A stretch of 63,756 bases of DNA, filler included, from Neolecta irregularis DAH-3 (lineage: Eukaryota), in assembly GCA_001929475.1 (NCBI GenBank). It is 7 parts of 7 records of this genome, joined end to end, with 100 filler letters (N's around TTAATTAATTAA, not from the genome) between each part and the next. Parts side by side here need not be neighbours in the genome. Positions count along the whole stretch, not along the records: positions 32,092 to 44,598 come from LXFE01003595.1; 6 more parts are not named here. The stretch is one strand, 5' to 3'. Each line of letters begins with the position of its first letter. The stretch's first letter is position 1. The position numbers and the translations under genes are program-made. The notes beneath the pieces are model-generated. The model ran no database searches, was not told the origin of the DNA, and saw only the letters and a program-made list of their open reading frames with translations. Below are positions 1 to 63,756 of this stretch, in pieces.

Positions 1-516
1 ACTCCATATAGGCTCGAATATAAAACGAATTCTCAAGGATTATTACACGTTTCAAGGGGCAATATCGTACATTTTATTTTCAGAGAACTTGCTACGAATG
101 AGTGGATATTTGAGATGCCTATAATTCACAATATATAATCCTAGAGTCTAACTGTAGTATTCAGAATATTTATGCAGTGGGACATTCAACAAAGTGCCTG
201 ATTCCACTCATAATAAAACGTCAAGTGTTCATCGCAATTACGCTATATCTTTCTCAATTCGGTTAGATCATACAAGTAAAGGTAAAGTGTAGCTACTAGC
301 GAATTGTATTTCATTCATCTTCTCTATTCGTCATTCCATCAAAATATATCCTCGTCTTATTGCACATTCGACAGAATAGAATCCACAAACACATACCTGC
401 TGAGTATTTTCTATGAAGAATCTGTCTGAGTGGCAGTCGAGAAAGTTGACAAATATAGCTGTTTCCAATTGATCCTTGCTTCCCACAGATTTCAGTGGAA
501 TATGATATTGACCTAG

Positions 517-708
517 TGTAAGGATATACCCAGTCGGTATACCTTACCAATACAGTAATCAGGCGTTGGTAGAATAAGTAGCGGAGTTTATAGTTATACC
601 TAGCCTGAGTTACAACACTTAGGCTAGGTATGTCCATGTACGGAGTTACAACACTTAGGCTAGAAATATGTCCTGGTCTTATTTGTAACTTCTGGAGTTA
701 AGCTTACA
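517..708 (+). mobile_element. Solo LTR, 192 bp
   Basis: Begins TGTAAG and ends CTTACA, flanked by a perfect 5-bp TSD CCTAG (512-516 and 709-713); homologous to 20820-21012. Confidence 0.85.
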
Positions 709-1637
709 CCTAGGATCTTGATGTATATACTACTTGAGAGCACAATTACAAAAATCCATTTGCTTTATCACCAACATCCCTCCAACAGTGGCCCAGAGAA
801 GCTGTGGGATGCATAAACACACAACCCTTTATGCAAGATCTAGAGCGATTGGAAGCTATATCAACAGTGATGGCGGAAGGGAATGAGGGCTAGGCTGCGC
901 AAGTTGGTGTCTGCGGGGCGCAGTGATGGGTTGCGGCGGGACAGCGCGCACTATGACTGACTACCAGGCCGTCTGCTACACCTGCTGCTGCCCCGTTGCC
1001 TGTGTCTGACAATGCCCTCCTCGCGGTCAACGTCAGCCATTCGTTCCAGATTGCCTGTCGCATCGCCGTGTTTGGCCTCTCGATAGTATCTCAATATATA
1101 ACACTTTACCATGAGGGCTATAAATAGCTTCCCCTGCCCCCACCGGCAGGCACACCAAGTGACACCAATGTCACAGTGTTGTACCACATGGGAAAAAGCT
1201 AAAGAAATCTAGTAACCATATGTCTAATATATACTTACCCACTCCAGATATTGTAGAGGCATCTGAGTGCCTACAGACATGGTGTAAACAACAGTTTTAT
1301 ATTAAATGCAGTCTAGCTTATAATACATATGATGTTGATTTTATTAGTATTTAACCTATGATCTCTATATAATCTGTGGATCAGAGGAGAGAGACAAACT
1401 GATGCTTAATGCGGCCTCAATGAAAAGAATGCCCCAACTGGCTGGTATGGTCCTTTGGATTGTGAAAGTGTGTCTGATCCGTCAATTTAGAGTCCAGCAT
1501 GTTTGCAGGTCCCATGCAAGAAAAGCACTTTATATATAATTATCTTCTATATAATTATCTATGAAAATGCATTGTAGAATCTGGTGGTTTGGTCCAAACT
1601 CACCGCCATCAAACAACTAGCCATCCGTAATTGCTAC

Positions 1638-3165
1638 ATGCTCGCCGCTCCATCGTCGCCTCTCCGCACTGGTTATTCGCCCTCGCCTGCTCCAAGCACT
1701 ATTGATCCGGAAGCGATCCATTCTCACAAGCCGGAGAAAGCGTAAATCCTACATGCCTCCTCCTTTTCATTCAACACCTATAGATCGGTTTTTGCGGGGT
1801 CGAAAATTCCTCATCTGAAAAAACCAGATGGCGAGCCCCTGTATCGCAAGGATGTGCAGTTCGACTTTCTCAGTTACATCTTCAGCGACCAGCACGCCGC
1901 GTTCACATCGCCTTTTACCCATGAAAAACTTACATTCTTGCAACTCTACATGGAATCATTCCGTTCGAGTGCGAAATGCAGCAAGGTTCTGCGAGACAGA
2001 ATAGCGATAGACGAGCGAGCTGCAAAGAGTATTGCCATGGTCAGTCTTTTGGTCAACGTTGGAAGAATCAATACAACGTTAACATGTTGAGTGTTCTTGT
2101 TATCTCGACTAACTGCAGTCTTCTACGAGATGAGAGCTGCTCTTCGGACATATCATCCCATCCCATGTCTCCAACTGATGTTTCCGCAAGATCGAAAAAA
2201 CCTACAAGACGCACCTCGTCTCAAATCTATACTCAAAGCCATGACTGAAGATCAAGCGCAGCCCCAATCATACGACCAACTTGTCAAAAGTTTCGCCCAT
2301 CCAACGACTAATCCAATGAGCCTGCTCTTTATATTCTCCAATTATGCGCCAAAACTGACGGAAGCTGAATTTTCTTCGCCGAGGGAATTTTATGATCTAT
2401 TTACGAGGAGCACACTCTCCTCGGAGTCACGCGGCAATGCATTTCTGTATCTTGTCTGGAAATATCTTGAGAAGAACGGTCCAGATGAGAATCCATTTGG
2501 TGATCATGTCGAACTGGGACCGTTGGTAGTTGACGATCCCTCAAAAGAGAACGTCGATCTGCCCGAGGAAATTGAATGGGGGAAGAAAATGACTGAAGAG
2601 CGGAAAAGCATGATATCCTATATGCAGTTCTAATATGTAGAATTCCTGGAAGCTCCAATCCAACATCCCAAAATCGCCAAGAAACCCAAAAGAGACAAGA
2701 AGGCGGCCGACTATTACGAACTATCTACACCAACGCCCGTCACGCCCGGGGACCTTGATCAACTTCCAACAGCAGGTTCTTTCTTTTTCTCTGTATTTAT
2801 CGTAACATCAAGTCCGCTCATCTTCTCGTCGGAAACGCAAAATTGTAGAACTTGGAACACAAGAGGACTCTGACATTGAAACCGAGCCAACTCAAGCCGA
2901 ACAAGATCAAAAACGCCAAAGGAAAATTGAAAAACGATATAAAAAATTAAGACTTCGTGATTTCAAGGAAAGGAGAAGAGAGCGCAAAAGGGAAGGCGCG
3001 CTGTTACGTGAATGGAGACTTGTTTCCGCAATGGATCCGCTTGATGATTCGGAGCGAGAGAAATTTAATGATTTGGATAATGGAGAGGAAGCAGAAGCTT
3101 TTCTTGCTGCACTTCGACGCGGTGAACGGCGAGGATTGAGATGGAGAATGAGCGAAATGGTTTAA
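1638..3165 (+). CDS. IES1: INO80 complex subunit Ies1-like protein (multi-exon)
   Basis: Motifs HLKKPDGEPLYRKDVQFDFLSYIF, LLVNVGRINTT, LRTYHPIPCLQ, LQDAPRLKSILK; exons separated by short introns. Confidence 0.75.
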
Positions 3166-3626
3166 GTTGCCTCGATCATAGTCTCATATTGAAATAGTAT
3201 ATGAATAATAGTACACAGTTCTTGCATCTCCGAGATTAAAAGTCAGGTTTGTACTTCTCCAAATCTGAAAGAATCACTATTTGACGATGTGATGAATTGC
3301 AAGCGCTAATTAGAAAACACCAAGAATAGACTGGGTTGATCAATGGTAGCAAGATGGAAATAGTTCCTGGCGATTACATCAAACAAGATTGAATCATCGA
3401 GCATTTACAAATATTAAGCGAGAAGAGGAGAACGAGACTCTTGAGATCCGTAGAGCTCATATGATCTCTAGCTTGTAAAAGGATTTTTTCATCAAGAATA
3501 AGTTCTTTGTGACCAATTCCTTTGATCGCAACTGAAATTTTCAATAATGAAGCTCGGATGTGGAAACTTATGAGATATTCCACGATATTCTAAGCAGTTC
3601 AAGGTTTCGGTAGTCATTCACTTTAA

Positions 3627-4344
3627 CTAAGCATAGCGGGACCTTCGTCTTTCAAACACTGACATGCGTTCGAACCATTCTTTAACGCCCTCAATTCCGA
3701 GTTTTACCAGACCAGTCCGTTTCTTCCCTTCAATACGACCTGGCGTTAGTATGCTCAAGTAAAAGAAATTTAAAACCATCTGATCCGATTGTCGGGAGGA
3801 TATTCTCACCCGCAGAAAGACTAATAAATAAACCAAATGGCACTAGCCAAACGCATATAACGAAGAAGCTGGCTGTTTCAGGGAATGTAGGATGTTCGGT
3901 ATAGATTCGATGGGACTGAATGTAGCTGAAATGGCGAAACCAGAGATAGTGGTTTGTAAATACGATTACTAGAGATAAATTGACACTCTTGGGAGGAATA
4001 AACGTACTACATGAAAGGAGAAATGTGGGAGATAACAACTGAATTACAGGGAAAGTCGATAAATTGGCTCTGTAAAGGAGGTGCGATACGATCGAAAATA
4101 TAGTGAGCTTTTTGGGAAATGAATCGAATATCAGTAGAATATGCAGGCCAATGACTGACTACAATATCAATGAAGATATGGAATAATGGCAACATACCCA
4201 TATTAACCGTAACAGAAACCTTTTTGCTGGTACTGAATGCTCTTCAATTATTTCAGACAAATAATACAATCCCGAAGCAATGGATAATGTGAAGAAAACG
4301 AATCCTAGAATGGCGCCGAGGCCAGTTAACAGGCGCAAAATCAT
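3627..4344 (-). CDS. SVP26: ER-Golgi cargo adaptor Svp26/TEX261 family (multi-exon)
   Basis: TLSIASGLYYLSEIIEEHS and CVWLVPFGLFISLSAGENILPT motifs. Confidence 0.85.
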
Positions 4345-5123
4345 TTCTCGGTGTGGAACTGGAGTCAAGCAATAGGTAACCGATGCACCACCACAATCAA
4401 CCAATAAAGATTGTACTAGGCAAATAGACTACACAACAACCTTTGTAGAAAACTCGGGAATATTCCAAAAACAGACTATGGGACGCACTTTTGGAAAAAA
4501 TTGAGTCTTTTAGTACCATATAAATTCGAAACTCGGAAATCCTCTCATTTACAAGGTATATCTACTCCCTTCTACGGAGCATTGAGACTGTCGGCCATGA
4601 TAACGACGCATTCTCCTTGAATATCTACCTCGAGAAATTCCCTAAAACAAAAAGTATCTGCAGAAGATCTATAGGTCATTTTATATATTTAGATATGAAG
4701 TCCTCATTATCGTGGTATCTTGGACGTTCCATACAGGTCGGGAGTTTCTCAGGACTTGCTTACAAAGTATAAGGGTTAGGGTCAGCGCGATCTCGTTTGT
4801 GTCAAATTCTCATTGAGAATCAAGTCAAACAATCTTAAAAAAGGTAAAAAAGGTGCTCTGCTTATTAAAGGTCAATCTGAGTTCGGTGAAGATCTCGACG
4901 CTTCGTGTTACCAAGTACTGATCTATGTACTGTCTCTTCCGTCAATAGCTTTTAAAGTTGCAATCGTAACATCAGCGGTGACTTGATGATCTTGGACTTC
5001 CTCTGAATTGAGCTATTAACGAAGTTTCAAGATTGAGAGTTCTTGTCATACAATGATGCTTTTCTCGGAGTTAGTGACAATTTTCAACGCTAAATTGATT
5101 CCGCTCCTCTCATTTTCCATCTT

Positions 5124-6925
5124 ATGAACAAGATACCTAAATCATTCAAAGATTGGATCTGGTTAACTCCCGCTCCGTCATCCTTCGCCCCTTCATCGAA
5201 GTGGTCGAACGCGGATATGGAGCCTGTTCCTGAAACTGAAAGGACTTGGACGACGTTGAATTACGTCTCTTACTGGTTATCTGAGTTAATATTGATCTTA
5301 TCAAGGAGATGATTGATTTTAGTGCATTCAATGTTTCTACGTATATGCTTGCCTCTTCGATGATATCTGTCGGTTTAAACTGGAAGGAAGCAATTACGTG
5401 TATTATTGTTGGGCATACCTTGATCGCTAGTATTGCTCTTGATTGCGAGGAGTTAACTAGAATAGTACCTATCACTCTTAACGGAACAATCGGAGCGAGA
5501 CACCATGTTTCCTTTCCGTTACTAAGTCGGTATCTTTATCTTCGATAAATATATCATGACGGATCAGATCAGTCTTTGGATTCTGGTTCTCATACTTCCC
5601 TGTGATATCTAGAGGTGTACTGGCTTGTTTCTGGTTTGCAATCCAGACCTATGTGAATCGCGCCTCTGCGATGAAAAGTTTTAATCATTAGACTGGAAGT
5701 GAATGCATTCGAGAGATGATTCAAGCAGTCTGGCCCTCGTTCAAGAATTTCCCCAATCATCTCGTGCACCAAAATCTTTTTAATTCTACTTAGCATTAGG
5801 ATAAGTCATCGAACATTACCTCTCAAGGGATCCTGTGCTATTTTATATTCTGTACATTCTATCGGAGAGCTATTCTTATGAACTCAAGGGATAATTCAGT
5901 TCCCTTTTCTACTTGTATCAATGCAAAGGATCAGGTACCTCTTTGCTCTCAAGTCTATTCTCGTTCCAATTACCGCTTTAGCGATGTTAATCTGGGCATT
6001 TAAACGCACTAATGGCGGAGGTCCGATATTTCAGCAAGAATCGACAATATCTGGCTCAAAGAAAACATGGATATTCATGTCTAGCCTGAACTCTGTTCTC
6101 GGTAATTTTGCTCCTCTGACTGTTAATATCCCCGATTTTACTCGTTATGCTGCTGGTCCACGATATCAGTACATTCAGTTATTGATTATTCCACTCGCAT
6201 TTTCGTTTTTCGCTTTTGTTGGAATAGTAGTTACCAGCGCTAGTAAAACTATCTATGGCGGAGACTATATATGGGATCCTATGCAGCTCATGTCCTTATG
6301 GGATAATCGAGCCGCTACTTTTTTAAGTGCTTTTAGTTTAGCATTGGCGACACTCGGAACCAACATATCGGCAAATAGTATCTCTGCGGCAAATGACTTC
6401 ACGGCTTTGTACCCTCAACTAATTAACATGAGACGTGGCCAGATTTTAGTGAGTTTCATTGGCGGGTGGTGTCTCGTGGTATGTTGTCTGAATTTCTGGC
6501 TTCTAAATTAATTAGCCTTGGAATATTCTCGCGAGCGCTTCTAGATTCTTGAGCTTCATGTCTGGATATACTATCTTTATTGGTCCCATTGCAGGAATCA
6601 TGATCTTCGACTACTGGGCCGTGAAAAGACAGTACTTGAGCGTGCCAGACTTGTATCGTCCTAATGGAATATATCGTTATAATTACTGGGGTACGAATTG
6701 GAGAGCACTGGTGGCTCTAATCTCTGGGTGCGTTTTTCTTCTATTCCTATTAATTTGAGATTCTTGCCTACTTTTCCTGGTTTCCTAAATACCTTTGATC
6801 CTTCAGTCAAAGCTGGGAATTCGATTTACGACATTGCTTATCTCATTACTTTCCTGGTCTCGGGTATAATATATTCGGCGTTGAATCATTTATTTCCGCC
6901 GCAGTACACAAACTCACCACTCTGA
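5124..6925 (+). CDS. NCS1 family nucleobase permease (uracil/allantoin, Fur4/Dal4-like; multi-exon)
   Basis: WSNADMEPVP..RTW, NIPDFTRYA, LGTNISANSISAANDF, GPIAGIMIFDYW, GTNWRA motifs. Confidence 0.88.
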
Positions 6926-7453
6926 ATCAAGTTAATGATGACGCGAGTCTGTATGGCATGCCAAATGCAGAGAAAGTCTCAAGACAGATCATGAGATAGT
7001 TATACTTTATAAAATATATATGTTGACCTGGATGCCAAAACTTTTCTCAAGTGATATATTTCAGTTTTATATATTCATTTACTGTTGTGGGCATTATAGC
7101 TTGTAGCAGCAATGGTTCTCCAGCCTCACTGGTGGTGGAGACCCTCAAATTTTCATTGTCCGCAAATAAACCAATGTGGGAGCATAACATTGGTCACTTG
7201 GATTTACAGGTAATATATCAGTGCTCTTGCAGAGAGCGATATACCAAATGTTTTCATATGAGATAAAAGAAAGAGATTCAGATTCTTTCTGAAAAGGCGC
7301 CACGATCATGGGGTTTGTCTGACTATCAGCGGATCAAATCATTAAGAAAGTGATCCGTTATCAATTACACATAGACGATAAGACAAGCACACGTACATAA
7401 CCGTATCTTACAACAGATAGAAGAAAAGTCCCTTCAAGGCATGCCAAAAGTGT

Positions 7454-8894
7454 CTAGGGAAGCAGGTAAGAAGTGATCGACACCCATGACCCACTATCAG
7501 TGAAGATTCCTTCATCAGACTCTGATGTCTTCGCATCATCATCGATGACGGATGGTTGAACGATAGTCAACAAGCTACTAACCCACGACTTCATTTCTTC
7601 AAATCGACTGTTATTCGACTTTTGAGCAGGGGTACCCATGATGCTCTCGACGAAAGTCTGGCGATATCGAGCGAGTTGTGTATCTTGATGATAGATGATG
7701 AGGTCATTGATTTCTTTCGATGGCATTATTCTTCCAACGACAGGGCTCAGGCGAGACAAAATTCTAGTTGGGATGTTGAAGGAAAAGCTCTGACAGTGAG
7801 TTATAAAAAAGGCTTACAATATACGCCATCCTTTCCTTCAACCTCATAAAAATAGGTCAGTCTGAAGACATGTTCCGTCTCCTCGTCAGATACTCCAAAT
7901 TCATCGCGGATAAATGCAGTCATATTTGACGGCATGCGTTTATATTCATCTACTTTCCAGCAGCCGATTTCTTCTGATTGTTTGAACTGAACAATCTCGA
8001 GCTTACTAAAAGTGGGATTGAGTTTCATTTTCTTATTTGAAAGTGTAATATTGAAAGAGATTCTTGTTTGAGTGCCAGCAGATATGTATGGAGCCGCATA
8101 TACAGATATATCTAATGACAATGGACATCGGGAAAGACGTTTGATGTTGTCTATGATAGTAAACGGAACATTATGACAATGTTTAAAATTTGTATGAAAC
8201 GCATAAGGCAAAAATGTTAAAGGCCAGCCAACTTTGATGTCAATGGTCTCAGATTTCCATAATAAAGGAGCAAATTCATTTAATGTAACTTCAAAGGGAG
8301 AATTAGAACCAGAAGAAGAAGGTGTGGGTCGGTAGAGCGGAAAATGAAAGTTGAGGTGTATGCGATAACTGTATGATGAGCTGAGCATAACGATTTCAGA
8401 ATATACGAGATAAGCCAGTTGGTAACGCTCGTTGATATCCTCTCCGGAAACGTGTTCCAAGAGATGTATCGCGTATCATGGAAAATGAGTTCTTTTTTGC
8501 CTACCTCAAGTTTGATTTCTACCGTCTTCTCGCCTTTAGAAAACGGTGTTCGTGATATGTCCGACAGACATGCCCCAACAAGTATCTATCTATGAGTTTA
8601 CTTGTGACCTGATAGGTATGCCTCTTCGTCATCCTCAACCCCGGACTCATCGTGAAAGTGAGCATATAAACCACCTGAAAGGCGACTGAGAACCACAGTC
8701 TCGATTGTTGTGAAACATAATTCTGCTTTCAAGATAGCAGTAGGAACACGATGGACAGGACATTGTATTGGATTTGGAACAACTTTGATATTCTCAATGA
8801 CTCGTGGGGCTTCCATCTGGGGCTGAGGTTTTGTTGGTGGTGAGTTCAATGTTACTACGCGATCGAGTGAAATTCGCTTAGAGGGAGTTTGCAC
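7454..8894 (-). CDS. Hypothetical multi-exon protein; boundaries approximate
   Basis: Three collinear minus-strand ORFs (8598-8894, 7801-8460, 7454-7759); no family recognised. Confidence 0.45.
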
Positions 8895-9076
8895 AAAACG
8901 TCATGACAACAAAAGTTACCACAATATTGTAGTTATCTACATAAGACATTATACAATCCCAATTGAGAAAGGCATGAAAAAATCATATTTCAGATAATGA
9001 GGGCGTATGGTGATCGAAATTCTATCTAGGAACCCTGAGGTGAAAATTCAGAGTTGGTAAACTTTCAAGTTCTCTT

Positions 9077-10092
9077 GGAGAGAACATTGCGGAATACTAC
9101 GAAATGAACTATTCTTCACATAATATCAATTACTCAGTTACGTTCGTATCGTGACTCGTAGACTCATCAAGTCTTTAGTGGCAGACATATATATTAATCA
9201 TGAGATGCAGTGCTTATGTATTCTATGGCTCGTCAAACTCTGTTCACATTTATGAAGTCCAAATATGTGAGGCAACCAAGAATCGGTGATCATCAAAGAG
9301 GAAGATCTTTATACCACCAGTGGCCTTTTCAAGAACAAGTAGTAATCTCTATGCGGGTGGGCGGATGATCTTTTTTGACAATTTATATAGATGCAATACA
9401 ATATTCACTAAATAACCAAAATTGCTAATATAAAATGATTTCTATCTGGTCATTTCTTTCGTTGGTGAAGAATGCTGCACAAAGTTCACGTGGAATCATC
9501 CTGATCACTCTGTCACGTGATCAGGGACAAATCTTGCGAGTGTAACTTTGAGCAAATGGCAATCAATTCACAGTTGAACAACCAACCAACACATTCAAAC
9601 AAAACAAGCACTGTCAGGATCTGAATTTAAAGACGAATCTAATGGTCTGCCAACAAATTCAATACGAGAAAGTCAAAGGGGGACCTTTGGAGAAGCATCA
9701 CATGGAGGAAACTAACTACCAAACCGCCTTACAACCTAATAGCCTGCCAGAGCATTCTCCAGGTGGATGGTTGGATCTCTTGGTGAAGGCGGGCGGCATA
9801 AAAGTCATCCGCTCACCTGCATAGAGATTACCACTTGTTCTTGAAAAGTCCACCGGTCGTATAAAGATCTTCTTCTATGATGATCACCGATTCTTGGTTG
9901 CCTCACATATTTGGACTTCAAAAATACGAACAGAGTTTGACGAGCCATAATAAGCACTGCATCCCATGATTAATATATGCGTCTGCCACTAAAGACTTTA
10001 TGAGTCTACGAGCCACGATACGAACGTAACTGAGTAATTGATATTATGTGAAGAATAGTTCATTTCGTAATATTCCGCAATGTTTTCTCTCC
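9077..10092. mobile_element. Foldback/non-autonomous element with ~295-bp inverted repeats
   Basis: About 9077-9372 is the near-identical reverse complement of about 9800-10092; spacer of about 430 bp with no convincing ORF. Confidence 0.75.
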
Positions 10093-10161
10093 CCGGCGGG
10101 CGGGTGGACTTGAAGAACCAACCCATCCATCTATAATCAAGAGATAATTTCACAGAGTTAT

Positions 10162-11998
10162 TCAGTCATGACATTCAAATGATCTCCCACTCGTTGACCC
10201 AGCCTCAACGACAATTTGTTCTCCCTTTTCATACAAGTCAAGAATCTCTTGGTAAATGTTCCATTTCACACGATCAAATCCTCGGACCCGAGCACATGTT
10301 CCTTCCAGCTGTTGAACGAAAGTCTCAAATGATTTACCATTTCCTAGAACCGCCCATGCAGCTTTATTCGCAGCACCCTGGGCACAGGCATTACCGGAAT
10401 GTGGTATAAAAACATCTCCCCCGATGACATCTGCGAACACGTCTATTATAGTAGAGTTTCGACTTCCACCACCAACAACGTAAAGACGTCGAGGTGGTTT
10501 GTTGTTGAGCAAAGGCCTAGCCCGAAGGCTGCATGACAATGCTTGACTTTCGCAGATTATTCGGGGGTCAAGTGTGTTTTCCCAATTCGTTACGACAAGG
10601 TCATTATCTCTGGTTGAAAATCGAGTTAAGCTGGACGATGTTGGTGGGATAATCTCGTCTAGCGGGTAATAGTACCCCAGTTTTTTTCGATTTTGGCCGC
10701 CGAAGGGCTCGGTTTGTATGATGTGTTCGTTGAATGTTTCCCAGGTTGGTGGTTCCAAGGTATCTCTAATTTGCTCCCGGGCAAGGCCACCATTCTTGTA
10801 ACATAGCATGGACATGTAAAGACCATTTGTCGTTGGATGTTTGAATAGGTGATACGAGGGATGAGGAATATAGCTTGGTGTTAGGAGAAGGAGGGTTGTT
10901 GATGTGCCCAGCGAAAGAACGACATCCATTGCATGTAATGGAAGAGATAAGATTGTCGAAGGGTTGTCTCCTGTGAACGAGATCACCACACAGTCTAGTC
11001 GTTAATTTGTATCCTCAATTGAATCCTGGGTACCTTTATTGAATCTAAACTTTTCTTGAAAGTACGTACTTACAGATCCGAAATTGTGATCCCCAGAAAC
11101 AACAGAGCCCAATTTTCTGTTCAGTTCCGGAGTTTTTGCGGCACTTCCAGCAGTAAGTTCCATTAGTTGTTGGCAATATTCATTCTTTTGAACATCCCAC
11201 AAATTCGCGCCACATACATCAGAAATATCCATCTCCACAATTCGACCTACGAGAACTGATGCAAGAAAGCTTGATACCAAAGATATTCGAGATGTGATTT
11301 CATATTTTTCGGGATGTTTTTTCCGAAAAGAAAGGATTTGTGGGCCTGTGAATCGCTGTTTTGTTACAAAGGAAGAAAAAGAGACCCTACATGGTGTGCT
11401 TTCGATCCGGTTATTTCGGCAAGTTGTTTTGGTCCTCCAGCAGATTCTTCAAATTCATGACATTCCACGCTAGTGGATGAGTCTTGCCAATTTGGCGACA
11501 TGGGATGAGATAGCGCCTCTGAAATTTGCTCATGCAAGGGTTTTTCAATATCGTATGATTTCAGGATCTCTTCTGCTTTTCCAGACCAGTATACAGAGCC
11601 GTGTTGCTAAGATTTCAGCCAGACGCGACTGGTTTGGGGGGAACTTGGCCAGCCCCAGAGATCCCTTTGACCAATTGGAATGGGAAATTCTCAATTTTCA
11701 TTTGGTTAAGAAGAAGATCGAGGGCCTCCACCCACATTGCAACTGGAGCAACAACCGAGGGCCCTTCTTTCAGGACTCCATTGCAAGTTCTAAAATGAGG
11801 GCATATTAAGTAAAACATTGGTACTTGTATTGCGGCAGATCTCTATCGAACAGGACAAAATATTCGCTGTGGAAGGCAAGATGTTCATCGATGGCAATCG
11901 CTTTGAGCTGGAATCGTCAATTCACTGCAAGATATTTATACTTGATATACCTGTTGAGTTGAGAGGTCAAAGCCTATGAATAAGGATTTTGACGACAT
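10162..11998 (-). CDS. XKS1: Xylulokinase (FGGY family; multi-exon)
   Basis: [17 protein letters not shown]-terminus; [36 protein letters not shown] motifs. Confidence 0.92.
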
Positions 11999-12375
11999 GT
12001 TTGAGGTTCAAAATATGAAGTTGCGTTGGGATCTTTGTTATTTAACCGTTTGGGATCCGGCTAAAGATCCTGCTTTTAAAGTTTGGCGGTACCACACATA
12101 ATCTCCCCCATTCACAGGTATTTTATGGTTGATTGAATTATTCTTGTGTGGCTGAGTTTTCCCGAACTCGCTTCCCCCACCTCGCTATAGGGAGTGAAGC
12201 GATACTGAATCGCAGTATGCAAAACAAAGGATTAGTCTTCATAATGTGGTCGGAAAAGCGGAATGGCCTAAAGGCGTCCATCTTGAATCGTGCTCTTAAT
12301 CTGAGTGTACCTAAACCGCATAACAGGCTCCAAATAGCTTGACAATAAGGTGATGGTGATATTATTCATTGAATC

Positions 12376-12571
12376 TGTAATTAGTGAAGCGTAGCGTACA
12401 AATAAGATCAAGTTATATTTCTTAACCTAAGTAAGCAGACCTTTACGCTGAGGTTAAGATTTGTTGGCTCTGCCCTTATCTACTCTATCTAATAATTGCC
12501 CTTATATAATTTCCCGCCTCCTACTGTATTGGTAAGATATATCCGGGTAATACCCCAGATATATCGTTACA
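12376..12571 (-). mobile_element. Solo LTR of the same family, reverse orientation
   Basis: TGTAA...TTACA ends, 196 bp; shares CTTACCAATACAGTA with the 517-708 copy on the opposite strand; imperfect TSD GAATC/GATTC. Confidence 0.65.
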
Positions 12572-13211
12572 GATTCATTCCGTCGAGTTGAACTCGGTTA
12601 ATATCCTGCAGAATTCTGCTTCTCAAGATAACGTTACATTTGCTTCCATGCGATTGGTATATAGCAAGATCCTTGCCAAAATTCCAAAAAGACTGAAAAC
12701 GACGAAGATATTCCATCCCTTTCTGACCAGTATATATCAATTGGTTACAAATAGACTGCATCGGGTTAATATCGATTTCCGCGATATTGGCCCCATCACT
12801 CCAATCTAGCGGATAATGAAAACTAATTTGAATCCCGCCCACTCCATCTATGGTTCACCGGTTAATGAAAACCAGATGTCTCTGTAGTCCTTTCTGCAAA
12901 CTTTCTCAATTCTAAATCCAAGGACCTGATTTGCGAAAAGCGTTAGACTTTACGTGAGGATCCTTCATAGATACAGATCACATCTTTTATTTCAACAAAC
13001 TTTAGGTAGATCCTACCAATCTAGTTATGAAAAACCACATTCCAACTAGCCTCTACATTCCAGATGTATGTTGTACTCAAGAACATGGTGGCATATTTTA
13101 TATTGGTGGAGTAATTCACCATCTTTATTACTCAGACACCCGCCCAACCCCAAAAAGCCACAGCCATCACTTAAACATCCCATTCGAATCTAGATACCAG
13201 ACTCAAACAAA

Positions 13212-16200
13212 ATGAGCGACCCGCTCCCCATCAAGTTCCAAGAACTTGTCCAGGTTCATCTTCTCTGAGATATTACTATAAGCAAGCTGACGCGGACACT
13301 TAGCTTCCAAACCTGGGCATTTCTCCAGCTTCAATGGGCTTTAACACATGCACTATGGAAAGTGATCGTTATATCTGGTACAATTTAAACAATTGAGCGT
13401 TAAATTGATAGCTAGTGTTCGAGAAACCAACAGCGGTCCAGCTCAAGTCGCCATCATCGACCTCCTCAATAATAATAACATCATCAAGCGGTAGATCCCC
13501 ATATAAAATCATTAAATCTAATATCTAGACCCATTCAAGCAGACTCCGTTATTATGCATCCGCACGATTTTGTGATAGCTTTGAGGGCTTTACGAACACT
13601 TCAAATATTCAACCTCCAGACCAAATCAAAAATCAAATCCCATGCTATGGATGAAGATATCGTGTTCTGGAAATGGATTTCTGATACTACAATTGGGATT
13701 GTAACCTCCACGGCTGTATACCACTGGAGTATTGAGGGCAGTTCATCTCCTCCAGTTCGAATGTTCCTCCGTCACGACTCGCTAACGGGTTCTCAAATAA
13801 TAAATTATAGAGTCAATTCCAACGAAAAATGGTTTTTACTGTCAGGAATTATACAACGTGATGGACGTGTCGCAGGATGTATGCAATTATACAACAAAGA
13901 CCGAGGCCAAAGCCAGGCTATTGAAGGCCATGCTGGCGCCTTTTCGGAATTGAGGCTTGAAGGTGCACCTAGCGACACCCAAGTCTTTTCATTTGCTGTA
14001 AGAACGGCGACTGGTGCAAAGGTATGACTCCTCTACACTAATGTCTAAGTTTCAAGTTGCATATCATTGAAATTGATCATGATTCCTCAAATCCAGCATT
14101 CCCCAAGAAAGCGGTCGACTTTTACTTCCCTGAAGACCAAGCCTCGGATTTCCCTGTCTCGATGCAAATATCGAAGAAATACAGCGTCGTTTTCGTTGTC
14201 ACAAAGAATGGATATATTCATCTCTATGACCTCGAGACGGCTATCTGTATCTACGTCAATCGAATTTCGACAGATTCGATATTCGTGACTTGCCCACATT
14301 CTCAAAGCGGTGGTATCATTGGGATCAACAGGAAGGGAAGCGTTCTCATCGTTACTGTGGACGAAAATACCATTATTCCATATATCATGAACAACCTTGG
14401 CAATACTCAAGTTGCTGTTCGTCTGGCAAGTCGAGCAAACCTCCCAGGTGCGGACGATCTATATGTTCAACGCTTTAATCAATTGCTCCAGTCTGGAGAT
14501 TACCTCGAGGCTGCCAAAGTCGCTGCTAACTCCCCAAGAGTAACTGTTCTATGTTCTAACTAGCTGACCATAGGGCATTCTCCGAACTACACAAACAATA
14601 GATCGTCTAAAACCTCTACAAGCAGCACCTGGAAGTCCTGTATCGCCTATCTTCCAGTACTTTGGCGTCTTGTTGGATAAAGGAAGCCTTAATAAACTTG
14701 AATCTCTAGAACTTACTCGACCGGTTATCCAGAACAACAAGAAGCAGCTTCTTGAAAAATGGATGGGCGAAGGAAAGTTGACCTGTTCCGAAGAACTTGG
14801 CGATTTAGTTCGGACGGCGGATATCAACCTCGCTCTCCAAATCTATGTAAAAGCGAATTCTCCTCATAAAGTATCCTACCTTCACTGCAACCCATTGAGA
14901 TATATAGGTAGTACCTGCTCTTGCTGAGCTAGGTCAGTTCGAAAAGATCGTTCCCTATGCCAACAAAGTCGGTTACTCGCCAGACTGGGCAGCCCTCCTT
15001 CAACATATTGTTCGCATCAATCCTGAAAAAGGGGGCGAGTTTGCTACTCAACTCGCAAATGCAGAAGGAGGAAGTCTCGTGGATGTAGAAAGAGTTGTAA
15101 ATGTTTTCATGGCTCAAAATATGGTTCAGCAGGCGACTAGTTTCTTAATCGACGCACTCAAGGATGATCTCCCGGAACAAGCAGATTTACAGACAAGACT
15201 TCTTGAAATGAATCTGTTGAATGCTCCCCAGGTTGCTGATGCTATCCTCGGGAATGCAATGTATCATCATTTTGACAAAGCCAAGATTGCCGCTCTTTGC
15301 GAAAAAGTTGGTCTCGTTCAACGCGTATGTCCTAGTAATACACCTTATTCCGACATATAGGCGCTTGAGTACTATGAAAATCCATCGGATATTAAACGCG
15401 TTGTCGTTCGGACCGAAGCTATTTCGCCGGAATGGCTTGTGGAATATTTTGGGACCAAGAGTTCCGAAATAAGTCTCGAATGTCTTCACGAAATACTCAA
15501 AACGAACATTAGACAAAATCTTCAACTTGTCGTTCAAATTGCCACAAAATATTCCGACCAGCTGGGACCTGTACACATCATCGATTTGTTCGAACAATTT
15601 AAAACGGCGGAAGGGTTGTTTTATTATCTCGGTTCGATCGTAAATATCAGCAGTGAACCGGAGGTACATTTTAAATATATCCAAGCTGCAACTCGACTCG
15701 GTCAGTTCAAGGAAGTTGAACGAATTTGTAGAGAAAGCCAATATTACAACCCGGAAAAAGTCAAAAACTTCCTCAAGGAAGAGAAAATGGCGGATCAGCT
15801 CCCTCTCATCATCGTTTGCGATCGATTTAATTTTGTCCATGATCTCGTGTTATATTTGTATAACCTTCAACAATACCAGGCTATTGAGGTGTATGTACAA
15901 CAAGTTAACCCTGGTCGAGCGCCTGTAGTTGTTGGGGCATTGTTAGATGTCGACTGCGACGAACAAGTTGTCAAAAATCTTCTTGGAAGCGTGCGAGGTC
16001 AGGTTCCTATCAACCAACTAGTCGTCGAAGTCGAAAAGCGCAATAGATTGAAGCTCCTTTTACCTTTCTTGGAAGCTACTCTCGAAGCCGGGAGTCAAGA
16101 TCAAGCCGTCTTTAATGCCCTCGCAAAAATATACATTGACAGCAACAATAATCCCGAAAAGTTTCTCAAAGAGAATAACGCGTATGATTCACTTGTTGTT

Positions 16201-18859
16201 GGCAAGTATTGCGAGAAGAGAGACCCTTTCCTAGCATTCATCGCGTATCAGAAAGGAGAGAACGATCTCGAATTAGTCAAAATCACTAATGAGAACTCAA
16301 TGTTTCGAGATCAAGCCCGATATCTTGTGAAGAGACGGCAGCTGGATTTATGGCTTGCTGTTCTAGACCAAGAGAATATTTATCGAAGAAATCTTATCGA
16401 TCAGGTTCACCTTTTAATCATAGTATAATTAATCGAACCAGGTCGTTGCTACCGCTGTTCCCGAGAGTACAGACCCAGAGGATGTTTCTGTCGTAGTTAA
16501 GGCACTCATGCAAGCTGATCTTCCCCATGAACTCATTGAGCTTCTGGAAAAGATTATTCTTGAACCTAGCCCATTTTCTGACAACTCAAATTTGCAAAAC
16601 TTGCTTATACTCACGGCCATTAAATCTGATAAAGCACGAGTTATGGAGTATGTTCGAAAATTAAATGGGTATGGAGTGGATGATATTGCAGAACACGCTA
16701 TTGAACATGGTCTCGCTGAGGAGGCTTTCGAGATATACAAGAAATATGAAATGAACGTCGAAGCAACCAATGTTCTTGTTGAACATATTGTCAGTCTTGA
16801 TCGAGCCGCAGAGTTTGCTGAACGTATTGATACACCTGAAGTTTGGACGCGACTGGGTAAAGCTCAGTTGGATGGAGTACGAATTAAGGATGCCATTGGT
16901 CCATTGTTATTGTTACGCTGTTGCTAATATGTAGATTCCTACATCAAAGCGAATAATCCCGAAAACCACGTTGAAGTAACTGAGTTGGCTGCTCGAGCAG
17001 GAAAACATGAAGAACTCATTTCTTACCTTCAGATGGCTAGAAAGATTGTTCGAGAGCCACTCATCGACTCCTCTCTTCTATTTACATATGCAAAGACTGA
17101 TCGCCTCAACGATATGGAGAACCTTCTCAGTGCTACCAATGTCGCAAATGTCCAGGAAGTCGGTGAACAGTGTTATCAAAACAAGTTATATAGAGCTGCA
17201 AAAATTCTTTTCACAAGCATTTCGAACTGGGCACAACTTGCTTCAACGCTTGTTCATCTTGGGGAACATCAAAATGCTGTTGACTGCGCTAGGAAGGCCA
17301 ACAGCACCAAGTAGACTATCCCCACCTCCCGTGCTGACTTCAATAGAGTATGGAAACAAGTTAATCAAGTTTGTGTCGACCAAAAAGAATTTAGGCTCGC
17401 ACAAATATGTGGGCTCAATCTTATTGTACATGCTGAAGAACTTTCTGTAAGGTCGTTGACTGGGGCACCAGCTTAATTTTCAGGATCTCATTAAACAATA
17501 CGAATGGGGAGGCTATTTTAACGAGCTTATCTCCCTTCTTGAGGCTGGTCTCGCACTCGAACGCTCTCATCGAGGAATGTTCACTGAACTCGCCATTTGC
17601 TATGCCAAATACCGACCCGAAACACTCATGGAACATCTCAAGCTATTCTGGTCCCGAGTTAATATTCCAAAAGTCATCTCAGCTTGTGAGAAAGCTCATT
17701 TGTGGCCTGAACTCGTCTTTCTTCATGTTCATTATGATGAACCTGATGCTGCTGCCTTGGCAATGATAGAAAGAAGTGCCGATGCTTGGTTTGCCTTATC
17801 GTTTATGCTAAGCTGATTCAAGGAATCATTCCTCTTTCAAGGAAATCGTTGTAAAAGTGGCAAACCTCGAAATTTACTATAAAGCACTAAACTTTTACCT
17901 TGAGCAACATCCTATGCTCTTAACCGACCTTCTCGCTGCGTTGACACCACGAATTGATCATACACGGGTCATAAAGATATTCGAAAAGAGCGACAATATT
18001 CCTTTGATTAGGCAGTACTTGGTTGCCGTCCAAAGTGTATACCAACTTTTAAGAGAAACATCATCTTAGCATTTAGAAAAATATCGAAGCTGTCAACCAA
18101 GCCTACAATGAGTTACTAATCGAAGATGAAGACTATAAAGGCCTTCGCGATTCTGTATCAAGTTACACCAACATCAATCAGTTGGAACTCGCTTCTAGGT
18201 TGGAGAAGCATTCGCTACTTGAGTTTCGAAGGATCTCGGCGTTCCTATACCGCGTGTGTTCGTAACATCCCTCGTTATACTAATGTACAACAGAGGAACA
18301 AGAAATGGTCACAGTCCATCTCCCTGTCTAAAGAAGACAAACTTTACAAAGATGCAATCGAAACCGCCCGCGAATCAAACTCCCGAGAGGTCTCTGAGGA
18401 ACTCATGCAATATTTTGTCGACGTTGGAAATGAGGAATGTTTTGTTGCTGTTCTCTATACTTGTTATGATCTTCTTCGACCAGATATTGTTCTTGAACAA
18501 GCTTGGAGACACGGACTATCGGACCACATGATGCCTTTCATGATCAATTACATGCGAATCCAGGATATAAAGGTATGACAACTTTCGGTTTTGGCCTTCT
18601 TAACCTTCGAGATCCAGGAACTAGAGAAAGATAACAACGAACGCAAAGCTCGGGAGGTTAGCAGCAAGGGTGAAGATGAGACACCAATTATGGGTAATCG
18701 ACTGATGTTGACAGCTGGGTATGACTAATCCCCGTACATCATAACATCTGGCTAACTTATAGTAACACACTCTCACCCCAGCCAATCCCATATGCTAGCA
18801 TGCAAAACGGGTTGTCACCGCAGATGACGCCTCAGATGACTGGCTTTCGAACGTTGTAG
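13212..18859 (+). CDS. CHC1: Clathrin heavy chain (multi-exon)
   Basis: [15 protein letters not shown] start; propeller motifs ([17 protein letters not shown]); CHCR repeats ([31 protein letters not shown]). Confidence 0.97.
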
Positions 18860-18917
18860 ACAACTTGAAAAGAATTGTGAAGGATAGCTTGTTGAGGTTA
18901 TAGCTTGATTATGTCAC

Positions 18918-19373
18918 TTGACTTTCTGGTATTTTTTCTATTATGACATGCTATATATTCCCAGTTATCTTATTCAGGGGATATCAATTTCCTTCAACCA
19001 TATTTCAAAACATGTTGAGCAGATTCAGTCAAAATCACATAAGCCGATTCGTGTGCGCAAGGACATAATCATTTTCCCTTTGCACATTCTCTTTCTTGAA
19101 CTCGAGCACCAGATTCCTCAGCGACCCCAAAGGACTCAGAGTCTGGAGGTTACTCCAACGGCTTATGTCGACTACTCCAGTGACGATGAGCTCTATGAGA
19201 GATATAACATGATCCAAATGACTCAGGATCCTGAGGTTACTCCAACTGTTGCTCTCGGCTATTTCCCTCGCAACGATCCGGCACTGTGGGTAGACCAGGG
19301 AGATGAGCGCAAGGCTTGCGCAAAACAGAAGGAGTTAGCTAAAATTCGAATTTTTCAAAAGCCACATTTGTGA
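18918..19373 (+). CDS. Possible small hypothetical protein
   Basis: 151-codon ORF between CHC1 and SWS2; no recognised homology. Confidence 0.25.
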   Translation: MTFWYFFYYDMLYIPSYLIQGISISFNHISKHVEQIQSKSHKPIRVRKDIIIFPLHILFLELEHQIPQRPQRTQSLEVTPTAYVDYSSDDELYERYNMIQMTQDPEVTPTVALGYFPRNDPALWVDQGDERKACAKQKELAKIRIFQKPHL

Positions 19374-19463
19374 AATTTAGCGCGCACCAAACGCACCCTT
19401 AACAAGAAATCCCATTCAGGCCCAAATTCGTGACGTTCAACCAGACTTCTTTATTTCTCATAA

Positions 19464-19905
19464 ATGCTCCATTTGCTTGGAAAGAATATTTCGGATGGGA
19501 AAAAGGTGTTCATCCAGTAGTCAATCTAGCAGGTCTAAAATATAAAGGTATTATCAGCCCTCCAATCCTTCTATGGCATTGGTCCACATATTTCACAAAG
19601 GATTCTCGCATTGCTGCAAATCCATCATACTGCTCGATTATCCGATCTAACGGACTCGCAAGTGACCAGAATCTCAGAGCGGCTTGGTGGCATGACTCTT
19701 GAGAACGATTTACGGAGAGTTGTTCAGGGTAATATCGCTCGTCTGCGGAATATTGGTACATACAGAGGGAAGAGACATGCGATGGGTCTTCCGGGTATGA
19801 GGTTCACATGTCGATTGCCGTATTGACTGTTATTTAGCCCGGGGGCAGAACACCAAAAATAATTCCCTGACGGCGAGGAAGCTGAATAAGGCCGAACGGC
19901 GATAG
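19464..19905 (+). CDS. SWS2: Mitochondrial ribosomal protein uS13m (3 exons)
   Basis: ALQSFYGIG...[27 protein letters not shown] is the S13 signature. Confidence 0.92.
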
Positions 19906-20112
19906 GAGGGCCGGGCCAAGAAAAAAGCCTGGCCCATCGGCCATTCGGCCGAAACGGGTTCTTTCACGTGATATTGTATGATACTATTGTCCTTCTCCTC
20001 CCTAACCGCCTTCCTACCGGCTTCGCCTGCCCGCCTTGCCAGTCCATCTCGCGGGCCTCTGCCATCTCACCCTCTTCGCGCTCTTCTCGCCCGCCTCTCC
20101 CGTCTATCTCCT

Positions 20113-20178
20113 GCCTCTCCCGCCTCTCCCGCCTCTCCCGCCTCTCCCGCCTCTCCCGCCTCTCCCGCCTCTCCCGCC
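20113..20178. repeat. 9-bp tandem repeat (GCCTCTCCC)n running into an assembly gap
   Basis: About 7 copies visible before the N run. Confidence 0.9.
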
Positions 20179-20819
20179 NNNNNNNNNNNNNNNNNNNNNN
20201 NNNNNNNNNNNNNNNNNNNNNNTTAATTAATTAANNNNNNNNNNNNNNNNNNNNNNNNNNNNNNNNNNNNNNNNNNNNAGGATTGAGGAGGCAGAGATGG
20301 CCAGGAAGGTGGCAGGCAGTCCTGTTGTAAACGAAACGATTGACTCGGCAGTATATCTGAGTAATTAGCCTGCAGGAGCGCATGCGGTACGTGGAGTTGG
20401 AATCGGGATCTTCAGATGGGTTTAGGCGGACAAGATTGGCGCTAAAGGCATCGGCTGGCCGTCAATCTCGTGATTGATAGATGAAGAGTACTGTAAGCCA
20501 GCAGTGCCGGATCGGTCGGGTGGAATGCGACATGCGAGACTGAATCGAGCGGTAAGGTCGATTTTTGGTGGTGCATCAAAATGGAGCAGCAGTTTCAGCA
20601 GGACAAGGGTTGAATTCTAGTAGTCAAAGTCAGTAACCGTATTGGTCCAGATCCTCATATCCAAAGGGCATCCAGCTCTGAATAGATGTTATATCGTATT
20701 CTCACTTGTAGGTGCTAGTGATCCTGAGCGGCTCGTTTCTCGGAGACATTTCATCTGTTTAAGGGACTTTTGGGTACAAAAGGATCAACCTAATCACGAA
20801 AACAGCTGTTCAGGCAGTG

Positions 20820-21012
20820 TGTAAGGACATATCCTTTGGGTATATCTTATCAATATGGCAAGGTGGCTTGACGGGAGGTATATAAAGGCGAAAGTTAGAT
20901 ATTCCTAGCCAAGTACGAATACTAGGCTACGTATGTCCCTTTGTAAGAAGTACGAATACTTAGGCTAGTTATAACACTTGGTCTTATCGTACTTCTAAGC
21001 GCATAGCTTACA
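20820..21012 (+). mobile_element. Solo LTR, 193 bp
   Basis: TGTAAG...CTTACA ends with perfect TSD CAGTG (20815-20819 and 21013-21017); collinear similarity to 517-708. Confidence 0.85.
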
Positions 21013-21230
21013 CAGTGCCAGGAACATTCATATGACTTAACCATTCTTCTCTCATAGCGAGCACTGTCCACTTATAAAAAGGGCTTTTACTTTCTAAAAT
21101 ATACCTATACGAAGGTGAATTCTTCCTAGACCATTCCAAATGGGTTGATATATTATTCAGTATCAAAAACAGTGGCAGGCGATAACAATATCTCAATGTC
21201 CAAAACTTTACAAAAGATGATGCCTCTTCA

Positions 21231-23865
21231 TTACCAATGGAAGGGTGTATCAAAATCAGGTGTGCGCATATCAAGGTCCAGATTGAATGTGGACGAATCG
21301 AGTAAGTCTGTGTCTTGGCCTGGGGGCGTAGGAGTGAAATATGTTTCTCTGATTCTATGTTGATCACTAAGTGATAGAGTCTCAGTTGTAGAAAGACTGT
21401 CTCCTACATTATCATTATTGATCTTCGCAAGCCTTTGTGATGGCTTAATCGTAATGACTTGGACGGAATCTTGCGCCTCATTGGTTGGAGTGTGTTTATT
21501 TGTGAGTTCTGATGCTGCTGCATTGCTGGCTTTTAACCAATCCATAAACCCCGGCGAAACAACGTTGTTGTTTCCGAGCGGAAGTGGACGCACAATATCT
21601 AGAAGAATCTTTCGTGCCCAAGTTTTTGGATCAGAAAACCCATCTTCTCTTGAAAGCTGTGCGATGATATCCTTGGCCTTCCTTTGATAAAGAGAAGGAT
21701 TTTCTTCTTTGTACTAGTAGATTAGTGGAAATAAAGAGTCAATTATTCACCAGTTCTTTCACAGACTTTTTCAATTTAGAGTGACCTAGCTTGACAGATC
21801 TCTTTGTGAAGGTCAAGTCATTCTTAAAGCGAAAAGGCTCACATCCATCTACAACAAGTGCCACGATCAGAAAAGGACTTCCATAGGCCTCTTTGATTGC
21901 CTCATAAGCATTCGTTTTACAATTCAAAGCGCCTGTTTTAGTTTGACGCAAGACTTTCAACTCCTTTACTCTTTTGAGAGTTGACGTATCGATTTCACTA
22001 GGGGCGTGAAAAGACGCTTCCTCAGGATTAACAGATGATTGAAAATTTTGTGCAGTCGCAGAATGTTTTGCAAGGTTCAGAGTGAATGGCAATGAACCGA
22101 ATGAGAACACGAAGTGAGTTGGCAGAGGGTTGAGAGATGGTATTTCCATGCTACCGGAGTTTTCCGTTAATGGAAACCTGCCACTTATATCAACAGCATC
22201 AATGTTCGCACGCTTTGGTGATGGCTCAATTACGTCAGGAGATGGGTTTTCTTTACGTGTACGTTGTGTTCTTTTGTAGGAGACTTCGTGACTGCCTTTC
22301 TTTGGTGCTGCATTGCTATTGGTTAACCAATCCATGAACCCAGGCGATCCAAGTATTTCGTCTCTTGAAGGAAGTGGCCGCGCAACATCTACAAGCTCTT
22401 CCAATGCCCAGGTTTCTGGATCAGAACCACCTTCACTTGAAAGCTGTGCGATTATATCCTTAGCCTTCTTTTGATAATTTGAAGGATTTCCTATGGCGTA
22501 CTAGAAGATTAGTGTAACCAAATAATGAAGTTATTTACCAATTCTCTGATCGAACTTTTGATAAGTGAGCGAGACGACGCGCAAGTCTTGTAATTGAAGG
22601 TTATGTCATTGCGGTGAGCACGAGGATCACATCCGTCTAACACAATTGTAACGATCCGAAAGGCCGTTCCATACACGTCTTTGATGGTTTTGTAAGAGTT
22701 CGAATTACACATTGGAACGCCTAACTTAGTTTCGTACAAAGACCTCAACTCGTTTACTCTTTTGAGAGTATCGATTTCCAAAACTTCTCGAAAGGATGAC
22801 TCCCCTTCCTTGCCATTGGAAGCATAGGGTGGATGAAGATTTGGTATTTTCACTGAAAACTCATTATTGCTGGGATAGTAGGTTGAGGAATCGGGGGGTT
22901 CTGCATATTCTTGTCGCACTTGGTTGTTGAAAGATGATGAGGTATTCTCAGAGTTCCGCGATAGAACCTTGTAAATTTCAGAAAGGCCGTCTCCTACATC
23001 TGCATCTGTTGAAAACTCATCAGGACTCGGATCAGATGGTAGCAAATTGAAAGTCTCTGTGTGTTCTTCTGGTCTAGGGTTGAAAGATGTTTCTCCAATG
23101 TCATCCCAGTTCGTCAGAGGAAGACTGACTCCGACAACATCGTCAACCCTCAAATACTTCCGTGATGGCTCAGTCGGGTTCCATTTGTCAGAGTTAGCCG
23201 TAGTTGCTCCAGGAGTAGAGCCGACTTGCTGCTTCCGATTCCGCTTGGCGTTTTTCCTTTTGGAGCTTGCGCCGTTTGTTGCTGAATTGTGAGTTGCTAA
23301 CCAATCCATAAACCCGGGCGATCCAAATATCTTGTCTACAGAAGGAAGTGGGCGCGCAACATCTACAAGCTCTTTCAATGCCCAGGTTTCTGGATCAGAA
23401 CCATCCTCACTTGAAAGCTGTGCGATTATATCCTTAGCCTTCTTTTGATAATTTGAAGGGTTTCTTATGGCGTACTAGAAGATTAGTGTAAACGAAGAAT
23501 GAAGTTATTCACCAATTTTTTAACCGAATCTGTCAAAGCAGTGCGATGAACCAGGCAAGACCAGTGTGTGAGAGTCAAACTTTCGTATGGGGAAAAAGGA
23601 TCACATCCATCTAATACAAATGCAATGATTGGAAATGGATTTCCGTATTCCTTTTCGATAGCCTGATAAGCTTTCGGCAGACAAATCAGAGCTCCTCTTT
23701 TTGTTTCGCGCAAGATTTTCAACTCGTGTACTCGCTGTTGCACAGATTCATGGACTAGGATGGACGTTTCTGTCGACTGATGTGAAGCAACGAGCTTGAA
23801 AACAGTAAAGGCAACAAACCAAGTTGACCTACAACAATAAGCAGATTCCAGGCCACGTATACCAT
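21231..23865 (-). CDS. Putative secreted orphan protein with three tandem copies of a ~120-aa domain
   Basis: Hydrophobic N-terminus MVYVAWNLLIV|LVAS; repeated LRxTKxG..C..Y..YG..F.I...LDGCDP and KAKDIIAQLS.EDG.DP.TWA...RPLP...SPGFMDWL; homologous introns at 23475-23512, 22501-22538 and 21714-21750 join the ORFs in frame. Confidence 0.7.
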
Positions 23866-24978
23866 AGAAATAGCATTTCGATGAAGAGCTTGATGTATAA
23901 GGAGAGAGAGTGGTATACTAATCAGAGGTCAATACATATTTGTACTCTCCAAGACTGAGACATGCATGTCTTTCATGTCGTTCATTTTTCCTTCTTATTT
24001 TTCTGTCTCACATCACACTGCCTGTGTGATTTGCCAGAAATATGATGATTGCCGGACAAGGACACTATTCAAGAGGATAGGACAGGGTCAATTAAGAACC
24101 AGGCTACCTTCTCAGTGTGAGTAAAGATAAGGTTATTTTGCCTTTTTCTTTAGGCTAGTATATACCAGTGTCTCCTAATATTAATGTCCACTCTTCTCTG
24201 CTCTTCTCTGCTCTTAGCAACATGTTGCTGTAACGAAGATGCTCTCTAGAAATAAGTCTGGATAGTTGTATAGGGAGGAGTGGAGACTTCCCCGGCGTAT
24301 GGGAGGGGCATAGCTTTGACACTAAGTAGCCATGTGTAGAGTATTTTTCTCTGTACAGTACCATCGTTATTGGTGTTAAAACTACTCAATTTCTGTGTGA
24401 AATATTCGAGATCTGATGCCACGCAAAAGAGTACAAAGGGTGGTCAAATATAAGAACTTTGGAAACATGTTGTTGGATAAGTCGAAACTAGGGCCACCCA
24501 GGTGGCTTGTGGGGTTTATATTGGGAATCTGTATCAGGGTGTGGCGGCCAACATATGTATTTTACTCCCTCAAACAGCTCGCCCAATCCGTCGTCAGTTT
24601 TCTATAGCTGTTTTCAGGACGCTGATCAATGGGCTCTTTCGTAATTCTCTTTCCTGATTATTGCCTATCCTGACAGGATAAGAGTGGATTGCGCTACGAT
24701 TCACCGCTCTTGGGTTCTCTATCTGCTCTACTTCTGCTTTCGTCCTTTTTTCTGCTTTTTTCATTTCATTTTTCTCGTCTCGTTATTTGCACATTAGCTC
24801 ACATGATTACAGGAATCTGGCTGGGAGGCTGCTGCGAGAGTGCGAATATTTCCTTTTCTCTTGCTTTCCAGTCTTAACTTCTCGAACATTGGTTTTACCT
24901 CCGAGACAGCTCTGCCCATTTGCTGTTCCGTCGCTTTGCTTCACTTTAGTTTCAGCCTCTCTCCATTTCTATTATATA

Positions 24979-25215
24979 CAGTCAAACCTGGCTATTGGGA
25001 ACCTCCGTATAACGAATTCCTCCTTATAACGAACCCAANNNNNNNNNNGTTTCTATTTGTATATACAGTCAAACCTGGCTATTGGGAACCTCCGTATAAC
25101 GAATTCCTCCTTATAACGAACCCAACTGTCTGCCAAACTTGATTTTTATGGGGTATTTTGATATCATATGCAACATAACGAACTGCACACATTGTCAAGT
25201 CGCTTCGTTATGCCA
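24979..25215 (+). mobile_element. pogo/Tc1-mariner-like MITE terminus (duplicated across a 10-N gap)
   Basis: TA followed by CAGTCAAACC; ATAACGAA subterminal repeats; 24997-25036 matches the reverse complement of 61015-61054. Confidence 0.6.
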
Positions 25216-25745
25216 GGTTCGAATGTACCCCACTTCCAACAACATCCTGACGTTACACCGCTTACCTCACATGTGAATGTGCTTGCCGTATACTTGCGAA
25301 CAAACCCTGAGTTAATTTCTTTTATGCAGTTTAGGGTTAGGGTTAAATACACCTATGATTACAAAGGACCTGAGCAAATGGGTTTGTCCGACATGTGGGC
25401 GCGACTTGGTTCTCATGTTGGATTGACATTAGATGTCTATGGTGCTGCTTGTGGCCAATATACTTTAACTTGCACATGCTCGATATGTTACTCGATCTTA
25501 CCTAGTATTCTTACAGCAACACTGGATCATCTCAAGGTAGCACCACTTCTACCAAAATTCGAATGCTGTCTTCTCTCAAAAGCGCGCGCAAGCAATGCGC
25601 CCGTCGCGAGCCTTCTCGCGCGCGCGTATACATACATTCCTGCCAGGCATTAAAGCCGCCGGGCCGGGAGGCACGCACAACATTCACGCTCGTTAGCTGT
25701 TTCCTGACCTTGTTCCTCACCCAAGTCCGTCTTTCGCCCCATGCA

Positions 25746-28012
25746 ATGCGTTGTTCAGCTGCCCTCGCGGCATTCGCCTTTTTCGCCTCTGTCTCGGCCC
25801 AGACAAGCCAATACAGTGCCCCGCTCCCGCTGATGCGAACTTCCTAACATCCACAGACATTGAATCCCGACCAATAGGCCCTGGCGTTAGCACATATATC
25901 ACCAATTCTGGGCCACCCACTGCCGTCCTCGACATTCTAGTAAATGCTCAATCTTTCGTTCTCGGCAATGGCGCTCTCTACGACATGAATTGGGATGCCC
26001 TCGGTATCCCATTAACTACAGGGAATGTGCTTAATCAATTACCCAACACAGCCTCCACTGTCAAATATCAAAATTTCACTGTTGCTACCAACACCAGACA
26101 ATTGACTTTCGTCAACAACGGCTACACCTTCTATCAATGTGGGACTGTAACGCCGTACAACCTTGAGGTTTCCGTCCCAGGAGGGGGGATCCCTGTCGGT
26201 CCTGCTCCATGTAACCAGGTGAACTTGTTTCTAAGCCCTGTGGGGATTGCCCCAATCCCTCCCCCTCCGGTCACTTCGTCTTGTAGGTTCCCACGTCAAA
26301 AGTGACTGCTGATTTGGATCAGATATTGTTGTTTCTGGCTCATCCAATACTGCACTCAATGGTCTTGCCTTGGCGGAGAACCCCCTAACTCAACAAATCA
26401 ATGTTAATGGTACTAATCCAACATTATTCTTCCACGATGGCATTGCCCAAACAATCTATGACAACTTGCTCAGAGTGTGGATTACCCATGGCACTGTTGC
26501 AGGCGGGGCGCCTTTATCATTCGGTCCGGCGGTGATCGCTGTGGTATATTTTCAATTTTCTTTTTTAATCTTACGATTTTAGGCTGATCAAAACTTTGTG
26601 TACACGGGAGGTGTAGTTTCGTATACTGACAGGGGCACCGCCTTATCACAATCCTTTTTGATCTGCCAAAACGGGCCGACGTTCATTCTTCAATCCGCCC
26701 CAAATGGCTCTATCGGTCCAAATTGTGTTAATGCCAATTTGGTATCAGTAGATCCAGCAAGCTACGTCCCTCCGGTCAGCTCCAGTTCAGTCGTCGCCAG
26801 CACCTCCTCTGTTCAGTCATCCGCCAGTTCCAGCACAGTTGTCGTCAGCTCCTCTGCTGTTCATTCATCCTCTGTTGCAAGTCCTACAACGACCAACACA
26901 GCAACTGGAACAATGACGAACACCGCAATTGTAACAATGACCCACACAGCAACTGGAACGAATATTTCCACCGTAGCGTCCGGAACAGCAACCACGGTCA
27001 ACTCAACGCCGACACCTGGTACCCCGCAATTTATTATAGTCGTCGATCATTCAAGCAACCCGGCTTTGAAAAACATGAGACTCTCACTCTCTGGCTCAGG
27101 TTCCAGTGGCATTATCTTCCTCATAACAGGAGATGGATCTCCAGCCCAGTTCGTAAACGGCTTCTTGCGATTCCTCGGGGGCTTTTTCGCTATCATCGAT
27201 GATGCCTCTAGCAATCCTTTTGGCGCCCCAGTTGACTTTAATGTCGACATTAACTCAAATTTTGGACTCAACCATAATTGGGCTTCCCTCCTTTCTCTCA
27301 AACGTCAGACTGGATCAAGTCTTTCTTTCGTTTCACCAAGTGGAGCGCCGGCCTTTTTCTTTGCTTGTCAAGTCGGAGGAGCATCGGGAAGCTTTGTCCT
27401 GTATTCGTCCTATAGCACAGCTGTTCCTGTAGGATGCTCAGTTGTAACCCTCTCAGTACAGACTAACAATGGACCACCCCCGACTCCTGGGTCTCCTTCG
27501 AATGGTGTCACCACGGTTACAAACGATATTTGTGTAAATGTTGCGGCTGTTCAGATCTGTACGTCTGGTGTATTCACGACCAACGGATCAGGAAACCTTA
27601 CCGTGTCCAATAATATCGATATCAATCTTGGTACAACATTCTTGGTTTGTGCTGCAAATTCCACCAATTGTCAAGCGGTCACTCAACTGCCCGTTACTAA
27701 TCTCCCATCTTTCGCAGTGACTTGCACATGCTCAATATGTTGCTCAATCGTGCCCCTCAATGCTGCCGGTTTTGCCAATACTGGAGCTATCGCGGCTGCT
27801 CAATCATGTGGATGTCTGGCTGGTTCGGCTCTTGCCAGTGCTGCTGCAAGTGCTCAGGCGAGTGCTGCTGCAACTGCTGCGGCTAGGTATATATTATGGT
27901 GCTAATAATTGTTAATTAATAGTGGCAATGCGGGTTCCTCTGGCTCCGCTGCTGCTGCTGCTGCTGCTGGAAACGGTGGGTCATCGTCTGCTGCTGCCGC
28001 CGCCGCCGCTGC
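25746..28012 (+). CDS. Secreted/cell-wall protein with repeated Cys-containing domains, Ser/Thr linker and Ala-rich tail; 3' end lost in gap
   Basis: Signal peptide MRCSAALAAFAFFASVSA; three FxxC...CxxxxL modules; S/T-rich stalk; TCTCSICC motif. Confidence 0.75.
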
Positions 28013-28293
28013 NNNNNNNNNNNNNNNNNNNNNNNNNNNNNNNNNNNNNNNNNNNNTTAATTAATTAANNNNNNNNNNNNNNNNNNNNNNNNNNNNNNNN
28101 NNNNNNNNNNNNCCCTTCGTGGTGCTGTTGCTGACCGCCAGATGAATCCCGTCGAGCATCCCCACGGCGGCGGCAACCACCAGCACATCGGCCATGCAAG
28201 CACCGTGTCCCGCTACTCCTCCGCCGGCCAAAAGGTGGGGCTGATTGCCGCCCGCCGGACTGGGTTGCTGCGCGGAACAGCAAAGGTCAAGGA

Positions 28294-28459
28294 TGCGTGA
28301 GCTGGAAGGGTAGTTGTGTTGTGTTGTGTTGTTGTGCGTGAGCTAGAAGGGTAGTTGTTGTGTTGTTGTGCGTGAGCTGGAAGGGTAGTTGTTGTTGTTG
28401 TGTTGTAGTCGTAGTCGTCGTAGTCGTCGTAGTCGCCGTAGTCGTAGTCGCCGTAGTCC
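28294..28459. repeat. Low-complexity tandem repeats (GCGTGAGCTGGAAGGGTAGTTG x3; GTT and GTAGTC arrays)
   Basis: Directly visible upstream of SEC61. Confidence 0.85.
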
Positions 28460-28579
28460 GTATTGATTGATTCAGGCCAGGGTCGTTACAGCCGCTCAAC
28501 GCAGAGGTCAACCTACATCTCGACGTGGCAACCTCCATCGTCCATACTGTAAATCCCATCGATCCGCTCATCCTCCACC

Positions 28580-30237
28580 ATGAGCCTGCGCTTTCTCGAT
28601 CTCGTCAGGCCCTTCCAGCCGCTGCTGCCTGAAATCCAGTCGCCAGACCGAAAAGTGCCGCGGCCTGCCACTGCGCTGACACAAAGGTGCCCTTCAACCA
28701 GCGGATGCTGTGGACCGCAGTCACCCTGCTCATCTTTCTGGTCCTGTCCCAGGGTTTGGCGCTGCCATTCCGCGCTGACTGCCAGTCCCCCTCTACGGCA
28801 TCGTCTCCTCGGACTCCTCAGACCCGCTGTACTGGATGCGAATGATCCTCGCCTCAAACAGAGGCACGCTCATGGAACTCGGTATTTCGCCCATCGTCAC
28901 CTCCGGAATGGTCCGCGCTCTCTTGCCCCACTGCTGAAAACAGGTCATCCAACTGCTCGCCGGCTCCCACATGATCGACGTCAACCTCGACCTCAAGTCG
29001 GACCGCGAACTCTACCAGTCCGCCCAAAAACGTACGCTCAGCCCCGGCCGCCACTGACCCCCCCCAGTCTTTGCCATGATCTTGTCTATCGGACAGGCCA
29101 CAGTCTATGTCCTCACCGGTCTCTACGGACAGCCAAAGGATCTCGGAGCCGGCGTCTGTCTCCTTTTGATTCTCCAGCTCGTCGTCGCCGGCATGATCGT
29201 CATCCTCCTCGACGAGCTTTTGCAGAAAGGCTATGGTCTTGGTTCAGGAATCTCGCTCTTCATCGCTACAAACATTTGCGAAAACATCATATGGAAGGCG
29301 TTTAGCCCCACTACCGTCAATACCGGACGAGGCCCCGAGTTTGAAGGCGCAATTATCGCCCTGTTCCATTTGCTCCTCTCCTGGAACAACAAGACGCGGG
29401 CTCTCAAAGAAGCCTTCTATCGAAAGAGTTTGCCCAATGTCATGAATTTGTTGGCCACTCTGGCTGTTTTCGCTGTCGTCGTCTATCTCCAGGGCTTCAG
29501 AGTCGAAATTCCAGTCAAGAGCAGCAAATTCAGAGGCCAGCGAGGCGCTTTTCCTGTCAAATTGTTCTACACTTCAAACATGCCAATCATGCTGGAATCC
29601 GCACTAACCTCAAACGTATTCCTCGTTTCCCAAATGCTGTGGACCCGGTTCCCGGATAACTTGTTTGTCAAGCTGATGGGTTCCTGGGAGGTTTGTTTTT
29701 CCCTTGTCGGTGCTAATATCAGGCTCGCGAGGGTTCTGCTCAGCTGAGAGCTGTTTCTGGTCTCGCGTATTACATGTCGCCCCCTCTTTCTCTCACCGAT
29801 GCTCTTCTCGATCCAATCCATACCGCAATTTATGTACCTGCCTCTCTTTTTCTGCGCTCACCCAAAGATCGCGTTCATGGTCTCAATCTGTGCTGTTTTT
29901 AGTAAAACCTGGATCGAAGTAAGCGGCTCCTCCCCTCGAGACGTTGCAAAACAACTCAAGGCCCAAAACATGGTAATTGCAGGTCACCGGGAACAAAGCA
30001 TGTACAAAGAACTGAAACGGGTTATTCCTACTGCTGCTGCATTTGGTGGAGCTTGTATTGGGTTGCTCTCAGTTGCTTCTGATCTCCTTGGAGCTCTTGG
30101 ATCCGGGTATGTTTCCTGCTGACTCGACTAACAACAGAACCGGAATTCTGTTGGCTAGTACAATCATCTACTCCTACTTTGAAATGGCTATGAAGGAAGG
30201 CGATCCTAGTCTTGCAGGATTTAGCGACTTGATGTAA
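28580..30237 (+). CDS. SEC61: Sec61 translocon alpha subunit (multi-exon)
   Basis: [69 protein letters not shown]. Confidence 0.97.
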
Positions 30238-30863
30238 TCCTAGTCATGTAAAGAAGGATAATAAGACATTATTCCTCCTCTCGAATGTGTTTAGATGGTA
30301 TCCACCGACAGCGACCAGATGACTGCCCAGCCACTACAGACCAAATATTGTTGAACCCAGCTAGATAACAGAATTGATATATCTGTATTAACCCTACTAA
30401 AGCCAGCAGAATAAGCAAATCATTTCAGTGCGACACGCGAGTTCTTCTTTTTTAGTACGACTTACCATATTTAGAAAATCTGAATCCAAATCAGGATTCA
30501 GATTCATGAATCCGAATCGAATCTGATACGGATTATATGCAGAACCCTATAAAACTGAGTATAGTTGCATTCATAATGCATCATTCTGATTACTAAGGTC
30601 AGGGTATCTTATCAATATACATCTACAGGGTGGCAGGTTGAGGCTATCATTGCAGGTTCTCCTTCGCATTGAGGCTGCTGAGACAGGAATAGTCAATACT
30701 TGTTAACTGAAAATAAATTGAATTACAAATTTGTCTGTTGAACAAAATTCTTTACATGTGGCATTCATTGCCTTTGAGTAATAATATCAATATCAGGCTC
30801 GATACGCTTCTTTGCGGTTCCAAACGGTACAACGCTAACGTGACTAGAACATCAGATGACTTG

Positions 30864-31247
30864 TTAAATCCCAACTTCATACTCATACACCCCCAGCACC
30901 TCACAACTACTATGACCCGTTTTAAATTGAATTTGTTTTACCTGGATTGGAAGCATGTGGCAAATGGACTTACCATCGGGATACAATACGATAAAGAAAG
31001 AAAGGCAAGGAGGTGAAGAACTTCTGCCGCATGCCCAAGCACAATATTCTACTGAATGGCCCATCTCATAGGATAATAAATGAACCCGTTTCCCTGGGAT
31101 TTCAGGGCAGGATATTTTGCTGCCGTAAGGAATAATATCATTAGCATTTTTGAATTCGCCAATACGAGGTGTCAAGGTTGAAAAATTAGTTATGGTTGCA
31201 AAGGAAAGCTTTGCGCACAAGGTGATGAAAAACAAGATCGACAACAT
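30864..31247 (-). CDS. Small secreted cysteine-rich protein, PAN/apple-like
   Basis: Signal peptide MLSILFFITLCAKLSFA; CxxxC...C.sF...C spacing; 127 aa, intronless. Confidence 0.6.
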   Translation of the reverse strand: MLSILFFITLCAKLSFATITNFSTLTPRIGEFKNANDIIPYGSKISCPEIPGKRVHLLSYEMGHSVEYCAWACGRSSSPPCLSFFIVLYPDGKSICHMLPIQVKQIQFKTGHSSCEVLGVYEYEVGI

Positions 31248-31334
31248 GCTTTGCCATAAGTTGGAAAATATTTAGGGCGGGCACCTCACGGTTAAATACT
31301 ATTTGAAAATACAAAAAGTGCACAATCATAATAG

Positions 31335-31539
31335 GAAATCTCCTAGTCCGGAAAGTAATCACTACGGCAAGAGCAAATGGCTCACTCTTTCAACACAATG
31401 CTTCTAAATGCGGGCAGATGGTTTGAATATTTTATTTTGAGGTTGAATTATAATACGAAATCTCCTAGTCTGGAAAGTAATCATTACGGCAAGATCAAAT
31501 GGCTGACTCTCTGTCAACAAAAATGCTTCCGAATGCGGG
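31335..31539. repeat. Imperfect ~80-bp direct repeat, period 122 bp
   Basis: GAAATCTCCTAGTC...AATGCGGG at 31335 and 31457. Confidence 0.85.
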
Positions 31540-31559
31540 ATGGGTGGTTGCGGGTCTGT

Positions 31560-31991
31560 TGTGCTCTCGTCGTTTCAAAGCGTATTCGGCCAACAGTTTT
31601 GGGGAATCAATGAATTCAGCTTCCCATGGCTGGATATATCAGTATAAATTTGGATTCTGTTGGTCTTCATCATATGACATACCGGCTCGGAAATGAGTGA
31701 TCCCAACATCAATCTGTTATTGAGGAATAAGGACATGACCCATTATACCCAGACCTCCAAGTTCTTTAGGACAATAGAATATGGCAGGTGGGAAACGACT
31801 TAGCATCTGCAAGGGTAAAGAATTTGGCAATGTCTGAGTAAGAGATACCTCGGAATTCAAACCAATCTTGACTCTCATTTGAACCTTCGTTTCGTATCGA
31901 ACAAGAAGATCTAGCAACTCGGGAATTGTAATAACGGCCTCTCGATAATAAGTCAATAAACTGATTAGTGCAGTGTTCCATTTGTTGACGA
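31560..31991 (-). pseudogene. PRP8: PRP8 (U5 snRNP) internal gene fragment
   Basis: [25 protein letters not shown]|..[53 protein letters not shown]; two in-frame stops, deletions, and a retained intron. Confidence 0.88.
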
Positions 31992-32091
31992 NNNNNNNNN
32001 NNNNNNNNNNNNNNNNNNNNNNNNNNNNNNNNNNNTTAATTAATTAANNNNNNNNNNNNNNNNNNNNNNNNNNNNNNNNNNNNNNNNNNNN

Positions 32092-32277
32092 CGGCTTGAA
32101 TCCGCTTCAAAAGCTGTGACAACTGCATGTCGGGCTCTTGTTCGCCATGTACAGGAGATCATCGCTAAACGGTCCAGAACGGCTCAAGAAGACGTCAACT
32201 TCGAAGGATTAGGTTCTCATGAATTCAAGGTCAGAGAGATGGAGCAACAGGTAGAAATTTTGAAATTGGAGAACGAT
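32092..32277 (+). repeat. Second copy of the SLA2 3' coding segment
   Basis: 186 nt matching 41009-41194 with 3 substitutions; bounded by gaps on both sides. Confidence 0.9.
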
Positions 32278-32287
32278 NNNNNNNNNN

Positions 32288-35200
32288 TTACAGACAGACG
32301 TCTATTTTGCAAACTCCCATTTTCGGAGACTCTTTTCGGCTTCAAAAGTCCGTTTTTGAAAAGTCTGGTCGTCGTTGTTCCAAAAGGGTTTTTCCTTACT
32401 ACACATCCTCGCATTATACAGTTTCAAATCAATTGGACCGTCGTTTTCCGATAATGTTGGCTGGCTTTCCTCAATCATATCCCATGGTCGACAAGGCATC
32501 TCATAAATTTTTTCATTCGTTGGGTCGATTAAATAAAGACCGTCCGTATACGGATCAAAGCGACTCGAAAGCATCAGCGAACTAGACTGCGGAAACGGCA
32601 AAGAATTTTCTAAATTTTCTTTTATTTTCGATAAATGTTCGTCAGAAACATCTGTAGCCATTAGTCCAATTCTTGCTAAATTTCCGTACCATTGATACAA
32701 TGCATAACGATTTCTAAAATGAATCGGTAAAGTGCACAGTCTTCCTGGACGACAGGAATCTAGAATTGTAAGACTAATGGTAGGATTGCGAATCTGCCTT
32801 GAGCGCGGGACAAAGAATGGCAGTCCATAGATGAGCACTCATTTTTTCCAGAGGGTCTTTCTTTGCAAAGCGGAATAAATGTATGCAACGAATAAGAATC
32901 GACAACCTTGACCATAAGTATTTGATAGTCGTTCATGGTTACCTTCGAAGACAATCTTCCTCGCCAAAGGCAGAACTTTTGTCAATATCCATCTTATCGA
33001 TATCAGACGCATTATGGAGTTCCTGAAGAAATACAACGACTTTGCTAGTCGTTTCTCGCAATTTCACTAGGGTCTCCGAGGCCAATGTCGGCACTTTAAT
33101 CGTTTCATCGACAAATGAACAATTTGAAAGAAGTGATTCAATGATTAGAAAATAGGTCTTCGTGCGCTCGATCACTCCTTCTTCACAAGGTTTCGTAGAC
33201 AACATATCAAACACAAGCATCAATTGTGTCTCGATGTGACTGAACAGCTAAGCAAAGTCAATAAAATAAAAAATAACAAAGGAAATAACCATTTGTTTTG
33301 ACGAAGATGACAAATTTGAAGTCAACTCGTTTCCATGGTACTGGTGATTCATTGCCGAGATACGGAGATTCTGGATGTATGTCTCAATAACTGAAGTAAC
33401 TGTTAATTCGTCATCAATTCCAGCAAGGGAGAAAATCAGACTGATTTCGTAAGCCAAGATCGTATTTGAAATTTCGTCAGCTTCATCAAGACATTCCACT
33501 AGCTGTTGCAATGGTTGACAAGACCCATTGAGACCTCGAAGACATCGAAACAAACGCAAGAGAATCCTCTTCTCACAAGTGCTTTCATGTCGAAGAAGGA
33601 AATCCGAGAAAATTTGTTCAGTCAGTGTACAAAAAGAACGTCTCCAAAGTTCCACAAAAGTAGACGTTGGCGCAATTTCAAAGTCTCCCTGTGTTTGTGA
33701 ATTTCCGGCTTCCACGCGGATTATGTAATCCAATAATCGATACAGAGCTGTCAACGCATTATTATCAGGTTGCATGATCGCAAAACGAAATGATAAAAAA
33801 TCCTGATATTAGTCCTGTAGTGAAGCAACATACGGAAATGGTCAGCCTCGACATTGAAGGATTCTCCAAATTGAAAAGCTGCAATAAAAGAGTCGTTTTC
33901 TCTGCCTGAACAGCAAGTTGTTCGCCCTATAGAACATCAAAGCATGAAATCTCAAGAAAATACAGCATGATCAAGGACAGCGTTGATGACATTGGAGAGA
34001 GTTGTAGCTCCATGCGCCAAAAGGAAAGCTAATTGAGGTTTTAGATTTTCCGAGGATGTACCTTCAGCAAGCTGGGATGCTAGATACTCTGATACAGCGA
34101 CATCGAAAGCACATCGATTGCACTCTGCAACATGCTCGACAATATTCGAATACGTCCATGTGTGTGTGTCATCTGGTTGAAACCCGTCATTGAAAACTTC
34201 CATGATGGCGCGAAAGGCATGCGCAACAGTATTGGCGTCTGAGGGCTCCAATGCGGCCATAGCTTTCGATATATCATTGGCACGATCTTTTGTAGTCTGT
34301 AAGTCGAGTCCAATATCAGATGCCGGTGTCAAATAGACATTTAACATGGCTTCTGAGATTCGCAGATTGAGTTCATTGAGGATTTGTTGAAATGGTGGAT
34401 CTATATGAACCAAATGCTTTCCTATTTTTCTTACCGTGGCAAGCGCCCTCTTTTCAACAAGGATTTCAAATTGAATGGATTGAAGCTTAATTCAGTATTA
34501 AAAATGGAGATAGAGGCACCTTTTGTGACAGACAAACAGCAAAACACGTAGGCTTTTCAAAAAGTAGGAAGATATCGAGATATCTCTCAAGGCAGAGAAT
34601 TGACGACCTCAGACTTGATGCATGCGTACAATTTCTTAGAAAATCAACTGCAACCTGTCTATCAGCGGTCATCTCGAGATTTGCCAGTACAGTCCGTAGC
34701 GCTTGATATTCCTGAAGCGTTTGGAGCAAAAATTGAACATGATCAAACAGGATACAGGATAAATTGGAGAAGCCATTAGTTTGGATTTGGCGAATAATCC
34801 AAGCAGCAAGTGAACTCTTGAGCGACCTATTAAGCCGCCGTATTTCGTCCAAGAAACTACTCTCATACAATGAATCCATAAAGATACTGTCGGGTTCAAA
34901 GAGATATGATTTGAGATGCTCTTTAATCAGAATAAGGCCTTGATCACATAAATCCTTTGGATCGTAAAGATTCAATAACACCGAATTTCTTTGATTTCGT
35001 ATTGCATTAGGAAGTTCTCCCGCAGCGATTTCTATCAACGGAATAGAATGACGACGGCTCCGCTGTCGTTGTCAGCTCAGATGTACCAGAAAACCTACGG
35101 GTCCAGAGGATTGATGGCTTGTAATAGTTCCTTTTGCTATCAGACTCCTCATATACTTGGAATATGAAAAGATTTTCAGTCGAACGAATTCTCCGTACAT

Positions 35201-36747
35201 CAGATAAATGCTATCCGAGTTTTCAACCCGGTTCGCCGTATACTCTCCAAGGAATTTAGCTAATAGGTTGTGAACATTGAAAGTGCTCGGTTTTTCCTTC
35301 TGGAAATGGACTAGAATACTCCCCGCAAGAAATAGGCGATACCTGCCCGTCCGGAATGGTGTGATAGCCCATTGACATATATTATGAACAATCTCTTCCT
35401 CGGTACCCCCAGTTTCGAAGCATCGCATGGTAATATGAGCTATATCAAACGGTATGTTTGCTGAATCAAGAATATGCTTATAAGTCCGGCAGTAGAAAGA
35501 AAACTCACTTCAACAACCCTTATATTCGAGGCGGGGGGACTTTGCAAACGACTTGGACTTTTGATTGCAGGTGTCATTCGAACAGATGACGCAAGAGTGG
35601 GCGCTCTTTTTAAAAGTTCCTGGTTTCAGCTATTGACTTTTTGTTAATATACCTGTAAACGTTCAGTTACTAGCTGAGCACCTTCCGGGTGCATATCAGC
35701 ATCTTTGATCTGGATATCAATAATTGGTTTATGATTCCATGAACCTGCACAAGTCGAGCCTGAATGACCTCGATTAAGCGCATCGAAAGCTTCCCATGAG
35801 TGAATATATGCTTGGCGAAATATTTCACGATCAGCAAATGGTGTAAAACGAGGCCATTGTCGCTAGCTTGGAGCTGTAAGATGAGTTTCTCCAGGAATAC
35901 TTCGTGATTGATCAGGTTCTCTGAGTATAACCTGGAGGCAAACTGCAGACAATATGATAATTTCTCCTCCCATTGCCGCGTTCCTTGGGGCATATCCCGA
36001 TGTCGACGCTCTTGTTCAACAACAGTCTTAATAAATGTAGCAACATGGGATGTCCATTCTACCAGCCAAGGATGTTGACTTGAGTTTATAGACACGCTCG
36101 TAGTACCCTTCCGTTTAAGACTGCGCAATTCATTCGTTCCAATACAACGTGCAAGCCAAACAGCACGTCCAAGTGGTATGCGTTTATTTAGGCATTGTTC
36201 AAGAATTGCTATTCCTCGGATACCATGGGGACATGATCTAGATAACCTTCGCAAAGGCAAACTAGAGTTCGCAAGATCACGAAGCCATGCCTCCCGCTTT
36301 GGATCTGTCAAAGTAACTCTGGGAGGGCGCTTGAAAGTTGACTGTCCCATAATCTTCCCATTTTCGACTCTTTTGTTAAGAGCCGAAATCAGAAATGCCG
36401 AAAGAGCGGACAAAGAGTTTGGTTGTCGCAGTGAGGTTATTAGATGTGTCTGCGCCGAGCTTGTTTCCCCCTGAGTCACTCAGCGTAAGACAAGAGGTAG
36501 AATATACGAGCACAGGAGCCTTGTCAATAAAGCCATTTTTGACAATGTTGGGTGAAAGGGTGTCTTCGATCGTTATATCTTTTTTTGGAAAGAAGTCTGG
36601 ATAGCCTTGCGAGTGAACATCCCGATAATTTTTGTACATACCAATTGAAGAACAGGATGAGTATGAAGCAACAGTCATTGGCGGTTTCATATCAAATGAT
36701 TGGAACCGAGAATCTTTGGAGAACGACGATTTGTGAGAGCGATCCAT
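32288..36747 (-). CDS. SRB8: Mediator kinase-module subunit Med12/Srb8 (multi-exon; 3' end uncertain near gap)
   Basis: Med12 domain FKRPPRVTLTDPKREAWLRDLAN..PLRRLSRSCPHG..IPLGRAVWLARCIG; YPDFFP; WAITPFRTGRYR. Confidence 0.88.
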
Positions 36748-37326
36748 TAGTTGAGAAGTAGAAGTGTATATTAATCAAATCTTACCTCCGATAAGCGTTA
36801 CCTCTCCATTCTGAAGGTTATATATGAAAATATACTGTAACTCTAACTACTGCGTTAAAGCAGGATTTTATTTCACGGGATGAACACACTAGGCACTTTC
36901 GACGAGGTTCCCCTAGTGTAGAACATCAGGGATAGTAAGGCTTCCCTTCACTTGTACGTTGAAAGGAAATATAATCGGAAACATTTCCTAGTCAGTTGAA
37001 ATGGCCATAGTCAGTAGAAGAATTGAAAGGACAAAAATGGAAAGCGCAATAAGACTACGTACATCGTTCGTTAGCAATATTATGTCGTAGCATGTACTAT
37101 AGATACTTCTAAGGTCTCTTTCTCGATTTATCCAAAGAAATAAATTAATCTGGCATATGTTGGAGCTAGTACAAACCATAAAGTCCCAAGTATCACAATG
37201 GAAAGGTTAAGAAGAAAAAAGTAGAATTGTTCGTCTCGTAGAGATATGCTTCAATTTCATGATTCCAAAAAGAACCAGCGCAGGACTTCTCTTCGAGCAA
37301 TTCAGACTGTGGTATATGAAGCAGAG

Positions 37327-37368
37327 ATAGCGATTAAAATGAAAGCGATTAAAATGAAAGCGATTAAA
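37327..37368. repeat. 15-bp tandem repeat (AGCGATTAAAATGAA) x~3
   Basis: Visible in the SRB8-SLA2 divergent intergenic region. Confidence 0.8.
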
Positions 37369-37674
37369 AAGTGTTATTCAATCAAAACTTGCCATGCGAG
37401 TCTAACCCCCCATAGACCATCCCCAAGATCATGCTCAAATCTCCTTGAGATATTCCATTTAGTAACTGGACTTCAATTTTAATTCTATTTGATAACTGTC
37501 TTTTGGGTTTCAAATTATGTTCATAAACTGAGAGTTTGGCGCATGTGTTAATGTTTGACGTACGGCGTCATATTCCCAGCCAAACAAAATCAGGACGACC
37601 GCGCCACCGCTCAATTCAGAATCACAATAACCACTAGGCCTCGCAAAGCCCTTTCAGCGGAAATTTGGGTTGAA

Positions 37675-40600
37675 ATGTACGACAATATCAATCTGAACAT
37701 CTAATACAGAAGGTCTGACTACGCTGCATCTCGCAGCGCAGATTATGGGCCATCGGATTTATCGGTTAACATCAAAAAAGCAACCAGTATTGAAGAAACA
37801 GCTCCAAAACAAAAGCATGTTCGAAGCAAGATATTAAAAGTGTCCGCTATTGACGAGCAGGCTGTATTTTATACACATGGGACCACCAAACCTCGCAAGC
37901 TTTTTGGACTGGAGTAAAAGTCCAGCCTATTCTTTCCGACGAGGTTCAGATATTCAAAGCTTTAATTATGATCCATAAAGTTCTCCAAGATGGACACCCT
38001 AGTGTGCTTCAGGAGGGGCAGTCTCAGACACATTGGATTGAAACATGTGCAAGGTCAGTTTCAGGAGATGGGTATCGAGGTATTGCGGTATTGAAATTTT
38101 TGGTCTGAATCCAGGTTACGGACCTCTAATCAAATGCTACGTCAGATTCCTTTTAGGAAAACTCAATTTCCACCGCCTGCATCCAGAGTTTAATGGTAAA
38201 ACCTGTCTCACTCATACCTGACTGTCAAGGTACTTTCGAGTACGAAGAATATGTAAGCTTGAAGAATGTTAACGATCCAAACGAAGGGTATAGATCTCTG
38301 GATCAAGCCCAGACGCTCATATACAACAGATATGAGACAATTACCAATCTTATGCAGTTACAAGACCAAATCGACAGTTTTCAACGCCTCATTTTCGCGC
38401 ATTTTCGGGGTGGGTCTAATAACGAGTGTCGGATAGCAGCTTTGGTGCCTTTAGTCAAAGAAAGCTACGGGATTTATAAGTTTGCCACGAGTATGCTACG
38501 TGCAATGCACTCGGGTATCGTTGTTGTGGATGTCATCACTTACATCGACAGTTACGGAGTCTGATGAAGCCTTGGAACCTCTCAGGACAAGATATAATGC
38601 CCAACACTACCGCTTATTGAAGTTCTATTATGAGTGCTCTAACGTCCGTTACCTTACTAGTTTAATTGCTGTACCAAAACTGCCACAGGTAATTGGTTTC
38701 TTTATGTTCTGATGATGAAGGACCCTCCAGACGTTTTCGAAGATTCACCCGCTCTCCCTCGTAGACCCACCGAAAAACCTCAAACCCCTTCTCCTAAAGC
38801 CACCACGCCGGCGCAGGTGGAGCCTATCAGTGACTTCTGGAGTACAGAAAAAGCTCAAAAACAAGCTCAACAAGAATATGAAGAACAACAACGCCAGTTT
38901 CAGGCTCAGCGCGATGCAGAACTACAAAGACAGCAGATGTTGGCTCTCCAGCAGCAACGAGAGTTTGAGGACCAACAGCGACTTCAAATTGAGCAACAAA
39001 GGCTTGCTCAGGAACAGTTGATGCATGACCAACTTCAACGTCAAGCACAAGGCCGTGCTGCGGAATTGGAAAGGGAAATTCTGGCCATGAGAGGACAGTA
39101 TGAACGTGACCAATTGATGTTGGAGCAATATGATCGGGTATTCATATATAGCTGTACCATGCACTCACATAATAGAGAGTCAAAGCACTGGAAATGGAGA
39201 TGCAGCAGCTTGATAGTAGCAATCACCAGCAAAATGTCGCCAAAGACGACCTAATACAGTCACTGCAAGGTGCATGATTTACTTCGGGCATGACTGATGA
39301 TTTAGAGCAGATAAAGATGTGGAAGAACAAATATGAAGCTCTAGCAAAATTATATTCGCAGCTTCGACAAGAACATCTGGACCTTCTTGGAAAGTTCAAA
39401 CAAATGCAACTAAAGGCAGCTTCTGCTCAAGAAGCAATCGATAAGAAGGAACGTATAGAGCGAGAGATGAAAACAAAGAACCTTGAATTGGCAGACATGA
39501 TACGTGAAAGAGATCGGGCCAGGTATGAATTGGATAAAGTCAAAGATGTAAATTCTTGTCCTCGTCATCAACTGAAACATCAGAGTCAAAAAGATGAAGT
39601 CGAAAAAGTTAGAAGAGAACTTCGGTTTACTCAAGAGAAAGTCGACCAGGCAGAAAAATCTAAAACCGAATTATCGGATGTCATCTCAAGGTATAAGCAG
39701 GTGATTGATGATCTTGAAAGGCAAATACGTTCAAATAAAGACGCTCTTGAGGAATCTATCAAGGCCGTGCAGAATAAAGATCTGGAACTTGATGCTGCCC
39801 TACGAGAGAAAGAAGAAGAGCTTGAGATTTATAAGACTGGGATGGATGAATCACTCTTACAGTTAAATGAGCTGAGATTGGCATGATATGCAGTCCTTCT
39901 CGACTAACATAGCAGAATCATCAAGATACAGATAATGCAATGGACTCACAGATTGATGCTCTCCTCCTAGATCATCTTCAAAAGCTAAATGAGATCATTG
40001 GTATATATCATCCTGGGTTATACACTGATTACAGATGCTGTTCTTCGAAATGCTGTCTCGAGACTGGACAACTCCTTGTTCGAATTAGATTCACCTATGC
40101 AAGCCGGGAATCAGAATTCAACTGCCGAGTATCTCCTTTCTATGATCGAGAATGGAAGTTCGACAGCGACTGAATTCGCCACGGCATTCAATCATTTCGT
40201 TGCCGATGGACCAAACGGTGACCATTCAGCAATCATACAAACTACGAATATATTTGCAAGCGCCATAAATGATGTTCTTATCAACACGAAGGGAATTAGT
40301 CGGTTGGCCACCGATGATTCAAAGGCAGACGAAATTGTGAACACTGCTCGGCTAGCTGCGATTGCTGCTCAAGGCTTCTTCAAAAGCTTAGCATCATCTA
40401 AACTGAAGAATGTATCTGTAGACCAGAAAACTGAAATAGTAATCACGGGAAACCTCGAAGTGCAGAAAGCCTTGCAGCGGTTGTCCCAATTAACTGAATC
40501 TTATGGTTCTAAAAAAATCAACATCCGACAAACTGCGGACATTGCAGAGCTCGTTGACCAGGAACTTCGAGAAACGGCCGAAGCTATTGATCGGGCCACA

Positions 40601-41266
40601 GAAAGATTGACGGCTTTGTTGAAAGGTTCGAAAGATCCCAAAATCTCGTCCGCAGATCTCCAAGTTAATGATGCAATCTTGGAAGTTGCAATCGCTATAA
40701 CCAATGCAATCGCGCGGCTCATCAAAGCCGCCACAGAGTCTCAACAGGAAATCGTTGCTCAAGGCCGGGGAAGTAATACTAGAACTGCATTTTATAAACG
40801 AAACAATCGCTGGACCGAAGGGTTAATATCCGCTGCCAAAGCGGTGGCTATGGCCACCAATATCCTAATCGAAACTGCAGACGGAGTTATCAATGGTCGA
40901 AATAGCGTGGAACGGCTAATTGTCGCCTCGAATGAAGTAGCCGCGGCTACTGCTCAGCTTGTGGCTGCCTCCAGAGTTAAATCTTCATTTATGTCTAAGA
41001 GTCAAGAGCGGCTTGAATCCGCTTCAAAAGCTGTGACAACTGCATGTCGGGCTCTTGTTCGCCATGTACAGGAGGTCATCGCTAAACGGTCCAGAACGGC
41101 TCAAGAAGACGTCAACTTCGAAGGAATGGGTTCTCATGAATTCAAGGTCAGAGAGATGGAGCAACAGGTAGAAATTTTGAAATTGGAGAACGATTTATCA
41201 AATGCAAGGCGGGTCCTAGGTGAAATGCGGAAAGTCTCGTATTATCGGCAAGAAGATGAAGCATGA
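37675..41266 (+). CDS. SLA2: Endocytic adaptor Sla2/End4 (ANTH, coiled coil, I/LWEQ; multi-exon)
   Basis: IKKATSIEETAPKQKHVRSCILYTWDH; WKNKYEALAKLYSQLRQEH; FYKRNNRWTEGLISAAKAVA; EMEQQVEILKLE. Confidence 0.97.
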
Positions 41267-42066
41267 TAAAGTAGTTATTGTATATCGCAACGTTAGGCTA
41301 TCGCAATCAAGATTTGACCATTTGATCTTCTCTTTAGAACCTTGTGTCACCTTTCCATTGCCAGCATTCACCCCAGACAGGTTTCATCACAAGCAGAGTC
41401 GGAGTATGTTTCAGTAATTCAGCTAAAAACATTTGAAGGTCTTAGAGGATCATGCTTTATACTTACTTACTTTATACCCAGCAGCGGGTTAAACATGGCT
41501 TTTCGAAAGAATTTAGAATAGACTGTGTCTATGTTCCGGTTTTACCTTCTGACATCGTAAGTGAATATGTCGATGTATCTTACCATATGTCAGTTTTCCA
41601 CAGGCTACATTCACAAATTCAGGACGTGGACAACCCTCTATAGACAAAGCAAGCTCGCGTCTAAATTTATCATATGAAAGGTAGTTTCTCTTTTGATTGC
41701 GTTGTTGGATGATCTTTCGTAAAAAAGCAAGGAGCAGGGTTTTAAATCATGAACGACATGTCGATTTTTCCCTTCCACTGTCGTTCATCACGAACAGGAT
41801 TGGAGAGGCATGAAATAAAGTAGCGTTCTTATCAATCTTTATGTATCATCCTTTACGTTATGAGCTAACCTTATCAGGTTGTATTGACGCGGGTAAACCT
41901 ATCCTTTGTCTTAAAGGAATGAATGCATTGTCCGTTGGCGGTGAGACAGACATTCAAATCCGGAAACGTTGAACTACTTGACAATCCGGCTTCGCACATA
42001 TAAAAAACTCTTCTTCGCCTTATCGAAGAAATAGCTAAATTTCCACTATTCCTGCGACCTGCATCA

Positions 42067-43059
42067 ATGGGCGCATCTTCACGAAACTCTACTCTATTCC
42101 TTTCCCAATGTAACAAGTGGTCCGTTACAAAGTCAAAGCGTCGAGCGTCATCCCTTAGTCGGCCTGCATCCGCTCCTCCTGCTGTTGCTCTACAGTTGTT
42201 TGAATCGGAGAAAAGAGCACCTCAGAATGATTCTTCAACGCTTACCATCATCCAAGAGTTGGACGGCAAGAACCAAATACCCTTGAGCGATCTCTCAGCA
42301 GTACCCACCAATCCCCCTTCACCTTCCAATAGAGCTCTTCGAGACGTTCTTACAGCAAAGTACAGGCGTCAACATCCCGGAAATGAAGCATCTCGATCCT
42401 CATCGCCTTCACGAGCACGATCGGAATCAAGTAGGCGTAGAGGCGTTGTCAAGTTTCCTTCTCGCCCTAATAATGCATTCTTTCTCTTTCGCGCAGATAT
42501 GATTAGGAAACCCGACCTGCAAGGCTTTACCCAGAGCCAGCTGTCCGGTATACTCGCAGAGCTATGGAGTAAAGAGCGTGAAGAAGTAAAGCTACATTAT
42601 CGGAAGAAAGCTGAAATCGAAAAACAACTATATCTTCAAAAACAAAGAGAAATGAAAAATTCCGCAGCCGATAGTAATTTCGATCTGCTCGATGCCTCGC
42701 TCGCCGTCTCGTATCCGTCTCCGCCCAGTGACGATATCACTGATCTGCCCCATATTCCTTCATATACTTGGGAAAGCATATCGCCACCTGTTGCCTCATA
42801 CACCGATTTGCTCAACTCAAATTACGGGAATCTTGAATTTTCCGAGGGCCCTTGGTTTCTGAATTCCGGCGATCTGCCTTCGCCTGATAGCCAAGGTCAG
42901 GCCGACTCGCCTTTAGAAATTGGATGGTTGATGCCTGATAATTATACTCAACTACAGTATCAGTATTTGACGCAGACGCCATTGGATTTACAATTCCAGT
43001 CTAGCAATTCACCGCCGTCACTGTGGCATAATGAGAGTCCGAATACTGCCTTTGGATAA
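42067..43059 (+). CDS. HMG-box transcription factor, probable mating-type protein (Mc/MAT1-2-1-like)
   Basis: PSRPNNAFFLFRA..QSQLSGILAELWSKEREEVKLHYRKKAEIEK HMG box; acidic Pro/Ser-rich C-terminus; adjacent to SLA2. A short extra 3' exon to about 43126 is possible. Confidence 0.8.
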   Translation: MGASSRNSTLFLSQCNKWSVTKSKRRASSLSRPASAPPAVALQLFESEKRAPQNDSSTLTIIQELDGKNQIPLSDLSAVPTNPPSPSNRALRDVLTAKYRRQHPGNEASRSSSPSRARSESSRRRGVVKFPSRPNNAFFLFRADMIRKPDLQGFTQSQLSGILAELWSKEREEVKLHYRKKAEIEKQLYLQKQREMKNSAADSNFDLLDASLAVSYPSPPSDDITDLPHIPSYTWESISPPVASYTDLLNSNYGNLEFSEGPWFLNSGDLPSPDSQGQADSPLEIGWLMPDNYTQLQYQYLTQTPLDLQFQSSNSPPSLWHNESPNTAFG

Positions 43060-43532
43060 TGAAAAGCTGACCCTTAGATCCATACTTTCATGGTCATTAT
43101 GACGAAGCCAACTTCGGCAAAGTTTGAAGTAGTTGAAACATCATGTATCATGTTAGTGCTATTTGTGTTTAAGTTTGAACTGCATTTTGTATAAGCACGG
43201 CATCATTTTGTGTATCATAGGTCTTCTCTTGTCAATCAGGAGTTTCCGAGTCATTTATGGATGATTTGATAGCAGAGCACAGCAGAAAGTCTGAATTGTT
43301 CAATTTTCTAAGCAGCAAAAGGTGATCTTCAAAGAAGTTTCTCCTGCGGTCTTTGAACGTGTGACCCTGTCAAAAGCTAATCAAGCCTTCTAATTTGGGT
43401 AAAACGCGAATATTAGTGGCGGCTTACTGACGTCCAGACAATTTAGTTCTGTTTTTTCATTGTGCAAAATAACTCTCAGGGGTTAATTGTTCTTCAAGTG
43501 GCGTAGCTGCATAATGTTGACTCGGTCCCAGC

Positions 43533-43572
43533 CTTTGTTAGAAGACGCCCTTTGTTCAAAACTATAACTATA
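43533..43572 (+). promoter_or_regulatory. Two CTTTGTT (TR-box core) motifs plus TATA-like elements
   Basis: CTTTGTT at 43533-43539 and 43550-43556, followed by CTATAACTATAA, about 60-80 bp before the homeodomain ATG. Confidence 0.5.
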
Positions 43573-43612
43573 AGGGATCCGCCACGCCTTGCTCTCCAGA
43601 ACACTGCCTTCC

Positions 43613-44257
43613 ATGAACGCCGATCAGCCCATAAATCCACATCAGATTTCTGATCTATTGAATCGTAGACGTATCCTTGTCTCGATGCTTGAAAGCGTCA
43701 TTCAAATTCGTCAAGAGCTGCTGCATAAATATGAACATGCGAACATAGCCCGCTCAGCACGCATGATCATGGAGGTTGTTCGTGATATTCGAAACCTAGA
43801 ACGACAGCGGGAATTCGACAATCCAGAGGGTTGTTTGGCAGCCGGTATAAACCAAGTAGCTCGTCAGCTTGTCGATATTTGCATGACGCGGCAACGCCTT
43901 CAAGGTATCTTTGCTGCAGCGTTCTTTGTCTTACCAGTAGATAGTTCCCATCGCATCAGTCGTACTCTCACCAAAGAACTCCGGCCACGCGTTCCGGACA
44001 AATCGATAAAAAAGGCTTCTTCGTCATCTAAATATTCGGCAAATTCTACTCGCATTCTGAAGAATTGGTTTCTGCAACATGTTGAACATCCATATCCAAC
44101 TGAGAACGAGAAGTTTGAATTATGTCGACAAACAGGTCTTCGTTTGAATCAATTAAATATGTGGTTCACAAATGCACGTAGGCGTTCTCAAGGTGGTGCC
44201 AAGTTTCGTAAGGAAGTAGTGTCCGAGAAACTTCTCCCTCTCGTATCCCAAAATTAA
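43613..44257 (+). CDS. TALE/HD1 homeodomain protein, probable mating-type protein (Pi/alpha2-like)
   Basis: ILKNWFLQHVEHPYPTENEK..L...TGL..NQLNMWFTNARRR; N-terminal region looks helical; intronless. Confidence 0.85.
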   Translation: MNADQPINPHQISDLLNRRRILVSMLESVIQIRQELLHKYEHANIARSARMIMEVVRDIRNLERQREFDNPEGCLAAGINQVARQLVDICMTRQRLQGIFAAAFFVLPVDSSHRISRTLTKELRPRVPDKSIKKASSSSKYSANSTRILKNWFLQHVEHPYPTENEKFELCRQTGLRLNQLNMWFTNARRRSQGGAKFRKEVVSEKLLPLVSQN

Positions 44258-44876
44258 CAGTCTTGGAGAATTCGCGATAGAAAAAAACTCTTGTATATAT
44301 CAGGGCAGGCTAGTTTTTGTATTTGCTTTCTTTTGTAGATATTGTCAATTGTCATTGTATCATCCCTCAAATCTTCAACCTGGGTGAATTACATCAAATG
44401 GTAGTAGTATATACGTTCACTCATAAGTTCATGTCGATCATTTCCGGGATATCCACTCGAAGGTTAGCTGGCTTCGTTTACATGTGGAAATCGCACGGTA
44501 GTTCTACGCAGCATCAACAACATATCTTGATAACAAGTATTCACCGCGGAAGGCTGGAGAGAAGCGACGGCGAGTGCGGTATGCGGCGGTGTCGGATGNN
44601 NNNNNNNNNNNNNNNNNNNNNNNNNNNNNNNNNNNNNNNNNNTTAATTAATTAANNNNNNNNNNNNNNNNNNNNNNNNNNNNNNNNNNNNNNNNNNNNGG
44701 GGGGTGTCGCTTAAATGGGTGTTGAGCTTAATGCATCTTCTTTTCTTTTCTCGGATTTTCTCTAATAATTCGAGTCAGTTAGCAGGATATGATGAGTGAG
44801 CCATTCCAAGGATTCAGGGTTTTGTGGCTGGCGGAATTCAATATTGTACCCTGCGTAACGACAATCAGGTCTGCCA

Positions 44877-47800
44877 ATGACACCTTCCAAAATCAATATC
44901 GCGATCGATAGGGGTGTTTGTTCAACGTCTATTCTACTCTGAGTTCTGATATGCAAAGGGAACATTTACGGACTGTATCGGAGTCAGTCAAGGAAGAGAT
45001 GATATTGTGATCAAGCTTCTTTCAGTCAATCCAGATAACTACGATGACGCTCCGATTGAAGGCATCAGGAAAATTCTAGAAAAGCATACTGGGAAGAGGA
45101 TTGGACGAGATGAGATGATACAAAGTGAATTGATTGGTATCAGAGAGTTCTATAACCATTGCTTATATACAGAATCCATAAGAATGGGAACAACAGGTAA
45201 TCTCTTTTGAACGTCGCAATTACCCAATTATAGTGGCTACAAATGCTCTTCTTGAACGCAAAGGTGAACGTTGTGCCTTGTTTATAACAAAAGGATTCAA
45301 AGATTTATTGGCAATCGGTTTGTTATCCCAAGTCAAGATTAACTGTTCTAGGGAATCAAAGTCGACCTCGGATATTCGACCTGGCGATCCACAAACCAGA
45401 TGTCTTGTATTCACAAGTCATTGAAGTAGATGAGCGAGTTACTCTAGAGAATTATTCTGAAGATCCCAACAAGGATGAGTTGGAGATTAATAAATCAGAT
45501 CCAGCTATATTCAAGGGCATATCTGGAGAACCTATTCGAGTGCTCAAAGTTCTTGACGAAAGCGCAGTCAAATCCGACCTCAAACGGCTTTACCACGAAG
45601 GTTTTCGGAGTATCGCAGTCTGCTTGCTGCACTCTTACACATTCTCAGGTGCCATCTTTAAAATTTTCTTTCATCTTAACATCTTCAGATCACGAGGATA
45701 AAATTAGAAAGTTGGCTGAAGAAATCGGTTATCGTCACATCTCTCTATCATCAAAACTTATGCCGATGATCAAGATTGTTCCTCGAGGAACTTCCTCAAC
45801 GGCTGATTCATACCTTAGCCCAGTCGTCCGTCAGGTATGACATGATGGTTCGAGTGGTGATAAATCAGTATCTCAGTGGCTTTTCGAATGGTTTCAGAGG
45901 GCGTCTTGGAGGAGAAGCTGCCCGTGAACACAACGGTCCTCGCTGTGAGTTTATGCAAAGTGACGGTGGTCTCGTCGACATCGAACGCTTCTCGGGATTA
46001 AAAGCAATTCTCAGTGGGCCAGCTGGCGGTGTCGTTGGTTACGCTCGAACATCGTATGACGCAGATACTAAAGTACCAGTCATTGGATTTGACATGGGTG
46101 AATTATCTTATTGCGTAATTCTTACTTCGAGGCGGAACGAGCACAGACGTATCACGATATGCCGGCTCTCTCGAACATGTCTTTGAGACTACCACAGCTG
46201 GAGTTACGATTCAAAGTCCTCAACTCGACATCAACACTGTATGGATTTTGAGTAAACGACTTCTGATCAATCTTTAGGTGGCAGCTGGCGGTGGCAGCTT
46301 ACTGCACTGGATGAATGGCCTATTTGTCGTCGGACCCGACAGTGCTGGGGCGCATCCAGGACCAGCATGTTATCGAAAAGGCGGCCAGTTGACAGTAACA
46401 GACGCAAACCTTTTCCTTGGCCGTTTAGTCCCTGAATTCTTTCCCAAGATTTTTGGTCCGAAAGAAAACGAGCCTTTAGATCTCGAGGCCCCAAAGAAGC
46501 TGTTGCAGGAAATGTGCGACTTGATCAATCAAGAACTTGGAGATAACAAGTTGACTCTTGACGAAACGGCTTATGGATTCATTAAAGTTGCGAACGAAGC
46601 CATGGCACGACCTATCCGGGCTTTGACTGAGGCAAAAGGCTATGATGTCTCGAAGCATCGTCTTGCTACTTTTGGTGGAGCAGGCGGACAGGTATTGGTC
46701 TTGGCTGAAAGGTATGACTAACTCTCTAGCACGCATGTGCGATTGCTCAGTCTCTCGGGATTAGTCAGATTTTAGTACATCGATATTCATCTGTCCTGTC
46801 GGCTTATGGAATGGCTCTCGCCGATGTCGTTCATGAGATCCAAGAGCCATGCGCTGAAACATGGGACAAAAATTCCAAAGAATCTTGGATTACAAGGATG
46901 GAGGAACTCAAAAAGAAGACTACTGAAAACCTTCGCGATCAAGGATTTTCAGAAAACCAAATCAAACATGAACTTTATCTCAATATGCGGTATCAGGGAA
47001 CTGATACGTCTCTCATGATTGTTAAGCCTGAAGGCGGATGGTCGTTTGGTGAAGCGTTCGTAGAGCAACATGAAGAAGAATTTGGATTCACACTGCACCG
47101 TAACATTATTATCGATGATATTCGTGTTCGAGGGATTGGAATGGCTGCCCGCATCACTGAAGAATCCATCGACAAGCAATTGAAAAGAAACACTTTTGTA
47201 AATGTGGATTCAGCTAAGGCGCACACTGTATCAAAGGTCTATTTTGAAGGAGGTCGATTAGACACACCAGTATATGAATTAGAAGCATTATCTACAAGAG
47301 ATGAGGTCGCTGGCCCTGCACTCATCATCGACGATAACTTGACAATAATTATCACTCCGAATGCTAACGCTCGCATTCTTGATACCCATGTTATCATAAA
47401 CCTGGGAAAAGACGAAACAGCACCAATCTCCAAATCAAAGTTGGCAAACACTCAGTTAGATCCTGTTATGTTGAGTATATTTTCTCACCGTTTCATGTCG
47501 ATTGCAGAACAAATGGGGCGAACTCTACAGAAGACTTCTATCAGCACCAATATCAAGGAAAGATTGGACTACTCATGTGCTTTATTTGATTCAAACGGGG
47601 GTCTTGTTGCAAATGCGCCTCATCTTCCTGTACATCTTGGTTCGATGAGTACATGTATCGTCCGACAATCAGAAATTTGGAAGGGAAAGCTTAGTCCCGG
47701 TGACGTTCTTGTTACAAATCACCCAGATTCTGGAGGAACGCATTTGCCTGATATCACTGTCATTACTCCTGCTTTCAGCGGCAACGAGATAATCTTTTAC

Positions 47801-49304
47801 GTTGCTAGTCGAGCACATCATGCCGACATTGGAGTAAAGTATCTTCACAACTTTTGGCTGATCGTAAGGGTATTCTCCCTGGTTCGATGCCTCCAACTTC
47901 TAAAGAACTCTTTGAGGAAGGTGCCGCAATATATAGCTCGAAACTTGTGAAAAAAGGAAAGTTTGACGAGGAGGGAGTGACCAATCTTTTATTGCATGAG
48001 CCTTCAAAATTACCTGGTTGCAGTGGAACGAGGTGTCTTCGAGATAATATTAGCGATCTAAAAGCTCAAGTGTCAGCAAATAAGAGGGGTATCGATTTAA
48101 TCAAAGTATTAGTCGAGGATTATGGCGAGGATGTTGTGCAGGTATCGGATCCTTTTTGTGAGTGCTCAATACCAAGTTTTACATGCGCTCGATTCAGAAG
48201 AATGCTGAGAATGCAGTGCGAAATTTGTTGAAAGATGTCTCAATGCGGTTCAAAGGAGAGAATCTTAGGGCCACAGATTATATGGATGACGGAACTCCCA
48301 TTTCTCTCAATATCACTATCAATGGTGACATGGGGGAAGCTGTTTTCGATTTTGAAGGGACAGGTCCAGAGGTCTATGGCAGGTTCTGTGATTCAACTTC
48401 ATTTAATATGTCCAGGGAACACGAATGCTCCAGAAGCAATCACATATTCCGCAATTATTTATTGCCTTCGCTCGTTGATTTCCGATGACATTCCCCTTAA
48501 CCAGGGATGTCTGTTACCGATACGTGTCTGCATCCCAAAATATTCGTTGCTGTCGCCTTCTTCCGGTGCTGCTGTTGTAGGAGGGAATGTTCTTACAAGT
48601 CAACGGGTGACTGATGTCATTCTCAAAGCCTTTCGTGCATGTGCGGCGAGTCAAGGCGATTGCAATAATCTCACGTTTGGGACCGACTACTTTGGATACT
48701 ACGAGACTATTGCTGGCGGTGCTGGTGCTGGACCAAGTTGGGATGGGCAGAACGGTGTTCATACACATATGGTACATTCTATACAACCTAATCTGATCGT
48801 GATTTAGACAAACACCCGAATCACTGATCCTGAAATCCTCGAACGACGGTATCCAGTTATTCTTCATCAGTTTGCTTTTCGGGAAGGTTCTGGCGGAATT
48901 GGTCAACATCGTGGAGGCAATGGACTTATTCGCGAGATTGAATTTCGTATACCATGCCAAGTATCTATTCTTTCAGAACGTCGAGTACATCGTCCGTATG
49001 GAATGAATGGAGGAGGAGATGGCCAGTGTGGATTAAATCTTTGGGTCCGAAAAGGGAGTGACAGTAAATATAAAATCGTCAATCTTGGCGGGAAGAACAC
49101 GGCCAGAATGACGCATGGCGAGAGAATCATAGTTTGCACTCCAGGTATTTTTCAGTTCCTACCATAGTACCTAATCTCATAGGTGCTGGCGCATGGGGGT
49201 TTTCGTCGACTACATCACAGAAAGAGAAGCAAAAAGACCATACATATGCGTGGTTGGGCAAAGGAAGCGCAATCTCGTATCAGTCTGCTCAAGAGTCTGC
49301 ATGA
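44877..49304 (+). CDS. OXP1: 5-oxoprolinase (ATP-hydrolysing; multi-exon)
   Basis: [68 protein letters not shown]. Confidence 0.96.
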
Positions 49305-49627
49305 GCAGCGGAGCTGTATGGCGATATTTTAAGTTACAAAACATATTCCTCTTTCTCTATTCAGGTCACCTAGTTCAATCAAGTACATGAAACGCATACA
49401 AGTACTATATACTTCAAACCCTGATAACCACAATGCAACTAAGCTGCAGGAATTGAATATAAATTCACGTGATTCGAACCAGGTATATAAATGCTCTGTC
49501 CAGCTTTCCCCGTGAAAGGGGAGAAGAGAGTTGAATCAGCCTATCAACCAGAAAAAACACTGTACAGCCTGCCTTGATTCAAACAAACTCCTAGAAAAGA
49601 TGTCCCTATGAGGAAAAACTGTGTAAT

Positions 49628-51912
49628 TCAATCAAATAGAAACCCAGTTCCCCGTTTCACAAATTTATCCAACAGTAAATCCAAATCAGCCAAGACAAAG
49701 CGACATACCACTCCCCCGAAAAACTCAGATGCGTGATGCAGAGTAATATCGAGACGAATTTGGGTTTTTATTGGGAGGAGATCGGTTTCCAGATGGAAAG
49801 CAATTTGATCTATCATGTTCAGATTTGAAAGCAAAGAAATATTAATACCGAGTATTTGAGCAGCTTCAAACAAGCGTGATAAAACCGACATGTAAGGAGC
49901 GTTTGGCCCATCGTATTTCCCGAGCAACAAATCTTTTGCCATTGCGGGACTCGAATCAGTTATCCAACTTGAACTTGCGCCAGCTTTAGCAAGGAATTTG
50001 TCTTTCCAGTTTTTTGCACTCTGATAATGAGTATTGAGTGTATTTCGGAAAGAGATTTACCTGACTCATTTTGCGTGCGGGTTGTCCATTACGTGTATAG
50101 CCGACGCTCCCGGCACCGAGTTTCTTGCCAAGAGTATTTTGAATACTTTCCATCAAACCTTCCAAACTCTTCAACTCGTCCAACAGGCCCTCAGTATCAT
50201 CTTTCCCCACTCTCCCAATTTTATTCAAGCTTTCAATTAATGCCTCGCATCCAAGGATTTTTTCCTCAACGGCTTTGAGTTTAATACTTTTTGCTGTCCA
50301 CACGGCACGAGGTACAAACAATCGATAGTTAAGATATCCTCCTGCTGGCTGCAGAGTCTTGTGAAGAGACCTCATTAACCAATACGGCCGAGCAGTGAAT
50401 TCTGCAGGTTGATTCTCAAATACTAAAGAGTGAACCGGAACATCATCGTGTAAGGGATATGGCTCGTAGGGAGAAGTTTGGAAAGGGATGGGTGTTACAT
50501 TTCGAATTGCACTAGCGCTACGTATTCGAAGAAGACTCGGACGAACACTACGTTCAGCTCCCGCTGAGTTCGACTTTACTAGCGAGGGAGCATTAAGGAC
50601 TGAGTGATCTTGTGGGACTGAGGCATTTCTTGTTCGAGCAAGGAAAAGCGACGAGTGTGAAGGTTGCGGGCGGAGACGGGGAAGTAATCCTGTATTTGTA
50701 ACAGGTTGTAAAGGAAATTGGGTCCTCGCTTGAGGAGATGGAGCACCTGGACTTGACGGTGGTCTCTGAGTTGAATGTGATGAAGTGCTGGTTGAGATGC
50801 TCAAAGGTCGCAGGTTTAACCTACTTCTAGGTGTAATCGCATTATTTTCACCGTCATCCGATTCGAGGACATCGAGTGTACTCGCCCGTTTCACCTGGCG
50901 CAAAGGAAGAACAGAAGCTGTCTTTGGGGAAAGCTGACCATCATTGTACCCATCGGGAGAACTTTGTCCACTGGAAGATTCATCGATTGTATTGAGCCAC
51001 GACATATTGCTTTCGAGGTCTGGTCTTCGATGCTCGTCACGAGAAGGTCCATTGACTAGTAGCGATGACAAATTATTCGAAGCATTCTCTCGTCGAATGG
51101 GATAATTGTCGTTAGATATAGTTCGCTTATGGAATATTGTTTCGGATCGAGTATTTGGCAAAGATTTGGATTGCAGATTTTTCCAATGGAGTTGCTACCA
51201 TGTAAGATAGGGGCAGTGGAATGACCAATACATCGTCTGAACCCAAAGATATTGGGATGGAACCGAATTCTTCAAGAAACTCTGATTCATCCTCATCTTC
51301 ATCCGAATCAGCAGTGGGCGCGGGCGGTAGCTCTTTGTCGATATCAGGATGCAACGTAGTCAAATAGCGCATTCGATCAGTATATGTATGTACCTGACAA
51401 TCCCTGGTCAGTTTCACGTTATATTAATGAAACCGAGACATACGATACTTTGTAACCGGGTCTTATCTGCTTCTTGTTTCGAGTTGGACATCACTTCTTC
51501 GAGTATCGAGCATGCTTCGCTGTACAGCTGGATAGCTGCGTTACGATTAGCTGCTGATCCTGTTACATCCCGTATACCAGCTGCTACATTATGTGAAGTA
51601 TCCAGTAGTACTGCAGATTGGGCTTTCTTTATTAAGATCAGCATACCGTGGGACGTCTTTTCATACCTGAAGCGCGAATGTCAACTATGTTTATTAGTCG
51701 TAAATCTCAAGCTGGATTTGTATACCATGGCTCGGTGAGAGCCTTGGTGTTGCAGAAGCTGGGGCCTGGGTAGATTTGGAGGATTTAGATGCGGAAAAGA
51801 AGACATCATACTGCAGTGGAAGGGGAAATAAAGGCGAACTAAGGGGTTTGTAGGATTTCGATGGTGATGTTATGAATTCGCGGGATCTGGTTTGATGCGG
51901 AAGAGCACGCAA
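49628..51912 (-). CDS. Fungal MIT-domain protein (multi-exon; start uncertain)
   Basis: MIT-like helices (LIKKAQSAVLLD..AAIQLYSEACSIL..RLQSI); C-terminal RPYWLMRSL..GGYL..LFVPRAVW and EFFGGVVCRFVLADL. Confidence 0.7.
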
Positions 51913-52145
51913 AATGATGTTTTTACGCAGGTGAAATAAAGCAGCAGAGCAGCGATTATTGCTGTCAACGCTTTTAGGCTGGTGGATTAAAGGGCATAAA
52001 GAATGGGATGTCCAAAGGTTAGGTGCCAGATTTTAGGGCGACGTCGATCCACACTCACTCCTCCATCCCTAACCCGTCTTTGCGTTGTTTGGCACTTCTG
52101 TAGTCATAGACAAACAGAGAAAACAAACCTCCAGGTCGTAATATG

Positions 52146-52500
52146 CATGGGTTTCTTATCGTGGTGGGCTATTTTATTCTACTCCATCTTGATTGTGTTT
52201 ATTACCATGGTGATCCTCCTAAAGAGCTCTTCCATAAGTGTCAGATCCATCTGCGTCATATTCTATGAATTTCCACTCATGGCATAGCCCTATGTAGAAT
52301 ATTACTTCTGGCCGTTGTTTTCCGTATTCGGCGTTTCTTCTTTGGTACAGCGATACGCATTTGCATGGATACTCTAGCACCACACGTCTGTTTCCTCTCT
52401 ATATCCTAGCGCCCAGTTGGCTCAACATGTCCGATAAAACAGGTCTGGAAATGAGTCAAAACGTCGACTCCGTTTCTCGTGCTCCATCCTACAATCTTTG
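52146..52500 (+). CDS. Possible small spliced membrane protein
   Basis: ATG followed by hydrophobic MGFLSWWAILFYSILIVFITM and plausible splice sites; structure unresolved. Confidence 0.25.
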
Positions 52501-52699
52501 AATGTCGTTCAGGTCTATGCCGAAACTTTGTTTCTCTACTTTATATTTACCTGTTTGCGATTTATATTGGACTAACAGCAATCCCTCCTTCGATCTAACC
52601 AACGCCAGTCAAAAATGGAAGCCACGCCTTCATTTCCGAGCTGATAGTGTGTGAGCTCATAGTGTTTGTACCATTCCCGGCCTCCTGTCCTCAAATTTC

Positions 52700-53120
52700 A
52701 TGCCGCCAAGAAAACGCGTATGGCTCCTTTTTGTCCCACAATCGCCTTATCACTCAGGCTAGGGAACAGGAGTCCAACGAGGAGGCCGATATCTTCTCAG
52801 ATCAGGAGGCCGCGACCTCGAAACCGAAATTAGGGGAACAGAAGGACAGTGATGGACATTCCTATTGGGAGGTACCTGCTCAAGTATTGACCGCCAAACC
52901 TTTAACTCTCAAACAGCTGAGCAGGACTCGACGCGTTGGAGTCTCAATATTTAACAAGAAAACTTACGTAAACATTCGAGAGTACTACCAAGACAAGAAG
53001 ACAGGAAAGATGATGCCTGGGAAAAAAGGTATCATGTTGACCATTGACCAATGGAAGTCGATTTGCGACCTTAAAGATAATATCGACTCTGCTATCGCAA
53101 ACATCCAAGAAAAAGAATAA
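52700..53120 (+). CDS. SUB1: Transcriptional coactivator PC4/Sub1
   Basis: RRVGVSIFNKKTYVNIREYY..MMPGKKGIMLTIDQW. Confidence 0.92.
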
Positions 53121-53204
53121 TTGATATATTTTTCATTTAACATTATGTACATATAATGAAACTAGCCAGCAGCTATCCTCGAGCACTATTTATGACTTGC
53201 CAAT

Positions 53205-53850
53205 TCAATTATCCTTTTCTGATTCCACCACAATCGATGCTAATAAAGGACTGACATCCTTTCCCCGTCCCAAGAAACCATTCATGCTTCCCTGAACATC
53301 ACTCCGCAGAACACAAAAATTACTTTCCCCAACAAGTTTTCCTTTCTCTACACACTCAAGAACCCTAAATCTTTAATACATTTATATCGTAGAATAAACC
53401 AATCCGCAGAGACATATTTTGCCTTTGCACCCCGTCTTTTGAGAATCTCTTTTTGGAATTTTCCACCAGCAAGGCCAATATGGCCAAGAATAACGTGTGT
53501 ACATTTCGCATTAAATGTGAAGTTTATTTCCCCAGAATGTGTAACGACAAGTCTTTTCAGCTCGAGATCTGTGATTTTTGGACCTGTATATCCATTCACG
53601 TAAACAGTACAGCCTATATGTCAATTACTGTTAAAAGGGAGCCGATACCTCTGAAAATATCGCTTTTCGTCTCTCCAACCTTTTGCAGTTGCCGTCGAAT
53701 CTTTTGTTGACGAGAGAGGTTATATGTTGACGACCGACCAGGGCCATTAGCGACCTGATGTCCCGTTGTCGCAGAGGAGTAACAATCAAATGGCTTTCGT
53801 GACGAAGAGACTACTGAACGGATTGACGAAGCTACTTTAGATGTCGACAT
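53205..53850 (-). CDS. Small BRCT-domain protein (Rev1-type BRCT; 3 exons)
   Basis: IFRGI|..VNGYTGP...L..LVVTHSG...THVIL...KYVSADW. Confidence 0.75.
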
Positions 53851-54070
53851 TGAAGAAAAACAAGTGGTCAGATTGTTGTATCGATGTCGGAGAATAGGAT
53901 ATTTGGGTCCGGAAAGGATCGAGGATCGACCCAATTAGTCACATTGTTTAAGACAACAAAATATAGACGTCGTTTTAATATGGATTACACAAAAATGAAA
54001 TGAAAGACAAGAGATGATCAAACTCAGAATTCTATTATAAATACCCCAGCTACCATAGCTGTTAATATTT

Positions 54071-54158
54071 GCTTGCATAGATCAGTTGGTTAGATCGCCG
54101 ACCTAATACTGTAGTATTGGGTAGTCGGAGGCCGACAGTTCGAGCCTGTCTGTGAGCA
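54071..54158 (+). tRNA. tRNA-Ile(AAU) with 14-nt intron (54109-54122)
   Basis: Acceptor GCTTGCA/TGTGAGC, D stem GATC/GATC, anticodon stem CCGAC/GTCGG, anticodon AAT at 54105-54107, T arm GACAG-TTCGAGC-CTGTC, T-run downstream. Confidence 0.92.
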
Positions 54159-54618
54159 GTTGTTTTTGCTAGCTGTTTCTCACCTCCACTACAACGTTTG
54201 AGCAATTCAACTAGAGCTTTTACCCGCACGAGAATCTGTTTGCTCAGGTTGCGGGCAAATCATTTATCACAAACTAGAAGGTGGAATCAATAAATTCCTA
54301 TCAACTAGGAAATTCTCAACCTCCGCGGTCCTGACAGTAGCCAAAGGTATTCCTTTTAACATTGCTACCCATATTTTTCCTCTCCTCGTGTTTCTTCTCG
54401 TTAACTTTCTATTATTATAACGATGTATTACTTGATGGAAATTCTTATTTAAGGAATTAATTCAGAAAATGAACTTACTAGAGGTTTCAGTGTTACCCCT
54501 CACGAACTATATTAAGCTTAAGTTACGACTATTTGTGAAGAGTATCTTGATTTTTCGGCTATCTTATTCTCAAAACTTTTCGATTGAATTTTTCCTTCAT
54601 AGGCAATTTATCCTACAA

Positions 54619-55989
54619 ATGCGGTTCCTTGGATTATTTCTTGCCCTACTTCTCTTAGGCGTGGCATTCGAAATACAATTTGCATCAAAATTCGATCTAA
54701 TTTATGACGGGTCCTTTTACAACTGGAAAAACCCTCAGGATTTCCTAATTGCCTTTGAAAATCGAAATCCAGAGGCAAGAATATCGGATTGTCTTTCTGA
54801 ATGTTTGAATGCCCAATTCACATGTGCAATGGTTACATTTTTCTATGAATTTTCTGATCTATGCCATTGTCACTTGTCGAAGACAAGGGCTTTGGAGAAT
54901 AAACCAATCAACCCTGGGGAAGATTTAAGTTCATATCCTAATCTCAAGGCTATGATCTTCGTGTATGGTTCTTGTTATTTCGCGCTGCTGATTCCATATA
55001 GACGAAAAGATCTTCTCCCCACTCCCCCGGCTCTTGAGCCATTACTTTCTTGGAGACCTCTATTGGAATGGTCAAATATTATTATACCAAAATACCACCT
55101 GCAACCGAGAAGAAGAAAAACTACCGAATATCTAACCCTGCTCCATAAGCTACTATTCATAGCAAAGCCTCCTTCAACTTACCCACCATACGACCGCTTG
55201 CTTTTGACTACGCTCGAGCTAATGAATGGTCGTTCGCTTTCCTCGTTATCGGTAGATGTGCTTTTGAATACAACGATTAGTCACATTTTCCGTCATCATT
55301 CTTCAGTGAGTTCATCCGATTACCGTAGTAGTACCGGGCTCTTTATCAACAGATATAAAGATGAGGATGACGGTCTGCCGATGAAGACTATTATTTACAA
55401 ACCAATGGAAATATCTACCTCTGCTCGAAAATCCTGGATATTTTTCGAATGCGAGAGGAATTCATTTGTCCCAGAACCTCAAACTTTTTGGCAAATGGTG
55501 AATTCTGCATTTGCTATGACGGAGCCTTCCTCTGTTTACACCGATGAAATTCGATATCACTCGTTCGGGGTCAAGCTCACGGATGAAGAGCATAAAAAGA
55601 TCACGCGGATGGCTAGGGAAAATATTGAAGAAGAATACGAGAATATTATCGACTTGAAGTATGTGGATTCCCCAGGAGTGAACGGGTACGGGAGCGAGCC
55701 TTCAATAAATGCAGTTCTTAGCATTATCAATCACGTCTTATCGCTTAGTTTTGGACGGGAAAATGTCAATAAAACAATTCATGTCACTGATTACGGAATT
55801 CACACCACATCAGGTGTCACTTTCAAAGACGGAATTGATCATCTGGGACAAAGTTTCCGAGTTTTCCTGAAAGATTATATTATCGCATTGGTAATGTTAA
55901 ACCACCAAGAAGTATTTAGGGGGTTGGTAAGGCAAACTACGAGGATTGCGAGGAATAATGCATTTTCAGATGTGGATGTTATTGGCTGA
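54619..55989 (+). CDS. Secreted orphan protein with an N-terminal PAN-like cysteine module
   Basis: Signal peptide MRFLGLFLALLLLGVA; DCLSECL...CAMVTF...CHCHLS; long open frame. Confidence 0.6.
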   Translation: MRFLGLFLALLLLGVAFEIQFASKFDLIYDGSFYNWKNPQDFLIAFENRNPEARISDCLSECLNAQFTCAMVTFFYEFSDLCHCHLSKTRALENKPINPGEDLSSYPNLKAMIFVYGSCYFALLIPYRRKDLLPTPPALEPLLSWRPLLEWSNIIIPKYHLQPRRRKTTEYLTLLHKLLFIAKPPSTYPPYDRLLLTTLELMNGRSLSSLSVDVLLNTTISHIFRHHSSVSSSDYRSSTGLFINRYKDEDDGLPMKTIIYKPMEISTSARKSWIFFECERNSFVPEPQTFWQMVNSAFAMTEPSSVYTDEIRYHSFGVKLTDEEHKKITRMARENIEEEYENIIDLKYVDSPGVNGYGSEPSINAVLSIINHVLSLSFGRENVNKTIHVTDYGIHTTSGVTFKDGIDHLGQSFRVFLKDYIIALVMLNHQEVFRGLVRQTTRIARNNAFSDVDVIG

Positions 55990-56142
55990 GATAACATGAG
56001 GCACAGAATATTAATTAGTACCAAATTTTTAATTGGATTTTTNNNNNNNNNNNNNNNNNNNNNNNNNNNNNNNNNNNNNNNNNNNNTTAATTAATTAANN
56101 NNNNNNNNNNNNNNNNNNNNNNNNNNNNNNNNNNNNNNNNNN

Positions 56143-57960
56143 TCTTTTATACGATATGGGCCTAAATATCTTGGAAAAAGCTTAGCAGCACGGTCTTTTA
56201 ACTTAACTCGTTTCCTAATATTTCGTGAATCCAATAAGACCCTATCATTAACCTTGTATTCTGGTTCCTCCCTTCTGTGCCCATTGGCTGCTGTTGTCTG
56301 TTGAGTTCTTGCCTGAATCAGATTATCTTGAGCGATCTCATTATATATTTCTATTCTGGCGAGCCATGTGTCTGCCGCAGGGATTGTGTCGTCCGTCGAC
56401 GAGAAAGGTGGGAATGAACGTACTCTGCATCCATATAATAATTCAAATGGGGAGATTCCCATTGACGTGGAAACCATGGTATTCATTGAGTACTCAATTT
56501 CCGATAAGTAGTTTGCCCAATCTGTCTGTCGACTATTTACATGATGGCGAAGTAGTTGAATTGCAGTTTTATTAGATCTCTCCGATACCCCGTCTGTTTC
56601 CGGATGAAAGGCGGTCGACATCTTTAATTGAACGCCGATTCTCTTATGTATCTGTTTCCAAAATCTTCCTGTAAAACATGTATCCCTGTCTGAGATAATC
56701 GATCGAGGCAGACCATATAATCGATACCAATGATGATATACCAAATCCGCTACATTAGATGCAGATGCCGTCGTATTCGTGGCTTGAATCTGTACAACAT
56801 TGGTGAATCGATCAGTAATAACCAGTAAAGCATCATAACAGTTTGATTTTGGCAACGGTCCCACAAAGTCCATTCCAATAGATTCAAAATGTGAACCCGG
56901 AACTGGTAATGAGTGCAAAAATCCTGCTGGCGGAAGAGTGGTGGCTTTCAGTCTTTGGCATTCGTCATATGATGATACATACTTTTCTGTATCTTTAGAT
57001 AACCCTGGCCAATAATATTCAGAATGTATTGCCTTGTATGTCTTATCTAACCCAAAATGACCAGAGCGATCATGATGGGCATGAAGCAGTTGTTCGCGGA
57101 TCCCTTTGTCGCACGGGATGCATAAGAGTTGACCAACGTAAAAAAAACAGTTCTTATTCTCATAGGCCGGATATCGTTCAGGATGGGAAACCACCTCAGC
57201 CATAAATTGATCTGTTGTGTAAGCCATCTTGATCTTGTGTCCTTCCCTTTCAGATAGATGAACGGTAGTGGTGATCTGTAATAATTCACCCTCCTGTGGT
57301 TGACTTTTATATCATGAGAGAGCGTCAGCCGCCACATTGAGGTGACCCTCCAAATATTGTACATCAAAATCAAAATGACTGAGAAAATCTAACCATCATA
57401 GCTGGCAATGAGACAGATGCATTTGAGAACTCCAGTGCTTCAGTGGTTCGTGGTCCTAACAGACCACGAACTTGACCCCGATGAGGTGGTGAGCCCACTT
57501 CTTTAATGCGAAGATAATGGGCAGCATTTCTCGCTAGTGTGTTAGATAATTAGCTTCTGCCGGTGTATATTGGCGGCTTTCAAATGATGCAGGTTTGGCA
57601 GTCTGCCATGTCGATCCCTGCGCTAATATACACCCCACTCCTTTTTCACTTGCATCTGTAATCACCCATATTGGATCTTCGAGTTGTTCGTTTATCGGTG
57701 TGAGCCATGGCGTGGTAGTCGCGAGTCACTTTATCTCTTTAAATGCGTTTTCTTCTGTCAGAGTCCAACGAAAAGGTGTTCCCTTCCTTGTGAGGCATGT
57801 TAACGGAGCTGCCTAGTTTGCTAATCTGGGCAGGAACTTCTAAATATAGTTTACGAATCCCATAAAACGTTGGATCTCTTTGATCAAGTGTAGCTGTTTC
57901 CAGTTTTTTTTTTTATCTACCTTATCCGGGTCTACACTTATACCTCGATTCGAGATTACG
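56143..57960 (-). mobile_element. Degenerate Ty3/Gypsy retrotransposon pol (RT connection, RNase H, integrase)
   Basis: GMDFVGPLP, ISDRD, STAFHPETDGVSERSN integrase core; HH-CC-like zinc region; TDAS..GVG, DHEPL and ADALS* with several stops; bounded by gaps. Confidence 0.93.
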
Positions 57961-58127
57961 TTGTAACCGGCTCCTCTCTATAGAAGCTGATTAGTGACGA
58001 TAATGTGGAGCTTCTGTGCTCGCTGATNNNNNNNNNNNNNNNNNNNNNNNNNNNNNNNNNNNNNNNNNNNNTTAATTAATTAANNNNNNNNNNNNNNNNN
58101 NNNNNNNNNNNNNNNNNNNNNNNNNNN

Positions 58128-58490
58128 CTTTTTCGAGCTGAATTTCGAGATATCGCAATTTGTTCTGGCTGATACAATGCTTGAGAGACGTTCGAGCCCA
58201 TCCGGCATGGAAAGCAATGAACGTATCACTGCGACATTACGAGTTGCATATGCAAGGATGCTTGTTGCCTGGACATTTTGTGGAAGAAATTTACAACCGA
58301 ACTGGGCAACTTTGAGCAATTCTTCGAGCAGTCCTTCGTGCTAAAGAATAAGACAAATGTGCACAGATTGGATGGACCAGTGCCGAATGAACTGTTCGAG
58401 AATCAGAACTACCTAGAATACGGGCAGCCGACGTCAAAGTCGAAAACGGCACAGTAGGCATGTTATCGACAAGAAATGGCTGGACCAACT
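58128..58490 (-). CDS. 5' part of a hypothetical spliced gene truncated by a gap
   Basis: Two ORFs (58291-58488 and 58080-58319) can be joined by a short GT-AG intron. Confidence 0.35.
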
Positions 58491-58679
58491 ATTTTCGCAC
58501 AAGATAAAAATACATCATGCTACGTGTTCAAATGTCTGCGTCACAGATTCGAAATCTGGAGAGACTAACCGGAAGCAGGTTGACGAATTTGCGGTGAAAG
58601 GATTGTTTCTACAAGTAGGTTGACAGGCGTGATAACAATTGGGATCTATTTTCCGAAACACAACCACTGCCCACTGAGC

Positions 58680-59553
58680 ATGTCGGACCTTTCGGGCATA
58701 TCTTCCCCAGGTCGTGACGATGACGCCGCCGATAGTCTTTCCGACTTGGACGCTTCTAGCAGCAATATATCGAGCGATACAGAGGGGTCAGCTCCCGGGT
58801 CGCCTGCAGATGAAGATTATGCGGAACAAATTACCATATGCAGATGGAATGGTTGTAATGACGACACGGGGTCCCTTGATCGTCTCGTCAAGCATATACA
58901 CGACTGTATTGGTCCCTTTTGCATTTAGCCTGGTTAAACTTGAAGGTCATGTTGGCAACCGACGGCAAAAGTATACTTGTGAATGGGATGAATGCCCTAG
59001 GAGGGGAATATCACAGACATCTCGGTTTGCGCTGGTAGCTCACTTGCGGTCACACACTGGAGAGAAACCTTTTTACTGCCTAGTTCCCGGTATTTGAACT
59101 CTTCGTTTGTTGTCGTTTGATATTTCAGAATGTGACAAGTCTTTCACACGGTCAGACGCTTTGGCCAAACATATGCGGACAGTCCATGAAGCTGATGCAC
59201 TCCGTCCATCGGATCCAATACCCAAATCTCATCCACAACATCCACAACATCCTCAGTATCAGGGTGCGACCTCGTCGAATGCATTAACAACTCCTCGCGG
59301 CCCTGATCCGCCTCTTCGTGAGATTAAACTAGCGCCAACCGATGAACCTGACGAATTTCCCGACTCTAGGGATCAGTATAGACTCTTGAAACACAAACTT
59401 CAGTGGGCTGGCGAGGAAAACAAAAGTCTAAAGGAACAAGTAGAATGGTCTGAAGCCAAGAGGAGGAAATGCTGGACGAAAAAAGAGTTGCTGTTGGAGA
59501 AGGTGTTCAAGAAGGTGATTGGAGGGAAAGTAGTAGAGCATATTCTAAGGTAA
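58680..59553 (+). CDS. iec1: C2H2 zinc-finger protein, INO80 subunit Iec1-like (3 exons)
   Basis: CRWNGC..HIHD|HVG...YTCEWDECPRRG..QTSRFALVAHLRSHTGEKPFYC..|ECDKSFTRSDALAKHMRTVH. Confidence 0.8.
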
Positions 59554-59775
59554 TAAGGTACGATTATAAATTTTGTATTTGCACATATTGTTTATTGAAC
59601 TATATCCAAGACCCCGGGTTTTTTATAAGGATCGCAGGGATTTGTCTGTTGATAACCTCAAGTTATTTTATTAGAATATGATTCGGCACGAGGTTTCTGA
59701 AATTTTGACTTGAACATCTTTCTTAATAACCCAGTAATCTCCACCTTGGAGATATTCCACCGTCCATTTGATACC

Positions 59776-60904
59776 ATGAGTGACCCTGCAGGAAAACCTG
59801 CAGTTATTTTATGCGTCGGTATGGCTGGCTCAGGGTTTGATAGTATGTCTAGGTATTTCTAATAGAAGGAAAACAACATTTATGCAACGAATAAACGCGC
59901 ACTTGAATTCCCTGAAAACCCCTCCCTATGTGATAAATCTCGATCCTGCAGTTCAAAACGTGCCGTATGGTGCCAATATCGATATCCGTGATACTATAAA
60001 TTACAAGGAAGTCATGAAACAGTAAGATATTTTTTCGAGAGCTTAATTCATTGCTCAAGGTACAATCTTGGACCTAACGGTGGAATCCTGACGTCGTTGA
60101 ACCTTTTCACAACCAAATTTGATCAAGTCTTGGGGCTACTGGAGAAACGCGCGGATACATTGTCGTATGACCCATTTGTGATGTGCAAAATCTCACTGGT
60201 AGTCACATTATTATCGACACTCCTGGCCAAATTGAGATATTTACGTGGTCCGCTTCAGGGACGATAATTACGGATGCTCTTGCTAGTTCCTATCCTACAT
60301 GTATTGCATATATTGTGGATACACCTCGCACTACTTCGCCTAATACCTTTCAAGCAAACATGCTCTATGCTTGCAGTATTCTTTATAAAACCAAGCTGCC
60401 TCTGATAGTTGTCTTCAACAAGACAGATGTGCAGGATGCCGAGTTTGCAAAAGAGTGGATGAAGGACTTTGAGGTATTCCAGGCAGCACTGAGGGAGAAA
60501 CAGGGAAGCGAGTCTGAGGGGGGCAGTGGATATATGACTAGTCTTATGAACAGCATGAGTCTGATGCTGGAGGAGTTTTACAAGCACCTGGATGTATGAC
60601 TGGAGCTAGAGTTTGGGCTGATGGACAGGTTGTGGGGGTGTCTGCAATGACAGGAGCAGGCATGGAAGAGTTTTTTGATGCAGTGCAGCACAAGGTGGAT
60701 GAGTATGCGCGCGACTACAAACCCGAGCTGGAAAGGGTGCTTGCTGGACGGGCAGAATCTCAAAAGCAGCAGCAGCAGGGCAGCCTGGAACGTCTGATGC
60801 GCGATCTGGAGGTTGATGCAGATGCTGTACATGCGGATACCGTCTCGGATGAGGAGAGTAGCAGTTCTGGCGGTGACTTTGGTGGTCCGGGCGTCGGGTG
60901 GTAA
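59776..60904 (+). CDS. NPA3: GPN-loop GTPase 1 (Npa3; multi-exon)
   Basis: [53 protein letters not shown]. Confidence 0.93.
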
Positions 60905-60910
60905 TTAGAG

Positions 60911-61068
60911 TTATAACGAATGTGGCGTTCAAGGGTGTCGAATTCGTTATAGGCGGATTCGTTCTATCGTGATATCACGTTAGACCTTGTACAAGTTAAT
61001 TTTGGGAGGCAGTCGGGTTCGTTATAAGGAGGAATTCGTTGTACGGAGGTTCCCTATGTTTACTTGTA
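60911..61068 (-). mobile_element. MITE remnant of the same family as 24979
   Basis: 40 nt (61015-61054) match 24997-25036 in reverse complement with 1 mismatch; multiple TTCGTTAT/ATAACGAA motifs. Confidence 0.6.
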
Positions 61069-61104
61069 CAAATAACCTCCCCTGAATTTCCAACCGCCGT
61101 CAGC

Positions 61105-62908
61105 ATGTGCGGCATCTTTTGTGTACACCGCTATGAAGGCAACATCCAGCAGTTCAAACCCACAGCACTGGCCTGTTCCAAAGCGTAATCATCCCGGATC
61201 CTTTTTTCTCTGATGGTCTTAGCATCCGGCATCGTGGGCCTGACTGGAGCGGCAACGTTATCAGAAAAAGCACAATTTTTTGCCATGAGCGTCTGGCAAT
61301 TGTAGGTGTCGACACCGGCGCGCAACCGCTGCTCAATGACGACGGCTCAATTGTTCTTGCCGTCAACGGCGAGATTTACAACCACAGGGATCTAAAGAAA
61401 ACGTTGAAACACATTCAAGAGTTTAAAACGCATTCAGATTGCGAAGTCATCATGTACCTGGTATCTAAGCTTTGAGCGACAACCTTTGATTTTTGTAGTA
61501 TCAGGAGCATGGACTAGACACTCCAAAGATGCTCGATGGGATGTTTTCGTTTGTTCTCCATGATATTGAAAAGGATCGAGTCATTGCAGCCCGTGATCCT
61601 ATTGGTATCACTACACTCTATCGAGGTTTTAGTTCTCGTATGCCGTCGACTGTTTTCTTTGCGAGCGAGCTAAAAGCTCTGCATTCTGTCTGCGATCGCA
61701 TCGAGACTTTTCCGCCAGGGCATGTGTTTGATTCATTGAGTATGGAGACAACTCGGTACTATCACCCATCTTGGTGGGACCCCCAACGGATACCTGTGGC
61801 GCCCGTTGATTTTGCAAAGTTGCGGGAGACTCTTACAAAGTCTGTTCGTAAACGTCTCATGTCTGAAGTGCCTTTTGGTGTACTCTTGTCTGGCGGGCTC
61901 GACAGTAGTCTTATTGCTGCAATTGCGTCTCGAGAGGCCGAGTCTGTTGCAAATGCTCAGCGACACAAGGGGACGGGGGAGGACATTGACGATGAATGCG
62001 CATCGTTGGCGGCGTGGCCTCGGCTACATTCTTTTTCGATTGGTCTTGCTGGATCGCCTGATTTGATTGCTGCACGCCAAGTTGCTCAGTTTCTGGGGAC
62101 TATTCACCATGAGCATACATTTACTATAGAGGAAGGATTGGACGCCTTGTCTGATGTCGTGTACCATCTTGAGACGTATGATGTTACGACGATTCGGGCG
62201 TCTACGCCCATGTATCTTTTGAGTCGAAAGATCAAGGCGCAAGGGGTCAAGATGGTTTTAAGTGGGGAGGGGAGTGATGAGATATTTGGAGGATATCTCT
62301 ACTTTCATGCGGCGCCTACTCCTGGAGATTTGCATAGTGAATGCGTGTCGCGTGTCAAGAATCTTCACTTGTCGGACTGTTTGAGGGCCAACAAGAGCAC
62401 TATGGCGTGGGGATTGGAGGGTATATTTTTGTTTTTTAATTATCTAATTGAAGCGCGGGTGCCATTTTTGGACAAGGAATTTTTAGAGGTTGCGATGGGG
62501 GTTGATCCTAGGGAGAAGATGTCCACGCCTGAGCGAATGGAAAAGTACATTCTTCGCAAGGCATTTGATACTAGTGATGATCCAAAGGCAAAACCGTACC
62601 TCCCTTCAGAGATACTGTGGCGGCAAAAGGAACAGTTTAGTGATGGGGTCGGGTATGGGTGGATTGATGCGCTCAAGGACCGAGCCGAGGTTGTGGTGAG
62701 TGATGAGCAGGTTAACAAACTGCCTATGGAGTGGCAAAGCGAGGAAAAGGGTATGACGAAAGAAGAGTATTGGTACCGGTCAATTTTTGCCGGGCTGTTT
62801 CCAGCTGCATGCGGGGCTACTGTGAAGCGGTGGGTCCCGCGAACAGACTGGCAGTGTCCACAAGATCCGAGTGGGCGGGCACAGAGGGTGCATCGACGGG
62901 CGTTGTAG
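61105..62908 (+). CDS. ASN1: Glutamine-hydrolysing asparagine synthetase (multi-exon)
   Basis: MCGIF start; [46 protein letters not shown]. Confidence 0.96.
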
Positions 62909-62987
62909 ACTATCTTAGTCCAGTATCGCGGGATTGCAGTTTTTGTCTGTAGCCAGAGTGCAGTTTCCGTCTGTAGACGGAGAGCAG

Positions 62988-63756
62988 ATGGCCGCACTCG
63001 CTGACGAGACAGGTTCGCTGCTGGCCATCTTCCCCGGCTGCATCGCGCCGGAGCCCAGCACGAGCACGAGCAACTACCGTGTCCAGCTGCCGCACTCGGC
63101 GGTCGCCTTCTCGCTATTCTTCCCTGCCAGCTACCCAGACGCGCCTCCCGTGCCCTCCCGCCCGCACGCAATCGCCCTCCCCGCCCTCGCCGCCGCCCTT
63201 GACCACGTCTTCCGCCCTGGCTGCGAGTGTCTCTACGACCTCTTTCTCCATCTGGGTGCTAGTACTGTAGGGACGAGTATTGCAGGGGCTGGTACAACAG
63301 GGGCTGGAGTGACTGGGACTACTACTACAGTGACTACAGTGACTGGGACTACTACAGGGACTACAGGGACTGGGACTACTACAGGGACTACAGTAACTGG
63401 GACTACTACTACAGGGACTACATGGACCACAGGGCCTACCACCACAACTACTCTAGAATTCGCCCTCTCAGAACCCCTCCTCTACCACAAATCCCTCTTT
63501 GTCGCCCGTGCAGTCGCGATATCCTCCCCCGCGCTCCTCGACACCGCCCTCAAATACATCCGCGCTCTCCCAAAAGTCGTAACCGCAACCCATCCTGCTA
63601 TCGCCGCCTGGCGCATATCCCCCTCAGACGGCTCGCCCCCCTCCAACGGCACCTCTCCTCTCTGCCCCTGCTGACCCCAGGCTACGACAACAACGGCGAG
63701 CCTCCCGCTGGCGCAAACCTCCTCCGCCTCCTGACCCGCCTCGTATCCCTCCCCCC
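62988..63756 (+). CDS. YIH1: IMPACT/Yih1 family protein (RWD + UPF0029); runs off the window end
   Basis: RWD-like FPASYPDAPP..G.ECLYD; KSLFVARA, ATHPAIAAWRI, and after an intron YDNNGEPPAG..LL.LL. Confidence 0.85.

Follow-up and report, generated by a model that had tools for sequence, protein, structure and literature searches.

A probable mating-type idiomorph directly beside SLA2 in Neolecta irregularis, carrying HMG-box and TALE homeodomain genes

Positions 41248-44521 of the window analysed here (the whole stretch of DNA, 63,756 nucleotides of Neolecta irregularis DAH-3 contigs joined end to end) probably represent one of two mating-type (MAT) idiomorphs of this fungus, lying directly 3' of SLA2 and carrying an expressed MATA_HMG-like gene together with an expressed TALE homeodomain gene at a two-allele locus. 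A second, unrelated sequence of 1961 nt occurs at the same site in approximately equal amount, and the locus is therefore read as a two-allele (heterothallic-type) MAT rather than a fused self-fertile one. We somewhat favour the view that this idiomorph is the counterpart of the P type of fission yeast and Protomyces (Pc and Pi) and of budding-yeast MATalpha (alpha1 and alpha2), because its HMG gene is paired with a TALE gene. No published description of a MAT locus in Neolecta was found among the papers searched, and mating, homeodomain, HMG, homothallism and heterothallism are all unmentioned in the main text of the Neolecta genome paper.

SLA2 and two alternative sequences at one site

The SLA2 gene runs on the plus strand from a predicted start at 37675 to a stop codon at 41264-41266 and is interrupted by many short introns. 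Its open reading frame (ORF) pieces gave Pfam matches to ANTH (37860-38069, 1.2e-17; 38232-38510, 7.1e-16) and to I/LWEQ (40037-41263, 8.6e-60). The HMG-box gene and then the TALE homeodomain gene follow on the same strand, with 486 nt between them on one DNA molecule. This co-oriented order of SLA2, HMG and TALE/HD1 genes had been proposed in a preliminary description from the sequence, and the matches to ANTH, I/LWEQ, HMG_box and Homeobox_KN, all on the plus strand, confirmed it. The contig ends at 44598, only 77 nt past the idiomorph-specific segment, and the neighbour on the APN2 side lies off the contig. The gap previously placed at 44599 does mark where contig sequence stops, but positions 44599-44698 are a linker between concatenated contigs, consisting of N runs around TTAATTAATTAA, rather than a gap in the sequencing of one chromosome; six such linkers occur in the window, against 0.01 expected. 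Because the window consists of contigs strung together in this way, genes after the 44599 linker are unlinked to the HMG/homeodomain pair. A tblastn search at E<=0.1 detected no further HMG or homeodomain gene in the 63.7-kb window. The five intergenic ORFs of the 41248-44521 segment had no Pfam match better than E=0.068, and no Mi-like or additional gene was recognised in the segment. Neither silent cassettes nor switching repeats were found in the 12.5-kb contig.

Public sequencing runs were aligned to the stretch, using Logan contigs, whose depths are coarse. In run X1, two contigs with the same limits, 41182 and 44562, form a clean bubble. One arm, 3381 nt long and of depth 196.9, runs colinear with the window, and the second, with 2068 nt and depth 177.9, has only 41182-41247 and 44522-44562 in common with it, with three and two differences, respectively, and 1961 other letters between them. 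The left flank is a single contig of depth 423.6, against a combined arm depth of 374.8, while the depth of the right-flank contig, which is 80 nt long, is 258.2 and not about 375-420. X1 is the probable source run of the assembly, so the bubble is not independent of the assembly, and what was sequenced may have been several pooled individuals instead of one heterokaryon. The haplotype paths split in a left border zone (41212-41247), at a G/T difference at 41212 that is synonymous in SLA2, and are alignable up to 41247; the last six SLA2 codons fall within the haplotype-specific zone. The idiomorph-specific segment of 3274 nt (41248-44521) contains both transcription-factor genes, in place of which the alternative haplotype has the 1961 unrelated letters, and the paths rejoin in a common right flank (44522-44598) that reaches the contig end. 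When both flanks and the loose-end consensus were compared with the window by BLAST, a 186-nt SLA2 copy was the only match, and no alternative idiomorph was found in the window. The alternative segment would be the other idiomorph and may hold complementary MAT genes. The SLA2 domains and the two alternative sequences in X1 together make it very probable that this is a MAT locus which keeps its linkage to SLA2, as the preliminary description had suggested.

The HMG-box and TALE homeodomain genes

Both transcription-factor genes are expressed. Single contigs of run X2 cover the extent of the HMG-box gene (41520-43283, plus strand) and that of the TALE homeodomain gene (43418-44455, plus strand), and these contigs lack a 41-nt and a 36-nt GT..AG intron, respectively; among the runs listed as containing the stretch, none was an RNA run. 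The spans first given for the two genes, 42067-43059 and 43613-44257, correspond to existing ORFs, but each includes an intron, and the HMG coding sequence ends at 43127. We revised this coding sequence to 42067-43036 joined to 43078-43127 (339 amino acids; intron 43037-43077) because the intron-less X2 contig and a related protein, P0004, agree. The HMG box lies at about 42457-42651, and the ORF 42067-43059 (P0001) matched Pfam HMG_box at residues 131-195 (2.5e-9, 37.9 bits). P0004 is 83% identical to P0001 overall, has the same spliced C-terminus and shows 52 of its 53 covered box residues (145-197) unchanged, a conservation that may be counted as a sign of selection. A word-indexed homologue search with the HMG protein returned only itself and P0004 (2 of 2687 candidates).

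The homeodomain coding sequence comprises 43613-43904 and 43941-44257, separated by the 36-nt intron 43905-43940, and encodes 202 amino acids. The spliced protein is identical, letter for letter, to P0003, the NCBI entry 'Homeobox protein knotted-1-like 7 [Neolecta irregularis DAH-3]', which was also the only record returned by a word-indexed homologue search (1 of 168 candidates). The homeodomain lies at about 44033-44185. The ORF 43613-44257 (P0002) matched Homeobox_KN over positions 1-40 of 40 (1.6e-18) and Homeodomain (1.8e-6); 51 residues are placed on 48 positions of the latter profile, which indicates the three-residue TALE extension. The protein contains HVEHPYPTE and MWFTNARRR, and its alignment to PKNOX1 and MEIS is gap-free across the HPYP loop. 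The residue after WF is Thr in Neolecta, where Ile is typical according to PMC3360767. All PDB matches of the homeodomain were TALE proteins, including yeast MAT alpha2 (2.7e-5), with 51-56 bits for MEIS/PKNOX-type TALE domains versus 27 bits for alpha2. ESM Atlas neighbours were generic TALE and HMG clusters; basidiomycete HD1 clusters appeared at 0.81-0.85 only and serve only as leads.

Two CCTTTGTT words, 17 bp apart, are present on the plus strand at 43532-43556, that is, 57-81 nt before the ATG of the homeodomain gene. We take this word to be the core of HMG-box binding sites, which are putative here. It occurs five times in the window against 2.55 expected, with no overall enrichment, and the pairing of the two words is the sole notable point, noticed after the fact. 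CTTTGTT words were not enriched in the window either (14 against 12.5 expected).

Class of the HMG box and identity of the idiomorph

A search with P0001 yielded 84 matches at E<=1e-3 among 1.84 billion representatives. Thirty of these were looked up and 20 had an organism name, among them SexM proteins from two Mucorales and, from a chytrid, a 'mating type protein MAT-2'; no named ascomycete MAT protein was present among the 30 of 84. A tree was built from 141 HMG domains, with P0004, the duplicates P0088-P0091 and domains below 12 bits or 55 residues removed, and in it P0001 fell inside a clade of 78 rows (SH-aLRT 97), with HMGB-type matches outside. By these comparisons, the box of P0001 is classed as a sequence-specific fungal HMG box, MATA_HMG-like in a broad sense, the tree giving no finer placement within the clade, and it cannot be assigned to either Mc or Pc in particular. 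According to Martin et al. 2010, resemblance to MATA_HMG does not separate Mc from Pc, since S. pombe Pc is found among MATA_HMG sequences, while Pc itself is treated as unclassified (PMC2999568). MATA-likeness is therefore no evidence for Mc.

In hhalign comparisons, P0001 scored 108.4 against canonical MATA_HMG (E 1.8e-15, probability 98.5) and lower, 74.6 (E 2.8e-10), against an environmental, MAT-linked HMG class, but the profiles are of unequal depth (Neff 3.1 versus 1.4), and for this reason the comparison is not decisive. P0001 lacks the C-terminal H..YPxYxYxP extension of helix 3; the H and the final Y of the H..YPxYxY tail are retained by 90% or more of 15 canonical MATA_HMG sequences. 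Its R-to-W spacing, which spans helices 1-2, is short, with 24 residues compared with 26 in canonical sequences. Absence of the tail and short spacing were found together in all 12 anchored rows of the environmental class and in only 2 of 56 other rows (counted from the 78 rows, nine without an anchor being set aside). In its own loci this class adjoins a separate canonical MATA_HMG gene. P0001 had no match to Pfam MATalpha_HMGbox (PF04769) even at E<=10. Six of six members of the environmental class matched this profile in one test (best 24.1 bits), as did four of four in a second test (13.7-25.8 bits), all below the 28.1-bit cut-off. Weak alpha-box matches were also obtained for five of ten control HMG proteins (8.6-19.1 bits), and such matches therefore weigh little; the features that P0001 has in common with a class showing these sub-threshold matches are only suggestive. 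A profile search with the environmental class gave 47 matches, all environmental and none from a named genome, so the class carries no alpha1, HMGX or Pc label. Among 23 metagenome loci, no tblastn match to the Neolecta homeodomain protein or SLA2 was detected at E<=1e-3, and motif search revealed no TALE gene.

For the P/alpha identity of the Neolecta idiomorph, we count the missing H..YPxYxY tail and the short 24-residue spacing of P0001, both as in the environmental class. Against it, we count the lack of a MATalpha_HMGbox match and the higher profile score against canonical MATA_HMG than against that class. The pairing with a TALE gene, on which the assignment is based, has parallels in fission yeast and Protomyces, where the homeodomain gene Pi is reported to be located with Pc (PMC7980564, 10.1101/594028), and in budding yeasts, where alpha2 is described with alpha1, adjoining SLA2 (PMC6692504, PMC4238957). 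A two-allele idiomorph whose HMG gene corresponds instead to Mc/a2 (canonical MATA_HMG) appears unlikely to us. It would accommodate the HMG_box score of 37.9-40.2 bits with no alpha-box signal, the canonical MATA_HMG profile as best profile match, and SexM and MAT-2 type proteins as best named matches; yet the tail, nearly invariant in canonical sequences, is absent and the loop is short, all ten control HMG proteins score higher with HMG_box (44.5-112.5 bits), and S. pombe Pc too falls among MATA_HMG sequences as presented in PMC2999568. An Mc/a2 counterpart would further imply an M/a-type HMG gene and a P/alpha-type TALE gene in one idiomorph, a partition without described parallel among other ascomycetes, and one extra re-assortment event relative to fission and budding yeasts. 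That the HMG gene is either of Mc/a2 type or a member of a third, HMGX-like MAT-linked class common with a widespread uncultured soil lineage, and not the Pc/alpha1 counterpart, is possible but doubtful. In the loci of the soil lineage, a gene of the HMGX-like class lies next to a canonical MATA_HMG gene as well as a homeodomain gene outside the TALE type.

Two further explanations concern the locus as a whole. The preliminary description had preferred to read the HMG and homeodomain genes as a fused M+P locus, with primary homothallism of the kind proposed for Pneumocystis and Taphrina deformans. The genes do lie 486 nt apart on one molecule, and linked matMc/matMi/matPi loci of Pneumocystis have been read in this way (PMC4313921). 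However, the segment with both genes is one of two alternatives that X1 shows at nearly equal depth between shared flanks, about half of the X1 molecules carrying the second, unrelated sequence, and Almeida et al. regard two MAT versions on separate molecules as a sign of heterothallism (PMC4313921). Moreover, neither a Mi-like nor any further gene was found in the segment, and the HMG gene is no more than a candidate Mc, so that we give a fused locus hardly any credence. It is also very improbable that ordinary non-mating regulators (a Ste11/Rox1-like HMG gene and a Cup9/Tos8/PAH5-like TALE gene) form a presence/absence variant beside SLA2, with MAT located elsewhere. Homologue searches linked neither protein to a named MAT orthologue, the Atlas neighbours belong to generic TALE and HMG clusters, and non-MAT TALE genes exist in ascomycetes, such as PAH5 and PAH6 described in Podospora (PMC3360767); the existence of such genes counts against the MAT reading, and another MAT-like locus may lie outside the 63.7-kb window analysed here. 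The non-mating explanation would nevertheless require three things to coincide, namely a position immediately 3' of SLA2, a roughly 1:1 pair of unrelated sequences, and a pair of DNA-binding regulators from the classes that MAT loci use, and the variant border lies inside the 3' end of SLA2, as reported at yeast MAT loci for Wickerhamomyces (PMC6692504).

Relation to other fungal MAT loci and meaning for Neolecta

The fission-yeast mat1-P cassette (Pc and Pi) and Protomyces matP, which like Neolecta belong to Taphrinomycotina, combine a divergent HMG-related gene and a TALE homeodomain gene in one idiomorph (PMC7980564, 10.1101/594028, PMC2999568); in other nuclei this site is occupied by the opposite type (PMC7980564, 10.1101/594028). 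The MAT neighbours described there are sui1, rga7 and cox10 (10.1101/594028), whereas the Neolecta neighbour is SLA2, which is unmentioned in PMC4313921. Unlike in mat1-P and matP, the HMG and TALE genes of Neolecta are co-oriented, and its 12.5-kb contig is free of silent cassettes and switching repeats. P0001 is at most a candidate orthologue of Pc. With budding-yeast MATalpha (for example at the ancestral site in Lipomyces and Yarrowia), Neolecta shares SLA2 next to MAT, an idiomorph border at the 3' end of SLA2, and a TALE-type homeodomain gene paired with an HMG-superfamily gene, as these loci are described in PMC6692504 and PMC4238957, and the PDB match to alpha2 is in line with this; on the other hand, Pfam does not class P0001 as an alpha-box protein, and the Neolecta homeodomain is far nearer to MEIS/PKNOX than to alpha2. 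The fused matMc-matMi-matPi loci of Pneumocystis and Taphrina deformans likewise show close linkage of HMG and TALE genes in Taphrinomycotina (PMC4313921), but Neolecta differs in its second unrelated allele, its lack of a Mi candidate in the segment and its other neighbours.

The basidiomycete HD1/HD2 system resembles Neolecta in that the Neolecta TALE (HD1-class) protein has an N-terminal helical region, but this TALE gene has no divergently transcribed HD2 neighbour and is paired with an HMG gene, in an ascomycete and beside SLA2. Pezizomycotina MAT1-1/MAT1-2, located between SLA2 and APN2, resemble Neolecta in being flanked by SLA2, in having idiomorphs of two dissimilar sequences and in encoding a master regulator from the HMG superfamily. 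To our knowledge, Pezizomycotina MAT loci contain no homeodomain gene, which Neolecta retains.

The position, domains, splicing and two-haplotype structure are observed; we infer the functions of the genes, the P/alpha assignment and the partner of the TALE protein as follows. The HMG protein would turn on a mating-type-specific programme, that is, pheromone and receptor genes, in nuclei of its own type. The TALE protein would stay inactive until a shared cytoplasm brings it together with a partner encoded by the other idiomorph, and it would then license karyogamy, meiosis and ascus formation. If the HMG gene does not correspond to Pc/alpha1, the partition of MAT genes between the idiomorphs would be unlike that of any described ascomycete. 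Should that doubtful reading be true, the approximately 1:1 idiomorphs in the sequenced material would mean that the fruit body is heterokaryotic throughout, which would liken it to the basidiomycete dikaryon under a homeodomain pair and contrast with the largely uniparental ascomata of Pezizomycotina.

Linkage of SLA2 to MAT is known from Saccharomycotina and Pezizomycotina. With the probable Neolecta locus, this linkage would reach a third ascomycete subphylum and would thus date to the ascomycete ancestor. An idiomorph with both a homeodomain and an HMG gene fits an ancestral ascomycete MAT that had both, with later loss of the homeodomain gene in Pezizomycotina. Neolecta, an early ascomycete, is unculturable and is, as far as we know, the sole member of Taphrinomycotina with complex fruit bodies. 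The two-allele structure predicts heterothallism, and the two segments provide PCR markers for spores, hyphae and fruit-body tissues, by which the life cycle of the fungus, whether homokaryon, heterokaryon or diploid, would become testable.

Genes of the SLA2 scaffold

The scaffold occupies 32092-44598 of the window (12,507 nt). Its leftmost gene is Med12/SRB8 on the minus strand (Pfam Med12, 1e-24), to the right of which lies SLA2 on the plus strand (ANTH, 1.2e-17 and 7.1e-16; I/LWEQ, 8.6e-60), with its stop codon at 41264-41266. The preliminary description had placed an HMG-box gene and then a TALE homeodomain gene after SLA2, and Pfam matches and ORF positions confirmed this: an HMG-box ORF was found at 42067-43059 (HMG_box, 2.5e-9) and a TALE homeodomain ORF at 43613-44257 (Homeobox_KN, 1.6e-18), the latter containing HPYP and WFTNARRR and placing 51 residues on 48 positions of the Homeodomain profile. 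While the gene positions stood, the gene models had to be revised, since each gene contains a GT..AG intron, of 41 nt and 36 nt, respectively. The spliced products are an HMG protein of 339 aa and a homeodomain protein of 202 aa. The supposed gap at the scaffold end is a N/TTAATTAATTAA linker between joined contigs, of which the window holds six against 0.01 expected by chance.

The scaffold opens with 186 nt (32092-32277) that repeat 41009-41194, at the SLA2 3' end, with three differences, causing V to I at 41075 and, through 41126 and 41128, M to L; beyond them come a 10-N gap and the Med12 3' end. The variant at 41075 is also present in X2, a second public run. This copy appears to be a second allele of SLA2 placed wrongly during scaffolding, a tandem duplication being possible. 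The Med12-SLA2 intergenic region carries a 15-nt unit (GCGATTAAAATGAAA) in three tandem copies at 37331-37378. On the next contig, unlinked to this scaffold, the region 44699-49200 has many short introns in its coding region and, judging from translated ORFs, probably encodes a hydantoinase/5-oxoprolinase-type enzyme.

Two alleles at one site

Contigs of two public runs were compared with window 40700-44598. X1, represented by Logan contigs, was marked as possibly the run behind this assembly and so is not independent of it, and its contig depths are coarse. One X1 contig (depth 423.6) spans SLA2 as far as 41211, and two contigs begin at 41182 and both finish at 44562. The first (3381 nt, depth 196.9) is colinear with the window, whereas the second (2068 nt, depth 177.9) matches just 41182-41247 (3 differences) and 44522-44562 (2 differences), and has 1961 other letters in place of the 3274 of the window. 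Depth is 258.2 in an 80-nt contig to the right. This clean two-path bubble, with common flanks and about equal depth, is two unrelated alleles at one site; the evidence for the dimorphism consists of the X1 contigs, X1 probably being the assembly's own run. The left border lies inside the SLA2 3' end, where the paths part at 41212 (G/T, synonymous), and similarity of the two alleles stops at 41247, six codons ahead of the SLA2 stop. The published scaffold stops 77 nt past the point where the paths rejoin, as is usual assembler behaviour at such a bubble.

X2 comes from the same study under another organism label, and its kind was guessed as DNA. In its contigs, 41520-43036 is joined to 43078-43283 in the HMG gene and 43418-43902 to 43939-44455 in the homeodomain gene, so that both introns are absent, as expected from transcript assembly. 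A further X2 contig of 1254 nt spans 44509-44598, with one inserted base behind 44521, and the 255 letters before 44509 fit nothing in 40700-44598; it is probably a transcript reaching into the other idiomorph.

The intron-less HMG contig begins 547 nt ahead of the ATG (41520-42066), and this leader contains several short ATG-started ORFs, e.g. 41567-41677, 41709-41813 and 41841-41972, raising the possibility of translational control of the HMG gene. Just upstream of the homeodomain start codon, two CCTTTGTT words stand 17 bp apart (43532-43556). HMG factors of the Ste11/Mc type bind sites built around this word, and the pair hints at putative control of the homeodomain gene by an HMG factor.

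Relatives of the two regulators

The homeodomain protein from the spliced gene exactly matches the NCBI record 'Homeobox protein knotted-1-like 7 [Neolecta irregularis DAH-3]', which assigns the window to Neolecta (Taphrinomycotina) and indicates that annotation has not treated this gene as a mating-type one. In the PDB the protein matched TALE proteins, namely PKNOX1 (4.2e-14), MEIS (about 1e-12), PBX (about 1e-9) and then TGIF, followed by yeast MAT alpha2 (2.7e-5).

The HMG protein, P0001, is 83% identical over 180 residues to P0004, a relative from a JGI source, with the spliced C-terminus alike. P0004 retains 52 of the 53 box residues covered (145-197), which argues that the DNA-binding domain is under selection. 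A search of 1.84 billion representatives with the HMG box gave 84 matches at E<=1e-3, of which 30 were looked up. The 20 with an organism name came from Kickxellomycotina, Glomeromycota, Mucoromycota, a chytrid, two agarics, one leotiomycete and one fish, and included SexM of Mucor irregularis and Blakeslea trispora and a chytrid 'mating type protein MAT-2'; no named ascomycete MAT protein was among these 20. A tree of 141 HMG domains put the box within a 78-row clade (SH-aLRT 97) that leaves out the HMGB-type boxes, without settling where in the clade it belongs.

P0001 is without the H..YPxYxY tail, in which the H and the final Y are kept in at least 90% of 15 canonical MATA_HMG sequences, and has 24 residues from helix 1 to the conserved Trp versus 26 in the same 15. 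The two features combined were found in 12/12 anchored rows of an environmental HMG family and in 2/56 other rows, with 9 of the 78 rows set aside for want of an anchor. We fetched 23 metagenome loci of this family. In one, L010, a canonical MATA_HMG gene (5165-about 6330; exon 2 matching HMG_box at 6.6e-12), a non-TALE homeodomain gene (8547-9284; Homeodomain 1.1e-10, helix 3 split by an intron) and the environmental-family HMG gene (about 9973-11440) stand in a row on the same strand. A non-TALE homeodomain gene likewise lies upstream of the environmental-family gene in three other loci (L001, L002 and L012). The L010 interval 5165-11440 comes from an uncultured soil fungus and may represent the MAT locus, fused or multi-gene, of a lineage not yet sequenced; a REV3-like ORF lies downstream of the three regulators. 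Thus, there is a MAT-linked HMG class separate from canonical MATA_HMG, and two structural features of P0001 are like those of this class. Speaking against the resemblance, and with profiles of unequal depth, P0001 scored higher against canonical MATA_HMG (108.4) than against the environmental class (74.6). All 47 matches of the environmental profile were environmental, with no named member. Against the Pfam alpha-box (cut-off 28.1 bits), the HMG protein had no match, and members of the environmental family gave sub-threshold matches in 6/6 cases (best 24.1 bits) and in 4/4 of a second set (13.7-25.8 bits); 5/10 control HMG proteins also gave weak matches (8.6-19.1 bits). Lipomyces MAT loci are described, in the part of the source available, as having an extra HMG gene, HMGX, of unknown role (PMC6692504).

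Nature of the probable idiomorph

By far the strongest account of segment 41248-44521 is a MAT idiomorph, which we consider very probable: the segment lies immediately 3' of SLA2, two unrelated alleles are present in a ratio of about 1:1, and the two genes are expressed and encode regulators of MAT class. The preliminary description had preferred a fused M+P, self-fertile locus; this reading fails because a second allele occupies the same site in the X1 contigs, a criterion used by Almeida et al. in the portion consulted (PMC4313921). As to which idiomorph the segment represents, we lean slightly towards a P/alpha type, by analogy with known systems: in fission yeast, Protomyces and budding yeasts the TALE gene is paired with Pc or alpha1, not with Mc or a2, and P0001 is a non-canonical HMG protein. 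S. pombe Pc groups within MATA_HMG, its class being called uncertain in the part seen of Martin et al. 2010 (PMC2999568), so that MATA-likeness cannot separate Mc from Pc.

In the available part of 10.1101/594028, the MAT-associated genes named for Protomyces, Taphrina and S. pombe are sui1, rga7 and cox10. SLA2 does not occur in PMC4313921, and the titles and abstract beginnings of 11 papers mentioning Taphrinomycotina, SLA2 and mating, PMC6692504 and PMC4238957 included, revealed no account of an SLA2-linked MAT locus in Taphrinomycotina. The main text of the Neolecta genome paper mentions neither mating, homeodomain nor HMG, and Neolecta was not found together with idiomorph in the literature searched, although supplements could hold a mention. 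Papers in which Neolecta occurs alongside mating-type, MAT locus or heterothall- gave, in the portions available, no description of a Neolecta locus.

If the segment is of P/alpha type, a canonical Mc-like gene would be expected in the 1961-nt allele. By analogy with fission yeast, Protomyces and budding yeasts, the HMG protein would act as an activator of mating-type-specific genes, and the TALE protein, together with a partner that the other idiomorph would encode, may serve as a post-fusion switch.
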